The translations under genes were made by a program, and so were the position numbers. Below the pieces are notes generated by a model. That model ran no database searches, was not told where the DNA came from, and saw only the letters and a list, made by a program, of their open reading frames with translations. This document shows positions 1 to 64,000 of a DNA stretch of 64,000 bases, one piece after another. Source of the DNA: an uncultured virus (IMG/VR IMGVR_UViG_3300025789_000001) (lineage: Duplodnaviria; Heunggongvirae; Uroviricota; Caudoviricetes); the IMG/VR virus record IMGVR_UViG_3300025789_000001; one strand, given 5' to 3'. Within the stretch, counting starts at the first letter, position 1. Each line of letters starts with the position of its first letter.

Positions 1-2
1 AT

Positions 3-470
3 TCAAGCGCATTTACAGGAACAGGCAACTTTAGCCTTGCAAATGCTGGTTATATTTATACAAATGGCGGTGATTTAGCACTTGGAACTTACAGCGCTAA
101 TGGTATCCATTTTATTGTAAATAATGGCGCTACTGATGCCATGACTATTAGTTCTGCTGGTGTTGTTTCTTTGGGAACAGCACTTGCAGTTGGCTCTGGC
201 GGTACAGGATTGGCATCTTTAACAGCCAACTATATTCCTTATGGTAATGGTACAAGTGCTTTCCAGTCGCTTTCTACGTTTACTTTTGATGGGACAACCC
301 AAGCAGCTCCTGTTCAAAGAGCAAGCCAAGGATTTTTTGTTAATGCTAATACCAATACAGCATCTTATTCTCTTGCTGCTGGGTCCAATATGGTAAGTGC
401 TGGGCCATTTACTGTAGCTACAAGTACAACTATTACTATAGCTACTGGTTCTCGTTGGGTGGTTGTGTAA
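3..470 (+). CDS. Tail fibre protein, C-terminal part (5'-truncated at window edge)
   Basis: Frame is open from base 3; G/T/S/A-rich; ends SAGPFTVATSTTITIATGSRWVVV, a motif shared with 1379..2710. Confidence 0.75.
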   Translation, partial: SSAFTGTGNFSLANAGYIYTNGGDLALGTYSANGIHFIVNNGATDAMTISSAGVVSLGTALAVGSGGTGLASLTANYIPYGNGTSAFQSLSTFTFDGTTQAAPVQRASQGFFVNANTNTASYSLAAGSNMVSAGPFTVATSTTITIATGSRWVVV

Positions 471-1375
471 TGTTTGGTTTATCTACCTTTGCTCAAACGC
501 CTTTTGCTGCATTAGGTGGCGGAAATCAATTTGTTTTTTCAATTACAGAAAATTTTGGAGCAGCAGATAGCAATACACAAACCTGGTCGTTTTTACAATC
601 TTTAACCGAACCGTTTACTGCTGGCGATGTTAATTCTGAAGCTGGATTATTTTTTGAAAGCATAGTAGAAACCCTAACTTCAAATGATTCTAGTACTCAG
701 CTAAGTGCTTTTTTACAAACCCTTACTGAAAACTTAAATCCAGCAGATACTCCTACTATTGCAGCACAGTTTTCCGTCAATGATACCGAAAACATAGGGG
801 CTGGAGATTCTAGCGTTCAATACTTTGCAGCCAAGCAGACTGACACAGAAAATGTTAATTTAGGGGATTCAAATACCCAACAGTCAGCATTTTTACAAAC
901 CAAAACTGAAAATTTTATACCTGCAGATACGGTTTCAATTGCTGCTCAATTTAATTCCGCTATTACCGAAAATTTTGTGGCAGCCGAAATAGATTCAATT
1001 GCTGCTCAATTTAAGTCCGCTATTACCGAAAATAGCACGGTGGCCGATATAGCAGCTATTTTTAGTGTTTTCTATTTAAGTATTGTAGAAGATTCTAAAC
1101 CCGCAGACTCTGCTATAGCTATAAATCATTTTGCATTAGCTATTACAGAAACCTTTAGTCTTTTAGATTCTAGTTCACAGCAATCAGCGTTTTTAGAGTC
1201 AATTCTTGAAAATTCTTACCTTTTAGATGCATTAGTCACTCGTGGTTGGGTAAAAATTAATGACAACGGATTGTCTACATGGAACAATATTAACAATACA
1301 GGAAGCGTTAATTGGACTATAATTAATGACACTCAAACCCCTGTATGGACCCCTATTAACAATTCTCAAGGGTAG
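470..1375 (+). CDS. Putative tail/virion structural protein with ~20-aa acidic repeats
   Basis: ATG overlaps upstream stop (TAATG); MFGLSTFAQTPFA start; repeated F..S.TE...AD units; Trp-spaced C-terminus. Confidence 0.6.
   Translation: MFGLSTFAQTPFAALGGGNQFVFSITENFGAADSNTQTWSFLQSLTEPFTAGDVNSEAGLFFESIVETLTSNDSSTQLSAFLQTLTENLNPADTPTIAAQFSVNDTENIGAGDSSVQYFAAKQTDTENVNLGDSNTQQSAFLQTKTENFIPADTVSIAAQFNSAITENFVAAEIDSIAAQFKSAITENSTVADIAAIFSVFYLSIVEDSKPADSAIAINHFALAITETFSLLDSSSQQSAFLESILENSYLLDALVTRGWVKINDNGLSTWNNINNTGSVNWTIINDTQTPVWTPINNSQG
934..1033 (+). repeat. Intragenic tandem repeat, 60-nt period
   Basis: TTCAATTGCTGCTCAATTTAA(T/G)TCCGCTATTACCGAAAAT at 934-973 and 994-1033. Confidence 0.85.
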
Positions 1376-1378
1376 TTT

Positions 1379-2710
1379 ATGGCATCACAATATACAACCA
1401 GCTTAAAAATACAAGAAATTGGTAATGGTGAACAGTCTGGCACCTGGGGATCAACCACAAATACAAACTGGACGTTAATAGAACAAGCCGTAGCTGGAGT
1501 GGCATCTATTACGATGTCCAATGCTAACTTTACATTACAGACCCTAAATGGCGTTTCTCAGTCTCCAGATGGCAGAAGTGCAGTTTTAATAGTAACTGGA
1601 ACAAATTCCGCAGTTTATCAAGTAATAACTCCATTAGTTTCAAAGACTTACATTGTATCTAATCAAACTACAGGAGGATATGCTATTACCATTGGAGGCG
1701 CTACGGGATCGACAGTTACTATTCCAAATGGTACTACAACATTAGTTTATTGTGATGGGACAAACTTTTATTCTGCTTTGTCTGGATCTACTGGAAACTT
1801 TATTGTAGGCGGCAATTTAACCGTTCAAGGTAATTCTTCTCTTTCTAACGCAATTTATACATATCCAGTAGCAACTAGCACTTCATCTACTATATCTGGA
1901 ACTGTATTGACAATTGGTGGAACGGTAACTGGAACTTATTTTGTAGGCCAAATATTGTATGGAACAGGCATTACATCAGGAACCTATATTACTTCTTTGG
2001 GTACTGGAACTGGACAGGCTGGAACATATAATATCAGTGTTTCTCAAACCATTTCTTCAGGACAAGCCATCAATGGATATGCTGGTTCTTCACTAATAAA
2101 TCCATATGTTTCAAACAACTTAAGTGTATATGGAGCAGCTAAAATTGGTGGTGTATTAACTGTTGCTAGTGATGCTTTGTTTACTGGTACTGGTGAAATT
2201 GCACTTCCTTCAGGAACTTCTGCCCAGAGATCTGTATTACCTAATTATGGTATGTTCCGATATAACACAACAACCAATCAGTTTGAAGGATATAACGCTC
2301 AAGCTGGTTCTGCTATTTCCAGCATTACTTTTGTTACCACAACGGCTACTTTAACTACATCCACAAGTCATGGACTATCTACGGGTGCTGTAGTTACTAT
2401 TTCGGGGGCATCCCCAGCCGCTTATAACGGTACATTTAGTATTACAGTTACAGGAACTACAACATTTACTTACACAATGGCTTCAAACCCAGGGGCAAAT
2501 GCATCTCCAGTAGGTAGCTATACAACTGGATATTGGGGTCAAGTAGGTGGCGGGGCACAGGCTCAAGGCGTTGTCTACGAAAATGGACAGACCATTACTT
2601 CTAACTATACAATGACATCTGGAAATAATGGTGAATCTGCTGGACCAATTACGGTAGCAACAGGTATCACAGTTACTATACCAACTGGCTCACGTTGGGT
2701 AATCGTTTAA
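1379..2710 (+). CDS. Tail fibre/tail structural protein
   Basis: MASQYTTSLKIQEIGNGEQSGTWG N-terminus, GMFRYNTTTNQFEGY motif, C-terminal GSRWVIV motif. Confidence 0.75.
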   Translation: MASQYTTSLKIQEIGNGEQSGTWGSTTNTNWTLIEQAVAGVASITMSNANFTLQTLNGVSQSPDGRSAVLIVTGTNSAVYQVITPLVSKTYIVSNQTTGGYAITIGGATGSTVTIPNGTTTLVYCDGTNFYSALSGSTGNFIVGGNLTVQGNSSLSNAIYTYPVATSTSSTISGTVLTIGGTVTGTYFVGQILYGTGITSGTYITSLGTGTGQAGTYNISVSQTISSGQAINGYAGSSLINPYVSNNLSVYGAAKIGGVLTVASDALFTGTGEIALPSGTSAQRSVLPNYGMFRYNTTTNQFEGYNAQAGSAISSITFVTTTATLTTSTSHGLSTGAVVTISGASPAAYNGTFSITVTGTTTFTYTMASNPGANASPVGSYTTGYWGQVGGGAQAQGVVYENGQTITSNYTMTSGNNGESAGPITVATGITVTIPTGSRWVIV

Positions 2711-2719
2711 GGAAAAATT

Positions 2720-3109
2720 ATGGCAGGCACACTAGTCGCAAACACAATTAACACCGATACAGGTCTATTTAGCACCAATAATGCTTATGCTGGTATTGCT
2801 AAAGCATGGGTAATGTATGGGGTAAGTGGTACAACACCCACAATTACTCAATCTTTTAATGTAAGTTCAGTTACTTATGTATCTACTGGAGTTTTTACAG
2901 TTACATTTGCCACAGCCATGCCTAATGCAAATTACGCCCCAATTGCAACAGCATCAATTAATTCAGCATCAAATTCTGTTATTTATAGTTGGCTATTTGG
3001 AAATGGGTATAACGCCCCTTCAACAACATCATTTAATATTAGTTATTTGAATCAAGGTCAAAGTTTAGATAACCCGAAATATGCTTCTGTTGCAGTATTC
3101 AGTTCATAA
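2720..3109 (+). CDS. Small tail-fibre/receptor-binding-like protein (paralogue of 3120..3509)
   Basis: RBS AAGGA; AKAWV...SFNVSSVT...F..ANY beta-rich motif. Confidence 0.6.
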   Translation: MAGTLVANTINTDTGLFSTNNAYAGIAKAWVMYGVSGTTPTITQSFNVSSVTYVSTGVFTVTFATAMPNANYAPIATASINSASNSVIYSWLFGNGYNAPSTTSFNISYLNQGQSLDNPKYASVAVFSS

Positions 3110-3119
3110 AGGATAAATC

Positions 3120-3509
3120 ATGGCAGGAACAATAGTCGCAGATACAATTCAAGATGGTGCTGGTAATAGCACAGCAATGGATAATGCCATTTATGGTAGT
3201 GCAAAGGCTTGGGTTACATATAGTTTAACAACTCAAACTATATTGGCATCTTATAATGTAGGTTCAGTTACCTATAACAGCACAGGAAATTTTACAATTA
3301 ATTTTACTAATGCTTTAGCTGATGCCAATTATTGTGTTACAGCTTGTGCTACTTCTTATAACCCAAGCGATATTAATAGAGAATTAATGATTTGTGGTTC
3401 AAACGGTTCTCCTTTTCAAAAAACAGCATCAGCATTAAGAATGATTCAAGGTTATGGTAGCAATCCTGGAAACGATGTTCAACCCGCTTGTGTAGCAGTA
3501 TTCAGATAA
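3120..3509 (+). CDS. Small tail-fibre/receptor-binding-like protein
   Basis: MAGTIVADTI...AKAWV...SYNVGSVT...ANY; paralogue of the upstream gene. Confidence 0.6.
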   Translation: MAGTIVADTIQDGAGNSTAMDNAIYGSAKAWVTYSLTTQTILASYNVGSVTYNSTGNFTINFTNALADANYCVTACATSYNPSDINRELMICGSNGSPFQKTASALRMIQGYGSNPGNDVQPACVAVFR

Positions 3510-3522
3510 AAAAGGAAAAAAA

Positions 3523-3927
3523 ATGACCCAAGTAATAATTTTTAAAAATGATAATGGCAATGTTTCTGTAACAACACCAACAGGTGAATTGCCTATTGGT
3601 GAAGTATTAACAAAAGATTGCCCTGCTGGTGCAATTATTGTTGATGATTCTGTATTGCCTACTGGCTCAGATGCTCAATTCTTTGATGCTTGGGAATTAT
3701 CAGGCTCAACAGTAACAGTAAACTTTACTAAAGCACAAGCTATTAAACTAGCCCAATTCAATGCTGCTGCGGTTCAAGTAGCCCAAAAGCGTCAATTAAA
3801 TACATTAGCTGGTATTGCTAATGCTGTATCTGATGCTGACTTTACTGCGGAACTAACGGCTGGTCGGGCAAGCATTGCATCTGCTACAACGACTGCACAA
3901 CTCGTTGCAATCGCTAATCCTGTTTAA
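3523..3927 (+). CDS. Putative tail fibre assembly chaperone
   Basis: Follows RBP-like genes; IIVDDSVLP...FFDAWE motif plus helical C-terminus. Confidence 0.5.
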   Translation: MTQVIIFKNDNGNVSVTTPTGELPIGEVLTKDCPAGAIIVDDSVLPTGSDAQFFDAWELSGSTVTVNFTKAQAIKLAQFNAAAVQVAQKRQLNTLAGIANAVSDADFTAELTAGRASIASATTTAQLVAIANPV

Positions 3928-3936
3928 GGAATAATT

Positions 3937-4368
3937 ATGTCAGTATCTTTATATGGTAGTGGTCAGACAGTATTGCAGGTAGTTTCGTCTACTTATACAT
4001 CTTCTTTTGGAACAAGTAGCACATCTTTTGTTTCAACAGGATATTCTGCATCTATTACCCCTCAATCCACCACAAGCAAAATTTTAGTTTTAGTTACAGG
4101 TGGCATGGTATCAACTGCATCTGGTCAAACCATGACAGGAACAATTTATAGAGGCTCTACAAATCTTGGAGATTCCACAAGAGGTTTAGTTGAATACTAT
4201 GTAAGCGGAACTTTGCAAGCTCCAGCAAATATGGGAATTGTTGATTCTCCTTCAACAACTTCTTCAACTACATATACTATTTATGCAAAAACTGGAGGCG
4301 GTACTGCAACATGGAATATTGACCCATGCGTAGGTTCTATTATATTAATTGAAATTTCAGGAAGCTAA
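3937..4368 (+). CDS. Small tail-fibre/receptor-binding-like protein
   Basis: VLQVV...ASITPQSTTSKILV...DSPSTTSSTTYTIY...IEISG pattern. Confidence 0.6.
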   Translation: MSVSLYGSGQTVLQVVSSTYTSSFGTSSTSFVSTGYSASITPQSTTSKILVLVTGGMVSTASGQTMTGTIYRGSTNLGDSTRGLVEYYVSGTLQAPANMGIVDSPSTTSSTTYTIYAKTGGGTATWNIDPCVGSIILIEISGS

Positions 4369-4369
4369 T

Positions 4370-4618
4370 ATGGCAACAATTATTGACGCAATTTTTGCTT
4401 TAAATTCAACTATTGTTACTGTGCGTGGTAATGTCGCATACGACAAAAACGAACAAGTAGTTCAATACGACCTAGCTGCTGCACAAGCTAAATTGGTAGA
4501 ACTACAAGCTGCCGAAGCAAAAGCTGAACAAGCTGCTAAAGACGCAAAGGCTTCTGCACTAGCTAAACTAACAGCATTAGGACTAACACAAGCTGAAGTA
4601 ACTGCACTTTTAGGATAA
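4370..4618 (+). CDS. Putative tail fibre chaperone
   Basis: Follows RBP-like gene; C-terminal KASALAKLTALGLTQAEVTALLG helix. Confidence 0.5.
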   Translation: MATIIDAIFALNSTIVTVRGNVAYDKNEQVVQYDLAAAQAKLVELQAAEAKAEQAAKDAKASALAKLTALGLTQAEVTALLG

Positions 4619-4620
4619 CT

Positions 4621-4800
4621 ATGAACTTTACATTTACTTGGATTATGGACAAATTAGGCTATATGCCTAAGATTGATATGGAAATTGGTAAAGTGGTTGA
4701 GCCTTGGTCTTTTCCTGTGGAAAAAGAAACTATTAAAAAACAGGTAAAAAAGAAACCAACCGTACAAAAAGCTACTACCCGCAAAGCCAAAAAAGTGTAA
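4621..4800 (+). CDS. Hypothetical protein, 59 aa, Lys-rich C-terminus (not in ORF track)
   Basis: ATG 4621 after AGGA, TAA at 4798-4800; exactly fills the gap in the operon. Confidence 0.6.
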   Translation: MNFTFTWIMDKLGYMPKIDMEIGKVVEPWSFPVEKETIKKQVKKKPTVQKATTRKAKKV

Positions 4801-4801
4801 T

Positions 4802-5038
4802 ATGGAATGGCTAAAACAGTTAGTAACAGGAAAAGATAATAAGACCCACGATATTGCTCGTTGGTCTTGGGTTACTACTACTATTGCCACAATCATAGGT
4901 GCTGCCTGGAATGCTGTTCATGGTGGTGTTATGGATTTAATGCAATTTGCACAAGCAATAGGAATCATTTCTGGAGCACATGGAGCATCGGTAATGATGA
5001 AGCAAAACTCAGAACCTGATGCATCGGATTCAAAATGA
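4802..5038 (+). CDS. Putative holin / small membrane protein
   Basis: Two hydrophobic segments; lies in the lysis cluster. Confidence 0.55.
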   Translation: MEWLKQLVTGKDNKTHDIARWSWVTTTIATIIGAAWNAVHGGVMDLMQFAQAIGIISGAHGASVMMKQNSEPDASDSK

Positions 5039-5442
5039 TTTATGGAAATTACATCAAAATTCTATTACTTATTGGTCTTGTATGCGGTGTGTTTTTCGCT
5101 GGCTGGCATACTAGGGATCGTGATTTTACTATTTACAAAGATCAAGTTCGCATTGCATCCGAAAAACAACAAGCGGAAAACGAATCAATCCAGAAACAAC
5201 AAGCATTAGTTACCAAAGGAATACAAGATGAATATGATGCGAAACTTAGTCTTTTGCGCCAGTATTATGCTAACGGGGTGCGGAACAACAATGGTTCCAG
5301 TCCAGTGTCCAGCATTTCCTCAACCTCCAAGCTCTCTGATGCAATCACCGCCTACAATCAACTTGCTTCAGATTGCGCAGCCACAACCCTCCAAGTAGTT
5401 ACGCTCCAGCAATGGGTTAACGAACAATTAGGTATTAAATGA
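5035..5442 (+). CDS. Rz-like spanin
   Basis: N-terminal TM helix, coiled coil, C-terminal C...LQQWV motif; next to endolysin. Confidence 0.6.
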   Translation: MIYGNYIKILLLIGLVCGVFFAGWHTRDRDFTIYKDQVRIASEKQQAENESIQKQQALVTKGIQDEYDAKLSLLRQYYANGVRNNNGSSPVSSISSTSKLSDAITAYNQLASDCAATTLQVVTLQQWVNEQLGIK

Positions 5443-5654
5443 GAAAAGAGCAATTAGCCGCTTGGGTTACTTTGATTGCTACTTTTACTTTATGTGTAAC
5501 GGTAGTAGCTATGGTAAGCGTGTTTATGATGGGTTTTTTTGACCCTCAAGTAGATAACAATAAGTTATTTGAAATAGTCGGACCAGCTTTTCAAACTATT
5601 GTAGGTGGCTTTATTGGATTAATTACAGGTATTAAAATAGGTTCAGACGAATGA
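5439..5654 (+). CDS. Small two-TM membrane protein (holin candidate)
   Basis: Two hydrophobic helices; GPAFQTIVGGFIGL. Confidence 0.5.
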   Translation: MRKEQLAAWVTLIATFTLCVTVVAMVSVFMMGFFDPQVDNNKLFEIVGPAFQTIVGGFIGLITGIKIGSDE

Positions 5655-6247
5655 AACCAGAACAATTAACACAGCTTGGTATTGATGCGGCCAAATGGTA
5701 TACGCCATTAATAGATATGTTTGCTCGCTACAACATTAATACCGTTCAACGCCAAGCATCTTTTATAGGACAGTGCCAACATGAGTCAAACAATTTCAGA
5801 ACTTTGGAAGAGAACCTTCATTACTCTGCCGATGGACTTATGCGTACATGGCCCTCAAGATTTCCTAGTCGAGATGTGGCTGAACAATATGCAGAAAATC
5901 CAGAAAAAATCGCTAACAAAGTATACGCAGGACGTATGGGAAATGGCACAGAAGAATCTGGAGACGGCTGGAAATATCATGGGCGTGGTGTAATTCAATT
6001 AACGGGTAAAGAAAACTATGTCAATTTTGGATCTGCTGTTGGTATTGACCTTACTGGCAACCCAGACTGCCTTGTTGATCCTCGCTATGCAGCTTTAAGT
6101 GCTGGTTGGTTTTGGAATAAAAAAGGTTTGAATGACTTAGCAGATAAACAAGATTACAAAACCATGACAGAAAGAATTAATGGTGGATTACTTGGATTAG
6201 AAGATAGAAAATTAAAGATATCTAAAGCACAAGAAGTTTTATCATGA
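5651..6247 (+). CDS. Endolysin, glycoside hydrolase family 19
   Basis: QCQHES, ENLHYS, YHGRGVIQLTGKENY, SAGWFW, INGG..GLEDR motifs. Confidence 0.9.
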   Translation: MKPEQLTQLGIDAAKWYTPLIDMFARYNINTVQRQASFIGQCQHESNNFRTLEENLHYSADGLMRTWPSRFPSRDVAEQYAENPEKIANKVYAGRMGNGTEESGDGWKYHGRGVIQLTGKENYVNFGSAVGIDLTGNPDCLVDPRYAALSAGWFWNKKGLNDLADKQDYKTMTERINGGLLGLEDRKLKISKAQEVLS

Positions 6248-9060
6248 CATTGAAAAAATTATCACTTAAACCAGGAATAAACCGTGAAGGTACTTCTTAC
6301 AGTACTTCTGGCACCTGGTTTGATGGTGATAAAGTGCGCTTTCGTTCTGGTTTGCCAGAAAAAATTGGTGGTTGGGGACAGTTTTCACCAAATCAATATA
6401 TTGGAACTTGCCGTTCATTATGGGTTTGGCTTGATGGTGATTCTGGTGTGGGTAATCTGTATGTTGGACTTGGAACCAGTTCAAAATATTATATTTACAA
6501 TGGCGGCACATACAATGACATTACTCCAATTTCGCAAACTAGTTCATTAACTAATCCTTTTTCGGCAACATCAGGTTCTAAAACTATTACAGTAACTGAT
6601 GCCACATATGCACCAAATGTTGGTGACTATGTTATTTTTACTAGCACAACAACTGTTGGTGGTTTAACCATTTCTGGCGAATATGTTATTGCTTCAATTT
6701 CTGGCCCAACAACTTATACAATTACAGCAAACACCGCAGCAGGATCTACTGGAACTGGCGGTGGTACAGTAACGGCATCTTATGAATATCCAACTGGTGG
6801 TAATTCTTATTCAAGCGGTCTTGGGTGGGGCGCTGGCCCTTGGGGTGGTCCATTAACTCCAATTACTTATTCTTTAAATATTAATCCATTTGCTATTACT
6901 TCTAGCAGCAGCACAGTAACCGTTACACAAGCTGCTCATGGTATGCCAAATGGAACTTATGTGGCATTTTCTGGTTCCTCTAGTGTTGGGAACATTAATG
7001 CTACTGTTTTAAATTCTACTTATCAAATTTCAGGCGTTACAACTAATACCTATAACATTACATTACCAAGTGGTTTGACAGCCACATCAACAACTACTGG
7101 TGGTGGAGGTAATGTGAAGGTCACTGAACAAAGCCCATTGCCTGTTTCTGCGGGTTCATTTGTTGTTGGAAAACAATATATTATTGAATATGTTGGAACA
7201 ACTGACTTTACTTTAATTGGCGCATCATCAAATACTATAGGGGTCACTTTTACTGCTACTGGTGTTGGATCTGGAACAGGCCAAGCTTCTTTAACAACAA
7301 ACCGTCCTTGGGGAACACCTTACTCTTCTGGGGTAGCGGTTCAATTACGTTTATGGTCTAATGATAACTATGGTGCTGATCTATTATTAGCACCCCGTGG
7401 TGGTTCAATTTTTTATTGGCAAGATCAAAATACTGTTAGTACTCGTGCACAATATTTATCAACATTAGCTAATAACACCACTTTAATAAGCGGTGATACC
7501 ACTAGTTTTAGTTCTGGATCTACCTCGATAACAGTAAGTTCTGCTAATGCTCCATATATCTATCCATTTTCATACATAACTGGTACAGGCATACCAGCTA
7601 ATACTTATATCGTAACTATTAATAACGTCACTGGCGTTGCAACTATTAGCCAGTCTACTACTGCAGCAAGTACAGGAACATATAGTTATTCTTATTCTGG
7701 TGCGTTTGTGCCATCACAGACTTATCAAGTGATATCGTCTGAAGTGCAGCAATTTGTTTTAACATTTGGGTCAAACCCCTATGTTCCTAATTATGCTTCT
7801 GGAACAGGTATAAGTACTTTTAATCCTTTATTGGTTCGCTGGTCAGACCAAGGAAACGCTTATCAGTGGGTTCCAGAACAAACCAATCAAGCTGGTGAAT
7901 ATACTCTTACTAATGGTTCATTTATCATGGGTGCTCGTGCTACCCGTCAGGAAATATTAGTTTGGACTGATTCTGCCATCTATTCTATGCAGTATATTGG
8001 TGCTCCATATGTTTGGGGATTCCAATTACTAATGGACAATATTTCTATTATGTCTCCAAACTGTATGATTACAGTCAACAATGTAACTTACTGGATGGGT
8101 AGAGACCGATTCTACTTGTATGACGGCACAGTAAAAACATTACCATGTGCATTAAAACAATACATTTATGATGACATTAACCAGTCACAAAATTACCAAA
8201 TTTTTGCTGGGGCTAATGAAGGGTTTAATGAAATCTGGTGGTTCTACGTTAGCAATGAAAGCACGACTAATATTGTAGACAGATATGTTGTTTACAATTA
8301 TTTAGAAAATATTTGGTATTATGGCTCAATGTCTAGAAATGCTTGGTACCAAACAGGCGTTCAGCAATACCCAATTGCATCAACTTATTACACTAATGCC
8401 TTATTTACTGGGTCAATTACTGGCAATACATTAACAGTGAGCTCAATGAATACAGGGTCTTTAGCAGTTGGGCAAATACTTTTAGCTCCAGGAATTGTGC
8501 CAAATACTACTATTACGGCTTTAGGAACAGGTACTGGTGGAGTTGGAACTTATACTATTAGCAATAGTAATATGATCTCGTCCCAATCTATGTCTACTAC
8601 AAATGGTAATGGTGTTCTTTTAAATCATGAATTTGGAACAGATGATCTTTCCACCAATTATGCTTTGCCAATAAACTCCTATATCACTTCTTCTGATATA
8701 GAAATCAGTCCAGAAGATGCAGGACAACATTTTGGTTTTGTTTGGAGAATGTTGCCTGACGTAAACTTTACAGGATCAAACACCTATAACACTCAATCTA
8801 ATCCACAAGTTACGATTAAGCTGTTACCTCGCCAAAACTCAGGATCCCCTTATACATCTGCTGATGCCCCTAATGTACTTAGTTCACAGGCTTATGGAAC
8901 ACCAAGCCCATCTGAATATGTAGTCCAAGAGTTTACTGGTCAAGTCTATACCCGTTTACGAGGCCGTCAAATGGCGTTTACCATTAGTTCAAACCAATTG
9001 GGAGTTGCTTGGCAGCTTGGAACCCCACGTTTTGATATCAGACCAGATGGACGTAGATAA
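6244..9060 (+). CDS. Tail stabilisation/nozzle protein (P22 gp10-like) with inserted beta-domains
   Basis: PGINRE...DKVRFR.G.PEKIGGW N-terminus, VRWSDQ, FNEIWWFY, C-terminal RLRGRQ...WQLG.PRFDIRPDGRR. Confidence 0.75.
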   Translation: MTLKKLSLKPGINREGTSYSTSGTWFDGDKVRFRSGLPEKIGGWGQFSPNQYIGTCRSLWVWLDGDSGVGNLYVGLGTSSKYYIYNGGTYNDITPISQTSSLTNPFSATSGSKTITVTDATYAPNVGDYVIFTSTTTVGGLTISGEYVIASISGPTTYTITANTAAGSTGTGGGTVTASYEYPTGGNSYSSGLGWGAGPWGGPLTPITYSLNINPFAITSSSSTVTVTQAAHGMPNGTYVAFSGSSSVGNINATVLNSTYQISGVTTNTYNITLPSGLTATSTTTGGGGNVKVTEQSPLPVSAGSFVVGKQYIIEYVGTTDFTLIGASSNTIGVTFTATGVGSGTGQASLTTNRPWGTPYSSGVAVQLRLWSNDNYGADLLLAPRGGSIFYWQDQNTVSTRAQYLSTLANNTTLISGDTTSFSSGSTSITVSSANAPYIYPFSYITGTGIPANTYIVTINNVTGVATISQSTTAASTGTYSYSYSGAFVPSQTYQVISSEVQQFVLTFGSNPYVPNYASGTGISTFNPLLVRWSDQGNAYQWVPEQTNQAGEYTLTNGSFIMGARATRQEILVWTDSAIYSMQYIGAPYVWGFQLLMDNISIMSPNCMITVNNVTYWMGRDRFYLYDGTVKTLPCALKQYIYDDINQSQNYQIFAGANEGFNEIWWFYVSNESTTNIVDRYVVYNYLENIWYYGSMSRNAWYQTGVQQYPIASTYYTNALFTGSITGNTLTVSSMNTGSLAVGQILLAPGIVPNTTITALGTGTGGVGTYTISNSNMISSQSMSTTNGNGVLLNHEFGTDDLSTNYALPINSYITSSDIEISPEDAGQHFGFVWRMLPDVNFTGSNTYNTQSNPQVTIKLLPRQNSGSPYTSADAPNVLSSQAYGTPSPSEYVVQEFTGQVYTRLRGRQMAFTISSNQLGVAWQLGTPRFDIRPDGRR

Positions 9061-9362
9061 TGGCTAACCCTATTTATTTAAACTATAACGGGTCAGCTTT
9101 AGTCCCCTCTCCTCCAAATCTACCAAATGCACCAGCGGAATATAGCCAGCAAATAGAGAGTCAATTTTTAAACGTCCTGCGTCTTTACTTTAATCAACTT
9201 AATAACTTCTCCCAAGCTATTTCTACACCAAATTACGGCACAAAAGTAAACAGGCCTACTCAGGGTTTGCAGACTGGTCAGTTTTACTTTGATACCACCT
9301 TAGGTTATCCTATTTGGTATAACGGTTCCAAATGGGTAAATGCTAGTGGAACTGCAGTTTAA
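9060..9362 (+). CDS. Small tail-associated protein
   Basis: LRLYFNQL motif and GQFYFDTTLGYPIWYNGSKWV; coupled to the gp10-like gene. Confidence 0.55.
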   Translation: MANPIYLNYNGSALVPSPPNLPNAPAEYSQQIESQFLNVLRLYFNQLNNFSQAISTPNYGTKVNRPTQGLQTGQFYFDTTLGYPIWYNGSKWVNASGTAV

Positions 9363-9400
9363 ATGGTAAAATTATCTCCAAATAACCTCGTAGGACAGAT

Positions 9401-11425
9401 ATGAGTCTACCCCTAATAGCTAAACATTTAGAATCACATGGTCGTGGTGATGACACTCATTTAGTCCATATGACCACTGGTGAGCTAAATGCCATGCAAA
9501 ATCTGGCTAAAAGTAAGGGTGGCTCATTAACCATTAACCCATCTACGGGTTTACCCGAAGCAGGATTTTTAAGTTCTATTTTGCCTATGGCTATTGGTGC
9601 GGCTACAGCTGCATTTGCGCCTGAATTATTGCCACTTGTAGCAGGTGGAGTAGGTATTGCCGATTATGCCTTAACAGGCAGTCTCACCCAAGGTTTAATG
9701 GCTGGTTTAGGTGCTTGGGGAGGTGGTAATTTGGCTGGTGGTCTTGAGGCCGCTGGCACTCAATCATTAACACAAGCGGGTGGTGATGTAGGAAATGCTG
9801 CCTTTAATGCTTCACAATCTGAAATTGCAAGTCAATTCCCAACCGCAACTACAGAAAGTGTAAATCAAGTTGCTGCCCAACAAGCTCTTACGCCAAGTAA
9901 TTTCCCTAATTTATCTCCAGATCAATTAAGTCAAATGCAAGGCTCAGTATTAAATGCTGCAAACCCATCAAGCATAGTTAATGCGGCAGGACAAGCCAAC
10001 GCTTCACTAGCAAGCAATGTAGTTAATCCAACATTTGCCCAAAATTTATCTAATATGGGATCAGGTTTAAGTAGCATAGGATCTGTAATCTCAGCAAATC
10101 CTGGGGCTACTGCAGCAGTTGCTGCTCCGCTTTTAACTGGTATGTTGAATAAACAAAGGACAGCGGTCCCATCAGCTTCATCTACGGCTACAGATAATGC
10201 TAATCCTATGGGATTAAGAACTATTCCAAGAAATCCTGATGGCACCCCTAACTTTGCTGCATCTAATCCAACCGTACCAAACCCACATTACCAAGCTTCG
10301 TTTCCAAATTACACACAAGTTCCATATAACCCAATGACTGGCACACCAGCCGTACAGTCTCCAGGAGCAACTATTTATGCTGCTGGTGGTGGTCTAATGG
10401 ATATTCCTAAATATTCTGGAGCAGATTACGGAAGTATGGTTACTGGTGCAAATGAATTACAGCAAGGAATTGCTTCTGCCACAATGCCTACACAACTTTC
10501 TGAATCCCAGCTTCAACAAATTGCTGCTGGTCAAGACAGTTCTAAAAATGGTGTGTATCAATTGAGTGATACTGAATATGCCAAAATGTCCCCAACCGCA
10601 TTGATGAAAGCTCATAAGATTGCCGTAGCAAAAGGTCTGCAGCCTATTGGTCAACTTGGTGATTTTGAAACAACCACCGCTGCACAACAGGCGGCAGAGG
10701 CTGCAGCACAGCAAGATATTGCAGACAATTCAAAAAAGACTTCCGCTAAAGAAGGTGGTTTAATGGCTATGGCTGATGGTGGTTCACCCATATATCACCC
10801 ACAATACCAAGATTATCGTCAGAATCCATACCAAGCAACTGCCATGAGCCCATCACAGTTGCAGGCAGCTATGGCTCAATATAACTCTCACATTCCTACT
10901 GCTGGAGGTGGTTTATCTACCATTAGTCAAGGCCAACCAATTGGTCAAAGTGCAGGCTCATATACTGGGACTGGTCCTGCTAGTACACAAACGGCTGGAT
11001 ATGCTATCGATCCATTGCAAATGCAAGGATCTCCAGCTTACAACGCACAACAAGCTCAACAAGCACTATTGGATCAAATAGCACAAGCTGCCTTACCTTC
11101 TTTTGGAATGGCTTCTGGCGGTGTAGCTGATGGCGGTATAAAAGATGGTCATTTAGGTTCTTATTCTGATGGTGGACGTTTACTTAAAGGTCCTGGTGAT
11201 GGAGTAAGCGATGGCATTCCAGCTACGATTGGTGGCAAACAACCAGCAAGGTTAGCTGATGGTGAGTTTGTCATCCCAGCAAGAATAGTATCTGAACTGG
11301 GTAACGGATCCACAGATGCAGGCGCAAAAAGACTATATGCCATGATGGATAGAATTAAAGCAGCAAGAGTTAAAACTAAAGACATTGCAAAAGATACAAA
11401 GGCTTATAAGTACCTACCAGCATGA
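9401..11425 (+). CDS. Internal virion / DNA ejection protein
   Basis: GRGDDTHLVHM...TINPSTGLPEA N-terminus, hydrophobic G/A-rich segment, GPGDGVSDGIPA...LADGEFVIPA C-terminus. Confidence 0.7.
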   Translation: MSLPLIAKHLESHGRGDDTHLVHMTTGELNAMQNLAKSKGGSLTINPSTGLPEAGFLSSILPMAIGAATAAFAPELLPLVAGGVGIADYALTGSLTQGLMAGLGAWGGGNLAGGLEAAGTQSLTQAGGDVGNAAFNASQSEIASQFPTATTESVNQVAAQQALTPSNFPNLSPDQLSQMQGSVLNAANPSSIVNAAGQANASLASNVVNPTFAQNLSNMGSGLSSIGSVISANPGATAAVAAPLLTGMLNKQRTAVPSASSTATDNANPMGLRTIPRNPDGTPNFAASNPTVPNPHYQASFPNYTQVPYNPMTGTPAVQSPGATIYAAGGGLMDIPKYSGADYGSMVTGANELQQGIASATMPTQLSESQLQQIAAGQDSSKNGVYQLSDTEYAKMSPTALMKAHKIAVAKGLQPIGQLGDFETTTAAQQAAEAAAQQDIADNSKKTSAKEGGLMAMADGGSPIYHPQYQDYRQNPYQATAMSPSQLQAAMAQYNSHIPTAGGGLSTISQGQPIGQSAGSYTGTGPASTQTAGYAIDPLQMQGSPAYNAQQAQQALLDQIAQAALPSFGMASGGVADGGIKDGHLGSYSDGGRLLKGPGDGVSDGIPATIGGKQPARLADGEFVIPARIVSELGNGSTDAGAKRLYAMMDRIKAARVKTKDIAKDTKAYKYLPA

Positions 11426-11871
11426 TTATCTACGAAGATGTTGATGGATTTAAGTTTGTTGATGAGTTTGAAAGACTCTTCCCAGAGCATTATGAAGAGT
11501 TATGTGTAACAAAAGAATTTCCATATGAGCCAGATTATGAGGCTTATAAAAGATGTGCAGCAGCTGGAATGTTGCGTTGTATTACTTGTAGGAATGATGC
11601 AGAGCTAATTGGCTACATTATATTTTTTGTAAGTCCACACTTACATTACAAGTCATGTATTACGGCAACAGAAGATTTATATTTTGTGAAAAAAGAATTT
11701 CGCAAAGGTAGGGTAGGAATTAAATTATTTCAATATGCTGAAAAGGTATTGAAAGATAGAGGAGTACAACGGATTGTGATGCACACTAAAGTGCATTTAG
11801 ACAATACCAAGTTATTTGAGTATTTAGGATATAAACAGACGGACAAAGTATTTTCAAAGATATTAGGATAA
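11422..11871 (+). CDS. GNAT-family acetyltransferase
   Basis: LYFVKKEFRKGRVGIKL acetyl-CoA motif A and LFEYLGY. Confidence 0.8.
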   Translation: MIIYEDVDGFKFVDEFERLFPEHYEELCVTKEFPYEPDYEAYKRCAAAGMLRCITCRNDAELIGYIIFFVSPHLHYKSCITATEDLYFVKKEFRKGRVGIKLFQYAEKVLKDRGVQRIVMHTKVHLDNTKLFEYLGYKQTDKVFSKILG

Positions 11872-11873
11872 AT

Positions 11874-14144
11874 ATGTATTATTCAAAACGCCAACTATAT
11901 GCTTTAGGTGAACCCCTAGGGGAATCTGTTACTCAGCGTAAAGCTGGCGGTGGAATGATTTATGGTGGCGGTGGATCTGCTCCAGCCCCATCAGGACCCA
12001 CTAATACAACAGTAACAAATACCAATATTCCTGACTATGCACAGCCATATGTTACGAATATGCTCAATGCTGCACAGGCTCAAATTTATAACCCATCAAT
12101 GACTGGGTTTAATGCTTATGTTCCTTATAGCCAAAATCCTTCTGACTATGTAGCTGGCTTTAGTCCACTGCAACAACAAGCCCAATCTACTGCAGCTAAT
12201 ATGCAAGTTCCAGGTCAGTATGGTGCTGCCTCTAATCAAACAATGCAAGACATTAATCAGTTTGGACGTTTAGGCAGACAGATGGGTCAAGCGGGCAATC
12301 AATATAACCAAGCAGCAACTAATGGTTCTATTGGTGCGTATATGAACCCTTATATTCAACAATCTTTAGCTCCACAGCTCCAGTTGCTAGGACAACAGAC
12401 TGGCATTCAAAGTGCTGCTGAACAAGCGGCTGCAACTTCTAGAGGTGCTTTTGGTGGATCTCGTGAAGCTTTAGCTAACTCTTTAGCACAACAAAACGGC
12501 CAACTGGCTGCTCAACAAGCTATTGCACAAGGCTATAACACTGCATTTGGTAATGCACAACAAGCCCAACAGTTTGGGGCTAACCTAGGGTTACAAGGTC
12601 AGCAAGCTCAAGCAGGGGCTCTTGCTTCTCAAATGGGTGGTGCTAATCAATTGGCGGGTATCGGTGGTCAACAGTTAGCTGCACAGCAAGGTATTGCTAA
12701 TATGCAAAACCAATATGGTGCACAGCAACAGGGTCAGCAACAACAAATTATTAATCAAGCTGTTCAAAACTACGCTACAGCACAGCAGTATCCCTATATG
12801 CAATTGGGTCAGCTCAATGCGATGCTCCGTGGTTTACCAATGCAACAGTCCTCAACATCTATGTACCAAGCGGCTCCAAATGCGGCTACGCAAGCAGCTG
12901 GTTTAGGAATTGCGGGTCTGGGCGCAGCAGGTATGTATAACGCTGCTACAAAAGTAGCCAAAGGCGGTAAAGTAAAAGCTATGGCTATGGGCGGTTCAGC
13001 CGTGCCTATGAATATGATGAGCGACCAACAATTAAACCAAGTTCAACAAAACCCAGCATCTAGTCCAATGGCAAAGATTAATGCTCAAGGACTAGAGCAG
13101 ATGCATGGTTACATCAAGAATAATCCACAAGCGGGTGCTATGTTATCACAGCCTTTGCCACAACAAACGGCTCAGGCTCCAATGGATCGTAATGGTGTAG
13201 GAGCTATTGCTACTCCTCCTAATATGACCCAGATGGCTGGTGGTGGAATTATTGCTTTTGCCGAAGGTGACGAAGTCAAAAGTAACGAAATTCCCCGTGG
13301 TAAAAAAGGTGAGTTAGATTTAGCTTCTATTTTGGCTGATCGTTTATCAGAAAAAAAGTCTGGTAAAGGCACTGTATCTGAGGCCATTAAGCCTTACATG
13401 GAAGAGCAAAAATCAGCATTAGCACAACAAAGATCATTGTTAATTCCTGAGTTTTTGACCCATTTAGGCGTAGGTATGGCGCAGGCTAAACCAGGTCAAC
13501 CAGGAAGTGGATTTAACCAGTTTGCTACTGCATTGGGCTCTTCTGCTGAGAACGCATTAAATAAATCTGCTCAAAGAATGGGCGATATTTCTGCCTTACA
13601 AAAAGCTACTGGACAGTCTGGATTGGAAGCCGCTAAAGCAGACCAAGCCCGCAGAGATGCTCTTACACAAACTATGGCACAAGTATATGGCACACAAGAA
13701 GCTAAGAAAATTGGCCTTGCTCAAGCTGCTGCTACCCGCCAAGCTGGTATTGATGCCAAGATGGCTGCTCTGTCTGCTGCTGCCCGTGAGAAGTATTCTA
13801 AGACGGTTGGGGATGCTTATAGAGCCATTGTCCAAAACAATAAGAATACCTTTAACTTTGATGCTAATTCTCCAGATGTTTGGAATCAGGCCAGATTGGA
13901 AGCATGGAACAATATGGCTCCAGATGAAAGAACATTGGTTGGTTTAGCTAAACCAGATGTCCAAGCTGCTCCAGTTGTTCCAGCACCCGCAGGATCTGCT
14001 GCCCCAGCTGCTGCATCAGCCCCTGTAAATGTGACTGTAGCGGGTAAGACTATTTCTTTCCCAACACAAGCACAAGCAAACGCATTCATAGCTTCACCAC
14101 AATATAAAGCATTAGCAGGGCAGGCAGCACCTATAACACCGTAG
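11874..14144 (+). CDS. Internal virion / DNA ejection (pilot-like) protein
   Basis: Q/A/G-rich; VAGFSPLQQQA, YMNPYIQQ, GAFGGSRE motifs; position in the ejectosome block. Confidence 0.7.
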   Translation: MYYSKRQLYALGEPLGESVTQRKAGGGMIYGGGGSAPAPSGPTNTTVTNTNIPDYAQPYVTNMLNAAQAQIYNPSMTGFNAYVPYSQNPSDYVAGFSPLQQQAQSTAANMQVPGQYGAASNQTMQDINQFGRLGRQMGQAGNQYNQAATNGSIGAYMNPYIQQSLAPQLQLLGQQTGIQSAAEQAAATSRGAFGGSREALANSLAQQNGQLAAQQAIAQGYNTAFGNAQQAQQFGANLGLQGQQAQAGALASQMGGANQLAGIGGQQLAAQQGIANMQNQYGAQQQGQQQQIINQAVQNYATAQQYPYMQLGQLNAMLRGLPMQQSSTSMYQAAPNAATQAAGLGIAGLGAAGMYNAATKVAKGGKVKAMAMGGSAVPMNMMSDQQLNQVQQNPASSPMAKINAQGLEQMHGYIKNNPQAGAMLSQPLPQQTAQAPMDRNGVGAIATPPNMTQMAGGGIIAFAEGDEVKSNEIPRGKKGELDLASILADRLSEKKSGKGTVSEAIKPYMEEQKSALAQQRSLLIPEFLTHLGVGMAQAKPGQPGSGFNQFATALGSSAENALNKSAQRMGDISALQKATGQSGLEAAKADQARRDALTQTMAQVYGTQEAKKIGLAQAAATRQAGIDAKMAALSAAAREKYSKTVGDAYRAIVQNNKNTFNFDANSPDVWNQARLEAWNNMAPDERTLVGLAKPDVQAAPVVPAPAGSAAPAAASAPVNVTVAGKTISFPTQAQANAFIASPQYKALAGQAAPITP

Positions 14145-14174
14145 TAAAATAGCAGTACTCAAGGATAAAATTTG

Positions 14175-17100
14175 ATGGATGATCTGCAAAAACTGGCATC
14201 GCAGTACGGTGGAACCGTGGTTCCAGAACAAGCTCCTGCAGAGAAAACAGAAGACCTATCAAAATTAGTTGAGCAATTTGGTGGCACAGTAGTTCCTTAT
14301 ACCCCAGTTACAGCCTTAAAGGATGTAGGTAAAGAAGCCGCTGCTGGTGCTCTCCCAGGTATTTACGGAACTCCTGAGGCTCTTCAAACTGGCCTCATGC
14401 AATCCCAAAGAAGCACATTTAACCTTCCAACAGAAGCTTTAAATGTTATTGCTAATCCAGAAAAACTAATCAATGCCATTCCTACTAGCTTAGGTTTGCC
14501 TCCAATCTTTGCTGGTAAAGAAGCTAAGACTGAATTAATTCCAACTAAGCCAGCCGAACTTGCATTAGATGAAGTCATTGCTAGAGGTAAGTCAAAGACT
14601 TTGCGTGAGCTTACTGAAGCTGGTATTAAAAAAGCTTCTCAGATTCGCAGCACTGAATCTGGAGAAATGCAAAAGGCTTTAGAAGACTTTCAACCCACTT
14701 TAGATTTGGCTAAGGTTGCCAAAGGCGATTTATCTGGTATCAGTTTTGGTAAAAACCCTACCGCCTTAGGAGTAGCTGGTCAGTTTGCCCAAGTGTTTGG
14801 ATCTTCTTTCCCTGCGATGGTAGCTACGGTAGCTACAAAGAATCCAATTTACATGACATCGATGGGCTTTGGTCAGGGTGCTAGTGAAGCCACAGGTAAC
14901 GCCATACAGTATATCGATGGCATGAATGACCAAAAGCTGGCAGAAAACAGTCCATACTTTAAAGACTTATTAGCCCGTGGCTACGAACCTAAGTTGGCTA
15001 GGGCGATGACTAAAGAGAAGGCGGTTGACCTTGCTGGAACATTTGAAGGCATAACTGATACTCTGGGTGGTGCATTTACAGGTAACTTATTAGCAGGCCG
15101 TTTTGATAAAGCCTTGCTGTCCTCTGCTAAGAATCGTGCTGCCAGAATCATTTCTCAGATGGGCAAAGGTGTTTTAGCCGAATCCACAGAACAAGGTTTA
15201 AATGAAGTAGCCGATGGCATTGCCAGTGACTTAGGTATTGACAAGACAGTTCGTAAAGAAATCGGTACAGATGCGTTTGCTAACTTTGTTTATGGTGCAT
15301 TAGGTGGCGCTCCTGGCGGTGCATTCTCTGGTGCTAGAGCCAAAGCAGAACCTATTGTTGCTCCACAAGCCCCACAAGCTCCGCAAGCTCCAAATGCGCC
15401 ACAAGCTGCTGCACCAGTAGCCTCAACAGCCCCTGTAGTTCCAGAGGCAGTACAAAAGGGTTTAGTGTCTCCAGAAGATTTAGAAGAGCCTGTTGCTCCC
15501 AAAGCTCCATCTGTTGCTCCAGAGGCAACACCACAGGAAATTGAGCCAGAACTTCATGCTCGTGCTTCAATGAAGCTTGAAGATCTTGTAAATCAAGCTG
15601 ATCAAACAGGAAATATTAATGTTAAAGAGTTAAATAAATTAGCTCGTGATTTGGATATTAAACCAAGCAAAGATGTGCAAGAAACAACAATGGCAATCTT
15701 TGAAAAGTTAAATCCAAGACCCGTGGAAGAAGAGGTTGCTCCATATGATCCTCAAGAATTAGTACAAAAGGCACAACAGGATTTCAAGGGCGTAGTTACT
15801 ACAAACAATGAACAAACAGCAGAATCTATTCGTAGAAATATAGGCGAAGATGCTGCTAATATTTATTTAAATGAATTAAATCGTTTAAGCGAGCAGGCTT
15901 TAGAAAAGAAGTTAGAAGAAAAAAATAAAGCACAGGAAGAAGCACCAGTACCTAAAGCCGAAGAAAAAGCTGCGGAAGCTGCGCCTGAAGAAGTATCTGA
16001 ACAAGCCCCTGAACCAGCTGAAGAAAAGACACAAGCTCAAATAAACCAAGAGCGCCAAGAGAAACAAAAAGCAGAAGCACAGCTAAAGGCTCCTGAAGAT
16101 CCAGATGCCATGATTAAACGGCAAGAGGGTTACGAAGAAGCTAAAGCAAAATACGCTGATGACATCGATCCACGCCTTGCATTTTCAGCATTAAAGTCTG
16201 CTGGAAAAGATGTTGAAATGAATCCAGAAGCCCTTCCAGAACTTAAAAAGCTGGAAGAAATGGGACTGATTCAACTTAAAACTGGTAAAAGAAAATCTTT
16301 CTATCGTGGCAAAGGTGCAGACGAAGCTGGATTAAATAGCGAATCTACCTATCAAGAATTAGTTAATTACTTACGTCCCAAAGAAAAGGTTGAGCTTTCT
16401 GCAGAAGCAAAAGCCAAACAGGACTTAGAAGATGCATTAGCAGACCTCGCATGGTTGGCAAGTAAAGATACTCGTATGAATATGATGCCAGAGGACGAAC
16501 AACGTCTTCTGCCTATCCTTACCCGTTTAATGGATGCTGCTTTCCGTCTGGGCTATCACAAGTTCAAGGCGGCAGCCAAGTTTGTCAGGGACACAATCCG
16601 TGAGAAGTTTGGTAAAGAAGCAGCAGACAAGATTAACCTTAATCACTTACAGGGTGCTTATATTGGAATGTCTGGTAACTATCCAGATCAAGCGACCCCA
16701 ATTGCTGAAGTAGCTGGTGTTCAGAAATTAGAAGAGCTAGAAGAAGAAGCTCCTAAAGCTGAAGTTAAGGTTGACTTAGCTACACCAGATGGCAAGTTCA
16801 AGATTGCAGAAGCTATTTCCCAGCATTTTCTATATGGCAACAGCTTTGGGACTATCGTAGAAGCCCGTAAGTTTATTTCTGATATGACTGGCCAGAAGAT
16901 TGAAGCTGGTACACAGGCTGCTAAACAGGCTGATGAAGCGGTAGAGGTAGGTGTAGTTCTTGCTGCACAGAAGATTGCCCATAAAGATCGCAAGCCAGCA
17001 GAAATCTATCAAGGGTTGGTTAATTTATACAATCAGCAACCCAATCTGGCTGTTCGGTCTTCGACCAGTGTTCGTGAGCAGGCTTACTCTACCCCAGCTC

Positions 17101-20100
17101 CATTGGCTTACATTGCATCACAACTAGCTGGCATTACTGATAAGACAACCGTGTACGAACCAACAGCTGGTAACGGTATGTTGTTGCTGGCAGCCAATCC
17201 TAAAAATGTAATTGCCAATGAATTAAACAGCACACGCTATGAAATGCTCAAAAAGGTGCTTCCAGGTGCAAAAGTATCTAATGAAAATGCAGTTCTTAAA
17301 TCCATAAATCCTGTCGATGTAGTCATTGCCAACCCTCCTTTTGGTTCTATTGGCGAAGAATTTCATGTTTACGGAAAAACCACTAGAGAAATAGATCATG
17401 CTATTTCATACAAAGCTTTAAATGATATGCCAGCTAATGGCAGAGCCGTATTGATCTTAGGCGGTGTTCGTGCTGAAGGCGAAGATGCAAGGCGTGAAGG
17501 ATATCGTCAAAAAGCAAAACGAGAGTTTTATTACAACCTCTACAAAGATTACAACGTAGTTGACCATTTCTCCGTAGCTGGGGATATGTACAGTAAACAG
17601 GGAGCTTCTTACCCTGTAGATGTCATTGTTATTGATGGAAAAGGTCAGTCACAAAGAGCCTTACCAGCTGCGGAACTCCCACAGCAAATTACTACATACG
17701 AAGAACTCAAGGAGAAGTTAAATGAACCTAGCGTGGTATCCAGAGAAAATGTCGTGCCCACCAGAGCTGACATCGGTGAACGTCCCACAGGGGAACCTAA
17801 ACCAGAAGCAGTGGGTGAACGCACTGGCAGACCGAGTGGTGAGCCTAGTGTTCAAGGAGCAAAACCCGCAGAAGGCGGCAGACGAGGCGTGTCTGAGAAT
17901 GAGCCTAGCAAACGTGGAGCACCCGAACCAACTGGGGCAGGCGTTAGTGCAGGACAACCTGGATTTGCTAACGAACCTGAACGTGGCAGCAATCGAGGAC
18001 CCGTTCCCAGCGAAGGTGGAGAAAAGCGACCCAGTGGCAGAGAAGGCGCTGCAAGAAACGAGCCTAGCCCAGTGGGTGGCCCTAGCGTTGTCTCAGGTAC
18101 ACGAGTCGAGTCTGGATTAGCAGACCGCAGAGGCCAAGAGACTGAAACAGGACATCAAGTAGGATACGAGCCACATTCACAAGCAGCTTCTGTTGGAACA
18201 TTAGTTCCTAAAGCGATGGCTCAATCAATTGATGAATCAATCTCTAAGGTAGAGGACGAAGTAGGTAATGTTGATGAATATGTGGCAGAAGCCTTGCACA
18301 TGGATCCTGAGACCCTTAAAGAGAAGTTTTCAGCTGAGCAAGTTGATGCTTTAACATTAGCCATTCGTAATGCCGAGGCTGGTAAAGGATTTATTATTGG
18401 TGACCAAACAGGTATTGGTAAAGGTCGTGTTGTGGCTGCGATGATTAAGTATGCTATCGAAAACGACAAAGTGCCTATCTTTGTTACTGAAAAGCCAAAC
18501 CTTTACTCCGATATGATCCGTGATATGGATGATATCGGCATGACCAAAGAACTTGGATTAGACACTGCCAAGCCAAGAATTTTAATTACCAACTCTAGTG
18601 AAGCTATTCCTTATACCTTATACCGCAAAGTTGGTAATGAGGTAACAGAAAATCATCTTACGTTAAGAGCTCCAAAGTCTGGCAAAGCTTTAGATGACAT
18701 ATTAAAGGCTATGCGAGAAAAAGAAAGCCTTGGCGATTACAAGGTAATCTTTACAACTTATAGCCAGCTGCAAAGTGTTAAGGGTAAAGAAACAGAACGT
18801 CAACGCTTTATCAAAGAGTTTGGCCTTGGCAATTACATGATCTTTGACGAAAGTCATAATGCTGGCGGTGCTGGTGAAACTCAAGCCCGTAGCAAAGAAC
18901 AGCGGGCTAACGAATCTGAAGGCAAGAGCTTGGCTACTGGCCGTGCTGCTTTTGTTCGTGACTTGGTTGATAACGCTTACGGCACATTCTTCTCTTCTGC
19001 TACTTATGCTAAACGCCCAGATGTGATGGATTTATATTCCAGCACAGACATGAAGTTAGCAGTCAATAACATCAATGAACTGGCTGATGCAATTAAGCTA
19101 GGTGGCATTCCAATGCAACAGATCGTTGCCAATATGTTGACTAAGGTGGGTCAATATATTCGCAGAGAAAGAACTTTTGCTGGTGTTACTTATCAGACAC
19201 AAGAGACTAAAGTAGATAAGCAGACGGCTGAAAACATGGCTACCTCTATGCGGGACATTCTGGCTTTCTCCCGTGCTAAAGAAGGGGCTGTTAAAGATCT
19301 ACAAAAGTCATTAGATCAGACTGGTGGTAGAGCCAGCATGGAAGGCGAGAAGACCCAGGTTCAACAGGCTAACTTTGGTTCAGTCATGCACAACTTGATT
19401 GACCAAATGTTGTTGTCTTTGAAAGCCCAAGATTCTGTCAAACACGCCATAGAAAGCCTTAAAAATGGCGAGAAGGTTGTATTGACTGTTTCCAATACGA
19501 TGGGCTCATTCTTGCAAAGTTATGCCGATGAGATGGGAATCAATGTTGGAGATCCAGTAAATCTGTCGTTCAAAGACTTATACCTAAAGTATCTTGAAAA
19601 ACAGCGGATGCTTACCATCAAGACTCCACAGGGCAAACAACAGTATCGTCTGACTGATGAAGACCTGGGCCCAGTCATGGTAGCTCAATATAAAAAGATT
19701 CAAGAGTTTATTGAGAATGCTGGCTTCGGTTCTGCTCCAATATCCCCAATCGACTATATGCACAATGAGCTGCGTAAAGCTGGATACAAGACAGAAGAGA
19801 TCACTGGTCGTACTTCAACTTTGAACTATGAAAGCGGCATTCCAATCCTGACATCTCGTTCTGCCAATATCAAGCAGCGGGTTAATGCAGTTGATGCATT
19901 TAATACTGGAAAAGCCGATGTCATTATTTTGAACCAAGCTGGATCTACTGGCTTGTCCTTACACGCCTCTAGCAAATTCAAAGATCAACGCAAACGCCAT
20001 ATGATCATTGTTCAACCAGAAAAGAACATTGATACCCATATGCAAATGCTAGGCCGTGTTCATAGAACAGGTCAAGTGGTAGCCCCAGCTTACTCTCAGA

Positions 20101-23100
20101 TGATGGCTGATATTCCAGCTGAGATGCGCCCAGCTGCGGTCTTGCTCAAAAAGATGGCATCTTTAAATGCGAATACAACAGCTTCTCGTAAGTCTGCTGT
20201 GACAGCCGAAGGAGCCGTAGACTTTATGAATGACTACGGTGGCCAGATTGCTCAAGAGTATCTACGGGATAACCCTGAGGTTCATGAAGCCCTTGGTGGT
20301 AAACGGGTAGTTGATCTGATTGAAGATCCAACCGATGCCAAAGAAGATGATATTCGTAGACTGACTGGCTACATTCCTATGTTGCCAATTAAAGAACAAG
20401 AAGAGATCTACAAAGACTTGATTGATCGCTATAACGATTTAGTAGATCGTGAAAATAGCATGGGAACTAACAAGCTTGAAGCTAAAGCTGCTGACCTAGA
20501 TGCTGAGACTTTGTCTTCCCAGCCGATTACTGAAGACAAAGGTGAGCAATCTTTGTTTGCCCAGCCAGCTTATATGGAAAAGGTCGATGTCAAGCGGACA
20601 GTTAAACCTTATTCTTCCCAAGAGGTAAATGAAAAGATTGCTGAGCGTGTTGGCAGCAATATGTCAGAAGACCGTTATAGAATCACCAATGAATTACTGA
20701 ATGGTGTTAAAGAACGAGCAGCTGAATACGGGCAAGCTCAACTGGCAGCTTTGCAAGAAAAGGGTGCAGACCAAGTCAAGATTGATACTTATAAAGGTCA
20801 ATTAAACCTTCAGTATCAGCATATTAAGTCTATTTTAGGAAACTATCCAATTGGTACACCAATCTCTATTAAGAACAATCAGGGCATATTTGTCTATGGT
20901 GTTGTAACCGATTTAGAGAATAAAAAGAAGACAGCCAATCCTGTTGCGGGCTCTGACTGGAAGATGCATATTGCTTTGGCTAACGGTGATGCTAAAGCTA
21001 TTACGATTAACTTCTCCCAGATTGGTAGCACATACCAGTTAAATAAAGAAGACTATATCAACTGGTATAACCCAGAAACTCAAAAAGCAGAGATGATCCG
21101 TCTCATAGATCTATTTGATAAAGGATCTAATGTCAGACGTGAGAAACGCTGGATGGTGACAGGTAACATTTTGGCTGGTTTTGCTTCTGATGCGGTTAAG
21201 AATCAAGGACAGATTATGTCCTACACCAAATCTGATGGCACGACTGGTCAAGGTATTCTCATGCCACGCACCTATGACTTTGAGAAAGCTCAAAGAGAAG
21301 CCCCTATTCGTATTACCAATGCTGATAATGCTATGCGGTTTATGAATGAAGTCAATGGCGTAGTGACTTCTGGTGACAATGTATTACGCATATCTAAGCA
21401 TGGCAACCAGTATCAGTTTAATGTCCCCAGCTCCAAAAAAGAGGGTGGCACATTCTTCTTAGATCCTGGACTATTAAAGTTTACTGGTGACTTCTACAAG
21501 TCTGGCAATACCATGTACACACGAGTCTACGATGAGTCCAAGGCTAAAGCAGCCATCGATTACATCCTCAATGACCGTGGAGATACCCTGATTGCCTCTA
21601 GCCCTAAAGACAAAGCTAGAGAGATGTTTGCTCCACCAAAAGCAACGGTTACTCCAAGCGTTATTATTCCTAAGGAAATGAAGGAGCGTATTGCTCGGAT
21701 TCATGAGAATAAAGTAAAAGAACACGCAGAAGCTAGACGTGGAATCACTGCTGAAAAACGCAAAATTATTAAAGGCGAAATTGGTATTGATGTTCAGCGG
21801 AGATTGACTGAACTTGAGCAACTGGCCAAAGAGCTATCTGAAGATAAGAAGTTAACTGCAGAGCGTAAAGATTCTCCAGAGCGTTTCATGGCTAAGGCTT
21901 TAGATGAATATGATAAAGGTAACATCAGTAAAGATGTCCTAGATGTCATTAAATACATTTATAACAATACGCCTGCCCTGCTTAGCGGTTTGAAAATGTC
22001 TGTCAAATCCTTTAAAGATAAGCAAGGATTTACTGCAGCTGGTCTGTTTGATGCTGCCGATAGATTAATTACCCTGTATAAAACGACAGGTGCTGTCAAT
22101 GCTGGCACTATTCGCCATGAGCTCATGCACACATTAGAGCAGATGATGGATCCGCAGACCCAGCAAAATCTCATTGAAGCATGGAGAGCTAGTTTAGAAA
22201 AGGCTATTAAGAAGAACACCGATACCAAATCGCAAGATTATTTCAAGGCTATCCTTGACTATGTTGATAGGCCTTCAGAGGAGAACTTTGCTCATGCTAT
22301 GAGAATCCTGCCTTCTCAGGATATGTATCAATACATTAATCCTTCTGAGTTCTGGGCGGTCAATGCTGAGAAGCTGATGGCTGCTAAGCTAGGAACTCCT
22401 TGGCATCGCTTTACTATGGCTATCAAACAAGTCATGGAAGCTTTGAAAAAGCTCTTTGGCTTTGATAATACTTATACCATTTACAAGACCTTTAATGATT
22501 TAATCAAAGGTGAAACACCAAGAGACCATAAGAAGATGCTGGTTGACTTCATCGGCTCTGGTAAATATAAAACAGAGTTCTTGTTTAGCGTTGAAAAGAC
22601 CGATGAGCTATTGGCGAAACATGAGCGTAATGATGCCCCTATCCACCTTTCTAACACCGTAGTAGATCGATTGCTGGGTGGATATCAGGATGCTAAGAAT
22701 ACCGTAGCCAAGATGAAGGAGTCACCCCGCATGGCTGTCAATAACATGGTTGGTAACGTAGACCGTGCTCTGCTGACTACCCGTGTCAATATGACTGACT
22801 TTACAGCTGGCTTGACTGCAGCTGATGCAGATCGCTATGGTCGTATGCTAGAAGATGGCGAAGGCCGTGCTATTGCCTCTGTAGCGATGAACCAGGCTCT
22901 GAAGGCTGCCCGTATTGGTACGCAAGTCATTATGCTGGGTAAACTGTATTTTGATCCTAATCTGCAGATGTATCGTGCCGTCAAAGATAAGTTCTCGATG
23001 GCCAACATCCTGACTATCAAACATCAATTAGAAAAACAGATTGGTGTGCAACGGGCTGCGAATGTCATTCAGGCTTACTTTGAAGCTAAGCGTTCTAAGA

Positions 23101-25439
23101 GCATCGTCCAAGAATACTTAGACCGTGAAGCAGAACTGGAGAACCTCAAAGCCGAGCAGTTGGATCCAAGCACTCCTCCTGATCGCCAGCTCAATCTATT
23201 GGCAGAAATTGAAGAAGCCCAGCAGGACTTTAAGAATATCTCTATTGCTCTGCAAAAAGTTAACATGACTGATGAGGCTATTGAAGACTTTATTAATTTA
23301 GATAAAGAGTATCCAGAGCTCAAAGAGATGATGAAAAACTGGTCTGCTGTCAATAAGAACATGATTGACATGATGGAGCACTCTAGAATCATCAGCAAGA
23401 AGCGGGCTGATACCCTTCGGGCTATCAAGGATTATGTTCCTTGGCAGCGTATTCAAGATGAGCAGACTGATCCCCATGCACCGATCTATGGCTCTAAAGG
23501 TGTTAGAAACGTAGCCAGAGAGCATCGTTTCAAAGAAGGAAAGGTAACGGCTGATATTGATGACATCGTAGACAATATGTTGCATAACGTCATGGTTACT
23601 ACCCGTAATTCAATTAAGAACTACGCAGCCAACCGTATTGCTCAAGAGTATGGAACCCGTAATGAGAAGGGCAAGCTCAAAGTATTTCCTAAGGAAGACT
23701 TCTCTAAAGGGATTGTCCGCATCCTGGTCAACGGCAGAAAAATCCATATTCAGATTGCTGACCCATTAGTTGCTCGTTCTGTTATTGGTATTGAGAACAT
23801 TCAGATTCCAATGAATGAAGTCTTGGCTTTCTTTGCCAATGGCTTGCGTAGATCGATTACCTTCTCTGGCGTATTCCAAATCAAACAGCTATTTATGGAT
23901 GCTCCTACAGCTGCGCTGGTATCTGGCGTGAAGAACCCAGCTGCCTTGTTTGGCCGTGTGTTTACTTCGTTTGCTGCAGGCTTAACTCAAAATGATGACA
24001 TTGTAGAGTTGCTCAAGGCTCATGGTATCGGTGGATATCACTCAGCCGCTAGAACAGCTGAACACCAATACAAACAAGAGATTGGTTTGATTAACCAGTC
24101 TAAGATGGCAAAGATAGCCAACATCCTCGATAAGATCTCTGATGCCTCTGATATTGCTCAGCGTAGAGCAGTCTATATTCAAGTCATGAAAGAAACTGGC
24201 GGGGATCAGCGTAAAGCAATTTTGGCTGCAACCAACATTATTGACTTTGATAAACGGGGTCATGCTAGAACAGCCCAGTTCCTTAATCGTACTATTGCCT
24301 TCATGAATGCCTATGCCCAGCAGATTGATGTCTTAGCACAAGCTTTGGCCGAACCAGTGGCTGGCGGTATTGAAGCCCTAACAGGCGCTAAAGTAACTAG
24401 CGTTAGCGGTGGTCTTCGTGGTATTGACCGTCAACAAGCCATGACCCGTTTAGCTGTTTCAGCTGGCCTCTTAGCCTCTACTTGCCTGCTTTACTCTATG
24501 GCGGTAGGGGACGATGATGAATACAAGAAGATGGATGACCAGACCAAGATGCGCAACTTCGTCATTCCTAAGTCATTGATGCAAACTATTGGATATGAAC
24601 ATTCATTGTTAATTCCTATGCATACATCGGCTAGTTATTTCTTTAAAACGATTCCTGAATTGCTTTATAACAAGATCACTAAGGAGGGGACAAAAGATGC
24701 CATCGATAATGCAAGGTTACGGAAAGTACTCAAAGAAGGTGCAGTGGATGCGTTACTTGGCCCATTGGGGTCTGCCCCAGTCCCAACGGGTATCAAACCT
24801 TTCCTTGAGATAGCAATTAACCATGACTTCTATACAGGCGGCACAGTAACCCCAGAAGGTATGAAGAATCTGGCTGCCTTTAAACAGTTCCGTGGCAGCA
24901 CTTCAGAGCTCGGTAAGTGGATGAGTGCAGTAAGCGGTCTAGGAACAGATCACCGTCTTTTGAACCCTATGGAAGCTGACCATATTATGCGTGGTCTGGG
25001 TGGCTCTGTGGCTGCTATTGCAATGTGGGGATCTAACCTATTTAATGGTAACAAGGCAAGCCCTCAGGAAAGGGATAATATCCTCTATGGCTCGTTTGTA
25101 GCCCCTGAGGTGGGCAGAGGTAGGGAAGACCTATTCTATGACCTTAAACAACGTGCTGACGTGGCTATGGGGACTTATAAGAACCTGATGCAGCATGGCC
25201 ATAAAGAAGAAGGCAAGGAATGGTTTAATGACCATAAAGGCGAGATTACAGCCTATGGATTTACTGAGTCGGCTAACCAGAGCCTGGTCAACGTCAATGC
25301 CGAGATCCGTAGAATCGAAGACTTGCCAGCCTCTAAGATGACCCCAGAGTTAAAACGTCAAAAGATTGACGAATACAAGCGGATTAAAGAAAACATCCTA
25401 GAGCAAACTATTCAGTTCCGTCTAAAAGCTGGACTCTAA
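14175..25439 (+). CDS. Giant polyvalent virion protein (DarB-like): amino-methyltransferase + Strawberry-notch-type SF2 helicase + HExxH segment + LPD38-like C-terminus
   Basis: EPTAGNG (~17157), NPPF (~17331), GDQTGIGKGR (~18399), DESHN (~18846), QAGSTGLSLHAS and QMLGRVHRTGQ (~20043), HELMH (~22116). Confidence 0.85.
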   Translation: MDDLQKLASQYGGTVVPEQAPAEKTEDLSKLVEQFGGTVVPYTPVTALKDVGKEAAAGALPGIYGTPEALQTGLMQSQRSTFNLPTEALNVIANPEKLINAIPTSLGLPPIFAGKEAKTELIPTKPAELALDEVIARGKSKTLRELTEAGIKKASQIRSTESGEMQKALEDFQPTLDLAKVAKGDLSGISFGKNPTALGVAGQFAQVFGSSFPAMVATVATKNPIYMTSMGFGQGASEATGNAIQYIDGMNDQKLAENSPYFKDLLARGYEPKLARAMTKEKAVDLAGTFEGITDTLGGAFTGNLLAGRFDKALLSSAKNRAARIISQMGKGVLAESTEQGLNEVADGIASDLGIDKTVRKEIGTDAFANFVYGALGGAPGGAFSGARAKAEPIVAPQAPQAPQAPNAPQAAAPVASTAPVVPEAVQKGLVSPEDLEEPVAPKAPSVAPEATPQEIEPELHARASMKLEDLVNQADQTGNINVKELNKLARDLDIKPSKDVQETTMAIFEKLNPRPVEEEVAPYDPQELVQKAQQDFKGVVTTNNEQTAESIRRNIGEDAANIYLNELNRLSEQALEKKLEEKNKAQEEAPVPKAEEKAAEAAPEEVSEQAPEPAEEKTQAQINQERQEKQKAEAQLKAPEDPDAMIKRQEGYEEAKAKYADDIDPRLAFSALKSAGKDVEMNPEALPELKKLEEMGLIQLKTGKRKSFYRGKGADEAGLNSESTYQELVNYLRPKEKVELSAEAKAKQDLEDALADLAWLASKDTRMNMMPEDEQRLLPILTRLMDAAFRLGYHKFKAAAKFVRDTIREKFGKEAADKINLNHLQGAYIGMSGNYPDQATPIAEVAGVQKLEELEEEAPKAEVKVDLATPDGKFKIAEAISQHFLYGNSFGTIVEARKFISDMTGQKIEAGTQAAKQADEAVEVGVVLAAQKIAHKDRKPAEIYQGLVNLYNQQPNLAVRSSTSVREQAYSTPAPLAYIASQLAGITDKTTVYEPTAGNGMLLLAANPKNVIANELNSTRYEMLKKVLPGAKVSNENAVLKSINPVDVVIANPPFGSIGEEFHVYGKTTREIDHAISYKALNDMPANGRAVLILGGVRAEGEDARREGYRQKAKREFYYNLYKDYNVVDHFSVAGDMYSKQGASYPVDVIVIDGKGQSQRALPAAELPQQITTYEELKEKLNEPSVVSRENVVPTRADIGERPTGEPKPEAVGERTGRPSGEPSVQGAKPAEGGRRGVSENEPSKRGAPEPTGAGVSAGQPGFANEPERGSNRGPVPSEGGEKRPSGREGAARNEPSPVGGPSVVSGTRVESGLADRRGQETETGHQVGYEPHSQAASVGTLVPKAMAQSIDESISKVEDEVGNVDEYVAEALHMDPETLKEKFSAEQVDALTLAIRNAEAGKGFIIGDQTGIGKGRVVAAMIKYAIENDKVPIFVTEKPNLYSDMIRDMDDIGMTKELGLDTAKPRILITNSSEAIPYTLYRKVGNEVTENHLTLRAPKSGKALDDILKAMREKESLGDYKVIFTTYSQLQSVKGKETERQRFIKEFGLGNYMIFDESHNAGGAGETQARSKEQRANESEGKSLATGRAAFVRDLVDNAYGTFFSSATYAKRPDVMDLYSSTDMKLAVNNINELADAIKLGGIPMQQIVANMLTKVGQYIRRERTFAGVTYQTQETKVDKQTAENMATSMRDILAFSRAKEGAVKDLQKSLDQTGGRASMEGEKTQVQQANFGSVMHNLIDQMLLSLKAQDSVKHAIESLKNGEKVVLTVSNTMGSFLQSYADEMGINVGDPVNLSFKDLYLKYLEKQRMLTIKTPQGKQQYRLTDEDLGPVMVAQYKKIQEFIENAGFGSAPISPIDYMHNELRKAGYKTEEITGRTSTLNYESGIPILTSRSANIKQRVNAVDAFNTGKADVIILNQAGSTGLSLHASSKFKDQRKRHMIIVQPEKNIDTHMQMLGRVHRTGQVVAPAYSQMMADIPAEMRPAAVLLKKMASLNANTTASRKSAVTAEGAVDFMNDYGGQIAQEYLRDNPEVHEALGGKRVVDLIEDPTDAKEDDIRRLTGYIPMLPIKEQEEIYKDLIDRYNDLVDRENSMGTNKLEAKAADLDAETLSSQPITEDKGEQSLFAQPAYMEKVDVKRTVKPYSSQEVNEKIAERVGSNMSEDRYRITNELLNGVKERAAEYGQAQLAALQEKGADQVKIDTYKGQLNLQYQHIKSILGNYPIGTPISIKNNQGIFVYGVVTDLENKKKTANPVAGSDWKMHIALANGDAKAITINFSQIGSTYQLNKEDYINWYNPETQKAEMIRLIDLFDKGSNVRREKRWMVTGNILAGFASDAVKNQGQIMSYTKSDGTTGQGILMPRTYDFEKAQREAPIRITNADNAMRFMNEVNGVVTSGDNVLRISKHGNQYQFNVPSSKKEGGTFFLDPGLLKFTGDFYKSGNTMYTRVYDESKAKAAIDYILNDRGDTLIASSPKDKAREMFAPPKATVTPSVIIPKEMKERIARIHENKVKEHAEARRGITAEKRKIIKGEIGIDVQRRLTELEQLAKELSEDKKLTAERKDSPERFMAKALDEYDKGNISKDVLDVIKYIYNNTPALLSGLKMSVKSFKDKQGFTAAGLFDAADRLITLYKTTGAVNAGTIRHELMHTLEQMMDPQTQQNLIEAWRASLEKAIKKNTDTKSQDYFKAILDYVDRPSEENFAHAMRILPSQDMYQYINPSEFWAVNAEKLMAAKLGTPWHRFTMAIKQVMEALKKLFGFDNTYTIYKTFNDLIKGETPRDHKKMLVDFIGSGKYKTEFLFSVEKTDELLAKHERNDAPIHLSNTVVDRLLGGYQDAKNTVAKMKESPRMAVNNMVGNVDRALLTTRVNMTDFTAGLTAADADRYGRMLEDGEGRAIASVAMNQALKAARIGTQVIMLGKLYFDPNLQMYRAVKDKFSMANILTIKHQLEKQIGVQRAANVIQAYFEAKRSKSIVQEYLDREAELENLKAEQLDPSTPPDRQLNLLAEIEEAQQDFKNISIALQKVNMTDEAIEDFINLDKEYPELKEMMKNWSAVNKNMIDMMEHSRIISKKRADTLRAIKDYVPWQRIQDEQTDPHAPIYGSKGVRNVAREHRFKEGKVTADIDDIVDNMLHNVMVTTRNSIKNYAANRIAQEYGTRNEKGKLKVFPKEDFSKGIVRILVNGRKIHIQIADPLVARSVIGIENIQIPMNEVLAFFANGLRRSITFSGVFQIKQLFMDAPTAALVSGVKNPAALFGRVFTSFAAGLTQNDDIVELLKAHGIGGYHSAARTAEHQYKQEIGLINQSKMAKIANILDKISDASDIAQRRAVYIQVMKETGGDQRKAILAATNIIDFDKRGHARTAQFLNRTIAFMNAYAQQIDVLAQALAEPVAGGIEALTGAKVTSVSGGLRGIDRQQAMTRLAVSAGLLASTCLLYSMAVGDDDEYKKMDDQTKMRNFVIPKSLMQTIGYEHSLLIPMHTSASYFFKTIPELLYNKITKEGTKDAIDNARLRKVLKEGAVDALLGPLGSAPVPTGIKPFLEIAINHDFYTGGTVTPEGMKNLAAFKQFRGSTSELGKWMSAVSGLGTDHRLLNPMEADHIMRGLGGSVAAIAMWGSNLFNGNKASPQERDNILYGSFVAPEVGRGREDLFYDLKQRADVAMGTYKNLMQHGHKEEGKEWFNDHKGEITAYGFTESANQSLVNVNAEIRRIEDLPASKMTPELKRQKIDEYKRIKENILEQTIQFRLKAGL

Positions 25440-25758
25440 CCATCCCCATTACTTCTTCTGAGAAGACGAAAGTGGGTAGAAACTGTTTGTCATTGACTTT
25501 CAGGGCATCTGCCAGCCCATCTAACCCTGATTTAATTGAGGCAACCATGTTGTCGGCATCCCTGTGCCGTCTATCTGGCGGGTAAAAAGTAATTTTCATA
25601 GGGATTTTCCCTAATTTCTCACATCCTAGCTTGGCTTCTAATGCCAACGCCCAGCAAGCCTGCCGATACATCTTTTTGTATTTAGCCTTCTTAGCCCAGT
25701 GAATAGCGGCATTGGGGGAGAGTTCTTTGGGTGGCCAAGGAAAAACAACAGTTTTCAT
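25408..25758 (-). CDS. rusA: RusA-like Holliday junction resolvase
   Basis: FPWPP..LSPN, PPDRRHRDADNM...KSGLDGLADAL..ND motif. Confidence 0.8.
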   Translation of the reverse strand: MKTVVFPWPPKELSPNAAIHWAKKAKYKKMYRQACWALALEAKLGCEKLGKIPMKITFYPPDRRHRDADNMVASIKSGLDGLADALKVNDKQFLPTFVFSEEVMGMVRVQLLDGTE

Positions 25759-25787
25759 AGTAGATGAATTAATATGGGTACAACCTA

Positions 25788-25816
25788 TTGACATGGGTTA
25801 GTATATCAGCCAAACT
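25788..25816 (+). promoter_or_regulatory. Sigma70-like promoter for the recombination/accessory operon
   Basis: TTGACA-17 nt-CAAACT upstream of ATG 25846. Confidence 0.55.
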
Positions 25817-25829
25817 ACAGTCTGATTTA

Positions 25830-25838
25830 CTGCTAGGA
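25830..25838 (+). promoter_or_regulatory. CTGCTAGGA box overlapping SD
   Basis: Exact motif 7 nt before ATG 25846. Confidence 0.7.
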
Positions 25839-25845
25839 AAACAAA

Positions 25846-26067
25846 ATGCACATACCTTATACAACCATTTCGGGTTTGAAGATTGGTTCTCGTTACCAGG
25901 AGAATGGTATCACATCCCCAATCACAGACCCCGATATGTTATTGATTCAAGAGGCTTTACTGGCCACACCAGACTACATTCGTAGCAAGAAGATGTACGA
26001 TAGAAGTATTGTAGTAAGCATGGCTACAGGCATATTTGTAGCCTTTTATTTTTTATTATTCCGATAG
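25846..26067 (+). CDS. Hypothetical protein with C-terminal TM helix
   Basis: PYTT.SGLKIGSRY motif; hydrophobic C-terminus. Confidence 0.65.
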   Translation: MHIPYTTISGLKIGSRYQENGITSPITDPDMLLIQEALLATPDYIRSKKMYDRSIVVSMATGIFVAFYFLLFR

Positions 26068-26075
26068 GGGGATTT

Positions 26076-26237
26076 ATGGAAGACGATGTATTTACACCAA
26101 TCCAAAACGAGATTCTAAGGGCTGTGTTTCGGTCTATGGATCAAGAACTTGGCATCCGTCCTTTGACTGAAGAACAGCTCAAAGCCTTCAACATCAAACT
26201 GGATGCTAAAGAACGTGAAATTAACCAACAAGTTTAA
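26076..26237 (+). CDS. Hypothetical protein, 53 aa (not in ORF track)
   Basis: SD GGGGA, ATG 26076, TAA 26235-26237. Confidence 0.55.
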   Translation: MEDDVFTPIQNEILRAVFRSMDQELGIRPLTEEQLKAFNIKLDAKEREINQQV

Positions 26238-27084
26238 TATTCCTCAGACAATCATTAATGTCTTGGAGCGCCCTCATTACAACAAGGGCAAGGCTCATCT
26301 GTCAGTTACCCAGCTGATCAATAGCCCAAAGATCGTTAGCTTGACCAAGAAATACGATGAAGAGATTGAGCAAGATGCTTCTTCAATGATCTGGGCTTTG
26401 TTTGGTTCTGCTATGCACAATGTAGTCGAGCATGGCAAAGGAGAGCACGACATTGTTGAAGAACGCTTACACGCTGAGCTCGATGGCTGGAACATTAGTG
26501 GGGCTATTGACTTACAAATCCCCAATCCAAACGGCATGACAATCAAAGACTACAAAGTAACCAGTGTCTGGTCTGTCATGAATGAGAAGATTGATTGGGA
26601 ATACCAGTTAAATATTTACGCATGGCTGGTCGAGCACGTCAAAAAGGTTCCCGTAACTGATTTAGGTATTGTTGCATTTCTACGCAATTGGTCAGAGAAG
26701 GAGTCTGAGAAAGAGGGTTACCCACAGGCTCCAATCGTAGAGTTACCCATCACTTTATGGTCGATACAAGAGAGAGAGGATTTCATAAAAGCCCGCATCT
26801 CAGCACATTCTGAATGTGACTTCGCCTTGGAAACTGCTGGATCCCTACCCAATTGTACTCCAGAGGAAATGTGGGAAAAGCCTGCTGTTTGGGCCATTAA
26901 GAAGGTTGGCGGTAAGAGAGCTCACTCGTTATATGACACCCCTGAGAAGGCCTTATCAGCATTGGCTGATCTAGGGGAAAACTATGACATTGAGGAGCGT
27001 AAGGGAGAACGTACTCGTTGTGAGAGTTACTGTCTCGTTAATAAGTGGTGTAAACAGTATCAAGACTATAAGGAGCAGCAATGA
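26203..27084 (+). CDS. PD-(D/E)XK exonuclease (Cas4/RecB-like); likely start GTG 26215
   Basis: LSVTQL, GSAMH, ISGAIDL...IKDYK, YQLNIY, C-terminal RCESYC...C. Confidence 0.8.
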   Translation: MLKNVKLTNKFNIPQTIINVLERPHYNKGKAHLSVTQLINSPKIVSLTKKYDEEIEQDASSMIWALFGSAMHNVVEHGKGEHDIVEERLHAELDGWNISGAIDLQIPNPNGMTIKDYKVTSVWSVMNEKIDWEYQLNIYAWLVEHVKKVPVTDLGIVAFLRNWSEKESEKEGYPQAPIVELPITLWSIQEREDFIKARISAHSECDFALETAGSLPNCTPEEMWEKPAVWAIKKVGGKRAHSLYDTPEKALSALADLGENYDIEERKGERTRCESYCLVNKWCKQYQDYKEQQ

Positions 27085-27293
27085 TCGCATCAGAAATCGC
27101 AAGAGAATTAGAGCGCATAGTAGCACCAGCAACTCAAGCATTAAAAGTTCAGGAAGACCAAATTGAGGGTTTATTGGTAGCACAATACAACTTCACAATT
27201 ACTATTTCTAAGCTGGAAGCAGAGATTGCTGATTTACGCCAGAAGAATGATTCTTTATGGAAAGAACTTAATTGGAAGAAAGAAACAGCATGA
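27081..27293 (+). CDS. Hypothetical coiled-coil protein
   Basis: SD AAGGAG, ATGA coupling. Confidence 0.6.
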   Translation: MIASEIARELERIVAPATQALKVQEDQIEGLLVAQYNFTITISKLEAEIADLRQKNDSLWKELNWKKETA

Positions 27294-27967
27294 AAACGTA
27301 TGCAGAATTAAGAAAGATCAATGTCAATGAACATACAGAAAAGAAAGGTAACCTTACCTATTTATCGTGGGCTTGGGCTGTTGACAAGCTATTGGAGAAT
27401 GACCCAACAGCAACCTGGATATTTGGAACTCCGATGGGTTATGCAGACACCGTAATGGTCTGCTGTAAAGTCACCGCCTTTGGCAAGACTATGGAGATGC
27501 AATTGCCTGTTATGGATAACCGTAACAACGCCATTAAGAATCCAGATGCCCGTAGGATTTCAGATGCTCAGATGCGCTGCTTAACAAAGTGTATTGCCTG
27601 CTTCGGGATTGCATTGTATTTGTATGCTGGTGAAGATTTGCCCCAAGAGGACGAAGAGCCTGTAAAGGCCACTCCATCCCCAAAGCCAGTCGCTAAGCCA
27701 GCTGAGAAGATTGCTGGTCATCGTGGCGAGTTTCAGATCGTCATTGACCCTCTACCAGCTGGAGACAATACAAACTGGCTAAAACTGGTCAAAGAATCAT
27801 CCCATATGTTGCTAGACCTATGTGCTAGTGATGCCGATGTTATGACAATATTTAAGAAGAACAAGGTTCTATTTGATACTGTCAAAGCAGCTGATCCTCT
27901 TTTCTTTAAGGAAATGATGATCAAATTTACTGAAACCAAAGCTAAATTTACTAAGGAAGAAAAATGA
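27290..27967 (+). CDS. Sak3-like (DUF1071) single-strand annealing recombinase
   Basis: EKKGNLTYLSWAWA, LPVMDNRNNAI, QMRCLTKCIA.FGI.LYLYAGEDLP. Confidence 0.85.
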   Translation: MKTYAELRKINVNEHTEKKGNLTYLSWAWAVDKLLENDPTATWIFGTPMGYADTVMVCCKVTAFGKTMEMQLPVMDNRNNAIKNPDARRISDAQMRCLTKCIACFGIALYLYAGEDLPQEDEEPVKATPSPKPVAKPAEKIAGHRGEFQIVIDPLPAGDNTNWLKLVKESSHMLLDLCASDADVMTIFKKNKVLFDTVKAADPLFFKEMMIKFTETKAKFTKEEK

Positions 27968-28221
27968 GCTACGAACAAAAGCCCAATACTGGGGCGCTAT
28001 TCCCAAACCAAAAGAAGTCAGAAAATCACCCTGATAAACGGGGAGATTTATTCTTAGACAAGACTTTCTTAATTGACCAGATGGATAAATCCAAAGGAGC
28101 ATTGGTTAAGATTTCTATTGCTGGCTGGGAGAATACTTCCAAGAATGGCATGAATTATCTATCACTCAAAGCATCTGAGCCATACGAAGCACCAGCCACT
28201 ACTGGCAATCCTTGGGAGTAA
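27964..28221 (+). CDS. Putative ssDNA-binding protein (DUF736-like)
   Basis: GALF.N.KK.ENHPD..G, IAGW, YLSLK; follows the recombinase. Confidence 0.6.
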   Translation: MSYEQKPNTGALFPNQKKSENHPDKRGDLFLDKTFLIDQMDKSKGALVKISIAGWENTSKNGMNYLSLKASEPYEAPATTGNPWE

Positions 28222-28223
28222 TC

Positions 28224-28556
28224 ATGAAACTATTAAAGCGTGGCAGACCTAGTAAAAAGTTTAGCCCTGAACTGATGCAACAAGCAGCTCAGAATGTCAT
28301 GGATCGAGCCAAAGAAGAAGCTATCAGCGAACTAGAAAAGAAAGAGGCTCACGAGGCCAATATTCAACGATTGATTGCTGAAAGAGCTACTGTTCACTGG
28401 GAAGAAGTGGCTCAAAAGCAAGAAGTTGAGCTCGGTGTATTACGCATGGAAAACGATGAATTAGCCCGTATCTGTATGAATCGTTACGAAGAAATTGAGC
28501 GTTGGAAGTTTGTCATCAAATATTTGGAGAAGCGGATTGAAGACCTTGCAGTTTGA
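28224..28556 (+). CDS. Hypothetical protein (KRGRPS motif, coiled coil)
   Basis: ORF in operon with SD GGAG. Confidence 0.55.
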   Translation: MKLLKRGRPSKKFSPELMQQAAQNVMDRAKEEAISELEKKEAHEANIQRLIAERATVHWEEVAQKQEVELGVLRMENDELARICMNRYEEIERWKFVIKYLEKRIEDLAV

Positions 28557-28956
28557 AGGCGTTAAGGTCGCTCTTAAACAAGACAAGACTGGCTATGTAC
28601 TAACCCTGTCTATTCACCCAGACGATGCCCCTGAGGACTTACTCAGGGCGTTTGTAGGGGCTAGATATCAGGTTGTCATGGTCAGGATTGGAGAGAACGA
28701 GCAACCTACGGATCAATCACAGTATGCAGGCGATAGGGCTATTCGTATTGCTGGCCTACTGTGCCGTGATCCTAAATTTTGGAAGTTTCTGCACTCTGAT
28801 GACAGGATCTTTGACGAAGACATGGAAGAGGCTACAGAATGGCTGAGAAGCTATCTTGATATCCCATCTAGATCGGATTTAAAGACCAATCAAAAGGCTC
28901 AGATACTATTGGATAAACTACATAAAGAATACACATCATGGATTCAAAAAAACTAA
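28495..28956 (+). CDS. Hypothetical phage protein (start probably TTG ~28537)
   Basis: FEGVKVALKQDKTGYVLTLSIHPD, AGLLCRDPKFWKFL. Confidence 0.65.
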   Translation: MSVGSLSSNIWRSGLKTLQFEGVKVALKQDKTGYVLTLSIHPDDAPEDLLRAFVGARYQVVMVRIGENEQPTDQSQYAGDRAIRIAGLLCRDPKFWKFLHSDDRIFDEDMEEATEWLRSYLDIPSRSDLKTNQKAQILLDKLHKEYTSWIQKN

Positions 28957-29222
28957 TACCGTATTCTGTCTATCTTCCTGAGGAGCATCATCTCAAACTC
29001 AAGGATTTTGCTAAAGATCGCAAAGCTTCTGAGTTGATACGCAACGCCATTGGTATGCTGGTAGATGGAACCGATGTCTACACTTCAGGATTTAATGCTG
29101 GAATCAAAGCGGCTGCAAAAGTTATTTATGACTGCGAAGAAGCCCAGATGATTGCCGTCAAAGGCCGTGATTTGGGAGCAGTGCTGTCCGACAAAATAAC
29201 CAATTTGGAGATTACCAAATGA
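28938..29222 (+). CDS. Putative ribbon-helix-helix DNA-binding protein
   Basis: YSVYLPEE....LK......ASELIRNAI pattern. Confidence 0.55.
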   Translation: MDSKKLIPYSVYLPEEHHLKLKDFAKDRKASELIRNAIGMLVDGTDVYTSGFNAGIKAAAKVIYDCEEAQMIAVKGRDLGAVLSDKITNLEITK

Positions 29223-29596
29223 TTGAAACTGGGGGAGTGCACAAGATTAAGAAGCAGGATTGGATTATTTTGCGTTTGCTATTCTTGACGCTGACTTTAG
29301 ATCCAACAATGGCAAAGGTAGAGGATGTTAAATTGACAATGGATTACTTGCGTAAACGCTATAAACATTGGGATCAGGATATTATTTTGCATTCATTCCC
29401 AGCCCTTAGTTATGAGCACGGGCAGCGGAAAACATTTATGGATAAATATAAAGATGTCCATTCTTTTAGAGCTTTTGCCAAAACTTTAGAGGTGGATTAC
29501 AACTACCCAGACGAAGAAGCCCGTGAGAACGCACAACGCAGAACTTTTGGCGTACAAGATTACACAATAAGACCAGGAAACCCAAATGGATACTAA
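29219..29596 (+). CDS. Hypothetical protein
   Basis: SD GGAG, ATGA coupling. Confidence 0.55.
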   Translation: MIETGGVHKIKKQDWIILRLLFLTLTLDPTMAKVEDVKLTMDYLRKRYKHWDQDIILHSFPALSYEHGQRKTFMDKYKDVHSFRAFAKTLEVDYNYPDEEARENAQRRTFGVQDYTIRPGNPNGY

Positions 29597-29816
29597 AGAA
29601 CAAGACCCATCAAGATTGATTGCATTAGAAATCTTTCAATTGCTGGCGCCTAAAGCAGATACCGATGTCAAAGTCATCATGGCTGCGGTTTCAATGGTGC
29701 TCTCTACCATAGCGGTAGAGACAGGCTTAGAGGAAGAGAAGGCTGTTTATGCGTTTACAAGGTCATATAGAAACGCTAAGAGCCGTTTAAAACACGTTAT
29801 GAAGCAGGTACACTAA
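29586..29816 (+). CDS. Hypothetical protein
   Basis: ORF tightly packed in operon. Confidence 0.55.
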   Translation: MDTKEQDPSRLIALEIFQLLAPKADTDVKVIMAAVSMVLSTIAVETGLEEEKAVYAFTRSYRNAKSRLKHVMKQVH

Positions 29817-30001
29817 TGAATGAACAAGATCTCAGGGACTGTTTTGCCATGTTTATATTAAATGGCCTGCTGTCCCGCCTGCCCTCTGAAGAAATAGATC
29901 CTGCCAATGTTTGGTATTTAGCAGATTCTATGGTGGAATCTAGAGATGTTAAGCCTGCTGGGTTGCCCCCCATCAAACGGAGAAGAAAGAGTGAAGCTTA
30001 A
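29816..30001 (+). CDS. Hypothetical phage protein
   Basis: DLRDCFAM...ADSM motif; TAATG coupling. Confidence 0.6.
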   Translation: MNEQDLRDCFAMFILNGLLSRLPSEEIDPANVWYLADSMVESRDVKPAGLPPIKRRRKSEA

Positions 30002-30146
30002 GTATTGTTCATCTTGTATGTTGTTTCAGCCAGAACAAAGTGGAAAAATAGTTCAAACTGCAAACAAAAAATTAAAACGCTTTAAATGTGGTGGTTGTTT
30101 AAAAAAAATTAGTGAACGTAAATTTCAAGGGAAAGGCACAAAATGA
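29991..30146 (+). CDS. Small zinc-finger-like protein
   Basis: CSSC...FKCGGC; GTG start. Confidence 0.5.
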   Translation: MKLKYCSSCMLFQPEQSGKIVQTANKKLKRFKCGGCLKKISERKFQGKGTK

Positions 30147-30295
30147 CTACTTTTACTACTGAAGACCGATTAGAAGCTGAAAAGGACTGGAAACAAGAAT
30201 ATGATAAGCTCCAAGAAGATTACAACAATCTCAAGGATTTATTTGATAAAGCATTAAATTCTTGGGCTAAAGACATGGAGAGGCAGAAAAAATGA
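30143..30295 (+). CDS. Hypothetical protein, 50 aa (not in ORF track)
   Basis: MTTFTTEDR...; ATGA overlaps at both ends. Confidence 0.55.
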   Translation: MTTFTTEDRLEAEKDWKQEYDKLQEDYNNLKDLFDKALNSWAKDMERQKK

Positions 30296-30522
30296 CTTGG
30301 AACCTACGGCTTGTAGACATGAAAGATCCCGAATACCCAGATCAGAATTATGTAGAAATTAGGGAAGTGTTTTATGACACTATGGGCAAGCCGATGGGTC
30401 ATACCACTGCCACATTTGGCGGTGAGAACAAGCAAGACATTAAACAATATTTAGAATGGGCTTTAGAAGCATTAGAAAAGCCTGTTTTATTCTTTAGGGA
30501 AAAGACATGGACATCAAAGTAA
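30292..30522 (+). CDS. Hypothetical phage protein
   Basis: MTWNLRLV...EIREVFYD..GKP...ALEKPVL. Confidence 0.65.
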   Translation: MTWNLRLVDMKDPEYPDQNYVEIREVFYDTMGKPMGHTTATFGGENKQDIKQYLEWALEALEKPVLFFREKTWTSK

Positions 30523-30731
30523 AAATCGAAAAGGAAAATAAAGATGGCTCGGCTGATGCTAAAGTTAGTTTCGATAAAGAAGGACTTGAAGTCCTCGTTC
30601 AATGGGGACTTGTCGCTATGCTTACCGAAGCAGTTGGTCGATATGCCACTAGACCCGATGAAAATACGCCAGTTATTACTGGACGGCCTAAAAAGAAGAA
30701 GAAAGAATTAGATATTGATGGGAGATGTTGA
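30507..30731 (+). CDS. Hypothetical protein
   Basis: ENKDGSAD motif; packed in operon. Confidence 0.55.
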   Translation: MDIKVKIEKENKDGSADAKVSFDKEGLEVLVQWGLVAMLTEAVGRYATRPDENTPVITGRPKKKKKELDIDGRC

Positions 30732-30910
30732 TGAGAGATGGTGGAAAAGGTGATGCACAACGCCCATTAGGCATTCCTATGGAAGAGTTTGATGCTAAAT
30801 GGGATGAGATATTTAACAAAGACAAAGAAAAAGATAGTAATTTAAGCATTACTGTCGATGTTGAACCAGGAGAGGCCACAGTCACAGTTAATAAGACTTG
30901 GAGCTTCTAA
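30725..30910 (+). CDS. Hypothetical phage protein
   Basis: DGGKGD..RP....F...WD.IF motif. Confidence 0.6.
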   Translation: MLMRDGGKGDAQRPLGIPMEEFDAKWDEIFNKDKEKDSNLSITVDVEPGEATVTVNKTWSF

Positions 30911-31398
30911 TGAACGCAAATGAACTAGCTGATGACATGGAAAACAGTAGATTCAATGACATCAATTACAACAAAAAGAAAGCTGCAGACTTTGTACGCC
31001 AGCAACAAGAAAAGCTGACCAAGTACGAACTGCGCCATGTTGCACAGCGTGACAGAATTGCAATACTAGAAATGCAACATAAACAGCAACAAGCTGAAAT
31101 AGAGGCGTTGAAACTGCAATTACATACCACTTTAACTAATCGTGACTTACGAACCTATGACGGCAAACTAAATATGAACAATGAACCAGTAGCGTGGTTT
31201 GAGCAAGACCCTGATATGAAGTCAGTTTGGTATCAGGCTGACCAAGACAGCCCTAATGCTATTCCACTCTACACCCATCCAGCAAAGACACTAACAGATG
31301 AGGAAATAATTGAAATTTGGAGTGGCATGGAAACTGACACAGGCGAACAAAACATTATTTTTGCTAGAGCAATACTAAGAAAGGCACAAGAGAAATGA
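30910..31398 (+). CDS. Modular hypothetical protein (internal MNNEPVAW, LTDEEI, FARAILRKAQEK blocks)
   Basis: TAATG coupling; shares DNA blocks with 31607..31924. Confidence 0.65.
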   Translation: MNANELADDMENSRFNDINYNKKKAADFVRQQQEKLTKYELRHVAQRDRIAILEMQHKQQQAEIEALKLQLHTTLTNRDLRTYDGKLNMNNEPVAWFEQDPDMKSVWYQADQDSPNAIPLYTHPAKTLTDEEIIEIWSGMETDTGEQNIIFARAILRKAQEK

Positions 31399-31610
31399 AT
31401 GGTAACGATTTAACAATCAACCGAGATATGAGCCAATACACAATTTTGGCATCTCCTGAACCGATTGGATATTGGCAGATTACACCTGAGGTAAAAGGTG
31501 GTTGGTCTACAAGGTTTGCTGTGTATGCGCCACTAAATCCAACGCATATTAAAAACACAGAAGAATTGCTTGGTTGGAAATGGATTGATGGAAAGGCACA
31601 AGAGAGATGA
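31395..31610 (+). CDS. Hypothetical protein
   Basis: ATGA-coupled at both ends; ends GKAQER. Confidence 0.6.
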   Translation: MNGNDLTINRDMSQYTILASPEPIGYWQITPEVKGGWSTRFAVYAPLNPTHIKNTEELLGWKWIDGKAQER

Positions 31611-31924
31611 ACAATGAACCAGTAGCGTGGATGGATAAAGAAAGCAATATCACCATGATTGGTGGTATTTACCCAAAAAAGCTAGAGCAATATTTAAGCG
31701 TATTAGAATCTAGGATTATTGCTTTGGAATCCCATCCAGCAAAGACACTAACAGATGACCCATTGGTTAATTTCAAACCTGTATGGCAAGAAAAGTCTGA
31801 ACTGACACTAACAGATGAGGAAATACGGAAGGTAGCAGATGAAGTGTTTAAAGACTACAAGAATTGGCATCACTACCAAATAGATTTTGCTAGAGCAATA
31901 CTAAGAAAGGCACAAGAGAAATGA
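31607..31924 (+). CDS. Modular hypothetical protein (MNNEPVAW...LTDEEI...FARAILRKAQEK)
   Basis: Shares identical DNA blocks with 30910..31398. Confidence 0.65.
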   Translation: MNNEPVAWMDKESNITMIGGIYPKKLEQYLSVLESRIIALESHPAKTLTDDPLVNFKPVWQEKSELTLTDEEIRKVADEVFKDYKNWHHYQIDFARAILRKAQEK

Positions 31925-32064
31925 GCTCTTGGCTAATTATCGTTACAGGTCTTATTTATCTTTATATTGGCTGTGAACAAGGGTTTAAAGGCAATATTGC
32001 TTTGTGTATTACTTATGTTAGTTATGCTGCTGCTAACGTAGGTCTTTACTTAATGGCCAAATGA
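31921..32064 (+). CDS. Small membrane protein, 47 aa (not in ORF track)
   Basis: MSSWLIIVTGLIYLYIG...YAAANVGLYLMAK; ATGA-coupled. Confidence 0.6.
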   Translation: MSSWLIIVTGLIYLYIGCEQGFKGNIALCITYVSYAAANVGLYLMAK

Positions 32065-32648
32065 CTGCCGTTCACTTACCAGCTCATGGGCTGACCTTCG
32101 TCCATATCCCTAAAAATGCAGGCAATTCTGTATTAAAGTGGTTTCATAATCATCGGGATCATTTAGGGCAAGTTATGTTTTTGGAATACCACCAAAGCTT
32201 GACCCAGATGGCCTGTTATCTTCCTATTATGCTAACCTTTGCCATAGTTAGAAATCCGTATGCCAGAGTTGTTAGTGGCTACTTATATGCCAGAGATGGG
32301 CAATCAGACTGGTGCAAGCACTATCGGGCTAAGAATGGGCTAGATAAAGACTTTCCTGACTTTGCTACTTTTGTAGATCGGCTTGAGACTTATAAGACTA
32401 TGCACTGGTTTGACTCGGCCACAAATCAATATGAATGGATAGCCAACGGGGTTAATTTTCTGCTTCGGTTAGAAACCTTAGACGAAGATTTCAAGATTAT
32501 TCAAGATTTATTAGGAATTTATACGCCTTTGGGTAAAGAAAACCATATTGATCAAGGGCGTTACCAGGACTACTACACCGATAAAGAGATAAAAAAGATA
32601 TCTAAGGTCTTTGAGCATGACCTAGACTTCTTTAAATACTCATACTAG
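32061..32648 (+). CDS. Sulfotransferase family protein
   Basis: FVHIPKNAG (5'-PSB), VRNPYARVVSGY (3'-PB), D...F.Y C-terminus. Confidence 0.85.
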   Translation: MTAVHLPAHGLTFVHIPKNAGNSVLKWFHNHRDHLGQVMFLEYHQSLTQMACYLPIMLTFAIVRNPYARVVSGYLYARDGQSDWCKHYRAKNGLDKDFPDFATFVDRLETYKTMHWFDSATNQYEWIANGVNFLLRLETLDEDFKIIQDLLGIYTPLGKENHIDQGRYQDYYTDKEIKKISKVFEHDLDFFKYSY

Positions 32649-33245
32649 CTTTACTATCCCCATTCTTTTTATGTCTTCGTCAGATAGATCGGGGACAAAT
32701 CTAAATCCACAGATGATTCTATTTGGCTGTTGGGCGTTGCCCTTGTGCAAGATGGTGGTATTGACCAGCGCAGCCCGTTTATCGTAATAAAGACGGCATA
32801 TTTCTTTTGTCTTTTCTACTTCAATAAAAGCAAAGTTGCGGTCTGGAACCATCCCGAACTGGGCTGTGTCATGTAACACTTTGATATCGGTGCTATGCCA
32901 TGAAGTGTAAGAACCCTCATAATCAATCAGGCCAATATTCAAGGACTGGGTTAGGTATTTAGGATCATAAGTATCAACATGAACCATGCCATCAGCTTCT
33001 GCCGTAGTTTTCTTGGTTATTAACAATCTATCGAACTTGTCTAATAACTGCATTTTTTTGAGATATTTCACAACTTCTTGGCAGTTTTCTATGACATCTT
33101 CTTTTGAAATGTTATAGGCCGTAGGATTTGTCCTGACTCCTGATTCGCCAGCATTAACCAAATCAATCAGCTCTTGCCTAATCACTTCTAAATTAGGAAT
33201 ATCAACGTAGCTGTAGAACCAGTTGGGATGAACGGGTTTATACAA
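32640..33245 (-). CDS. Putative 2OG-Fe(II) oxygenase-like protein
   Basis: HVD...SLNI...LVNTTILH......R..CGFRF jelly-roll pattern. Confidence 0.55.
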   Translation of the reverse strand: MYKPVHPNWFYSYVDIPNLEVIRQELIDLVNAGESGVRTNPTAYNISKEDVIENCQEVVKYLKKMQLLDKFDRLLITKKTTAEADGMVHVDTYDPKYLTQSLNIGLIDYEGSYTSWHSTDIKVLHDTAQFGMVPDRNFAFIEVEKTKEICRLYYDKRAALVNTTILHKGNAQQPNRIICGFRFVPDLSDEDIKRMGIVKLV

Positions 33246-33708
33246 CAGGCTTTTTCCAAATGATGGGTTGATCTGATCCTGCCGTATAAACCTTAACGGG
33301 CTCTCCTGAATACAGATCGCTTTGACACGCTGCCCAGCAAGCTTCTTCTGCTTTATGACCTAATGCCATGACTGCTAGGGCTGCTGCCGTGCCACTGCCG
33401 ATAGCATCGACATCCGTATGCTCCCAAAACTCTAGGTCTTTTCCAGCCACAAACAGCCCATCGTTGGATAACAGCATAAAGTCGGCATCGTTTTCAATCT
33501 TAATGACGGGTGGTTTACCCTTTTTGCCGTCTCTAAACCACTCTACGACCTTCTGAACACTCATGAGATCACCAGCTCCTGCCAGCCAGCCCTGAGGAAC
33601 TTTAAATACCTTAGGCAGGTTAAAGGCTTTGGTATCGGAATCATCATCCGAAGTCTGGCTATCTGAGACAAGGATCTTGCGTTTAGCATCACCGATAATG
33701 GTTGTCAT
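33238..33708 (-). CDS. Ntn-hydrolase (HslV/proteasome beta-like) protein
   Basis: Starts MTTII (N-terminal Thr nucleophile), SDSQ, AGAG, AIGSG, D.YSG. Confidence 0.75.
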   Translation of the reverse strand: MTTIIGDAKRKILVSDSQTSDDDSDTKAFNLPKVFKVPQGWLAGAGDLMSVQKVVEWFRDGKKGKPPVIKIENDADFMLLSNDGLFVAGKDLEFWEHTDVDAIGSGTAAALAVMALGHKAEEACWAACQSDLYSGEPVKVYTAGSDQPIIWKKPVV

Positions 33709-34673
33709 ATTTCTAAAATCTCCCCACGAAACTCTACTTTATCTTCGCCACAGACCATAATTAGCTCGGGTTGTAGCATTCGGCCTTCATCAAAGGATAG
33801 CATGACAAACCCAGACCGCCAGTCTTTGGGGCCATCTTCACAGTATTCAAAGGTAGGGCTCATAGGATCGGCTAAACAGCCCGTTTGAACGCCCCAAAAG
33901 GTATTCTGTTGATAGCCGTTTATAGGGCTTGCACAGAGCACATGGGTGTGTCCTGTGACGATGTTACAAAAAGCCGCCTGGACGTTGCCATAGCCCGCTG
34001 TACGGCCTCCTTTGAGGCGATGCTTGATAACGGTATCCTCGCCCACCCAAAAGCTCCAACAAGTCTCCCAATTCGGGAAATGGTATTTCAGGCTGAACCC
34101 GTCAACACCGCTATATTCAGGAACTTTGTTGACCAGCCAAGATTCATACCGCATATCGTGGTTACCCAGTGTCCATATGAGTCGGCAACCAGCTGGCCTG
34201 ACCTTTTCAATTTCGTTTAAATGCCAACGACAGGCTTCTAATTCTTCTAAAACTGTGGGTTTGGCATCGTAATTGATGGAAGGAAAGCGAGAGAGAACTT
34301 GTCCGTCAAACGCATCACCGTTACAAACGATGACTTGGGGCTTAAAATGTTTGATAAATTTGATTAGGGCTTTGAAGGCGGTGGTGGTTTCATCTGTGAA
34401 ATGGGCATCAGAAAAGACAATTACCCGTTTGCATTTGTCAATTTCTATGCCCCGTCTAACATTATGGGCAGCCAATTCAACTTTGGTGGGCTTCTTTTGA
34501 TCCCGCTGGGAATTATGGGTAGGAAGCTCAATTCCATAGCGTATTTCTAAGTTTCTTCGCCTAGCTAAAGTGCTTCTAGGGTTTATACCTAGTTTTTTAC
34601 CTACTAATGTGGGGCTTCCCAATTCTTTCCAGACCTTGATAAACTCTTTATCCGACTCTGTTATTATCTTCAT
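33705..34673 (-). CDS. Calcineurin-like metallophosphoesterase with N-terminal HTH-like region
   Basis: SDAH, NGDAFD, GNHD, GHTH motifs. Confidence 0.85.
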   Translation of the reverse strand: MKIITESDKEFIKVWKELGSPTLVGKKLGINPRSTLARRRNLEIRYGIELPTHNSQRDQKKPTKVELAAHNVRRGIEIDKCKRVIVFSDAHFTDETTTAFKALIKFIKHFKPQVIVCNGDAFDGQVLSRFPSINYDAKPTVLEELEACRWHLNEIEKVRPAGCRLIWTLGNHDMRYESWLVNKVPEYSGVDGFSLKYHFPNWETCWSFWVGEDTVIKHRLKGGRTAGYGNVQAAFCNIVTGHTHVLCASPINGYQQNTFWGVQTGCLADPMSPTFEYCEDGPKDWRSGFVMLSFDEGRMLQPELIMVCGEDKVEFRGEILEI

Positions 34674-34678
34674 ATGCT

Positions 34679-34687
34679 CCCTAGCAA
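34679..34687 (-). promoter_or_regulatory. Variant box (TTGCTAGGG) overlapping SD of the phosphoesterase gene
   Basis: 5 nt before ATG 34673; both changes remain G-U-compatible with the sRNA seed. Confidence 0.5.
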
Positions 34688-34759
34688 GATGTTGATGGGT
34701 ACGGCAATAGTAGGTTAGTAGTATTTCACTTTTGTTAAACCCATGAATAATAACAGATT

Positions 34760-35050
34760 ATGTATAGAAACAGGAAGCTTTTAGATGTCTTACGAAAATC
34801 CCCATGCCAACACTGTGGTAGCTCTGACGGCACAGTCGTGGCTGCCCACGCCAACTTGCTCAGACTTGGAAAAGGAAAAGGAATTAAATGTCCCGACTTT
34901 TACACAGCTGCCCTATGCTTTCGCTGTCACACAGAGCTGGATCAAGGCAAGAACCTATCCAAGATACAGCGGGAAGAAATGTGGATAGAAGCCTATCTCA
35001 AGACCCAAGCATGGCTGTGGGAAAATGGCCACATAAATACTAGCAGTTGA
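34760..35050 (+). CDS. HNH/Zn-finger nuclease-like protein (DUF1364/Ref-like)
   Basis: PCQHCG...VAAHAN...GKG.GIK...LCFRCH. Confidence 0.7.
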   Translation: MYRNRKLLDVLRKSPCQHCGSSDGTVVAAHANLLRLGKGKGIKCPDFYTAALCFRCHTELDQGKNLSKIQREEMWIEAYLKTQAWLWENGHINTSS

Positions 35051-35076
35051 CACATTTTCCATATATGTGCTATATT
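35047..35076 (+). promoter_or_regulatory. Sigma70-like promoter of the sRNA
   Basis: TTGACA-18 nt-TATATT with extended -10 TGn. Confidence 0.7.
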
Positions 35077-35082
35077 TAGTAT

Positions 35083-35212
35083 TGTCTACCCTGTAGACCG
35101 CACCCGTCACTCATATCCTAGCAGAATGATACTTGTGCAACGCAAGCCCCAGCGGATCCACGATCCCCTTAGAGCCCTTAGATTTCCCCTGATCTAAGGG
35201 CTCTTCCTTTTG
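35083..35212 (+). ncRNA. Putative trans-acting sRNA (~125-130 nt) carrying the anti-CTGCTAGGA seed
   Basis: Lies between a promoter and a terminator; no convincing ORF; hairpins GTCTAC/GTAGAC, GCAC/GTGC, GGATC/GATCC; TCCTAGCAG at 35116-35124. Confidence 0.65.
35171..35212 (+). terminator. Intrinsic terminator
   Basis: 13-bp perfect stem AGAGCCCTTAGAT/ATCTAAGGGCTCT followed by TCCTTTTG. Confidence 0.7.
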
Positions 35213-35214
35213 TA

Positions 35215-35243
35215 CTTGCAGAAAATATTTTTTACGCTATACT
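35215..35243 (+). promoter_or_regulatory. Sigma70-like promoter of the long structured RNA
   Basis: (C)TTGCA...TATACT at 35238-35243; spacer contains the palindrome AAAATATTTT. Confidence 0.6.
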
Positions 35244-35247
35244 AAAA

Positions 35248-35550
35248 GGGCTAGGATATAAGACGGGGACAAACGATTAAATTCGTCTGTCTGCCTCTTT
35301 ATATCTTTGCCTAGCCCGTACTCATTGGTGTTGCTACGGTAAAGGCTGTAAATACCCCTAGAAGAAACTATGGCAAAATGCCCCCAGCTTACCGTGATTG
35401 CTTGGTAAGATATGGGAACCGTCCTGTATATGGATAGACCGATGAGTGATAATGACAGACCTAGGCACGACAAAGACATCGAAGCAATTATGTAAGAAAG
35501 AACTCAGCAAGACTGAAAGCACCTATTCCTCATAGTAGGGATAGGTGTAT
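35248..35550 (+). ncRNA. Putative ~300-nt structured RNA / leader (or origin region)
   Basis: Helices 35248-55/35310-17, 35320-29/35438-47, 35336-48/35385-95, 35519-30/35537-48, several with G-U pairs. Confidence 0.5.
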
Positions 35551-35576
35551 CCTGAATCTAGCAATCCTGAACGAAT

Positions 35577-36005
35577 ATGAAGACAGCCAAATTTATACAA
35601 GAAATACATGATCTCTGTGATCCTCCAGCGAGAGAAGCAATCATTAAGTATGTTAAAGATGAATGGAATCTACTAGCAGAAGATTATGAGAAATACAAGG
35701 TAGATCTCTTAATTAAAAATCAATCAGGTAAATCAATTGGTTATGCTGAGTTGGAGCTGCGCAACTGGGAGTCGTGCCCGTATCCGACTATTCATATTCC
35801 ACAGCGTAAGAAAAAGTTATTTGATAACGATATGCCTACTGTCTACTTCGTAGTGAACCGCCCACTGACGATGGCATACTACATCAATACAAACAAGATC
35901 TTAGAACAACCGCTTAGAGAAATTGCCAATAAACGATTAACAGATGGTGAGTATTTTTACGATGTGCCAAAAGAAATGTTCAGCGTAATCCACTTGAAGT
36001 CTTAA
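35577..36005 (+). CDS. Putative PD-(D/E)XK-fold nuclease-like protein
   Basis: YKVDL...YAELELRNW...IHIPQRK. Confidence 0.55.
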   Translation: MKTAKFIQEIHDLCDPPAREAIIKYVKDEWNLLAEDYEKYKVDLLIKNQSGKSIGYAELELRNWESCPYPTIHIPQRKKKLFDNDMPTVYFVVNRPLTMAYYINTNKILEQPLREIANKRLTDGEYFYDVPKEMFSVIHLKS

Positions 36006-36022
36006 TCTCTTTTTGATAAAAT
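35994..36022 (+). promoter_or_regulatory. Sigma70-like promoter of the replication genes
   Basis: TTGAAG-17 nt-TAAAAT with extended TGn. Confidence 0.6.
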
Positions 36023-36033
36023 AATAGCTCCAA

Positions 36034-36042
36034 CTGCTAGGA
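36034..36042 (+). promoter_or_regulatory. CTGCTAGGA box overlapping SD
   Basis: AACTGCTAGGAGA, 7 nt before ATG 36050. Confidence 0.75.
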
Positions 36043-36049
36043 GATTTAG

Positions 36050-36319
36050 ATGGACTTTTACAACGAACAGATCGTAGAACTCACTGACACTGTAGTATCC
36101 TTAGACCAAGAATTAACATTAGCAAAAGACATCATCGCAGCCCATAGATGGGATGCTACCGAGATTGAAGTAGATTGGATTCATGACCTTGTCACCGAGC
36201 TTCGGGAACAAGTTAGGATTCAAGAAATTGAAATTGAAGCTCTCAAAGATTCCCGCAATATGTTTCAAGAAAGAAACGCAGAACTAATCCGTCAAGTAAA
36301 AGCGCTCAAGAAAAAATAA
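36050..36319 (+). CDS. Hypothetical coiled-coil protein
   Basis: Strong SD; TAATG-coupled to the helicase gene. Confidence 0.65.
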   Translation: MDFYNEQIVELTDTVVSLDQELTLAKDIIAAHRWDATEIEVDWIHDLVTELREQVRIQEIEIEALKDSRNMFQERNAELIRQVKALKKK

Positions 36320-37818
36320 TGGAGCTCTTATTACGGGAACACCAAGAAGGTGTTGTGGAGAAACTTCGTCAAGGGTTTCGAGAAGGCCATCGTTGCCAGC
36401 TTTTGTATGCACCCACTGGCTTTGGCAAAACAGAAGTAGCAATCTATTTAATGAAGGCTACGGCTGATAATTATCATAAAGCAGCGATGATTCTTGATCG
36501 TATTGTATTGATTGATCAGACCTCTAAACGCTTAGATAAATACTCGATTGCTCATGGCGTATTACAGGCTCAACATAAACGCCAAGATAAGACCAGGCGC
36601 ATTCAAATATGTTCGTCACAAACTATCGAGAGAAGAAATAACTTCCCCGATATTGATCTATTGATCGTAGACGAATGCCATATCACTCGGTCAGAAATTA
36701 CCAAGATCATCAAGAACAATGACAAGATTAAAGTCATTGGCTTGACCGCCACCCCGTTTACTAAAGGGCTAGGTTCTATCTATTCCAATGTGGTCTGTGC
36801 TTCGACAACTGAATCTTTAGTCGATGGTGAATGGCTATGTCCTCTCAAAGTCTACATCTCCAAAGAGATTGACATGGCTGGGGTCAAAAAGATTGCTGGT
36901 GAATGGAGTCCTGATCAAGTCACTGAACGGGGGATGCAGATCACTGGTGATATTGTGGCTGAATGGGCAAAGAAGACTTATGAAGTCTTTGGCAAACCCA
37001 TGAAGACTATTGTATTTTGTGCTGGTGTAAAGCATGGAGAAGATTTAGTAGAACAATTTGCCCGCAAGGGTTTTAACTTTGTCAGCATATCCTACAAGGA
37101 TAGTGGTGAATACAAACAGGAGGTAATTGATGACTTCGCTAGACTCGATACAAACATTCATGGGCTTATTGCTACTGATATTCTTACTCGTGGCTTCGAT
37201 GTTCCTGATGTATGTATTGGTATATCAGCTCGTCCTTTTAGTAAATCACTTAGCTCCCATGTTCAGCAGATGGGTCGGGTTATGCGATCTCACCCTACTA
37301 AACAGTTTGGTTTGTGGTTAGACCATTCAGGAAATTACATTCGTTTTAGAGATGACTGGGAAAGAATTTATTCTGAAGGTGTCAAGAATTTGGATGACAC
37401 TGGCGAGAAGACCAAAAGAGAACCAACAGAAAAGGAAAAGAAAGAACAGAAATGCCCAGCGTGTTCGGCACTCTGGCCTAGATCGTCTTCGTCATGTGCT
37501 TCGTGTGGCTATGTTAGACCGAAAAAGCAGATTGAGACCGTGTCAGGTGAATTAGTCGAGCTTGGCTTTGACAAAAATGCCAAGAAAGACGATAAACAAA
37601 AGTTCTATTCAGAGCTGATATACATCGCCAATGAAAAGAATTACAACATTAACTGGGCATCGCATATCTATAAACAGAAATTCGGAGTCTGGCCTCGTGG
37701 TTTACAAGAGTATCCCCGCATAGCCAGCTTAGAAACACAGAAGTATGTCAAACACAGAACCATCGCTTTTAGTAAACGCTTAAAGAAAATGAAGGTAAAC
37801 AATGCAGGAGTTCGTTAA
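36319..37818 (+). CDS. Superfamily 2 DNA helicase (SSL2/RadD-like) with C-terminal Zn finger
   Basis: APTGFGKT, DECH, GLTATP, RGFDVPD, QQMGRVMR, CPAC...CASCG. Confidence 0.92.
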   Translation: MELLLREHQEGVVEKLRQGFREGHRCQLLYAPTGFGKTEVAIYLMKATADNYHKAAMILDRIVLIDQTSKRLDKYSIAHGVLQAQHKRQDKTRRIQICSSQTIERRNNFPDIDLLIVDECHITRSEITKIIKNNDKIKVIGLTATPFTKGLGSIYSNVVCASTTESLVDGEWLCPLKVYISKEIDMAGVKKIAGEWSPDQVTERGMQITGDIVAEWAKKTYEVFGKPMKTIVFCAGVKHGEDLVEQFARKGFNFVSISYKDSGEYKQEVIDDFARLDTNIHGLIATDILTRGFDVPDVCIGISARPFSKSLSSHVQQMGRVMRSHPTKQFGLWLDHSGNYIRFRDDWERIYSEGVKNLDDTGEKTKREPTEKEKKEQKCPACSALWPRSSSSCASCGYVRPKKQIETVSGELVELGFDKNAKKDDKQKFYSELIYIANEKNYNINWASHIYKQKFGVWPRGLQEYPRIASLETQKYVKHRTIAFSKRLKKMKVNNAGVR

Positions 37819-38620
37819 TTTCGCAAGAGAACATGGCTTGATTATGAATAACAATCTTGTCATGGACAGATGGGTAGCCACCCCAACAGAAGATCATCCA
37901 AGATCCACAAACGGTAGATATAAATTCTTAGGCAATGTCGGCTGGGCTATCAACTGGGCAACAATGGATAAACCCGCCACCTGGTTTGCTGAAGGTGTCA
38001 GCAAGACCGAAATCAAAAAACAAATGTCTTCGTCAAACGATTCAAGGAAAAAAGAGGCACAGGCTGCAGCAGAAAAAGCACAGTGGATTTTGTCTCAATG
38101 CAGTTTGGAATCGCATCCATACCTTGAACGCAAGGGATTTAAAAACGAACAGGGAAATGTCTTCGTCAAAGGGCTCGACAAACTGTTAGTTATTCCCATG
38201 CGGATACAGGGCTCTGTGGTGGGATGCCAGCTCATCGACCACGAGGGGAACAAAAAGTTCTTGCATGGTCAGACGAGCAAGGGGGCAACTTTTACGATTG
38301 GGACACGAGGCACTGCAATATTCTGCGAAGGGTATGCCACTGGCCTCAGTGTCAGGGATATCATGACCAAAATGAATCTCCCTTATACGATCCACATCTG
38401 CTTCTCCGCAAACAACATGGAGCTCATAGCAAGGAACATCGGGAAGGGGCTGATTATCGCTGATAACGATAGCAGTGGTGTTGGAGAGATGGTGGCCAAA
38501 AAGACACAAAAGCCGTATTGGATCTCCCCAGCAACTGGGGAGGATTTTAATGACTACCATATGAGAGTCGGCAATTTCAAGGCTTCTCAGGATTTAAAGA
38601 GGTTGCTACTTTCCTTATAA
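37802..38620 (+). CDS. TOPRIM-domain DNA primase
   Basis: HPYLERKG, CEGYATG, IIADND, DFND. Confidence 0.85.
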   Translation: MQEFVNFAREHGLIMNNNLVMDRWVATPTEDHPRSTNGRYKFLGNVGWAINWATMDKPATWFAEGVSKTEIKKQMSSSNDSRKKEAQAAAEKAQWILSQCSLESHPYLERKGFKNEQGNVFVKGLDKLLVIPMRIQGSVVGCQLIDHEGNKKFLHGQTSKGATFTIGTRGTAIFCEGYATGLSVRDIMTKMNLPYTIHICFSANNMELIARNIGKGLIIADNDSSGVGEMVAKKTQKPYWISPATGEDFNDYHMRVGNFKASQDLKRLLLSL

Positions 38621-38927
38621 ACCTAGCTTCAATCTGCCTGATCCTTTCACGATTAAGAACAAAAGTATTACCCACTGATTGTAGCGTATGACCTTCTGCC
38701 CTCATCTTCAGGATATTCCAGTATTTTTCCCGTAGGGTTTTATTATTGGATTTAAAGAGTATGTCAAACTTCTCACGACTGGGAAAGTCCACCAGCTTGT
38801 AAGGGGCATCGCCCCCTACAAACACTGGCACTTTACCCTTGCACTTGCTTAGGTTCATCCTGTCCTTTCTCAATGATGACATAGCCTGTTTCATCAATGT
38901 AGTATTGCTGGCCTGATTCTTTGGCAC
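38577..38927 (-). CDS. Sigma70 region-4-like HTH protein
   Basis: TLQSVGNTFVLNRERIRQIEAR. Confidence 0.7.
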   Translation of the reverse strand: MPKNQASNTTLMKQAMSSLRKDRMNLSKCKGKVPVFVGGDAPYKLVDFPSREKFDILFKSNNKTLREKYWNILKMRAEGHTLQSVGNTFVLNRERIRQIEARFIRKVATSLNPEKP

Positions 38928-39290
38928 TAATCAATCTTTTCTGTTGCCATTTAGAATTGGCTTCCATCCATTGCTGGGCATCTTTATCGGCTTGATTCAT
39001 TGTTAATCTCCTTTATTTTTTCCAATGCTTCTTTCTTTGTTACAAAAACCAAGTTATCGCCAACATGATCTACATATTCATCATAATTATTTTTATCCTG
39101 AATAATCCAATAATTTTCTTGCAATTCTACTGGTCTCCAATTCATGTTGATACCTCCATCAAAAATTTATGAACAGATGCTTCAAACTCAGAAAATTCTT
39201 TCTGATCAACTTGGCAATAATCTTTTGGATTCTCGATATCAATTACCATTAAAGAATCCCCGCAAAGAACATATTCGTTGTCATCGTCCA

Positions 39291-39518
39291 TTACTCTAAC
39301 CATTTTGACCATCCTTCAGAAAAATAAATTTCACCTTTAAATTCTGCTGGGATCAAGTAACCGCTATATCCATGTTTGACCATGAAATCATCGGCATCTG
39401 TTTCGTCCATCAGCAACTGGCATTTAATTTCGTGGATGACTGCACAGGGGAATGTATCTCTTCCTTTGCAAAAGTCCCCAAACTCGATATCACCAAACAA
39501 TACTAAATTTTTAGGCAT
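39291..39518 (-). CDS. Hypothetical early protein
   Basis: ATGA/TAATG-coupled small ORF. Confidence 0.55.
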   Translation of the reverse strand: MPKNLVLFGDIEFGDFCKGRDTFPCAVIHEIKCQLLMDETDADDFMVKHGYSGYLIPAEFKGEIYFSEGWSKWLE

Positions 39519-39738
39519 GATCTAACTCCATTATTCTAAATTCATCCAATTCATACAAAGAATCAATATTGCCAGCGTTGTATTCCATGAGCTCATCCTC
39601 AAGAAATTCATTGAGGGCATCTAAGGCTTCTTTGTATGTTCTATAAATGGACGGGATCATTACCCCGTCCTCATTCTCTTCACTCCAGCAATTTATCCAT
39701 CCATCGCATAGCGTGTAATGTTGAACTTCAAACATCAA
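39511..39738 (-). CDS. Hypothetical early protein (acidic)
   Basis: FEVQHYTLCDGWINCWS; SD AGGAG. Confidence 0.65.
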   Translation of the reverse strand: MMFEVQHYTLCDGWINCWSEENEDGVMIPSIYRTYKEALDALNEFLEDELMEYNAGNIDSLYELDEFRIMELDHA

Positions 39739-39908
39739 TCTATCTCCTGATTGTCAAAAGCCCCATGATCCCCTTGCACTATTGCCAATGCTTCTGCAAT
39801 ATTGCCGATAGCTTCATCCAAATCAACCAGTGGATATTCGTCTTGCATCTCATCATTTAAAAACTTGTAAGTGTCTACAAGCAATTTTTCTACTCTTGCA
39901 ATATTCAT
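39735..39908 (-). CDS. Hypothetical early protein, 57 aa (not in ORF track)
   Basis: MNIARVEKLLVDTYKFL...; overlaps neighbours at both ends. Confidence 0.5.
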   Translation of the reverse strand: MNIARVEKLLVDTYKFLNDEMQDEYPLVDLDEAIGNIAEALAIVQGDHGAFDNQEID

Positions 39909-40090
39909 TCGATTTCCTCATCGTCATCAGTTTGTTCAACATCGTAAACAACATGGTCATATTCACCGACACAGTGAAAGTCGCACTCAGGTATGGCTTT
40001 ACCCTTTTCCCAAGCATCGGCTTCACTGTCGGCTTCTATCACCTTCTCATACATCACATTGGTCTTTGCCCTGATAATCCATTTAGGCAT
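39905..40090 (-). CDS. Hypothetical early protein
   Basis: MPKWIIRAK...IEADSEADAWEK; SD GGAGGAG. Confidence 0.55.
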   Translation of the reverse strand: MPKWIIRAKTNVMYEKVIEADSEADAWEKGKAIPECDFHCVGEYDHVVYDVEQTDDDEEIE

Positions 40091-40283
40091 GACTAAACTC
40101 CTCCAATGTAAGTGGCTCAACTTCAACAAACTCATCACCACTGTCCAAAATATCTTTCGATATATGGCTCTCTATCTTTTTTGCATATGCTTCTGCTTTT
40201 GATTCAGAATCAAATGCTATAAGGTTTGTATAGCCGTTATATGCACCATACGATTTCACGATATATATTGTTTTCATTGTCAA
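40083..40283 (-). CDS. Hypothetical early protein
   Basis: IYIVK...AFDSESKAEAY motif. Confidence 0.55.
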   Translation of the reverse strand: MTMKTIYIVKSYGAYNGYTNLIAFDSESKAEAYAKKIESHISKDILDSGDEFVEVEPLTLEEFSHA

Positions 40284-40287
40284 ATCC

Positions 40288-40734
40288 TTACCAGCTTGAC
40301 TGGTAGTAAAAGTCCCAGTTAACGGCAGACGGGTTTGTCAAAATCTCCGACAATCTGTCCCTAGTCTCAGTAATGCTCTGCCAGTAGTATTCATCCTTTT
40401 CAGTGCTGCCGAAAAAAAATCCCGATACTGGCTTAAGAATATCTTCATCACGATTTACCAATGCTTCGTTGCATAGTGCAACCAGCTCGTCCAACTGGGC
40501 AGAATCGACCCAGTATTCCCCGCAGTCATCAAGTCCCTCCTGAACATTATCGACAAACCAATTATGGATAGCGTTGCACTTTCTCCAATACATCACATCA
40601 AAGGATACCGACTTGGCATCGTAGGCCGTAACCCCCAACACCTTCGCCACATCCTTGCGTAAATGTTGCTCTTCTTCTTTGTGATTCCACAAATATTGCT
40701 TTGCGGTCAAATACATATCTAAACCCATGATCAC
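40288..40734 (-). CDS. Conserved phage early protein
   Basis: MGLDMYL...YWRKCNAIHNWFV...GFFFG...YYQSSW. Confidence 0.75.
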   Translation of the reverse strand: MIMGLDMYLTAKQYLWNHKEEEQHLRKDVAKVLGVTAYDAKSVSFDVMYWRKCNAIHNWFVDNVQEGLDDCGEYWVDSAQLDELVALCNEALVNRDEDILKPVSGFFFGSTEKDEYYWQSITETRDRLSEILTNPSAVNWDFYYQSSW

Positions 40735-40910
40735 TCCTCCTCAGTCATGTAAAACTGCCCAACACGATTACCATTGGTATCCCTGATAGTCCCCGATTTT
40801 TGCTGAGAATCAATCATATTTGAGACCAGCTCTAAATTGGCAACCAATTCGTCATACAGTGATTCTTCATACACTGCGTTATCAGTGCGTATTTCCAGTT
40901 TGAACATCAT
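40731..40910 (-). CDS. Hypothetical early protein, 59 aa, immediately downstream of hammerhead 1 (not in ORF track)
   Basis: MMFKLEIRTDNAVYEE...IRDTNGNRVG; SD AGGAG. Confidence 0.7.
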   Translation of the reverse strand: MMFKLEIRTDNAVYEESLYDELVANLELVSNMIDSQQKSGTIRDTNGNRVGQFYMTEEE

Positions 40911-40917
40911 TTCAATC

Positions 40918-40926
40918 TCCTAGCAG
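40918..40926 (-). promoter_or_regulatory. CTGCTAGGA box overlapping SD
   Basis: TTAACTGCTAGGAGA, 7 nt before ATG 40910. Confidence 0.75.
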
Positions 40927-40929
40927 TTA

Positions 40930-40980
40930 ATCAAAGACTGGATCACTCCAGTTTCGTCCTTACAGACTCATCAGTTTGAT
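40930..40980 (-). ncRNA. Type I hammerhead ribozyme (HH1)
   Basis: AUCAAA CUGAUGA GUCU-GUAA-GGAC GAAA CUGGA-GUGA-UCCAG UC^UUUGAU; full core, three stems; cut between 40936 and 40935. Confidence 0.93.
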
Positions 40981-41333
40981 AGGCACTTCTCACGCCATTT
41001 ACGGGCATTGTCATTCAATGCTGGGTAAAGCTCATCCAGCTTATGTATCAGCTTCTTTGGTGCGTTGAAGTAGTAAGGCATCATATCTTCTGTCATTTCT
41101 TTCATGACCCATTCTTTTGCAGAACACTCAAGCAATATGACCATGCCAAACCCAGTCTTAGTGCCATCGGCTTTAACGACATTCAGAATGCCGTATGCTT
41201 CCCGTCCCTTGATGCTGATATCAGTCAACTCAAAAGACGGGTTAGTGCCAATTTCACCAACTTGTTTAAATTCGTCTGCCAACCAGCGTTTTTTATCGCC
41301 ATGATAAGGCGGAGTCATTCCAGTCCATCCCAT
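40971..41333 (-). CDS. Hypothetical early protein (DUF6927-like)
   Basis: MGWT...KEMTEDMMPYYFNAP...A.KWREKC; its stop codon lies in the hammerhead core. Confidence 0.65.
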   Translation of the reverse strand: MGWTGMTPPYHGDKKRWLADEFKQVGEIGTNPSFELTDISIKGREAYGILNVVKADGTKTGFGMVILLECSAKEWVMKEMTEDMMPYYFNAPKKLIHKLDELYPALNDNARKWREKCLSN

Positions 41334-41557
41334 GTTATTGCTCCTCAGTAATGTTAAACAATGCTCTCATATGATTCTCAAGGTAATGTAATTTACTTAT
41401 CTGTTCGTCAATAAAATCACGCATATTGTCAAACTCCTGAAAACCAGCTACTGGCATCCCTTTCAAATAATTGGTTTTCCCTAAGTCCATTAGATCAAAA
41501 TACATTTCTTGAACAGTCGTATATAGGTTTGATTCAACTCCCATGTTATTGCTCCTC
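41328..41557 (-). repeat. 19-nt direct repeat flanking one small gene
   Basis: TCCCATGTTATTGCTCCTC at 41328-41346 and 41539-41557. Confidence 0.85.
41335..41544 (-). CDS. Hypothetical early protein
   Basis: SD GAGGAG; MGVESNLYTT...EEQ. Confidence 0.6.
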   Translation of the reverse strand: MGVESNLYTTVQEMYFDLMDLGKTNYLKGMPVAGFQEFDNMRDFIDEQISKLHYLENHMRALFNITEEQ

Positions 41558-41713
41558 GATTGATTCATCTACATCAGATTGTGAATAGCCCGACAAAATC
41601 TCAGGCCGATATTTGCTCAAGACTGCATCCACGCATTTATCGCAGACCCTTGCCAACGGGATACCTTGAGCATCGTATTCCCACCAGCTATCACCACTAT
41701 GTTCACAGATCAT
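41546..41713 (-). CDS. Small Cys/His-containing early protein
   Basis: MICEH...WWEYDAQGIPLARVCDKC. Confidence 0.6.
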   Translation of the reverse strand: MICEHSGDSWWEYDAQGIPLARVCDKCVDAVLSKYRPEILSGYSQSDVDESIEEQ

Positions 41714-41847
41714 ATGACTCTCCCCCATTTGAGAATTGCAGAAACTACTAACCATATGGCATAAAAGCCCGCCAATATCAGTCCGAAGGACAACAGCTCA
41801 GACCATACAACAGTCATCAACTGATACAGCTCTTTCAAAGTATCCAT
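41710..41847 (-). CDS. Small membrane protein, 45 aa (not in ORF track)
   Basis: MDTLKELYQLMTVVWSELLSFGLILAGFYAIWLVVSAILKWGRVI; SD GAGGAG. Confidence 0.55.
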   Translation of the reverse strand: MDTLKELYQLMTVVWSELLSFGLILAGFYAIWLVVSAILKWGRVI

Positions 41848-42221
41848 TATTCAAACTCCTCAGAATTAACATAAACCCCATTCTTACGAAGTAGGGCAAT
41901 CGCATGGTCATTCAATGACATGACCCCATCATATTCGACCAGACTCCGTTTGCCATCCCGATCAATGGAAAACCACAGACCAATATGCTCAAACAAGTCC
42001 AGCTCAGGAATATCCCATTCAATGAACCCAGTGCAGTCTTTGTGGTAGTAGAGCTCTAAGGTAGACTCATGAGTCCCCAAATCTCTCTGCCCCCAGCTCC
42101 CCTCCAGCATCAGAGGAGAGCTCACTGTCATGCTATCAATGAGCTCTGCCACGATCAATACTCCGAAGTCAACATAAAGACATTGTCGGCCAAGAAGAAG
42201 GTATAAATGCCCGAAGGGCAA
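41847..42221 (-). CDS. Hypothetical early protein (true start probably near 42152)
   Basis: IEWDIP...HIGLWF...L.EYDGVMSL. Confidence 0.6.
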   Translation of the reverse strand: MPFGHLYLLLGRQCLYVDFGVLIVAELIDSMTVSSPLMLEGSWGQRDLGTHESTLELYYHKDCTGFIEWDIPELDLFEHIGLWFSIDRDGKRSLVEYDGVMSLNDHAIALLRKNGVYVNSEEFE

Positions 42222-42514
42222 TCAGTCATAGCGATCTTCTTAATCTTCAAAGTATTCAAATCCCCATCATCAAAAGCAATAACGGCTTTACCATCAGCAA
42301 CTTCCATGTTGATAGACATAAAGGGATTCTTCTTATGGAGCTCATAGCCCTCAGTAGCCACGATATCCAAGAACCAGTAAGCCCCAGCAGTATCAGCAAA
42401 GTATTGAACCCCATCGGTATGAACCAGCTTCGGTGCAAACATAGGCTGAGTCCTCCAATACTGGGTAGTGCCAAAGAACTGGGTTAAATCGATTGTGTTG
42501 GTTTGTGTTTCCAA
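42155..42514 (-). CDS. DUF6876-like early protein
   Basis: LTQF.GT..YW...TDGVQYFA..AGAYWFLD...DDGD...TD.P...MLTSEY. Confidence 0.7.
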   Translation of the reverse strand: METQTNTIDLTQFFGTTQYWRTQPMFAPKLVHTDGVQYFADTAGAYWFLDIVATEGYELHKKNPFMSINMEVADGKAVIAFDDGDLNTLKIKKIAMTDCPSGIYTFFLADNVFMLTSEY

Positions 42515-42522
42515 TTTATTTC

Positions 42523-42531
42523 TCCTAGCAG
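42523..42531 (-). promoter_or_regulatory. CTGCTAGGA box overlapping SD
   Basis: TTAACTGCTAGGAGA, 8 nt before TTG 42514. Confidence 0.75.
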
Positions 42532-42543
42532 TTAATGATTACC

Positions 42544-42589
42544 GAATGGCAATCCCGATACCCCGAAGGGCATCAGGATTACAGCACTC
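42544..42589 (-). other. Long intergenic RNA hairpin (possible processing site)
   Basis: GAGUG-CU-GUAAUCCUGAUGCCC-UUCG-GGGUAUCGGGAUUGC-CAUUC: 20 bp with G-U pairs and a C(UUCG)G loop. Confidence 0.7.
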
Positions 42590-42719
42590 AAGACCGATTC
42601 AAGAACTCAGCTACCTTCAAGGCTTCGTCCATATACGCAAACAGTGCCATGATCTCTCCATTCTCATCCTCAATAGCGTATGGGAACTTAGGATCACTAC
42701 AGGCAATTACTCCAAACAT
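42588..42719 (-). CDS. Hypothetical early protein, 43 aa (not in ORF track)
   Basis: SD AAGGAG; MFGVIACSDPKFPYAIEDENGE...AEFLNRS. Confidence 0.6.
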   Translation of the reverse strand: MFGVIACSDPKFPYAIEDENGEIMALFAYMDEALKVAEFLNRS

Positions 42720-42730
42720 AATCAATCTCC

Positions 42731-42925
42731 TTAGAAAGTAAAACCAGTAAAAACAACACGATTACCCCTGATGAACTTCCCATGATTCATATCGTCAAAC
42801 TTATGAACCCAGTATTGACGGGAAGAACGGCAGTAGTAGTCGCAGACCCAAACAGGGGAAGTCTCAGTGCCTTTTAGCTTAAAGAACTCTCCCTTAGCTA
42901 TCTTCTTGAGTAGTGATGGTTGCAT
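42731..42925 (-). CDS. Hypothetical early protein, downstream of hammerhead 2
   Basis: LKK..KGEFFKL...VWV..YY.RS..Y...FDD.N...VFTGFTF. Confidence 0.7.
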   Translation of the reverse strand: MQPSLLKKIAKGEFFKLKGTETSPVWVCDYYCRSSRQYWVHKFDDMNHGKFIRGNRVVFTGFTF

Positions 42926-42932
42926 CGTTATC

Positions 42933-42941
42933 TCCTAGCAG
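42933..42941 (-). promoter_or_regulatory. CTGCTAGGA box overlapping SD
   Basis: CACTGCTAGGAGA, 7 nt before ATG 42925. Confidence 0.75.
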
Positions 42942-42945
42942 TGTT

Positions 42946-42993
42946 GTCAAAGACCCCGAAGGGTTTCGCCTATTGAAGGCTCATCAGTTTGAC
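42946..42993 (-). ncRNA. Type I hammerhead ribozyme (HH2)
   Basis: GUCAAA CUGAUGA GCCU-UCAAU-AGGC GAAA CCC-UUCG-GGG UC^UUUGAC; cut between 42952 and 42951. Confidence 0.93.
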
Positions 42994-42997
42994 TGGG

Positions 42998-43246
42998 TTA
43001 GAACTGGCAGTTATCAGACATCTCCTGACGAAGATCAATCCATTCCTGAATGGCTTTAAGCGTCTTAGCCATATCGAACTGGGATTCTGATAGATACTCA
43101 AGAATATCCCCATCCGACCATGCTTCTACTATCGCATCCCAACCTTCGTTGTATAAAGCTCCAGCGTATGCTCTTACAACTTGAATCATCTTCTCCTCAT
43201 CTATCTGCTTATCCCATATGGCGATTGTGTCTTGTAGTGTCTGCAT
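42998..43246 (-). CDS. First gene of the early operon, acidic hypothetical protein
   Basis: VRAYA...Y..GWD.IVEAWSD..I; SD AGGAG within the variant box CTACTAGGA. Confidence 0.65.
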   Translation of the reverse strand: MQTLQDTIAIWDKQIDEEKMIQVVRAYAGALYNEGWDAIVEAWSDGDILEYLSESQFDMAKTLKAIQEWIDLRQEMSDNCQF

Positions 43247-43298
43247 ATCTGCTCCTAGTAGGTGGTTTAAAAATCATTCATCTAGTGAATGAGATTAA

Positions 43299-43326
43299 AT
43301 GATAATCCAAAACACTTGACTTGCAA
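43299..43326 (-). promoter_or_regulatory. Sigma70-like promoter of the leftward early operon
   Basis: TTGCAA-16 nt-TATCAT on the minus strand; leader hairpin TCATTCA/TGAATGA. Confidence 0.6.
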
Positions 43327-43614
43327 CACTTTCTGCAAAATATTTTTAGACCCTTGCTGGATAAGGCTCTCAGGGCAGACCGCCCAGGTGATAATTGCCT
43401 TACTTGTGATGCAGTGTCCGTAAAAAAGGGAAGCAGAGCTCTGTAGCCCGCATGAGTGCCGCTAAAAGCCCGCCATAGCCGAAGGCGAACAGTGTTGATA
43501 CGGAAGAAGCAGTAAGAGATATAAGAGAGTATGTATATGCCCGTCCCCAACCATGAGATAGATAGTCTATACTTAGGGGTATTGATATACCTATGGAATA
43601 CTTAAAGCAGACCC

Positions 43615-44487
43615 ATGAAGAAGCTCACCCGTAAAGAGATCAAGGAAGGATTGAACACAGTCCCGATTGATACGATCATTCTTGGCTCTAGGAGCAAACA
43701 AACCCAGCTTACGAAGAAGGAGAAGGAGTTTGCTGAGCAACTGGTGAAGACGGGGAACAAGACTGAGGCTTATCGTAGGGCATATGATACGAAGGGTAAA
43801 GCGACTACTGCCCATCGGGATGCCCTCAAGGTGGCCAGTCGTCCCAATGTGAGCACCTACATACAGGCACTGGAAGCACAGAAAGAGGTGGAGGAATATC
43901 TTTTACCCACTCGTTTAAGGGCTCTCGCTATCCATAAGCTCTCTAGCATGGCATTAAATGATGACCTAAAGCCCACTGAGCAACTCAGGGCTCTTGAGCT
44001 GGTGGGGAAGATGACTGAGGTGGCACTGTTCACTGAGAGACGGGAGCTGGTGCATAGCGTTGACTCTGCCAGTTTGAAGGCCAAGCTCATGGATGCCGTC
44101 CAGCTTGCCATCGCTAATTCCAAATCCCTGAGAACTCAGACCAAGAGAACGGCTGAGGATCTACTCAGAGAGATACAGGATGTAGAAGCCCATGAGATAA
44201 CAGAGGTGAAGGATCAACCCAGCGATCAATCAGAACCATTGCAACTGGAATCCATCTCTGCGGATGGGGATACGGCCAGTGAAACGGCAAAAGTCGACCC
44301 CCCACCAAGTGCCACCACCCATTTTTTGGCCGAGTCCGTGGCGGGACATTTGCATAGTATTCCACACAATCAATCCCAACAGATAGGGGAGGGGGTATCA
44401 AATCCCCAGTGGGTAGAAGTGGGCACTGACTTACAAATGACCCCCATAGGTAAATCTATACAAAATGACGGGGGGGATATTTCTTGA
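43615..44487 (+). CDS. terS: Terminase small subunit (HTH) with long disordered C-terminus
   Basis: LT.KEKEFA.......N.TEAYRRAY; RALELVGK...ALFTER; upstream of TerL. Confidence 0.7.
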   Translation: MKKLTRKEIKEGLNTVPIDTIILGSRSKQTQLTKKEKEFAEQLVKTGNKTEAYRRAYDTKGKATTAHRDALKVASRPNVSTYIQALEAQKEVEEYLLPTRLRALAIHKLSSMALNDDLKPTEQLRALELVGKMTEVALFTERRELVHSVDSASLKAKLMDAVQLAIANSKSLRTQTKRTAEDLLREIQDVEAHEITEVKDQPSDQSEPLQLESISADGDTASETAKVDPPPSATTHFLAESVAGHLHSIPHNQSQQIGEGVSNPQWVEVGTDLQMTPIGKSIQNDGGDIS

Positions 44488-44644
44488 AAAAAACAATGTT
44501 AGCAAGTATTCACATACAAATCGAGGAAACAGGCGAAGTGACCATGCACACCAGTGGCGAAGACCTTGCCTTAGAGTTGGCTAATGAGATGGTCAACATG
44601 GCAATCAACGGTGGCATAGACGGGTTTATAGGTGAGGAGATTCA

Positions 44645-44875
44645 ATGTTTGCAATAGAAGACTACCCAGAGTTAGTGCAGGCTGACGGCTTAGAAGAAGC
44701 CATAGTCGGTGTAATCAACCGTTTAGGAACCCAGGCTTTATGCTATGACCTTGACAAGGTTATTAACATCCTCATGCGGGATATGAGCAAAGAAGAAGCT
44801 TGGGAGTATTTTTACTACAACATCGAAGGTTGCTATGTGGGTGAGAACACCCCTGTATATTTGACCTATCTATGA
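44645..44875 (+). CDS. Conserved hypothetical phage protein
   Basis: ADGLEEAIVG...YD..KVI..L...MS.EEA.EYF.YNIEG.YVGE.TP. Confidence 0.7.
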   Translation: MFAIEDYPELVQADGLEEAIVGVINRLGTQALCYDLDKVINILMRDMSKEEAWEYFYYNIEGCYVGENTPVYLTYL

Positions 44876-45099
44876 CACCTGTACAAAAAGAAATCTATCT
44901 AGTAATCGAAGAATGGTGGGCTAAATATGGCTTTGGACCAACTATAGACGATATTATGCACATCACTGGCGATAGGGGGCGGGGAAATGTAGCCCGCAAG
45001 ATGAGGACCTTAATTGAGCTAGGGATATGTAAAGGCGATACTAAAAGAACCAGATCTATTCGTCCCGCTTACTTGAAGTTGAGAAATATCAATGGATGA
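44872..45099 (+). CDS. LexA-N-like winged-helix DNA-binding protein
   Basis: MTP.QKEIY..I......YGFGPT..DI....G...RSIR. Confidence 0.7.
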   Translation: MTPVQKEIYLVIEEWWAKYGFGPTIDDIMHITGDRGRGNVARKMRTLIELGICKGDTKRTRSIRPAYLKLRNING

Positions 45100-46582
45100 T
45101 CTCTTAGAGATTATTAAGCTGCTTCCAGAGGATGAGCAGGCTCCACTGCTGCCGCTGGCTGCGGCTTATCAGGAGTCTTTAACCAGGGAATCAGGGCAAA
45201 TTGACTTTATGTCATTTGTCAAAACCATGTGGCCAAACTTTATTCATGGCCAACATCACGCATTAATGGCACAAAAATTCGAGGAGATAGCCAGTGGGAA
45301 AATCAAGCGACTTATCATTAATATGCCTCCTCGTCATACTAAGTCTGAGTTTGCTTCTTATTTGCTTCCTGCCTGGTTCTTAGGCAAATTCCCACAAAAG
45401 AAAATTATCCAATGTTCTAATACAGCGGAGCTTGCGGTTGGCTTTGGACGTAAAGTCCGTAACTTAGTCGATGGAGAAAACTATGCCAAAGTATTCCCTA
45501 ATGTATCTCTTAGATCGGATAGTAAAGCTGCTGGGCGTTGGAGTACTAATGCTAACGGGGAGTATTTTGCTATTGGTGTTGGCGGTACTGTTACTGGTAA
45601 AGGTGCTGATCTGCTCATTATTGATGACCCTCATTCCGAGCAAGAAGCTGCATTGGCAGCAGGGGATCCTAGCGTTTTTGATAAGGTGTACGAGTGGTAC
45701 ACTTCAGGTCCTCGCCAGCGTTTGCAGCCTGGAGGATCTATTGTAGTAGTGATGACCCGCTGGTCTAAGCGGGATTTGACGGGCAAAATTTGCCAAGCCA
45801 TGATAGATCGGGATGGGGACGAATGGGAGATCATTAGCCTTCCAGCCATCAAAAGAAACGAAAAACCACTCTGGCCTGAGTTTTGGTCTTATGACGAACT
45901 TTGTAAACTTCGCATAGAATTACCCCTAAGCAAATGGCAAGCCCAGTATCAACAAGACCCTACCAGTGAAGAAGGTGCGCTGGTCAAACGAGAATGGTGG
46001 CGGGTCTGGGAGGAAGAAAGACCGCCAGCCTGTGATTATTTAATTCAATCTTGGGATACGGCTTTTACCAAATCAGAACGGGCTGACTATTCAGCCTGCA
46101 CAACCTGGGGAGTGTTTTACCTCAATGAAGATAAACAGGATGCTAATATCATTCTATTGGATGCGTTTAAAGAGCGTATGGAGTTCCCAACGCTTAAAGA
46201 ACGAGCATATGAAATGTATAAGGACTGGCAGCCAGATTCGTTTATTGTCGAAGCTAAAGCTTCAGGTGCACCCCTTATTTTTGAATTGCGCAGGATGGGC
46301 ATTCCCGTGCAAGAGTTTACACCTACTCGTGGAAACGATAAAATATCTAGGGTTAATAGCGTATCAGACCTTTTTGCTTCTGGCAAAATCTGGGCACCCA
46401 GAAAACGATGGGCTGAAGAGGTCATCGAAGAATTAGCTGCGTTTCCCAATTCAGACCATGATGACTTGGTAGACTCAACCACACAAGCACTACTTCGTTT
46501 TAGGCGAGGTGGATTTATCACATTACAATCAGATGAACCAGACGAGCCACAAGAGTTTAGGCGCAAAAAAGGTTATTACTAA
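45092..46582 (+). CDS. terL: Terminase large subunit
   Basis: MPPRHTKS, LLIIDDP, VMTRW, QSWDTA, HDDLVDS. Confidence 0.95.
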   Translation: MDDLLEIIKLLPEDEQAPLLPLAAAYQESLTRESGQIDFMSFVKTMWPNFIHGQHHALMAQKFEEIASGKIKRLIINMPPRHTKSEFASYLLPAWFLGKFPQKKIIQCSNTAELAVGFGRKVRNLVDGENYAKVFPNVSLRSDSKAAGRWSTNANGEYFAIGVGGTVTGKGADLLIIDDPHSEQEAALAAGDPSVFDKVYEWYTSGPRQRLQPGGSIVVVMTRWSKRDLTGKICQAMIDRDGDEWEIISLPAIKRNEKPLWPEFWSYDELCKLRIELPLSKWQAQYQQDPTSEEGALVKREWWRVWEEERPPACDYLIQSWDTAFTKSERADYSACTTWGVFYLNEDKQDANIILLDAFKERMEFPTLKERAYEMYKDWQPDSFIVEAKASGAPLIFELRRMGIPVQEFTPTRGNDKISRVNSVSDLFASGKIWAPRKRWAEEVIEELAAFPNSDHDDLVDSTTQALLRFRRGGFITLQSDEPDEPQEFRRKKGYY

Positions 46583-46590
46583 GGATCCAT

Positions 46591-49119
46591 ATGTCAATTG
46601 AAAAAGCAATGTACGCAGCACCAGCGGGTTTACCCGATTTAGATGGTCCAGATGTTGAAATTGAGATTGTCGACCCAGAAGAAGTGGACCTTAAGATTGG
46701 GGACATAGAAATCCAAATGGGTGGCGATGACACAGAAGACTTTAATGCCAACTTAGCTGAGTACATTCCTGAATCCGTTTTATTACAAATTGGCAGTCAA
46801 CTCTTAGAAGACTTTCAAACTGACATTGATTCCCGTAGAGATTGGATCCAGACCTATGTCGATGGTCTAGAACTCCTAGGATTAAAAATTGAAGAACGCT
46901 CTGAGCCCTGGGAAGGGGCTTGCGGGGTCTATCACCCAGTATTAGCTGAAGCCGTAATTAAATTCCAATCAGAAACGATTATGGAAACTTTCCCAGCTGC
47001 TGGCCCAGTGAAGGGCGAAATCATAGGCAAAGAAACTCAAGACAAAAAAGATGCTTGTGAGCGTGTAGTTGATGATATGAACTACCAATTGACCGATGTC
47101 ATGCAAGAGTTCCGTCCAGAGCACGAAAGAATGCTTTGGGGCGTTGGTTTATCAGGTAACGGCTTTAAGAAAGTCTATGTAGACCCAGCTTTAGATCGCC
47201 AAGTATCGATGTATGTTCCTGCTGAAGACTTGGTTGTGCCTTATGGTTCAGCCAGTTTAGAAGCAGCAGAACGCATTACCCATGTGATGCGCAAAACTGA
47301 AAACGAACTACAACGCTTGATGTATGAGGGTTTTTACCGAGATATTAATCTTGGTTCGCCAGACAATGTGCTGGACGAGATTGAAAAGAAAATTGCGGAA
47401 AAACTGGGTTTTAGGGCAACCACAGATGACCGATTCAAAATCTTAGAAATGCACGTTCACCTTGATTTAGAAGGTTTTGAACATGAAGACAAGCACGGAA
47501 TGCCTACTGGCATCGCTTTGCCCTATGTTGTAACTATTGAAAAATCAAACGGAGCCATATTGGCTATTCGTAGAAACTGGGATCCAGATGATAAAACCTA
47601 CCAAAAGAGACAACACTTTGTACATTATGGCTATATTCCTGGCTTTGGTTTTTATCACTTTGGCCTTATCCATCTCATTGGCGCTTTCGCTAAATCGGGA
47701 ACTTCTATCCTCAGACAGTTGGTCGATGCAGGGTCATTATCGAATTTGCCTGGCGGCTTTAAGACCCGTGGGTTGCGAGTCAAGGGCGATGACACACCAA
47801 TAGCCCCAGGTGAGTTTAGGGACGTAGATGTCCCGTCTGGCACGATGAAAGATAACATCATGCCTTTGCCATACAAAGAGCCAAGCCAGACTCTCATGGC
47901 ATTACTCAATCAAATCGTAGAAGAAGGCCGTAGATTTGCTTCTAGTGGCGATTTAAAAGCTTCTGATATGTCTAGCCAGTCCCCAGTCGGTACGACTTTG
48001 GCTATTTTGGAACGCACTTTAAAAGTGATGTCGGCTATCCAAGCCCGTATTCACTTCTCCATGAAGCAAGAATTTAAGCTGTTAAAGAAAATTATTGCCG
48101 ATTACGCCCCAGAAGATTACTCTTACGAACCCTCTACAGGACACCAAGCAGCCCGCAGATCTGACTATGAGATGGTTAATATCATCCCTGTATCAGATCC
48201 AAACGCTGCAACAATGTCTCAAAAGGTAGTGCAGTATCAAGCGGCTTTGCAATTGTCGCAAACTGCACCCCAGTTGTATAACTTGCCTTATCTACACCGT
48301 CAAATGCTAGAAGTCATTGGCATTAAGAATCTGGAAAAGCTTGTTCCAATGCCAGAAGATATGACTCCTGTAGATCCTGTAACAGAGAATGTCAACGCTT
48401 TGAAACAAAAGCCGTTAAAGGCATTTATAGGTCAAGACCACCAAGCGCACATTCAAATCCACTTGGCCGCCATTAACGATCCAAAAATCAAACAAGTTAT
48501 TGGCCAAAACCCACAGGCTCCTTTGATTATGCAGACTTTGCAGGCTCATATTACTGAGCACGTTGGCATGGAGTATATGCGCCAAATGCAGCAAGCTATG
48601 GGCATTAATATCCCGTATCAGGACAATGACGATGATCAAGTTCATCTCACCCCAGATCAAGAAATGCAAATTGCTCGTCTGGCCGTACCAGCTGCTCAAA
48701 ATCTGTTGCAACAAAATCAAACAGCGGTTGCAGCGCAACAAGCCCAGCAGGCAGCGCAAGATCCAATTATTCAGATGCAGATGAAAGAATTGCAGCTTAA
48801 AGCGCAAGAAATTGACATTAAGCAGAAGAAAATTGCAATGGATGCCGCAGGCAAAGCAGACCAACTTGAAATTGAAAAGCTGCGTATTGCAGCCCAAAAA
48901 GAAATTGCTGGTATGCAAGTGGGCGCTAAGACTGCTTCTGATAAGGCCAATCTAGCTGCCAAACAAAAATTAGAAGGTATGAAATTAGGTCATCAAATTG
49001 GCAATGCCAAAGCGCAATTAAACCAGCAAAGACAGGGTCAAAAACTCCAAGTCACTGCGGATTTATATAAAACCGAGCAGCAATTAAAAAACAAATCACC
49101 AAAAAAGGAACCTAAATGA
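46591..49119 (+). CDS. Portal protein (P22-like, with Q-rich helical barrel)
   Basis: Follows TerL; PWEGACGVYHP, GFKKVY, FYHFGLIHLIG; long coiled-coil C-terminus. Confidence 0.88.
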   Translation: MSIEKAMYAAPAGLPDLDGPDVEIEIVDPEEVDLKIGDIEIQMGGDDTEDFNANLAEYIPESVLLQIGSQLLEDFQTDIDSRRDWIQTYVDGLELLGLKIEERSEPWEGACGVYHPVLAEAVIKFQSETIMETFPAAGPVKGEIIGKETQDKKDACERVVDDMNYQLTDVMQEFRPEHERMLWGVGLSGNGFKKVYVDPALDRQVSMYVPAEDLVVPYGSASLEAAERITHVMRKTENELQRLMYEGFYRDINLGSPDNVLDEIEKKIAEKLGFRATTDDRFKILEMHVHLDLEGFEHEDKHGMPTGIALPYVVTIEKSNGAILAIRRNWDPDDKTYQKRQHFVHYGYIPGFGFYHFGLIHLIGAFAKSGTSILRQLVDAGSLSNLPGGFKTRGLRVKGDDTPIAPGEFRDVDVPSGTMKDNIMPLPYKEPSQTLMALLNQIVEEGRRFASSGDLKASDMSSQSPVGTTLAILERTLKVMSAIQARIHFSMKQEFKLLKKIIADYAPEDYSYEPSTGHQAARRSDYEMVNIIPVSDPNAATMSQKVVQYQAALQLSQTAPQLYNLPYLHRQMLEVIGIKNLEKLVPMPEDMTPVDPVTENVNALKQKPLKAFIGQDHQAHIQIHLAAINDPKIKQVIGQNPQAPLIMQTLQAHITEHVGMEYMRQMQQAMGINIPYQDNDDDQVHLTPDQEMQIARLAVPAAQNLLQQNQTAVAAQQAQQAAQDPIIQMQMKELQLKAQEIDIKQKKIAMDAAGKADQLEIEKLRIAAQKEIAGMQVGAKTASDKANLAAKQKLEGMKLGHQIGNAKAQLNQQRQGQKLQVTADLYKTEQQLKNKSPKKEPK

Positions 49120-49310
49120 AAGAAAAAATACTTGACCATCTCCTCAAACAGGTAGATGCGAAGGTTAGGGGCTTGGAAGAGTCCCTTGGTACTGGAGTAG
49201 CCAAAGACTTCTCTGATTACCAAAAAACTTGCGGGCAGATTACAGGTCTTTTGTCCGTAAGGTTATACATCTCAGACCTTAAAAAGAACTTGGAGAATTT
49301 TGATGAGTGA
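49116..49310 (+). CDS. Hypothetical head-module protein
   Basis: G.AKDF.DY...CG.I.GL motif. Confidence 0.65.
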   Translation: MKEKILDHLLKQVDAKVRGLEESLGTGVAKDFSDYQKTCGQITGLLSVRLYISDLKKNLENFDE

Positions 49311-49713
49311 AATACTAATCGGCTCAAACCCCGATGATGTAACACAAGTAACAACCCTGCCTCAAACAGCAGAAGAAAAAGCAAAGCAATTACCACAACC
49401 ACAAGGCTATCGTATGCTTGTTGGTATTCCTGATGCAGAAACGACATATGCTAGTGGAATCGTTAAAGCCGATACTACTTTGCAGATGGAAGAAGTTCTT
49501 TCCACCGTTTTTTTTGTAATAAAAATGGGTCCAGATTGCTACCAAGACAAAAACCGTTTCCCAAACGGCCCTTGGTGTAAAGAAGGAGACTTTATTCTAG
49601 CCCGTCCAAACACTGGCACCAGACTAAAGATTCATGGACGTGAATTCCGTTTAATTAATGATGATTCTGTCGAGGCTGTAGTAGAAGATCCTCGTGGAAT
49701 TACTCGTGCATAA
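49300..49713 (+). CDS. GroES-like co-chaperonin
   Basis: PQPQGYRMLV, SGIV, MGPDCY, WCKEGDFI, FRLINDDSVEAVV. Confidence 0.8.
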   Translation: MMSEILIGSNPDDVTQVTTLPQTAEEKAKQLPQPQGYRMLVGIPDAETTYASGIVKADTTLQMEEVLSTVFFVIKMGPDCYQDKNRFPNGPWCKEGDFILARPNTGTRLKIHGREFRLINDDSVEAVVEDPRGITRA

Positions 49714-49723
49714 GGAGAACAAC

Positions 49724-50656
49724 ATGGCTGAATTTGAAAAACAAGACTTTTCTTTTTTAGAAGATGACGAAAAAACGCCTCAGGATGTAGAAATTGAAGT
49801 AATTGACGACACTCCAGAGGAAGATCGCATTAATGCTGCACCGCTTCCTAAGGAAATTGTTGAAGAGATTGACAATGATGACTTAGAATCATACTCAAAA
49901 GAGGCAAAACAACGCCTTTTGCAGATGAAAAAGCTAATTAACGATGAACGTAGAGCTAAAGAAGCTGCTTTGCGTGAAAACGAAGAAGCTATTCGGGTTG
50001 CCAATACAATTATCAATGAAAACAAGGCTTTAAAGGGCCGTTTATCCAATGGCGAAAAGGTTTATGTATCAACCGCCAAGGAAAAATTGGCATCTGATCT
50101 AGAACAAGCAAGACGGGCATACAAAGAAGCTTATGATTCTGGCGATGCAGACCGTTTAGTGGAAGCTCAAGAGCGATTGACTGAAGTTAAGTTCAAAGCT
50201 CAAGAGATGGATCGATATGTCCCACAATACGAAGAAAATGATTTACAATCATCACAAGAGGTCCAAACACCTCAGACCCAACCAACACGCCTGGACTCAA
50301 AAACCCAAGCATGGCTTGATAAAAACAAGTGGTATGGTCAAGATGAAGACATGAGTTTTCTTGCTATGGGCATCCATAAGCGGCTAGAAAGAGACGGAGT
50401 CCCGACAGGCTCTGACCACTACTGGAACACTATTGATGCAGAGATGAGAAAACGATTCCCAGAGAAATTTGGGGAGGTAGAAGCCAAACCTTCTACTACA
50501 ACTCGCAAAAGCACGGTGGTTGCACCAGCGACACGTTCAACATCCTCCAAAAAGATCACACTGAACACACGTCAAATGGAACTGGCTAAAAAATTCAAAA
50601 TTACGCCAGAGCAATATTACAACGAATTAGTTAAAACGGAGTCCCAAAATGGCTGA
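49724..50656 (+). CDS. Capsid scaffolding protein
   Basis: SD AAGGAG; acidic N-terminus, coiled coil, W...N.WYG; upstream of MCP. Confidence 0.7.
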   Translation: MAEFEKQDFSFLEDDEKTPQDVEIEVIDDTPEEDRINAAPLPKEIVEEIDNDDLESYSKEAKQRLLQMKKLINDERRAKEAALRENEEAIRVANTIINENKALKGRLSNGEKVYVSTAKEKLASDLEQARRAYKEAYDSGDADRLVEAQERLTEVKFKAQEMDRYVPQYEENDLQSSQEVQTPQTQPTRLDSKTQAWLDKNKWYGQDEDMSFLAMGIHKRLERDGVPTGSDHYWNTIDAEMRKRFPEKFGEVEAKPSTTTRKSTVVAPATRSTSSKKITLNTRQMELAKKFKITPEQYYNELVKTESQNG

Positions 50657-51101
50657 AAACAATCGTACCCCCCGTGAAGTAGCAACAAGACAACAGGCAG
50701 AACGCCCAAAAGCATGGTCTTTGCCCGAATTGTTACCTGAACCAGACAAGCAAGCAGGTTTTTCTTATCGATGGGTTAGGGTTTCGATGCTAAACAACGC
50801 TGACCCCCGTAATCTTTCATCAAAATTGAGAGAAGGCTGGGAACCAGTCAGAGCTGAAGAGCAACCGAAATATGGAATGTTAACCGATCCAGATAGTCGC
50901 TATAAGGACAATATCGAGATTGGTGGTTTATTACTCTGCAAGATTCCTGAGGAATTTGTGAAAGCAAGGATGGATTATGAGGCCAACCAAACCCAATCAA
51001 ATGCAGAGGCAGTAGATAATAGTTTTATGAGACAAAGTGACACTCGGATGCCTCTCTTCCAAGAGAGAAAATCTACAGTTAGCTTTGGAAAAGGTTCTTA
51101 A
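50649..51101 (+). CDS. Conserved head-module protein
   Basis: YRWVR...KLREGWEPV...IGGLLLCKIPEE. Confidence 0.7.
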   Translation: MAENNRTPREVATRQQAERPKAWSLPELLPEPDKQAGFSYRWVRVSMLNNADPRNLSSKLREGWEPVRAEEQPKYGMLTDPDSRYKDNIEIGGLLLCKIPEEFVKARMDYEANQTQSNAEAVDNSFMRQSDTRMPLFQERKSTVSFGKGS

Positions 51102-51120
51102 TTAATTTAGGAGATTTAAT

Positions 51121-51990
51121 ATGGCTTATCCTACAGTTTCGGCCCCTTACGGCCTAAAGCCAGTTAACCTGATCGGTGGTCGTGTATTTGCGGGTTCTAC
51201 CCGTATGTTCCCTATCGTGAATGGTTACAGTACTAGCTTGTTCAACGGTGACGTTGTAGCAATCGGTACTGGTGCAAACATTGGTAACTTAGTATCTTCA
51301 ACATTGGCATACAATGGCTCTTCAGCTGTTGCTGGAACAATCGGTGTATTTGTTGGTGCCGAGTATTCTACAACTGGTGGCCCAATCTACGGTAAAAACC
51401 GCTATCAATTCTGGCAAGCAAGCACTACTGCTCCAGATGCAATCGGTTATGTAGTAGATGATCCTCAAGCTGTGTTCCAAACAGTTGTATTGGCTAACCC
51501 AGCTGGTACAGGCGGTTCAACAACAATTCAGTACATTAACCCAGCTTTCGTTGGTTCTAATGCTTACTATATTGGTGCTGCTGCTGGTAACACTGGTTCT
51601 ACAACTACTGGTGATTCCGCTGCTGGTATTGCAGTTTCTGCATCAGCAACTGTTTCAACACCTATTACAACTTCAGCACCATTCCGTATTGTTGGTTTAG
51701 TTCCTGCTTCAGCTGTTACTGTGACCCAAAATGCTACATCTTCTAGCACAACGATCACTTTATCTGCTGCTAACACCGCTATCCAGCCTGGAATGGCAGT
51801 ATCTGGCCCTGGCATTACCCAAGGTTCAAATACTTATGTAACCGCTGTATCAGGTACTACTGTAACTATCAACAATGCTGTAACAACAGCACAGTCGACA
51901 GCTGCACAGTTTTCTTTCACTGGCTACCCAGAAGCATTAGTAACATGGAACTTCGGTTACCATAGCTACTTCAATGCCACTGGTGTTTAA
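51121..51990 (+). CDS. Capsid-associated (decoration/cement-like) protein
   Basis: MAYPTVSAPYGLKPVNLIGG...GVFVG...VVDDP; immediately before MCP. Confidence 0.65.
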   Translation: MAYPTVSAPYGLKPVNLIGGRVFAGSTRMFPIVNGYSTSLFNGDVVAIGTGANIGNLVSSTLAYNGSSAVAGTIGVFVGAEYSTTGGPIYGKNRYQFWQASTTAPDAIGYVVDDPQAVFQTVVLANPAGTGGSTTIQYINPAFVGSNAYYIGAAAGNTGSTTTGDSAAGIAVSASATVSTPITTSAPFRIVGLVPASAVTVTQNATSSSTTITLSAANTAIQPGMAVSGPGITQGSNTYVTAVSGTTVTINNAVTTAQSTAAQFSFTGYPEALVTWNFGYHSYFNATGV

Positions 51991-52005
51991 TTAAGGAGCA
52001 TTTAA

Positions 52006-52908
52006 ATGGCTATTTCTCGTGCACAACTACTAAAAGAGTTGCTTCCTGGATTAAACGCATTGTTTGGTCTTGAGTATGCTCGTTATGGTGAAGAACACAA
52101 AGAGATCTATGAAATCGAGACCTCTGAGCGTTCTTTTGAAGAAGAAACAAAACTGTCAGGCTTCTCAGCTGCTCCAGTCAAAAACGAAGGCCAAGCCATC
52201 GCTTATGACAACGGACAAGAAGCTTGGACAGCTCGTTACAACCACGAAACTATCGCTTTGGGCTTCAGCTTGACTGAAGAGGCAATCGAAGATAACTTGT
52301 ATGACTCGTTATCTGGTCGCTATACCAAGGCTTTGGCTCGTGCTATGGCTTACACCAAGCAAGTTAAAGGTGCTGCTGTATTGAATAACGGCTTTAATAG
52401 CTCTTTCACCTATGGTGATGGACAGCCTTTGTTCTCAACAGCTCATCCATTGATTTCTGGTGGAACCAACGCAAACACCCCATCTACTCCTGCTGACTTG
52501 AACGAAACCGCATTGGAAAATGCTGTTATTCAAATCGCTGCTTGGACTGATGAGCGTGGTCTGTTGATCGCTGCAAAACCTAAGAAATTGATTGTTCCAC
52601 CTGCACTCCAGTTCGTTGCTACTCGTTTGTTAGAGACAGAACTCCGTGTTGGTACAAACAACAATGACATCAACGCAATTAAGAACAACGGTTCTGTTCC
52701 AGAAGGTTACACAATTAACCACTTCTTGACCGCAACCAACGCATGGTTCTTGACCACTGATGTTCCAAACGGTTTGAAGATGTTTGTTCGTACCCCATTG
52801 CAAAACAGCATGGACGGTGACTTCGATACTGGTAACGTGAGATACAAATCTCGTGAGCGTTACAGCTTCGGTGTTTCTGACCCATTGGGCGTATACGGTT
52901 CATACTAA
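52006..52908 (+). CDS. Major capsid protein (Mu gpT-like, HK97 fold)
   Basis: MAISRAQLLKELLPGLNALFGLEY...DFDTGNVRYKSRERYSFG. Confidence 0.92.
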   Translation: MAISRAQLLKELLPGLNALFGLEYARYGEEHKEIYEIETSERSFEEETKLSGFSAAPVKNEGQAIAYDNGQEAWTARYNHETIALGFSLTEEAIEDNLYDSLSGRYTKALARAMAYTKQVKGAAVLNNGFNSSFTYGDGQPLFSTAHPLISGGTNANTPSTPADLNETALENAVIQIAAWTDERGLLIAAKPKKLIVPPALQFVATRLLETELRVGTNNNDINAIKNNGSVPEGYTINHFLTATNAWFLTTDVPNGLKMFVRTPLQNSMDGDFDTGNVRYKSRERYSFGVSDPLGVYGSY

Positions 52909-52930
52909 AATACTCTCGTGAGGAGTTTTG

Positions 52931-52959
52931 GCCCCGCCTTAAAAAAGCGGGGTTTTTTT
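52931..52959 (+). terminator. Intrinsic terminator after MCP
   Basis: GCCCCGC/GCGGGGT stem followed by a T run. Confidence 0.85.
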
Positions 52960-53006
52960 ATTTAAAAGCGTTGTTAATATTTAAAAATGTAGTAAAATCA
53001 TCATAT

Positions 53007-53081
53007 CTGGGTATTTCGCTTATGCCACCACTGCCCCAGCAGACGATGCAAAGATCGGCATAAGTACTTTTGCATAAGGAG
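53007..53081 (+). ncRNA. Structured, pseudoknotted RNA element downstream of MCP (possibly the Mu-gpT-DE motif)
   Basis: CTGGG/CCCAG, GCTTATGCC/GGCATAAGT and ATGCAAA/TTTGCAT interleaved pairings ending at the SD. Confidence 0.55.
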
Positions 53082-53087
53082 TCCATT

Positions 53088-53801
53088 ATGGGACGTAGTA
53101 CATTTGAAGGTCCAATTCTCTCTGGTGATAACCGTTTCGGTCCAGTTCGTGACGTTGGTTACGCAGATTTAATTCAATCAGCTTTACTAGATTTTTCAGT
53201 AACAACAGCTAATACTGCTAACTACGGTGGCGGTTCTAGAGTTTTTGTTGCTTCAAACAATATTCCTAATAGTGCTGCAACTATCTACACGCCACAAAAT
53301 GGTGTTTATAGCACTAACGGACCTACAGCTGCTACAGCTCCAACAGCTGATGCAACAACTACCGTGTACCGTGGCGTAGTATTTTATTTGCCATACGGTT
53401 CTAATATTACTGACGTTATTCTTGATATTGGCACAATTCCAAAAGATACTGCTGGTACTCCTTTGGCAGTAACAGCTATTCAACCATACGTTTCTAACAA
53501 CTTTGCAACTTCTACTGGTGTTTATGGCACATTTGCTAACATCTCTAGTCCAGCTACACAGCGTTACACAGCAACTTATGTTGGTACACAATTGCCAAAT
53601 GCAAGCTCTACATTACAAGATTTCCAAAATTTACAACCTGGTACACAACCTACATGGTTCTCACAAGTGGTTGTAACTTTGGCAATGACTACATCAACTG
53701 CTGGTTTATCTTCTGGTCAGATTGAAGTATCGTTACGTTATAACCAGCTTGATCTGAACATTGGTAACAGTACAACTTATCCATATGGTAACTTTGATTA
53801 A
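53088..53801 (+). CDS. Virion structural protein (head-associated)
   Basis: SD AAGGAG; MGRSTFEGPILSG N-terminus; T/S/A-rich. Confidence 0.65.
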   Translation: MGRSTFEGPILSGDNRFGPVRDVGYADLIQSALLDFSVTTANTANYGGGSRVFVASNNIPNSAATIYTPQNGVYSTNGPTAATAPTADATTTVYRGVVFYLPYGSNITDVILDIGTIPKDTAGTPLAVTAIQPYVSNNFATSTGVYGTFANISSPATQRYTATYVGTQLPNASSTLQDFQNLQPGTQPTWFSQVVVTLAMTTSTAGLSSGQIEVSLRYNQLDLNIGNSTTYPYGNFD

Positions 53802-53811
53802 TAGTCTGATT

Positions 53812-53833
53812 GGGGTCTTCGGACCCCTTTTTT
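53812..53833 (+). terminator. Intrinsic terminator
   Basis: GGGGTC-TTCG-GACCCC-TTTTTT. Confidence 0.9.
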
Positions 53834-53853
53834 AAAAAATCTAAGGAGCTAAT

Positions 53854-56421
53854 ATGGCGTGGGACTTACTAAATTTCTTTGCACCCCTAAATCAACAGGG
53901 TGGCAATGCACAAACTGGTGCTATGGGAACTCAAACTGCGAGTACCCCTTGGACTGGTATTGATGGTGCAGCTCAATTTGTAGCACCGCAACGTCTGCGT
54001 GACGTTGTAGGTAAGCTCAAAGTTTCACAATCGCAAAACATTTATGATGCCGACTTTGAGTATGGTGTTCAGCCTTTGCGTTGGGAACAATTCATTAATA
54101 ACGTCTCTGGACAAGCCTATATTGTTCAAAACCCAGGTTTAGGTGGCGTTTCAATGAACATTGGTGGAGGCAACACTCCAGGTGACATTACTATTCGTCA
54201 ATCACGCCCATATCACCGTTATCAGCCAGGTAAAACCATGTACATGGCTTCTAACGTCAACTTTGGTGCCTCTGTATCTGGTCAGACCCAGCGTGTTGGT
54301 ATTTTTGATGATTCCAATGGAATTTTCTTTATGCAAACTGGTCCGTCTGGTGGATCATTAAACCCTTATGCAATGAACGTAGTTATTCGTTCTGATGCTG
54401 GTGGATTGCCAACAGATCAAGTTATTCCAATGGATCAATGGAATGGTAATAAAAATATTATCAATGCAATTGACTGGACTAAAGTTCAGATGATTTGGAT
54501 GGAATACGCTTGGTATGGTGCTGGTGCACTTCGTTGGGGTGTAACAATCAATGGCGAGCCTTGGGTTCTGCATCAAATCGGTATAGCTAACGCTGTAGTT
54601 AATGGCGTTAAACAAGTTCAACCTTGGAGCCGTACTGGTAACTTGCCTGTTCGTTATGAACAGCGTGATAACGGCAGTTCTGCTGCATCTTTAATGACAC
54701 ACTATGGTGTTTCAGTATTGATTGAAGGTGGTATTGATAAACAACGTGGATTTACCTATTCATATGGTAATGATGCTAAAACTCAAAACCGTACTGTTCC
54801 TGCATCCGCAGTTCGTTATCCAGCTTTATCATTCCGCATGAGAGCTGTTGGTACAGATATTTTTGATCAAACTAACGCAGCAGCAACTGGCGGTAGCCCA
54901 ACTACTTTGTCTATTAGTGCAGCAACTCCAGCTATTAGTTCTGTTGTTGGTCAGCCTAATGGCGGTCAATCTTTGGTTACTTTTGCTTCAGCACACGGTT
55001 ATACAGTAACTAACCCAGCTAATGCAAACAGTGCTGCTCAATACATCACTTTAAGTTCATTTACTGAAACAGCTACTATTGCTTCTGGTAACTATGCGTT
55101 TTCTGGCACTACAAGCCCTATCGTAACTGTTACTACAGCAGTTGCTACTGGTGCATTGCAACCTGGCATGACATTATCTGGCACAGGTATTGTTGGTACA
55201 CCTACAATTGTTGCTCAGTTAACTGCTACCAGTTCAGCTGTTGGATCACAAGCTTACGCAAGTGGAGGTGCTGCTGGTTCTAGCGTTGTTGTATTAGCAG
55301 CTGGAACATCATTTGCAGTGGGCCAGTTAATTGCTGGTACAGGTATTGCTCCAAGTACTTATATTCAAGCTGTTAACGGTGCAACAATTACTGTAACTAA
55401 AGCATTTACAGCCCAAGTATCTGGCACTGTAACTTCTTATGCACCTGGTGGTCTTGGTACTTACTCTATAAGTGCTGCCCAATCTGGTGTAACAGGTACA
55501 TTAACAGCTACCACTACTTACGCTGCTCAAACATGGCTCATCCAGTCCGTTCCATCAACAACGACTATGGTTTTGCCAATCCAGTTAGTTAACGGAGCAA
55601 CATTGACTTCTACTCCAACAGCAACATATTGGGGTGCAAATCAATGGGTTGGTAAGTCTGTTTACTACTTGGCTAGTTTGCCAGCTATCAGTACTATCTC
55701 AAACCCAGCATTGACTACAGTTGCAGGTGTCAATAACTACTCATCTACTATTACATTTGCCTCAGTGCATAATTTAAAAACAGGTGATGTAATCGTTATT
55801 AGTGGCTCTACACCAGCGTATATGAACGGTCAGTACTCTGTTACTGTAACTTCAACTACAGCTGTGTCAGTAAGCTGGGGTTATTTTGCTTCTGCTCCTG
55901 CAAACTATACATCTGGAGCTAGTGCAGTAAGTCCTTATACAGGTCGTATTACATCCAATACAACCAGCACAATTACATTCCAAGATGTAGTTACTGGTTT
56001 GCCATTGGCTAATGGTCCTGCATCTGGAAACAGCTATCAGATTGGTTTGATTGATCGTGGTCAATTATTGCCAGCTACATTGCTATTGAACTCTTCTGCT
56101 ACTTGTTTGGTTGAGTTGATTTCTAGTACTCCTACTAACCAGCTGTCTTTAAGTCAAGCTAACTTTGTTCCATTAAGTACTTTGGGTTCATACAACTCAT
56201 TTGCTGAACAAGATTTGTCTGCTACGACATTGGCTGGTGGTGAGGTTGTATATGCGTTCTCTACTCCTCCTAACGGCTTGCAACAGCTTGATTTGAGTAA
56301 CTTCTTCCCTGTATTGACAAACATTAAAGGTAACGTAGCTGACATTTTGACAGTTGCTGTGACTTCTTCTGCTGGTGCTACAGTCCAGGTAAACGTAGTT
56401 GCTCAGGAAGCGATGGCTTAA
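53854..56421 (+). CDS. Large virion structural protein (lectin-like N-domain with inserted beta-modules)
   Basis: RQSRPYHRYQPGK, QRVGIFDD.NGIFF, WYGAG.LRWG, NLPVRYE; T/S/A-rich middle. Confidence 0.65.
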   Translation: MAWDLLNFFAPLNQQGGNAQTGAMGTQTASTPWTGIDGAAQFVAPQRLRDVVGKLKVSQSQNIYDADFEYGVQPLRWEQFINNVSGQAYIVQNPGLGGVSMNIGGGNTPGDITIRQSRPYHRYQPGKTMYMASNVNFGASVSGQTQRVGIFDDSNGIFFMQTGPSGGSLNPYAMNVVIRSDAGGLPTDQVIPMDQWNGNKNIINAIDWTKVQMIWMEYAWYGAGALRWGVTINGEPWVLHQIGIANAVVNGVKQVQPWSRTGNLPVRYEQRDNGSSAASLMTHYGVSVLIEGGIDKQRGFTYSYGNDAKTQNRTVPASAVRYPALSFRMRAVGTDIFDQTNAAATGGSPTTLSISAATPAISSVVGQPNGGQSLVTFASAHGYTVTNPANANSAAQYITLSSFTETATIASGNYAFSGTTSPIVTVTTAVATGALQPGMTLSGTGIVGTPTIVAQLTATSSAVGSQAYASGGAAGSSVVVLAAGTSFAVGQLIAGTGIAPSTYIQAVNGATITVTKAFTAQVSGTVTSYAPGGLGTYSISAAQSGVTGTLTATTTYAAQTWLIQSVPSTTTMVLPIQLVNGATLTSTPTATYWGANQWVGKSVYYLASLPAISTISNPALTTVAGVNNYSSTITFASVHNLKTGDVIVISGSTPAYMNGQYSVTVTSTTAVSVSWGYFASAPANYTSGASAVSPYTGRITSNTTSTITFQDVVTGLPLANGPASGNSYQIGLIDRGQLLPATLLLNSSATCLVELISSTPTNQLSLSQANFVPLSTLGSYNSFAEQDLSATTLAGGEVVYAFSTPPNGLQQLDLSNFFPVLTNIKGNVADILTVAVTSSAGATVQVNVVAQEAMA

Positions 56422-56422
56422 T

Positions 56423-56668
56423 ATGAAAACTCCTGCTTGGCAACGCAAAGAGGGCAAAAACCCTAAGGGCGGTTTAAATACCAAGGGGAGAGCTTCTTAT
56501 AACAAGGAACATGGTGCTCATTTAAAAGCACCACAACCTGAAGGTGGTAGCCGTAAAAAATCTTTCTGTGCTCGCATGGAAGGCATGAAAAAGAGATTGA
56601 CCAGTGCGGAAATTGCTAATGATCCAAACAGCCGTATTAACAAATCATTACGCAAATGGAAATGCTAA
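56423..56668 (+). CDS. Small basic protein (DUF6321-like)
   Basis: PAWQRKEGKNPKGGLN.KGR...RKKSFCARM...SLRKWKC. Confidence 0.7.
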   Translation: MKTPAWQRKEGKNPKGGLNTKGRASYNKEHGAHLKAPQPEGGSRKKSFCARMEGMKKRLTSAEIANDPNSRINKSLRKWKC

Positions 56669-56669
56669 A

Positions 56670-56918
56670 ATGAGCGAGATTGACCCAATTAAAACTGCTA
56701 GAGAACTAGCTACTCATGCAAATGATATACAGCATCTTCAGGCAGATATGGATAAACTGGTTAAAGACATGGAAGAAGTTAAGCAGTCTTTAGCAGACAT
56801 TCAAAAGATGCTTGGAGAACAGGCCTCAGCCAAAAAAACTTTACACAATGTTTTAACTCTAGGCGCTGGTTTAGCAGGTGGTATCATAGTATGGATTCTT
56901 GATAGGTGGTTTAAATAA
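56670..56918 (+). CDS. Coiled-coil protein with C-terminal TM helix
   Basis: RELATH..DIQHLQ.DMD; hydrophobic C-terminus. Confidence 0.6.
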   Translation: MSEIDPIKTARELATHANDIQHLQADMDKLVKDMEEVKQSLADIQKMLGEQASAKKTLHNVLTLGAGLAGGIIVWILDRWFK

Positions 56919-57565
56919 TGCCTAGCAAAAGTAAAAAGCAACACAATTTTATGGAAGCAATCGCCCATAATAAAGCGTTTGCCAAAAAAGTAGGAGTGCC
57001 TCAATCAGTTGGTGAGGATTTTGTAGCAGCCGATAAAGGCAAACATTTTAAAAAAGGTGGAATTAACATGAAAAAACGTAGCGTAAACCCAGCGATGGCA
57101 ATGATGGCAGCTCGTGCTATGCCAACCCCTCCAGCTCCAGGGCCAGCTATGGCTCCTGCAGGCGCAATGCCAGGCGGCATGAAGCACGGTGGTTTGTCAA
57201 AAGAACACCATAAACATTTGGCTCATCACCATTTGGCAATGGCTGAACATCATATGAAAGAACATGAAGGACATCACAAAATGAAGAAAATGGCTTCTGG
57301 TGGTAAAGCAGAATCTATGGGACTACGTTCCATGAAGGAAGATGTTGAGAAGGGTTCTGACAAACACGGTAAATTTGGTGAAGCTAAAGTTCAAAAGACT
57401 GGCCACACTAAAGGTAAAAATCTTGGCGATGCAGGCAAAAAAGAGCCAATTGAATCAGAAAAAAACATGAAGTCATTTATGAAAAAAATGGCTAAAGGTG
57501 GTTCTACTTCTAGCCGTGCAGATGGCGCAGCTATTCGTGGCAAAACAAAAACCAAATATTGTTAA
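56918..57565 (+). CDS. Basic, His-rich small virion-associated protein
   Basis: MPSKSKKQHNFM.AIAH...FAKKVGVPQSVG; multiple xxxGG motifs. Confidence 0.65.
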   Translation: MPSKSKKQHNFMEAIAHNKAFAKKVGVPQSVGEDFVAADKGKHFKKGGINMKKRSVNPAMAMMAARAMPTPPAPGPAMAPAGAMPGGMKHGGLSKEHHKHLAHHHLAMAEHHMKEHEGHHKMKKMASGGKAESMGLRSMKEDVEKGSDKHGKFGEAKVQKTGHTKGKNLGDAGKKEPIESEKNMKSFMKKMAKGGSTSSRADGAAIRGKTKTKYC

Positions 57566-57578
57566 TTAGGAGAAGTAT

Positions 57579-57773
57579 ATGAAAAACATGGTTAAAGAGC
57601 ACATGGAGCCAGAATCAGGCCCAGACATGAAGCGTCATGATGAGTTCATTTCTGAGCATGAAACAGAAACCCATAAGCATCACAAACATCATTTCAAGAA
57701 ACACGCTGAAGGTCACAAGCATCACATGGATCATGTAGAAGCTATGTGCTACGGTGGTAAGGCTCACAAATGA
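57579..57773 (+). CDS. His-rich small protein
   Basis: SD AGGAG; HKHHKHHFKKH...MCYGG. Confidence 0.6.
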   Translation: MKNMVKEHMEPESGPDMKRHDEFISEHETETHKHHKHHFKKHAEGHKHHMDHVEAMCYGGKAHK

Positions 57774-58030
57774 GAGCCAGTCGTGGTATGGGTGCGGTAA
57801 ACCCATCCAAGATGCCGAAAAAGAAGGTTATCGTAAGACAAGATAACCCAGAAGATGTTGATGTGTATGCCAAAGGCGGCCAGGTTTGGGATAAACCTCG
57901 TCCTAAAGAATTAGGAAAGCCCAAGAAATTATCTTCTGCTAAAAAGTCAAAAGCAAAAGCAATGGCTAAAGCAGCTGGTAGACCTTACCCAAACCTAGTT
58001 GATAACATGAGAGCAGCAAGGAAAAAATAA
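57770..58030 (+). CDS. Small basic protein
   Basis: MRASRGMGAVNPSKMP...AGRPYPNLVDNMRAA. Confidence 0.65.
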   Translation: MRASRGMGAVNPSKMPKKKVIVRQDNPEDVDVYAKGGQVWDKPRPKELGKPKKLSSAKKSKAKAMAKAAGRPYPNLVDNMRAARKK

Positions 58031-58209
58031 TGGCTGAAAAATGGATACAAGGTGCTATTAAGAAAGCGGGAGCTCTTCGTAAAGCACTAGGCGTTAAGGA
58101 AGGTCACACCATTCCTGAAAAAAAACTTGCAGCAGCTGCTAAAAAACCTGGCAAGCTAGGTCAACGTGCTCGTTTGGCTGAAACCTTAAAAGGTTTTAAG
58201 CATAAATAA
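58030..58209 (+). CDS. Small basic protein, 59 aa (not in ORF track)
   Basis: MAEKWIQGAIKK.GALR...GQRARLAETLK; TAATG-coupled on both sides. Confidence 0.7.
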   Translation: MAEKWIQGAIKKAGALRKALGVKEGHTIPEKKLAAAAKKPGKLGQRARLAETLKGFKHK

Positions 58210-59168
58210 TGGCTACTACAGGGACATCCGTATTTGACCTAAGCATGAACGACCTCATTGAAGAGGCGTTTGAAAGGTGCGGTGTCGAACTTCGTACAGG
58301 TTATGATTTTAGAACTGCAAGACGGTCTCTTAATATTTTGACCGTTGAATGGGCCAACAGAGGTATCAATCTGTGGACCATCGAAGAAGGCCAGATCCCC
58401 ATGAATACGGGTCAAATTACCTACCCCCTGCCTGTTGATACCATTGATTTGTTAAGCCAAGTAATTCGTACTGGCACATTACAAAACCAGATTGATATCA
58501 ATATTAGCCGTATTTCCGAGGACACTTACTCGACTTTGCCTAACAAGCTGGCACAGGGCAGACCGATTCAGGTTTGGATTAACCGACAATCTGGTCAAAC
58601 TAACCCTACTAATTACACTTTATACGGTAATGGATCGACTACTGGAATTAGTGCTACAGATACGACTATTCAGCTAAATCAGTCCGATATGACGGGTTTG
58701 GCTGCAACAGGCTATATCCAGATAGACAATGAGATTATTTACTATCCAAACGTCTCTACAACTGCTCCACAGCTCTTAAATTGCTACAGGGGACAGAATG
58801 GTACAACCGCAGCTGCGCACACCACAGGGTCCTCTATTAGCGTTGTAAACCTGCCTTGTATTAATGTCTGGCCTACTCCAAATTCCCCAGGAAGCCAATA
58901 TACCTTTGTGTACTGGCGTATGCGCAGAATTCAAGATGCTGGCACTGGTATTAATACCAATGACATCCCATTCCGTTTTATCCCAGCTTTGGTTGCTGGA
59001 CTAGCCTATTACCTATCTTCTAAGATTCCTGGAGTTGATCCAAATCGCATTCCTATGCTAAAACAGGATTACATGGATCAATGGACTTTGGCCTCAGAAG
59101 AAGACCGTGAAAAGGCTTCTATTCGTTTTGTCCCCAGAATGTCATTTTATGGAGGTCATGGAAGATAA
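58209..59168 (+). CDS. Head-tail connector / neck protein
   Basis: DLIEEAFERCG...TARRSLN...EWANRGINLWT; PFRF.PALVAGLAYY. Confidence 0.7.
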   Translation: MATTGTSVFDLSMNDLIEEAFERCGVELRTGYDFRTARRSLNILTVEWANRGINLWTIEEGQIPMNTGQITYPLPVDTIDLLSQVIRTGTLQNQIDINISRISEDTYSTLPNKLAQGRPIQVWINRQSGQTNPTNYTLYGNGSTTGISATDTTIQLNQSDMTGLAATGYIQIDNEIIYYPNVSTTAPQLLNCYRGQNGTTAAAHTTGSSISVVNLPCINVWPTPNSPGSQYTFVYWRMRRIQDAGTGINTNDIPFRFIPALVAGLAYYLSSKIPGVDPNRIPMLKQDYMDQWTLASEEDREKASIRFVPRMSFYGGHGR

Positions 59169-59464
59169 TGGCTACCCCTGAAGAAGTACAAAAATCTAAA
59201 GATGAAGTATCTAGAATAGCCGAAGAACACAAGGCTAAAGTAGATGCTGAGCGCCCACGCACCTATGCTGAAAGGCTTCAGGATATGGGTTATTACGATA
59301 AGACTCCAAAAGGAAACACCCCTAAAGTTGGGGGAGGGGCTGGTTATGTCCCAGGAACAAATAATCCATTTAACCCAGATAGTCCATTGAACCGCAAAAA
59401 AGGCGGCATTATTCGTGGTCATGGCATAGAAAGTAAAGGTAGGACAAAAGGTAGGTTTGTCTAA
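59168..59464 (+). CDS. Small basic protein
   Basis: C-terminal KKGG..RGHG...KGRTKGRFV. Confidence 0.6.
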   Translation: MATPEEVQKSKDEVSRIAEEHKAKVDAERPRTYAERLQDMGYYDKTPKGNTPKVGGGAGYVPGTNNPFNPDSPLNRKKGGIIRGHGIESKGRTKGRFV

Positions 59465-59898
59465 TGCCAAATAAATACTCGTCAGGTAAATGGGCGATTG
59501 CCGAATGTGACCGATGTGGTCAGCGTTATAAGTTGTCTGAGTTAAAAAAAGAAGTAATTAAGACTAAGTTATATAACATTAAGGTATGCCCTGAGTGCTG
59601 GGATCCAGATCAGCCTCAGTTGAGTTTAGGTTTGTATCCTGTGAATGATCCTCAGGCGGTCAGAGAACCCCGCCCAGATGTGAGTTATCAGGTTGGTGGC
59701 ACATACGGTCTTATGACAAATCCATATGATCCAAATGTCAACAATATTGATAACCAAGGCTATTCCACAGATGGTAGTAGACAGATACAATGGGGGTGGA
59801 ACCCTGTAGGTGGTGCAAGTTATTTTGATAGTTACCTTACTCCAAATTCCTTGCTTCCTGTAATAACCATAGGTACAGTAACTATTTCAACGACTTAG
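59464..59898 (+). CDS. Zn-ribbon-containing structural-module protein
   Basis: CDRCG...VCPECWDPDQPQL...DPQAVREPRPD. Confidence 0.7.
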   Translation: MPNKYSSGKWAIAECDRCGQRYKLSELKKEVIKTKLYNIKVCPECWDPDQPQLSLGLYPVNDPQAVREPRPDVSYQVGGTYGLMTNPYDPNVNNIDNQGYSTDGSRQIQWGWNPVGGASYFDSYLTPNSLLPVITIGTVTISTT

Positions 59899-59908
59899 GA
59901 GTGATAAA

Positions 59909-60253
59909 ATGGCAATGCAAAAACAACGTGGCATTAAAACTGGCGATCCCTTTGAACCAAAAAATGCAGAAGACAATATGAAAAAAGGCGGTAAAGTTAT
60001 GGAAAAAGAATCTAAAGCAGAAATGCGTAAAGAAGAAAAAGCTGACAAAAAGCAAGATGTTAAGCTAATTAAGAAAGCTTTCAAAGAGCATGATGCTCAA
60101 GAACATCCTGGCAAACACACTAAACTGGCTTTGAAAAAAGGCGGTGACGTTAAAAAAATGGCTAAAGGTGGCGTAACTGGCAAAGAAATGAAAGCCGTTG
60201 GTCGCAATGTAGCCCGTGCTATGAACCAAAAATCCAGCTCAAGAGGTCGTTAA
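59909..60253 (+). CDS. Small basic protein
   Basis: DKKQD.KLIKKAFKEHDAQEH; three xxKGG motifs. Confidence 0.65.
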   Translation: MAMQKQRGIKTGDPFEPKNAEDNMKKGGKVMEKESKAEMRKEEKADKKQDVKLIKKAFKEHDAQEHPGKHTKLALKKGGDVKKMAKGGVTGKEMKAVGRNVARAMNQKSSSRGR

Positions 60254-60254
60254 T

Positions 60255-60566
60255 ATGGCAATCGCAAAAAATGTAAAACCTACTACCAAGAATAGCCCAA
60301 AGGTTACTATTGGTAAAAACAAATTTGCAGAACCAGCAGATGCTTACGCTAATCCGCACACCAATACTGAGAAACATATTACTGGTCAAGAAGTAATGGA
60401 TCGTGGTGAGTATGCTCATACCAAGGCCGCTAAAGATGTTACTTTGCAAGACCCAATTAAGAGTGGCGTTAGCTACGGTGAGTCCAAAGTCAAGACTTCT
60501 GGTATTGAGATGCGTGGAGCTGGAGCAGCTACCAAAGGCCGTATGTCCAGAGGACCAATGGCATGA
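60255..60566 (+). CDS. Small basic protein
   Basis: C-terminal KTSGIEMRGAGAATKG..SRGPMA. Confidence 0.65.
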   Translation: MAIAKNVKPTTKNSPKVTIGKNKFAEPADAYANPHTNTEKHITGQEVMDRGEYAHTKAAKDVTLQDPIKSGVSYGESKVKTSGIEMRGAGAATKGRMSRGPMA

Positions 60567-60751
60567 TTGAAATTAAAGATTTAACCCAATTAGAAATAGA
60601 AATTATTATTAATGGTCTTCGTAAGTCTTTTCCTATGGAATCTGTAGAAGAATTGGTTAATAAATTAAGAAATCAAGCCATTCCTCAGATTTTGGCAGCA
60701 AAAGCAATTGAAGAAGCAAATAAAAACGCCCAATCAGAAGAAGCTAAATAA
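60563..60751 (+). CDS. Hypothetical protein
   Basis: LT..EI..II.GL...P...V..LV.KLR.QA.PQ. Confidence 0.55.
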   Translation: MIEIKDLTQLEIEIIINGLRKSFPMESVEELVNKLRNQAIPQILAAKAIEEANKNAQSEEAK

Positions 60752-61707
60752 TGAACTATTCGCAGTTATGGGAAAACATACAGTCTTACGCTGAAAATAC
60801 TGAGGCTTTATTCGTTCAGAATATTCCAGTATTTGTGCAAGAAGCAGAAGAACGGATTTATAACTCTGTTCAGATTCCTGCTTTGCGTAAAAATGTTACT
60901 GGAACCGTAACTGCTGGTAATCAATATTTAGCTTTGCCAAATGATTATTTGTCTACTTTTTCATTTGCAGTTATTGATTCTTCAGGTAATTACAAGTATT
61001 TGTTAAATAAAGATGTTAACTATTTAAGAGAAGCATACCCAGGGTCAACAATAACTAACGGTACAAATCAAGGATCTCCACAAGGCCTTCCTTTGTACTA
61101 CGCTTTATTTGGTCCACAAAATGGATATGTAGGTGCTGATGTTACTTATTTGACGTATATGTTGGCTCCTACACCAGATCAAAATTACACAGTAGAAATG
61201 CATTATTTTTACTATCCTGTATCTATTGTTCAAGGTGTAGTTACTGCAGGCAACATTACGGCTGGCTCTGGTTATACCAATGGATTCTATCCAAATACAT
61301 ATTTAACTGGTGGATCTGGTGCTGGTTGTTTGGCTGACATTACTATTTCTAACCAATCTGTGTCAGCGATATCTATAAAAACTGGTGGAAATTTTTATGT
61401 AGTTGGTGATGTATTAACCCTACCATCATCTTTTTCTGGTGGAACAGGATCTTCTGCCGCCTCTTTTTCAATAACATCTGTAAATAATCCAAATGGTGTT
61501 TCTTGGCTAGGTGATAACTACGATCCAGTACTATTTTATGGTTCAATGCGGGAAGCTATGATTTTCATGAAAGGTGAACAAGATATGGTCACTTATTATG
61601 AAAAAATGTATCAAGAAGCCATTGGCCAATTGAATCGACTTGGAACTGGTCTTGAGCGTGGTGATGCTTATCGTAATGGTCAAGCAAGAATTATGGTGAA
61701 ACAATAA
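60751..61707 (+). CDS. Tail tubular / adaptor protein with inserted beta-domain
   Basis: MNYSQL...IPVFVQEAEERI, APTPD..Y.VEMHYFYYP, SWLGDN...LFYGS. Confidence 0.7.
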   Translation: MNYSQLWENIQSYAENTEALFVQNIPVFVQEAEERIYNSVQIPALRKNVTGTVTAGNQYLALPNDYLSTFSFAVIDSSGNYKYLLNKDVNYLREAYPGSTITNGTNQGSPQGLPLYYALFGPQNGYVGADVTYLTYMLAPTPDQNYTVEMHYFYYPVSIVQGVVTAGNITAGSGYTNGFYPNTYLTGGSGAGCLADITISNQSVSAISIKTGGNFYVVGDVLTLPSSFSGGTGSSAASFSITSVNNPNGVSWLGDNYDPVLFYGSMREAMIFMKGEQDMVTYYEKMYQEAIGQLNRLGTGLERGDAYRNGQARIMVKQ

Positions 61708-62165
61708 TGGCAATAGTTCAAGGCTCTTGTAATGTCTTTGCTCAAAACCTTTTAAATGGTAATGAGAACTTTACGACTGGCACTTACTATATTGCCTTAT
61801 ATAACGCCAATGCTAATTTAAATTCGGTAACATCTACTTATACCAGTGTAAATGAAGTAACTGGTACTGGGTATACCGCTGGGGGTCAACCTTTAGTAAT
61901 TACCACGGTTCCTACACTTAACCAACAATACAACACAGCTTATGTGTCTTTTGGCAACGCTGTTTGGAGTCCAGCATCGTTTACTTGTAGGGGTGCTTTA
62001 GTTTACAATTACACTACAAAAGCAGCCTGTTTTGTATTAAATTTTGGTTCAGATAAGACCTGCAACAATAGTTTTACAGTGCAGTTCCCAGCAGCGACTT
62101 ATTCGTCTGCTATTTTAACAATCAGTAGCTATACGGCTGCAAATGTAGTAAGTTCTGGAGATTAA
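61707..62165 (+). CDS. Tail/virion structural protein
   Basis: YIALY...NEV.GTGYTAGG..L...RGALVYN...VLNFGSDK. Confidence 0.65.
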   Translation: MAIVQGSCNVFAQNLLNGNENFTTGTYYIALYNANANLNSVTSTYTSVNEVTGTGYTAGGQPLVITTVPTLNQQYNTAYVSFGNAVWSPASFTCRGALVYNYTTKAACFVLNFGSDKTCNNSFTVQFPAATYSSAILTISSYTAANVVSSGD

Positions 62166-62167
62166 TT

Positions 62168-62776
62168 ATGCATAAAGAAATTGGAAGCTGTGGAGATAGT
62201 GCTATAGCAACATTACAGGCCAATGTGACCATTCCAGAAGGAATGGGAATTGAAGGATATTGGAAAGCTGAATGTCGTGATAAAAACGGCAATCTTAAAT
62301 GGGTAGAAGAATTTCCTAACTTGGTTGTAGCTGTAGGCAAGCAATTAATGCTTGATACTTTATTGCGTACTTCTGGTACATATACAACAACTGGACCATT
62401 CTTAGGATTGACTAATGCTACGTTAACTCCAGCTGCAACAGACACTATGACGACTTTAGTTGGTGGTGGTAAAGAGTTTACAGCTTATACGGTTGGTGGT
62501 TCAGCAGTGCGTGGTACAGCAGTATTTGCTGCTTCTTCATCATCTGGTTCTACTCCTTCTAACGTAACAACATCAACAGCAACTGCTATTACTTACACCA
62601 TTACTGGTGCTGGTGGTACTGTTTATGGTTGTTTCTTGGTATTGGGTTCTGGTGCAGTAAGTACTCAAAGTAATACAGGTGGTACTTTGTATTCTGAAGG
62701 AAACTTCTCTACAGCTAAAGTTACAACTGCTGGCGATACAGTAAGCGTTACATATAGCACAACCGCTACAAGTTAA
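62168..62776 (+). CDS. Tail/virion structural protein
   Basis: CRDKNGNLKW.EEFPNLVV..GK...GTLYS...GDTVSVTY. Confidence 0.65.
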   Translation: MHKEIGSCGDSAIATLQANVTIPEGMGIEGYWKAECRDKNGNLKWVEEFPNLVVAVGKQLMLDTLLRTSGTYTTTGPFLGLTNATLTPAATDTMTTLVGGGKEFTAYTVGGSAVRGTAVFAASSSSGSTPSNVTTSTATAITYTITGAGGTVYGCFLVLGSGAVSTQSNTGGTLYSEGNFSTAKVTTAGDTVSVTYSTTATS

Positions 62777-62786
62777 GGAGTCTTAA

Positions 62787-64000
62787 ATGGCTCTAGTCGT
62801 TTATGACCGAGTTCAGGAGACTACGGCAACCACTGGCACAGGGACAATAACCCTCGGTGGTGCTGTAGCTGGATATCAATCTTTTGCTGTTGTAGGAAAC
62901 GGAAACACTACTTTTTACTGTATTGTTAATGGATCTACATGGGAAGTTGGTATTGGAACTTATTCGACTACTGGACCAACTTTAGCTCGTACTACCGTTT
63001 TATCTAACTCTTCTGGTACAACTTCGCCAATTACTTTATCTGGTGCATCTAACGTATTTGTTACCTATCCATCTGAAAAGTCTGTAAACCTTGATGCTTC
63101 TGGCAATGTAAGCCCTTTAGGTACTATTGCTTCTGGTGTTTGGCAAGGATCCACAATACAGACTGCCTATGGCGGTACTGGCGTAACAACTTCTAGTGGT
63201 GCAAGTTCCAACGTATTGCGTGATGCTAATTCCAACATAACAGCCAATAACTTTTTAGCTGGATATACATCCACCACTTCAGCTGCTGGTACAACAGTTT
63301 TAACGGCTGCCTCTACTTATTATCAAAAATTAGCTGGCAGTACAACCCAGACATATCAACTTCCGATTGCAACTACGTTATCAAACGGTGCAGCATTTAT
63401 TTTTGATAATGATTCAACTGGTGTAATGACTATTGTTGATAGTGCTTCTGGTGCCGTAGATACTGTTCAGCCAGGTGCTTTAGATTATATTTTCTTAGAA
63501 GATAACAGCACATCAGCAGGTTCTTGGGGTAAATATTCTTTTATTCCTGGAACTTATGATTTTGCATTAACTACAGCATCATTTGGTAACGCTACTATTT
63601 CTAGTGCGGTTTGGAATGGTACAACAATTGCAACTGGTTATGGTGGCACAGGATTAACCACTTTTGCAGCTGCCAATAACGCTATTTATTCCACGTCAGC
63701 TTCTGCCCTAGCAGCTGGAACTTTACCTATTGCTGCTGGTGGTACTGCCGCTACAACATTTACAACCAATGGTGTTATTTACGGTAATAGTACAAGTGCA
63801 CTTGGTGTAACTGCTGCTGGTACCACTGGTCAAGTGCTGATTGCTACTACTGGTGCTGCTCCATCATGGGGTGCAATTCCATCTACAGCTGCGGTTACTT
63901 CCATTACTTTTGGAACTACTGGATTAACACCGTCTACGGCTAGTACTGGTGCAGTTAGTGTTGCAGGTACTTTAAGTGCAGCAAACGGTGGCACAGGTGT
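62787..64000 (+). CDS. Tail fibre protein, N-terminal part (runs off window; not in ORF track)
   Basis: SD AAGGAG, MALVVYDRVQETTATTGTGTITLGGAVAGYQSF...WEVGIGTY; repeated (Y/A/N)GGT(G/A) units; I saw no stop before 64000. Confidence 0.8.
   Translation, partial: MALVVYDRVQETTATTGTGTITLGGAVAGYQSFAVVGNGNTTFYCIVNGSTWEVGIGTYSTTGPTLARTTVLSNSSGTTSPITLSGASNVFVTYPSEKSVNLDASGNVSPLGTIASGVWQGSTIQTAYGGTGVTTSSGASSNVLRDANSNITANNFLAGYTSTTSAAGTTVLTAASTYYQKLAGSTTQTYQLPIATTLSNGAAFIFDNDSTGVMTIVDSASGAVDTVQPGALDYIFLEDNSTSAGSWGKYSFIPGTYDFALTTASFGNATISSAVWNGTTIATGYGGTGLTTFAAANNAIYSTSASALAAGTLPIAAGGTAATTFTTNGVIYGNSTSALGVTAAGTTGQVLIATTGAAPSWGAIPSTAAVTSITFGTTGLTPSTASTGAVSVAGTLSAANGGTG

Follow-up and report, generated by a model that had tools for sequence, protein, structure and literature searches.

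The genomic locus

The 64,000-nucleotide stretch of DNA analysed in this work (hereafter the window) comprises most of the genome of an uncultured phage. Its main genes were recognised by PHROG matches, which mark the terminase subunits, the portal, the helicase and the primase (Table 1), along with virion proteins. The nearest cultured relatives of the large terminase are those of phage 023Pt_psg01 and Pelagibacter phage HTVC027P, at approximately 59% identity, and a megablast search of positions 39000-45000 against cultured phages returned no match. DNA of the window was present in 24 sequencing runs, all of them freshwater DNA metagenomes and none of them RNA.

Between the primase and the small terminase the minus strand carries some 19 small ORFs, which form a block extending from 43246 down to 38577. 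Nearly every ORF of this block is devoid of a family match, the exceptions being a DUF6876 gene (42514-42155) and a Sigma70_r4-like protein at the block end. As the initial annotation had placed it, the element under study, HH2, immediately follows the gene that opens the block: the TAA stop of this 82-aa gene ends 4 nt before HH2, and the ATG of the 64-aa gene that follows (42925) is found 20 nt past the end of the element. A second element, HH1, is located further downstream, between a gene encoding 120 aa and one encoding 59 aa (phrog_9027, ATG 40910).

Upstream of the first gene there is a sigma70-like promoter match, a candidate start for the transcript that would carry both elements; the promoter scan found fewer sites in the window than in shuffles, so this match is weak. 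We infer that the block may be an early one solely from its position and from this sigma70-like site.

Table 1. Coordinates of the genes and RNA features discussed in the text
Feature	Position	Strand	Description
Helicase and primase	36319-38620		PHROG matches
HH1 leader	40911..40935	minus	25 nt; UAACUGCUAGGAG motif in common with the HH2 leader; then ATG 40910
HH1	40930..40980	minus	Second type I hammerhead; C17 at 40936; predicted cut between 40936 and 40935
Long hairpin	42537..42595	minus	Conserved; 25 pairs in the MFE fold; hammerhead-type slot
Gene downstream of HH2	42731..42925	minus	64 aa; no PHROG/Pfam match
HH2 leader	42926..42951	minus	26 nt: stem I 3' strand, AAC-type tail, Shine-Dalgarno CUAGGAG from 42938
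HH2	42946..42993	minus	Type I hammerhead; core, three helices and GUC cleavage site complete
HH2 stem I	42993-42988 with 42951-46	minus	6 bp, A/U-rich
HH2 core CUGAUGA	42987-81	minus	
HH2 stem II hairpin	42980-68	minus	4 bp, 5-nt loop
HH2 GAA	42967-65	minus	
HH2 stem III hairpin	42964-53	minus	A15.1-U16.1 plus 3 G-C pairs, UUCG loop
HH2 C17	42952	minus	Predicted cut between 42952 and 42951
Gene upstream of HH2	42998..43246	minus	82 aa; no PHROG/Pfam match; first ORF of the block
Sigma70-like promoter match	43299..43326	minus	TTGCAA, 16 nt, TATCAT; 9 of 12 matches; upstream of the first gene
Terminase subunits	43615-46582	plus	PHROG matches
Portal	46591-49119		PHROG match

HH2 and HH1 have the architecture of type I hammerheads

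Read on the minus strand, positions 42993..42946 match exactly the hammerhead that had been proposed for them. The criteria used were those of Perreault et al. 2011, as given in the available part of that paper (PMC3088659). Both HH2 and HH1 carry the core consensus C3 U4 G5 A6 N7 G8 A9 and G12 A13 A14, with a residue other than G at position 17 (H17), in both cases a C, before the cut. The pairs adjacent to the core (N1.1-N2.1, N10.1-N11.1 and A15.1-U16.1) are A-U, G-C and A-U in HH2, free of mispairs. The type I topology, in which stem I is open and stems II and III are closed by loops, appeared in the MFE fold of both copies, each of which, when folded by itself, adopts the hammerhead structure as its MFE fold; folding energies were not better than those of shuffles (z -1.28 and -1.06 for the two window copies). 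The comparison of the two copies also turned out as claimed initially: they are identical in the core and in five inner stem I pairs (UCAAA/UUUGA), the outer pair of stem I is A-U in HH1 and G-C in HH2, and stems II and III differ in sequence and are still paired.

As for tertiary contacts between the regions of stems I and II (loop-loop or pseudoknot), on which rapid cleavage at low Mg2+ depends, no pseudoknot complement was seen and no contact found support. In alignment A1 one A of loop II and two A's of the tail following stem I are conserved in at least 90% of the sequences, and these residues are candidate partners in such a contact. We also considered an extended stem I, formed by the 5' flank and the tail, that would hide the ribosome-binding site. 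The test, in which a 12-nt 5' flank was opposed to a 22-nt tail in 76 flank pairs with 200 permutations, led us to reject it, as the native duplex energy was the same as the permuted one (-2.67 kcal/mol in both cases) and 49.5% of the 200 permutations matched or bettered it.

A type I scan of both strands of the window found two motifs only, HH2 and HH1, both on the minus strand, that is, the coding strand of the block. The chance control consisted of 2000 first-order Markov shuffles of the window. With stems of at least 3/3/3 pairs these contained 742 motifs (0.37 per window); with stems of at least 6/4/4 there were 3 motifs in the 2000 windows, and none once A15.1-U16.1 and G10.1-C11.1 were also demanded.

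The window gave no match at gathering level to any ribozyme or other family of Rfam, and the hammerhead families RF00163, RF00008, RF02275, RF02276 and RF02277 did not reach their gathering thresholds in it. The best Rfam model for HH2 was Hammerhead_HH9 (RF02275), whose gathering threshold is 52 bits; HH2 scored 21.6, with an E value of 0.0084 when 601 nt were searched and of 0.9 for the window as a whole, and HH1 was not reported by any model at E values up to 5. Up to that same value, the window yielded, besides HH9, only the chance-level hits sR3, Mahella-1 and anti-hemB. Twenty loci of relatives (109,999 bases) were likewise devoid of gathering-level matches. Short type I phage hammerheads thus escape the standard Rfam thresholds.

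The hammerheads belong to a viral subfamily that covaries

A pattern scan of viral contigs, in which the core was fixed along with four inner pairs of stem I and invariance at these positions is therefore partly by design, identified 87 loci with 44 distinct cores. The same pattern was absent from prokaryote genomes (0 matches in 596 Gb, one genome each of 185,579 species). A covariance model, R1, built from 16 sequences from outside the window, recognised HH2 with 67.8 bits (E 4.8e-18) and HH1 with 40.3 bits (E 1.2e-9). With the filters off these were the sole sites in the window at E < 0.1, and no third hammerhead was found there, the next best R1 match having 13.5 bits (E 0.18). A hammerhead-like stretch noticed by eye at about 35930-36010 of the plus strand has a broken core and no R1 match, and was discarded as a coincidence.

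Over the window and the 87 loci, R1 detected 169 sites in 88 sources, which include many with other stem I sequences; many contigs have two or three sites on one strand. Two members come from cultured phages: Flavobacterium phage vB_FspP_elemoE_6-9C (54.4 bits) and Pelagibacter phage Jormungand (48.6 bits), the latter with a GUA cleavage triplet. The GenBank record of elemoE_6-9C has a 'hypothetical protein' annotated over the ribozyme, on the opposite strand.

Covariation was evaluated in the best 150 of the 169 R1 matches, 70 of them distinct, in an alignment fitted to the model. Among these 70 distinct relatives, 99.8% of 1039 cells hold standard pairs, and 12 of the 15 pairs show changes on both sides that compensate each other. 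The covariation score was reached by none of 500 shuffles, and in controls with slid partners 31-45% of the cells paired. The covariation noted between the two copies of this genome is real, and the relatives extend it. The pairs G10.1-C11.1 and A15.1-U16.1 do not vary in any of the 70 distinct sequences, and the core positions are invariant in the 44 sequences of alignment A1, although the search pattern had fixed them.

Conservation between close relatives points in the same direction. A relative with 93.8% identity (L076) has 278 differences from the window in 4501 aligned nucleotides, yet is unchanged throughout the two ribozymes and their leaders (138 nt). In a second one (L039, 89.9% identical) 150 of 1489 nt differ, all of them outside HH2 and its leader.

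Together, these results indicate that 42946..42993 is almost certainly a hammerhead RNA under selection. A chance match devoid of function might be suspected from the frequency of motifs in shuffles at the lowest stem lengths and from the sub-threshold Rfam scores. However, the window has two copies with stems of 6/4/4 or better, as against 3 such motifs in 2000 shuffles, and the 87 viral loci compared with none in prokaryotes, the covariation and the lack of substitutions relative to a genome 6% diverged all contradict such a reading. In our judgement it is refuted by the comparative data, and we give it practically no weight.

The same alignment bears on the proposal that the structure acts without cutting, for instance by terminating transcription weakly, by attenuating it or by binding a protein. 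Stem III of HH1 followed by UCUUUGAU was in fact flagged as terminator-like, but its U run is just three residues long, and the terminator scan gave 6 sites against a shuffle mean of 5.0, that is, no excess. In addition, a role of this kind would leave unexplained the invariance of CUGAUGA, GAAA, A15.1-U16.1 and a residue 17 other than G across the 70 distinct sequences, and we regard it as very improbable.

HH2 and HH1 lie on the same strand as the ORFs, 2013 nt apart, each in an intergenic gap of one block. This arrangement of two same-strand ribozymes speaks for a reading in which the pair would free an RNA of about 2 kb, with 5'-OH and cyclic phosphate ends, for circularisation by a host ligase or for some other role at the RNA level or against host defence. 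The ends of hammerhead products can be joined by RtcB-type ligases. Five related records searched in full have 1 to 3 ribozymes each, so that a pair is not required. Moreover, according to the available part of PMC3088659, spliced or circular products of clustered bacterial hammerheads were sought and none was found. We therefore hold a function as released RNA to be highly unlikely.

The ribozymes are placed between a stop codon and a shared leader

The position of the ribozymes relative to genes was surveyed in 81 distinct contexts, each flanked on both sides by 200 nt or more. In 66 of them an ORF on the same strand, 40 or more codons long, stops in the interval from -14 to +10 relative to the start of the ribozyme; in 77, an ORF with a minimum of 35 codons begins 4-30 nt after the ribozyme, the commonest distance being 19-22 nt. 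Both conditions, a stop before and a start after, coincide in 63 of the 81 contexts, whereas 20000 positions drawn at random from the same loci showed them in 3.6% of cases. The host-independent processing of a polycistronic message that had been suggested for HH2 fits this position at gene boundaries; the idea is already in print, as stated in the available parts of PMC3088659 and PMC6765202.

When only the 74 contexts with an upstream ORF of at least 40 codons were considered, 62 had the upstream stop ending in the interval from -6 to +10 relative to the start of the ribozyme. In 19 contexts the upstream ORF is terminated by the UGA of CUGAUGA itself; HH1 is one of them, the UGA stop of its 120-aa upstream gene (40973-40971) falling within the core. 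Any frame that enters CUGAUGA must stop there. As the upstream stop lies 4 nt before HH2 and within the core of HH1, terminating ribosomes could hinder folding.

This proximity raises an alternative in which the hammerhead is a gated switch: ribosomes finishing the upstream gene would cover stem I and the core, and cleavage would report on upstream translation. The positions of the stops just described agree with it, and so does a long hairpin that occupies the same slot elsewhere (see below), which has the stop in its 5' foot and two nearly isoenergetic folds. However, tight packing of genes alone puts stops beside any intergenic element, the UGA of the core is imposed by the motif, and folding of both window copies disclosed no alternative, inactive form of the hammerhead. 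We thus consider a translation-gated cleavage improbable.

The part of the transcript that follows the ribozyme is conserved as well. The tail after stem I begins with AAAC, UAAC, AACU or AACA in 67 of the 81 contexts, and CUAGGAG is present within 30 nt of the ribozyme in 44 of them. In the block of the window CUAGGAG is found at four positions only: 43258, before the first gene; 42938, in the leader of HH2, whose length of 26 nt before ATG 42925 had been computed correctly; 42528, following the long hairpin; and 40923, in the leader of HH1. The ORFs between these CUAGGAG-led units abut or overlap. From its sequence, the block resembles a succession of translation units with a CUAGGAG leader at the head of each one.

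In more diverged relatives the ribozyme-plus-leader blocks (about 65-75 nt) align at 79-94%, often alone, the flanking genes of distant relatives being aligned at 65-75% or unalignable. This pattern suggests another explanation, namely that the cassette of ribozyme and leader (about 70 nt) is kept mainly as a linker for the recombination of modules, cleavage being secondary or incidental. Several observations favor it in addition to the alignment of diverged relatives at the cassettes only. Identical ribozymes join different neighbours; two loci (L009 and L010) have the ribozyme and the upstream gene in common and differ downstream; locus L003 equals the window at 99.98% from the exact 5' edge of HH2, its 148 upstream nucleotides being unmatched; and, compared with locus L036, the window has an extra module of two genes between two copies of the leader motif. 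Recombination, however, needs identity, yet stems II and III vary while their pairing is kept, with compensatory changes at most pairs, and it is precisely the catalytic positions that do not vary. A role mainly as linker seems unlikely to us, although linkage of modules and self-cleavage are mutually compatible and not exclusive readings.

The leader is preceded by a hammerhead, a long hairpin or a promoter-like site

A shared leader, CUGCUAGGAG, was found at 73 distinct sites in the window and loci L001-L089. Upstream of it, the regular expression calls a hammerhead at 43 of the 73 sites. The remaining 30 include three R1 hits (L006 4749-4842, L056 3495-3585 and L029 4912-4963, the last one with a U4C variant of the core), 11 long hairpins, 7 sites with -35/-10 boxes of the TTGACA type and a small hairpin, and 8 others. 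A site of locus L016, near 4636, resembles the three R1 hits and is absent from the R1 list.

The long hairpin of the window (42595..42537) follows the stop of a 45-aa ORF and precedes the UAACUGCUAGGAG leader of the DUF6876 gene, which starts at 42514. Positions 42586..42535 were first taken for a hammerhead lacking stem II, an assignment that we withdrew, as they correspond to this separate, conserved hairpin element. In loci L036, L006 and L056 the DUF6876 homologue has a hammerhead upstream of it, not a hairpin.

A scan for the conserved 3' half of the hairpin gave matches in 76 viral loci, among which 44 sequences were distinct; 6 loci were dropped as look-alikes within coding sequence and 36 distinct sequences were kept. 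The MFE fold was a single long hairpin of 20-29 pairs in 32 of the 36 and two adjacent hairpins in the other 4. The mean MFE was -27.7 kcal/mol, that of the forced two-hairpin fold was -24.2 kcal/mol, and the mean z against mononucleotide shuffles was -5.2. The 5' foot of the hairpin contains the upstream stop codon. By eye, both folds appear to be kept across the sequence classes of the 36 sequences. An alignment of four hairpin sequences had compensatory changes at no pair. Comparison of the hairpin with Rfam gave nothing meaningful, the best match being freshwater-2 (13 bits, E 8.5).

These data suggest that one standard leader may receive its 5' end from a promoter, a ribozyme or a long duplex, any of which could stand in for the others. 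We put forward, tentatively and as something that may well prove wrong, that in this group of aquatic phages a leader ending in CUGCUAGGAG is fed by a sigma70-like promoter, by a type I hammerhead or by a bistable long hairpin, the hammerhead acting as a portable insulator of cistrons and the hairpin as a site for a dsRNA-specific nuclease of the host or as a switch that senses translation. If this were true, the insulating hammerhead would let phages swap modules of small genes with no change in expression, and the long hairpin would be an RNA element not described so far.

A model for the processing of the block transcript

Our preferred reading is that HH2 and HH1, which lies about 2 kb downstream, are probably active type I hammerheads that split the minus-strand transcript of the block. 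It is very likely that HH2 cleaves in infected cells, and there is a reasonable likelihood that processing or insulation of mRNA is its main role. What the analysis establishes is the motif, the way in which it is conserved and covaries, and its placement at gene boundaries; activity in the cell and effects on stability and translation are inferred, and the site of the cut and the end groups are those of established hammerhead chemistry.

In this model the three helices would form once the polymerase has made the 48 nt of HH2, and an internal transesterification just past C17 would then separate 42952 from 42951. The upstream mRNA would then end in the hairpins of stems II and III with a 2',3'-cyclic phosphate, and the downstream one would start with a 5'-OH and a fixed leader of 26 nt with a strong ribosome-binding site. 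Stem I, having 6 bp rich in A and U, would allow the products to separate. In this way, a long transcript could be divided at the boundaries of genes or modules with no need for a host nuclease, and the resulting units would gain their own ends and a standard leader, so that stability and translation would be uncoupled between them. The stabilising benefit that the initial annotation attributed to the 5'-OH would depend on the RNases of the host and would be obtained only where decay begins with the sensing of a 5'-monophosphate.

Comparison with known systems

Hammerheads in a similar setting have been reported before. In the available part of PMC3088659, multiple prophage hammerheads are described, placed on either side of individual genes or of short runs of them; native transcripts of about 2 kb were cleaved in vitro and an Agrobacterium fragment was cleaved in E. 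coli, and the role proposed was the cutting of long phage transcripts into gene-length mRNAs. A review of 2019 (PMC6765202) repeats, in its available part, the idea of polycistronic processing and calls for more work, and from what is accessible of a 2026 paper (PMC13725137), type I hammerheads are the usual ones in bacteria and bacteriophages. The elements of the window resemble the phage and prophage hammerheads of PMC3088659 in their core, their same-strand intergenic site, their occurrence at several per transcript and their proposed role. The examples tested there, as far as its available text describes them, come from prophages of cultured bacteria and are often of type II with a pseudoknot, whereas the subfamily of the window is of type I, occurs in uncultured freshwater and marine contigs of lytic-type phages, being found in viral contigs only, and has a near-fixed, A/U-rich stem I of 6 bp, an AAC tail and a common Shine-Dalgarno leader.

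A closer parallel with respect to position is HHphage of the haloviruses HF1 and HF2 which, in the available part of PMC3088659, is also located in a lytic virus a few nucleotides (13 nt) upstream of the start codon of an early-region gene, and for which a mapped transcript 5' end falls within 3 nt of the cleavage site. As described in that source, HHphage has insertions in the core and belongs to an archaeal virus, whereas the family of the window has a standard core and is mostly found 19-22 nt before the start codon. In the literature on hammerheads together with pelagiphage or Flavobacterium phage there was no report of this type I subfamily; the supplementary alignments of PMC3088659 may list members of it.

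A further comparison is with HH9 (RF02275) and the type I hammerheads of clan CL00010. As in the window, there is an open stem I of 6 bp and closed stems II and III, and the AAC after stem I in the window is matched by UAC in the internal loop of the HH9 consensus; the match covers positions 13-63 of the 77 of the model, and the outer part of HH9 stem I is absent from the window. HH9 is an intronic element of amniotes.

Outside the ribozymes, two systems are comparable in their working. In the early mRNA of T7, cuts by RNase III between cistrons give the upstream message a 3'-terminal hairpin and the downstream one a defined leader. The outcome proposed for the hammerheads is the same, but T7 relies on a host enzyme and the hammerhead on none, the ends are 5'-phosphate and 3'-OH in T7 and 5'-OH and cyclic phosphate in the hammerhead, and the elements are not of the same family. 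By analogy, the 3' hairpins and the cyclic phosphate of the upstream fragment would parallel the T7 RNase III products at least as closely as the 5'-OH does. Insulators of the RiboJ type, engineered from the ribozyme of a plant satellite RNA, cut just upstream of the ribosome-binding site, remove the variable RNA that lies before it and produce a uniform leader; they are alike in proposed working, and the arrangement found in the window is natural and conserved.

The cellular role of bacterial and phage hammerheads was still considered open in the available text of the 2019 review (PMC6765202), and the subfamily offers a comparative handle on it, with dozens of variants at strict gene boundaries before one common leader, and with the same gene being preceded by a ribozyme, a hairpin or a promoter-like site across relatives. 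Given that two cultured phage-host pairs, those of elemoE and Jormungand, harbor members, cleavage and the fate of the mRNA are directly testable.

In summary, the element and its interpretation belong to a known kind, of which the element of the window, taken by itself, is an ordinary example. What is particular here is the subfamily, with its near-fixed stem I, its AAC tail, its shared leader, its restriction to viral contigs and its invisibility at Rfam thresholds.

Alternative elements upstream of the shared leader

The hammerhead-type position 5' of the DUF6876 gene is filled in the window by a conserved long hairpin, and the leader that follows it is the same Shine-Dalgarno-bearing stretch found after the ribozymes. 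A scan of viral contigs placed this hairpin element at 76 loci, from which 36 distinct sequences were kept for folding (mean z = -5.2). A single hairpin of 20-29 pairs was obtained for 32 of these and two adjacent hairpins for the other 4, the one-hairpin and two-hairpin folds being near-isoenergetic. The 5' foot of the hairpin holds the stop codon of the upstream ORF, and an Rfam search with the element gave no match. This element may be a site for a dsRNA nuclease or a switch.

At seven sites in relatives, the ribozyme 5' of the shared leader is replaced by TTGACA-type -35 and -10 boxes together with a small hairpin. The window carries a similar, though weaker, site ahead of the minus-strand small-gene block that includes both hammerheads. 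Together, the relatives' -35/-10 sites and the window match resembling them hint that this block is transcribed by host sigma70-type machinery.

The leader motif AACUGCUAGGAG was also present on the plus strand (36032-36052), ahead of an ORF with its ATG at 36050; upstream of this copy, neither a ribozyme nor a hairpin nor a promoter-like site was recognized.

Features of the window and of related loci (L, local coordinates)
Feature	Location	Strand	Details
Conserved long hairpin	window 42537-42595	-	25 pairs in MFE fold; leader runs to 42515
Promoter-like site 5' of shared leader	L013 ~2130		TTGACA-type -35/-10 boxes + small hairpin
Same	L016 ~1949		Same
Same	L017 ~1044		Same
Same	L032 ~1109		Same
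Same	L043 ~1367		Same
Same	L070 ~1973		Same
Same	L072 ~2214		Same
Weaker promoter match	window 43299-43326	-	TTGCAA, 16 nt, TATCAT; 5' of block's first gene
elemoE_6-9C 35-aa annotation over hammerhead	L088 5967-6074		MT497072 record 16289-16396
3755-aa ORF	window 14172-25439	+	follows putative ejection protein

Variation and annotation at hammerhead loci

One family member (L029, 4912-4963) scored 60 bits with R1, the hammerhead covariance model built from 16 non-window sequences, and has the core CCGAUGA instead of CUGAUGA (U4C); it may represent an inactive or variant core retained in the usual slot. The near-identical relative L018 appears to carry, at ~2683-2821, a tandem duplication of ~69 nt with respect to window 42942-42873, taking in the leader together with the first part of the 64-aa gene. 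This window stretch was matched twice by separate blastn pieces of L018, in which the ribozymes lie 2082 nt apart, versus 2013 in the window. In L003 (99.98% identical), the match begins exactly at the 5' edge of the second hammerhead, HH2 (42994), and continues downstream, while the contig start upstream of HH2 (1-148) found no match in window 38000-44000; this break reflects either a mosaic junction or an assembly end effect.

The 35-aa "hypothetical protein" that the GenBank record of the Flavobacterium phage elemoE_6-9C shows directly overlying the hammerhead, in antisense orientation, is probably a spurious call.

Elsewhere in the window, the sole family match of the 3755-aa ORF was a DNA methyltransferase-like stretch at residues ~970-1100 (phrog_3820, E 1e-9), and the ORF may encode a giant protein that is either part of the virion or injected.
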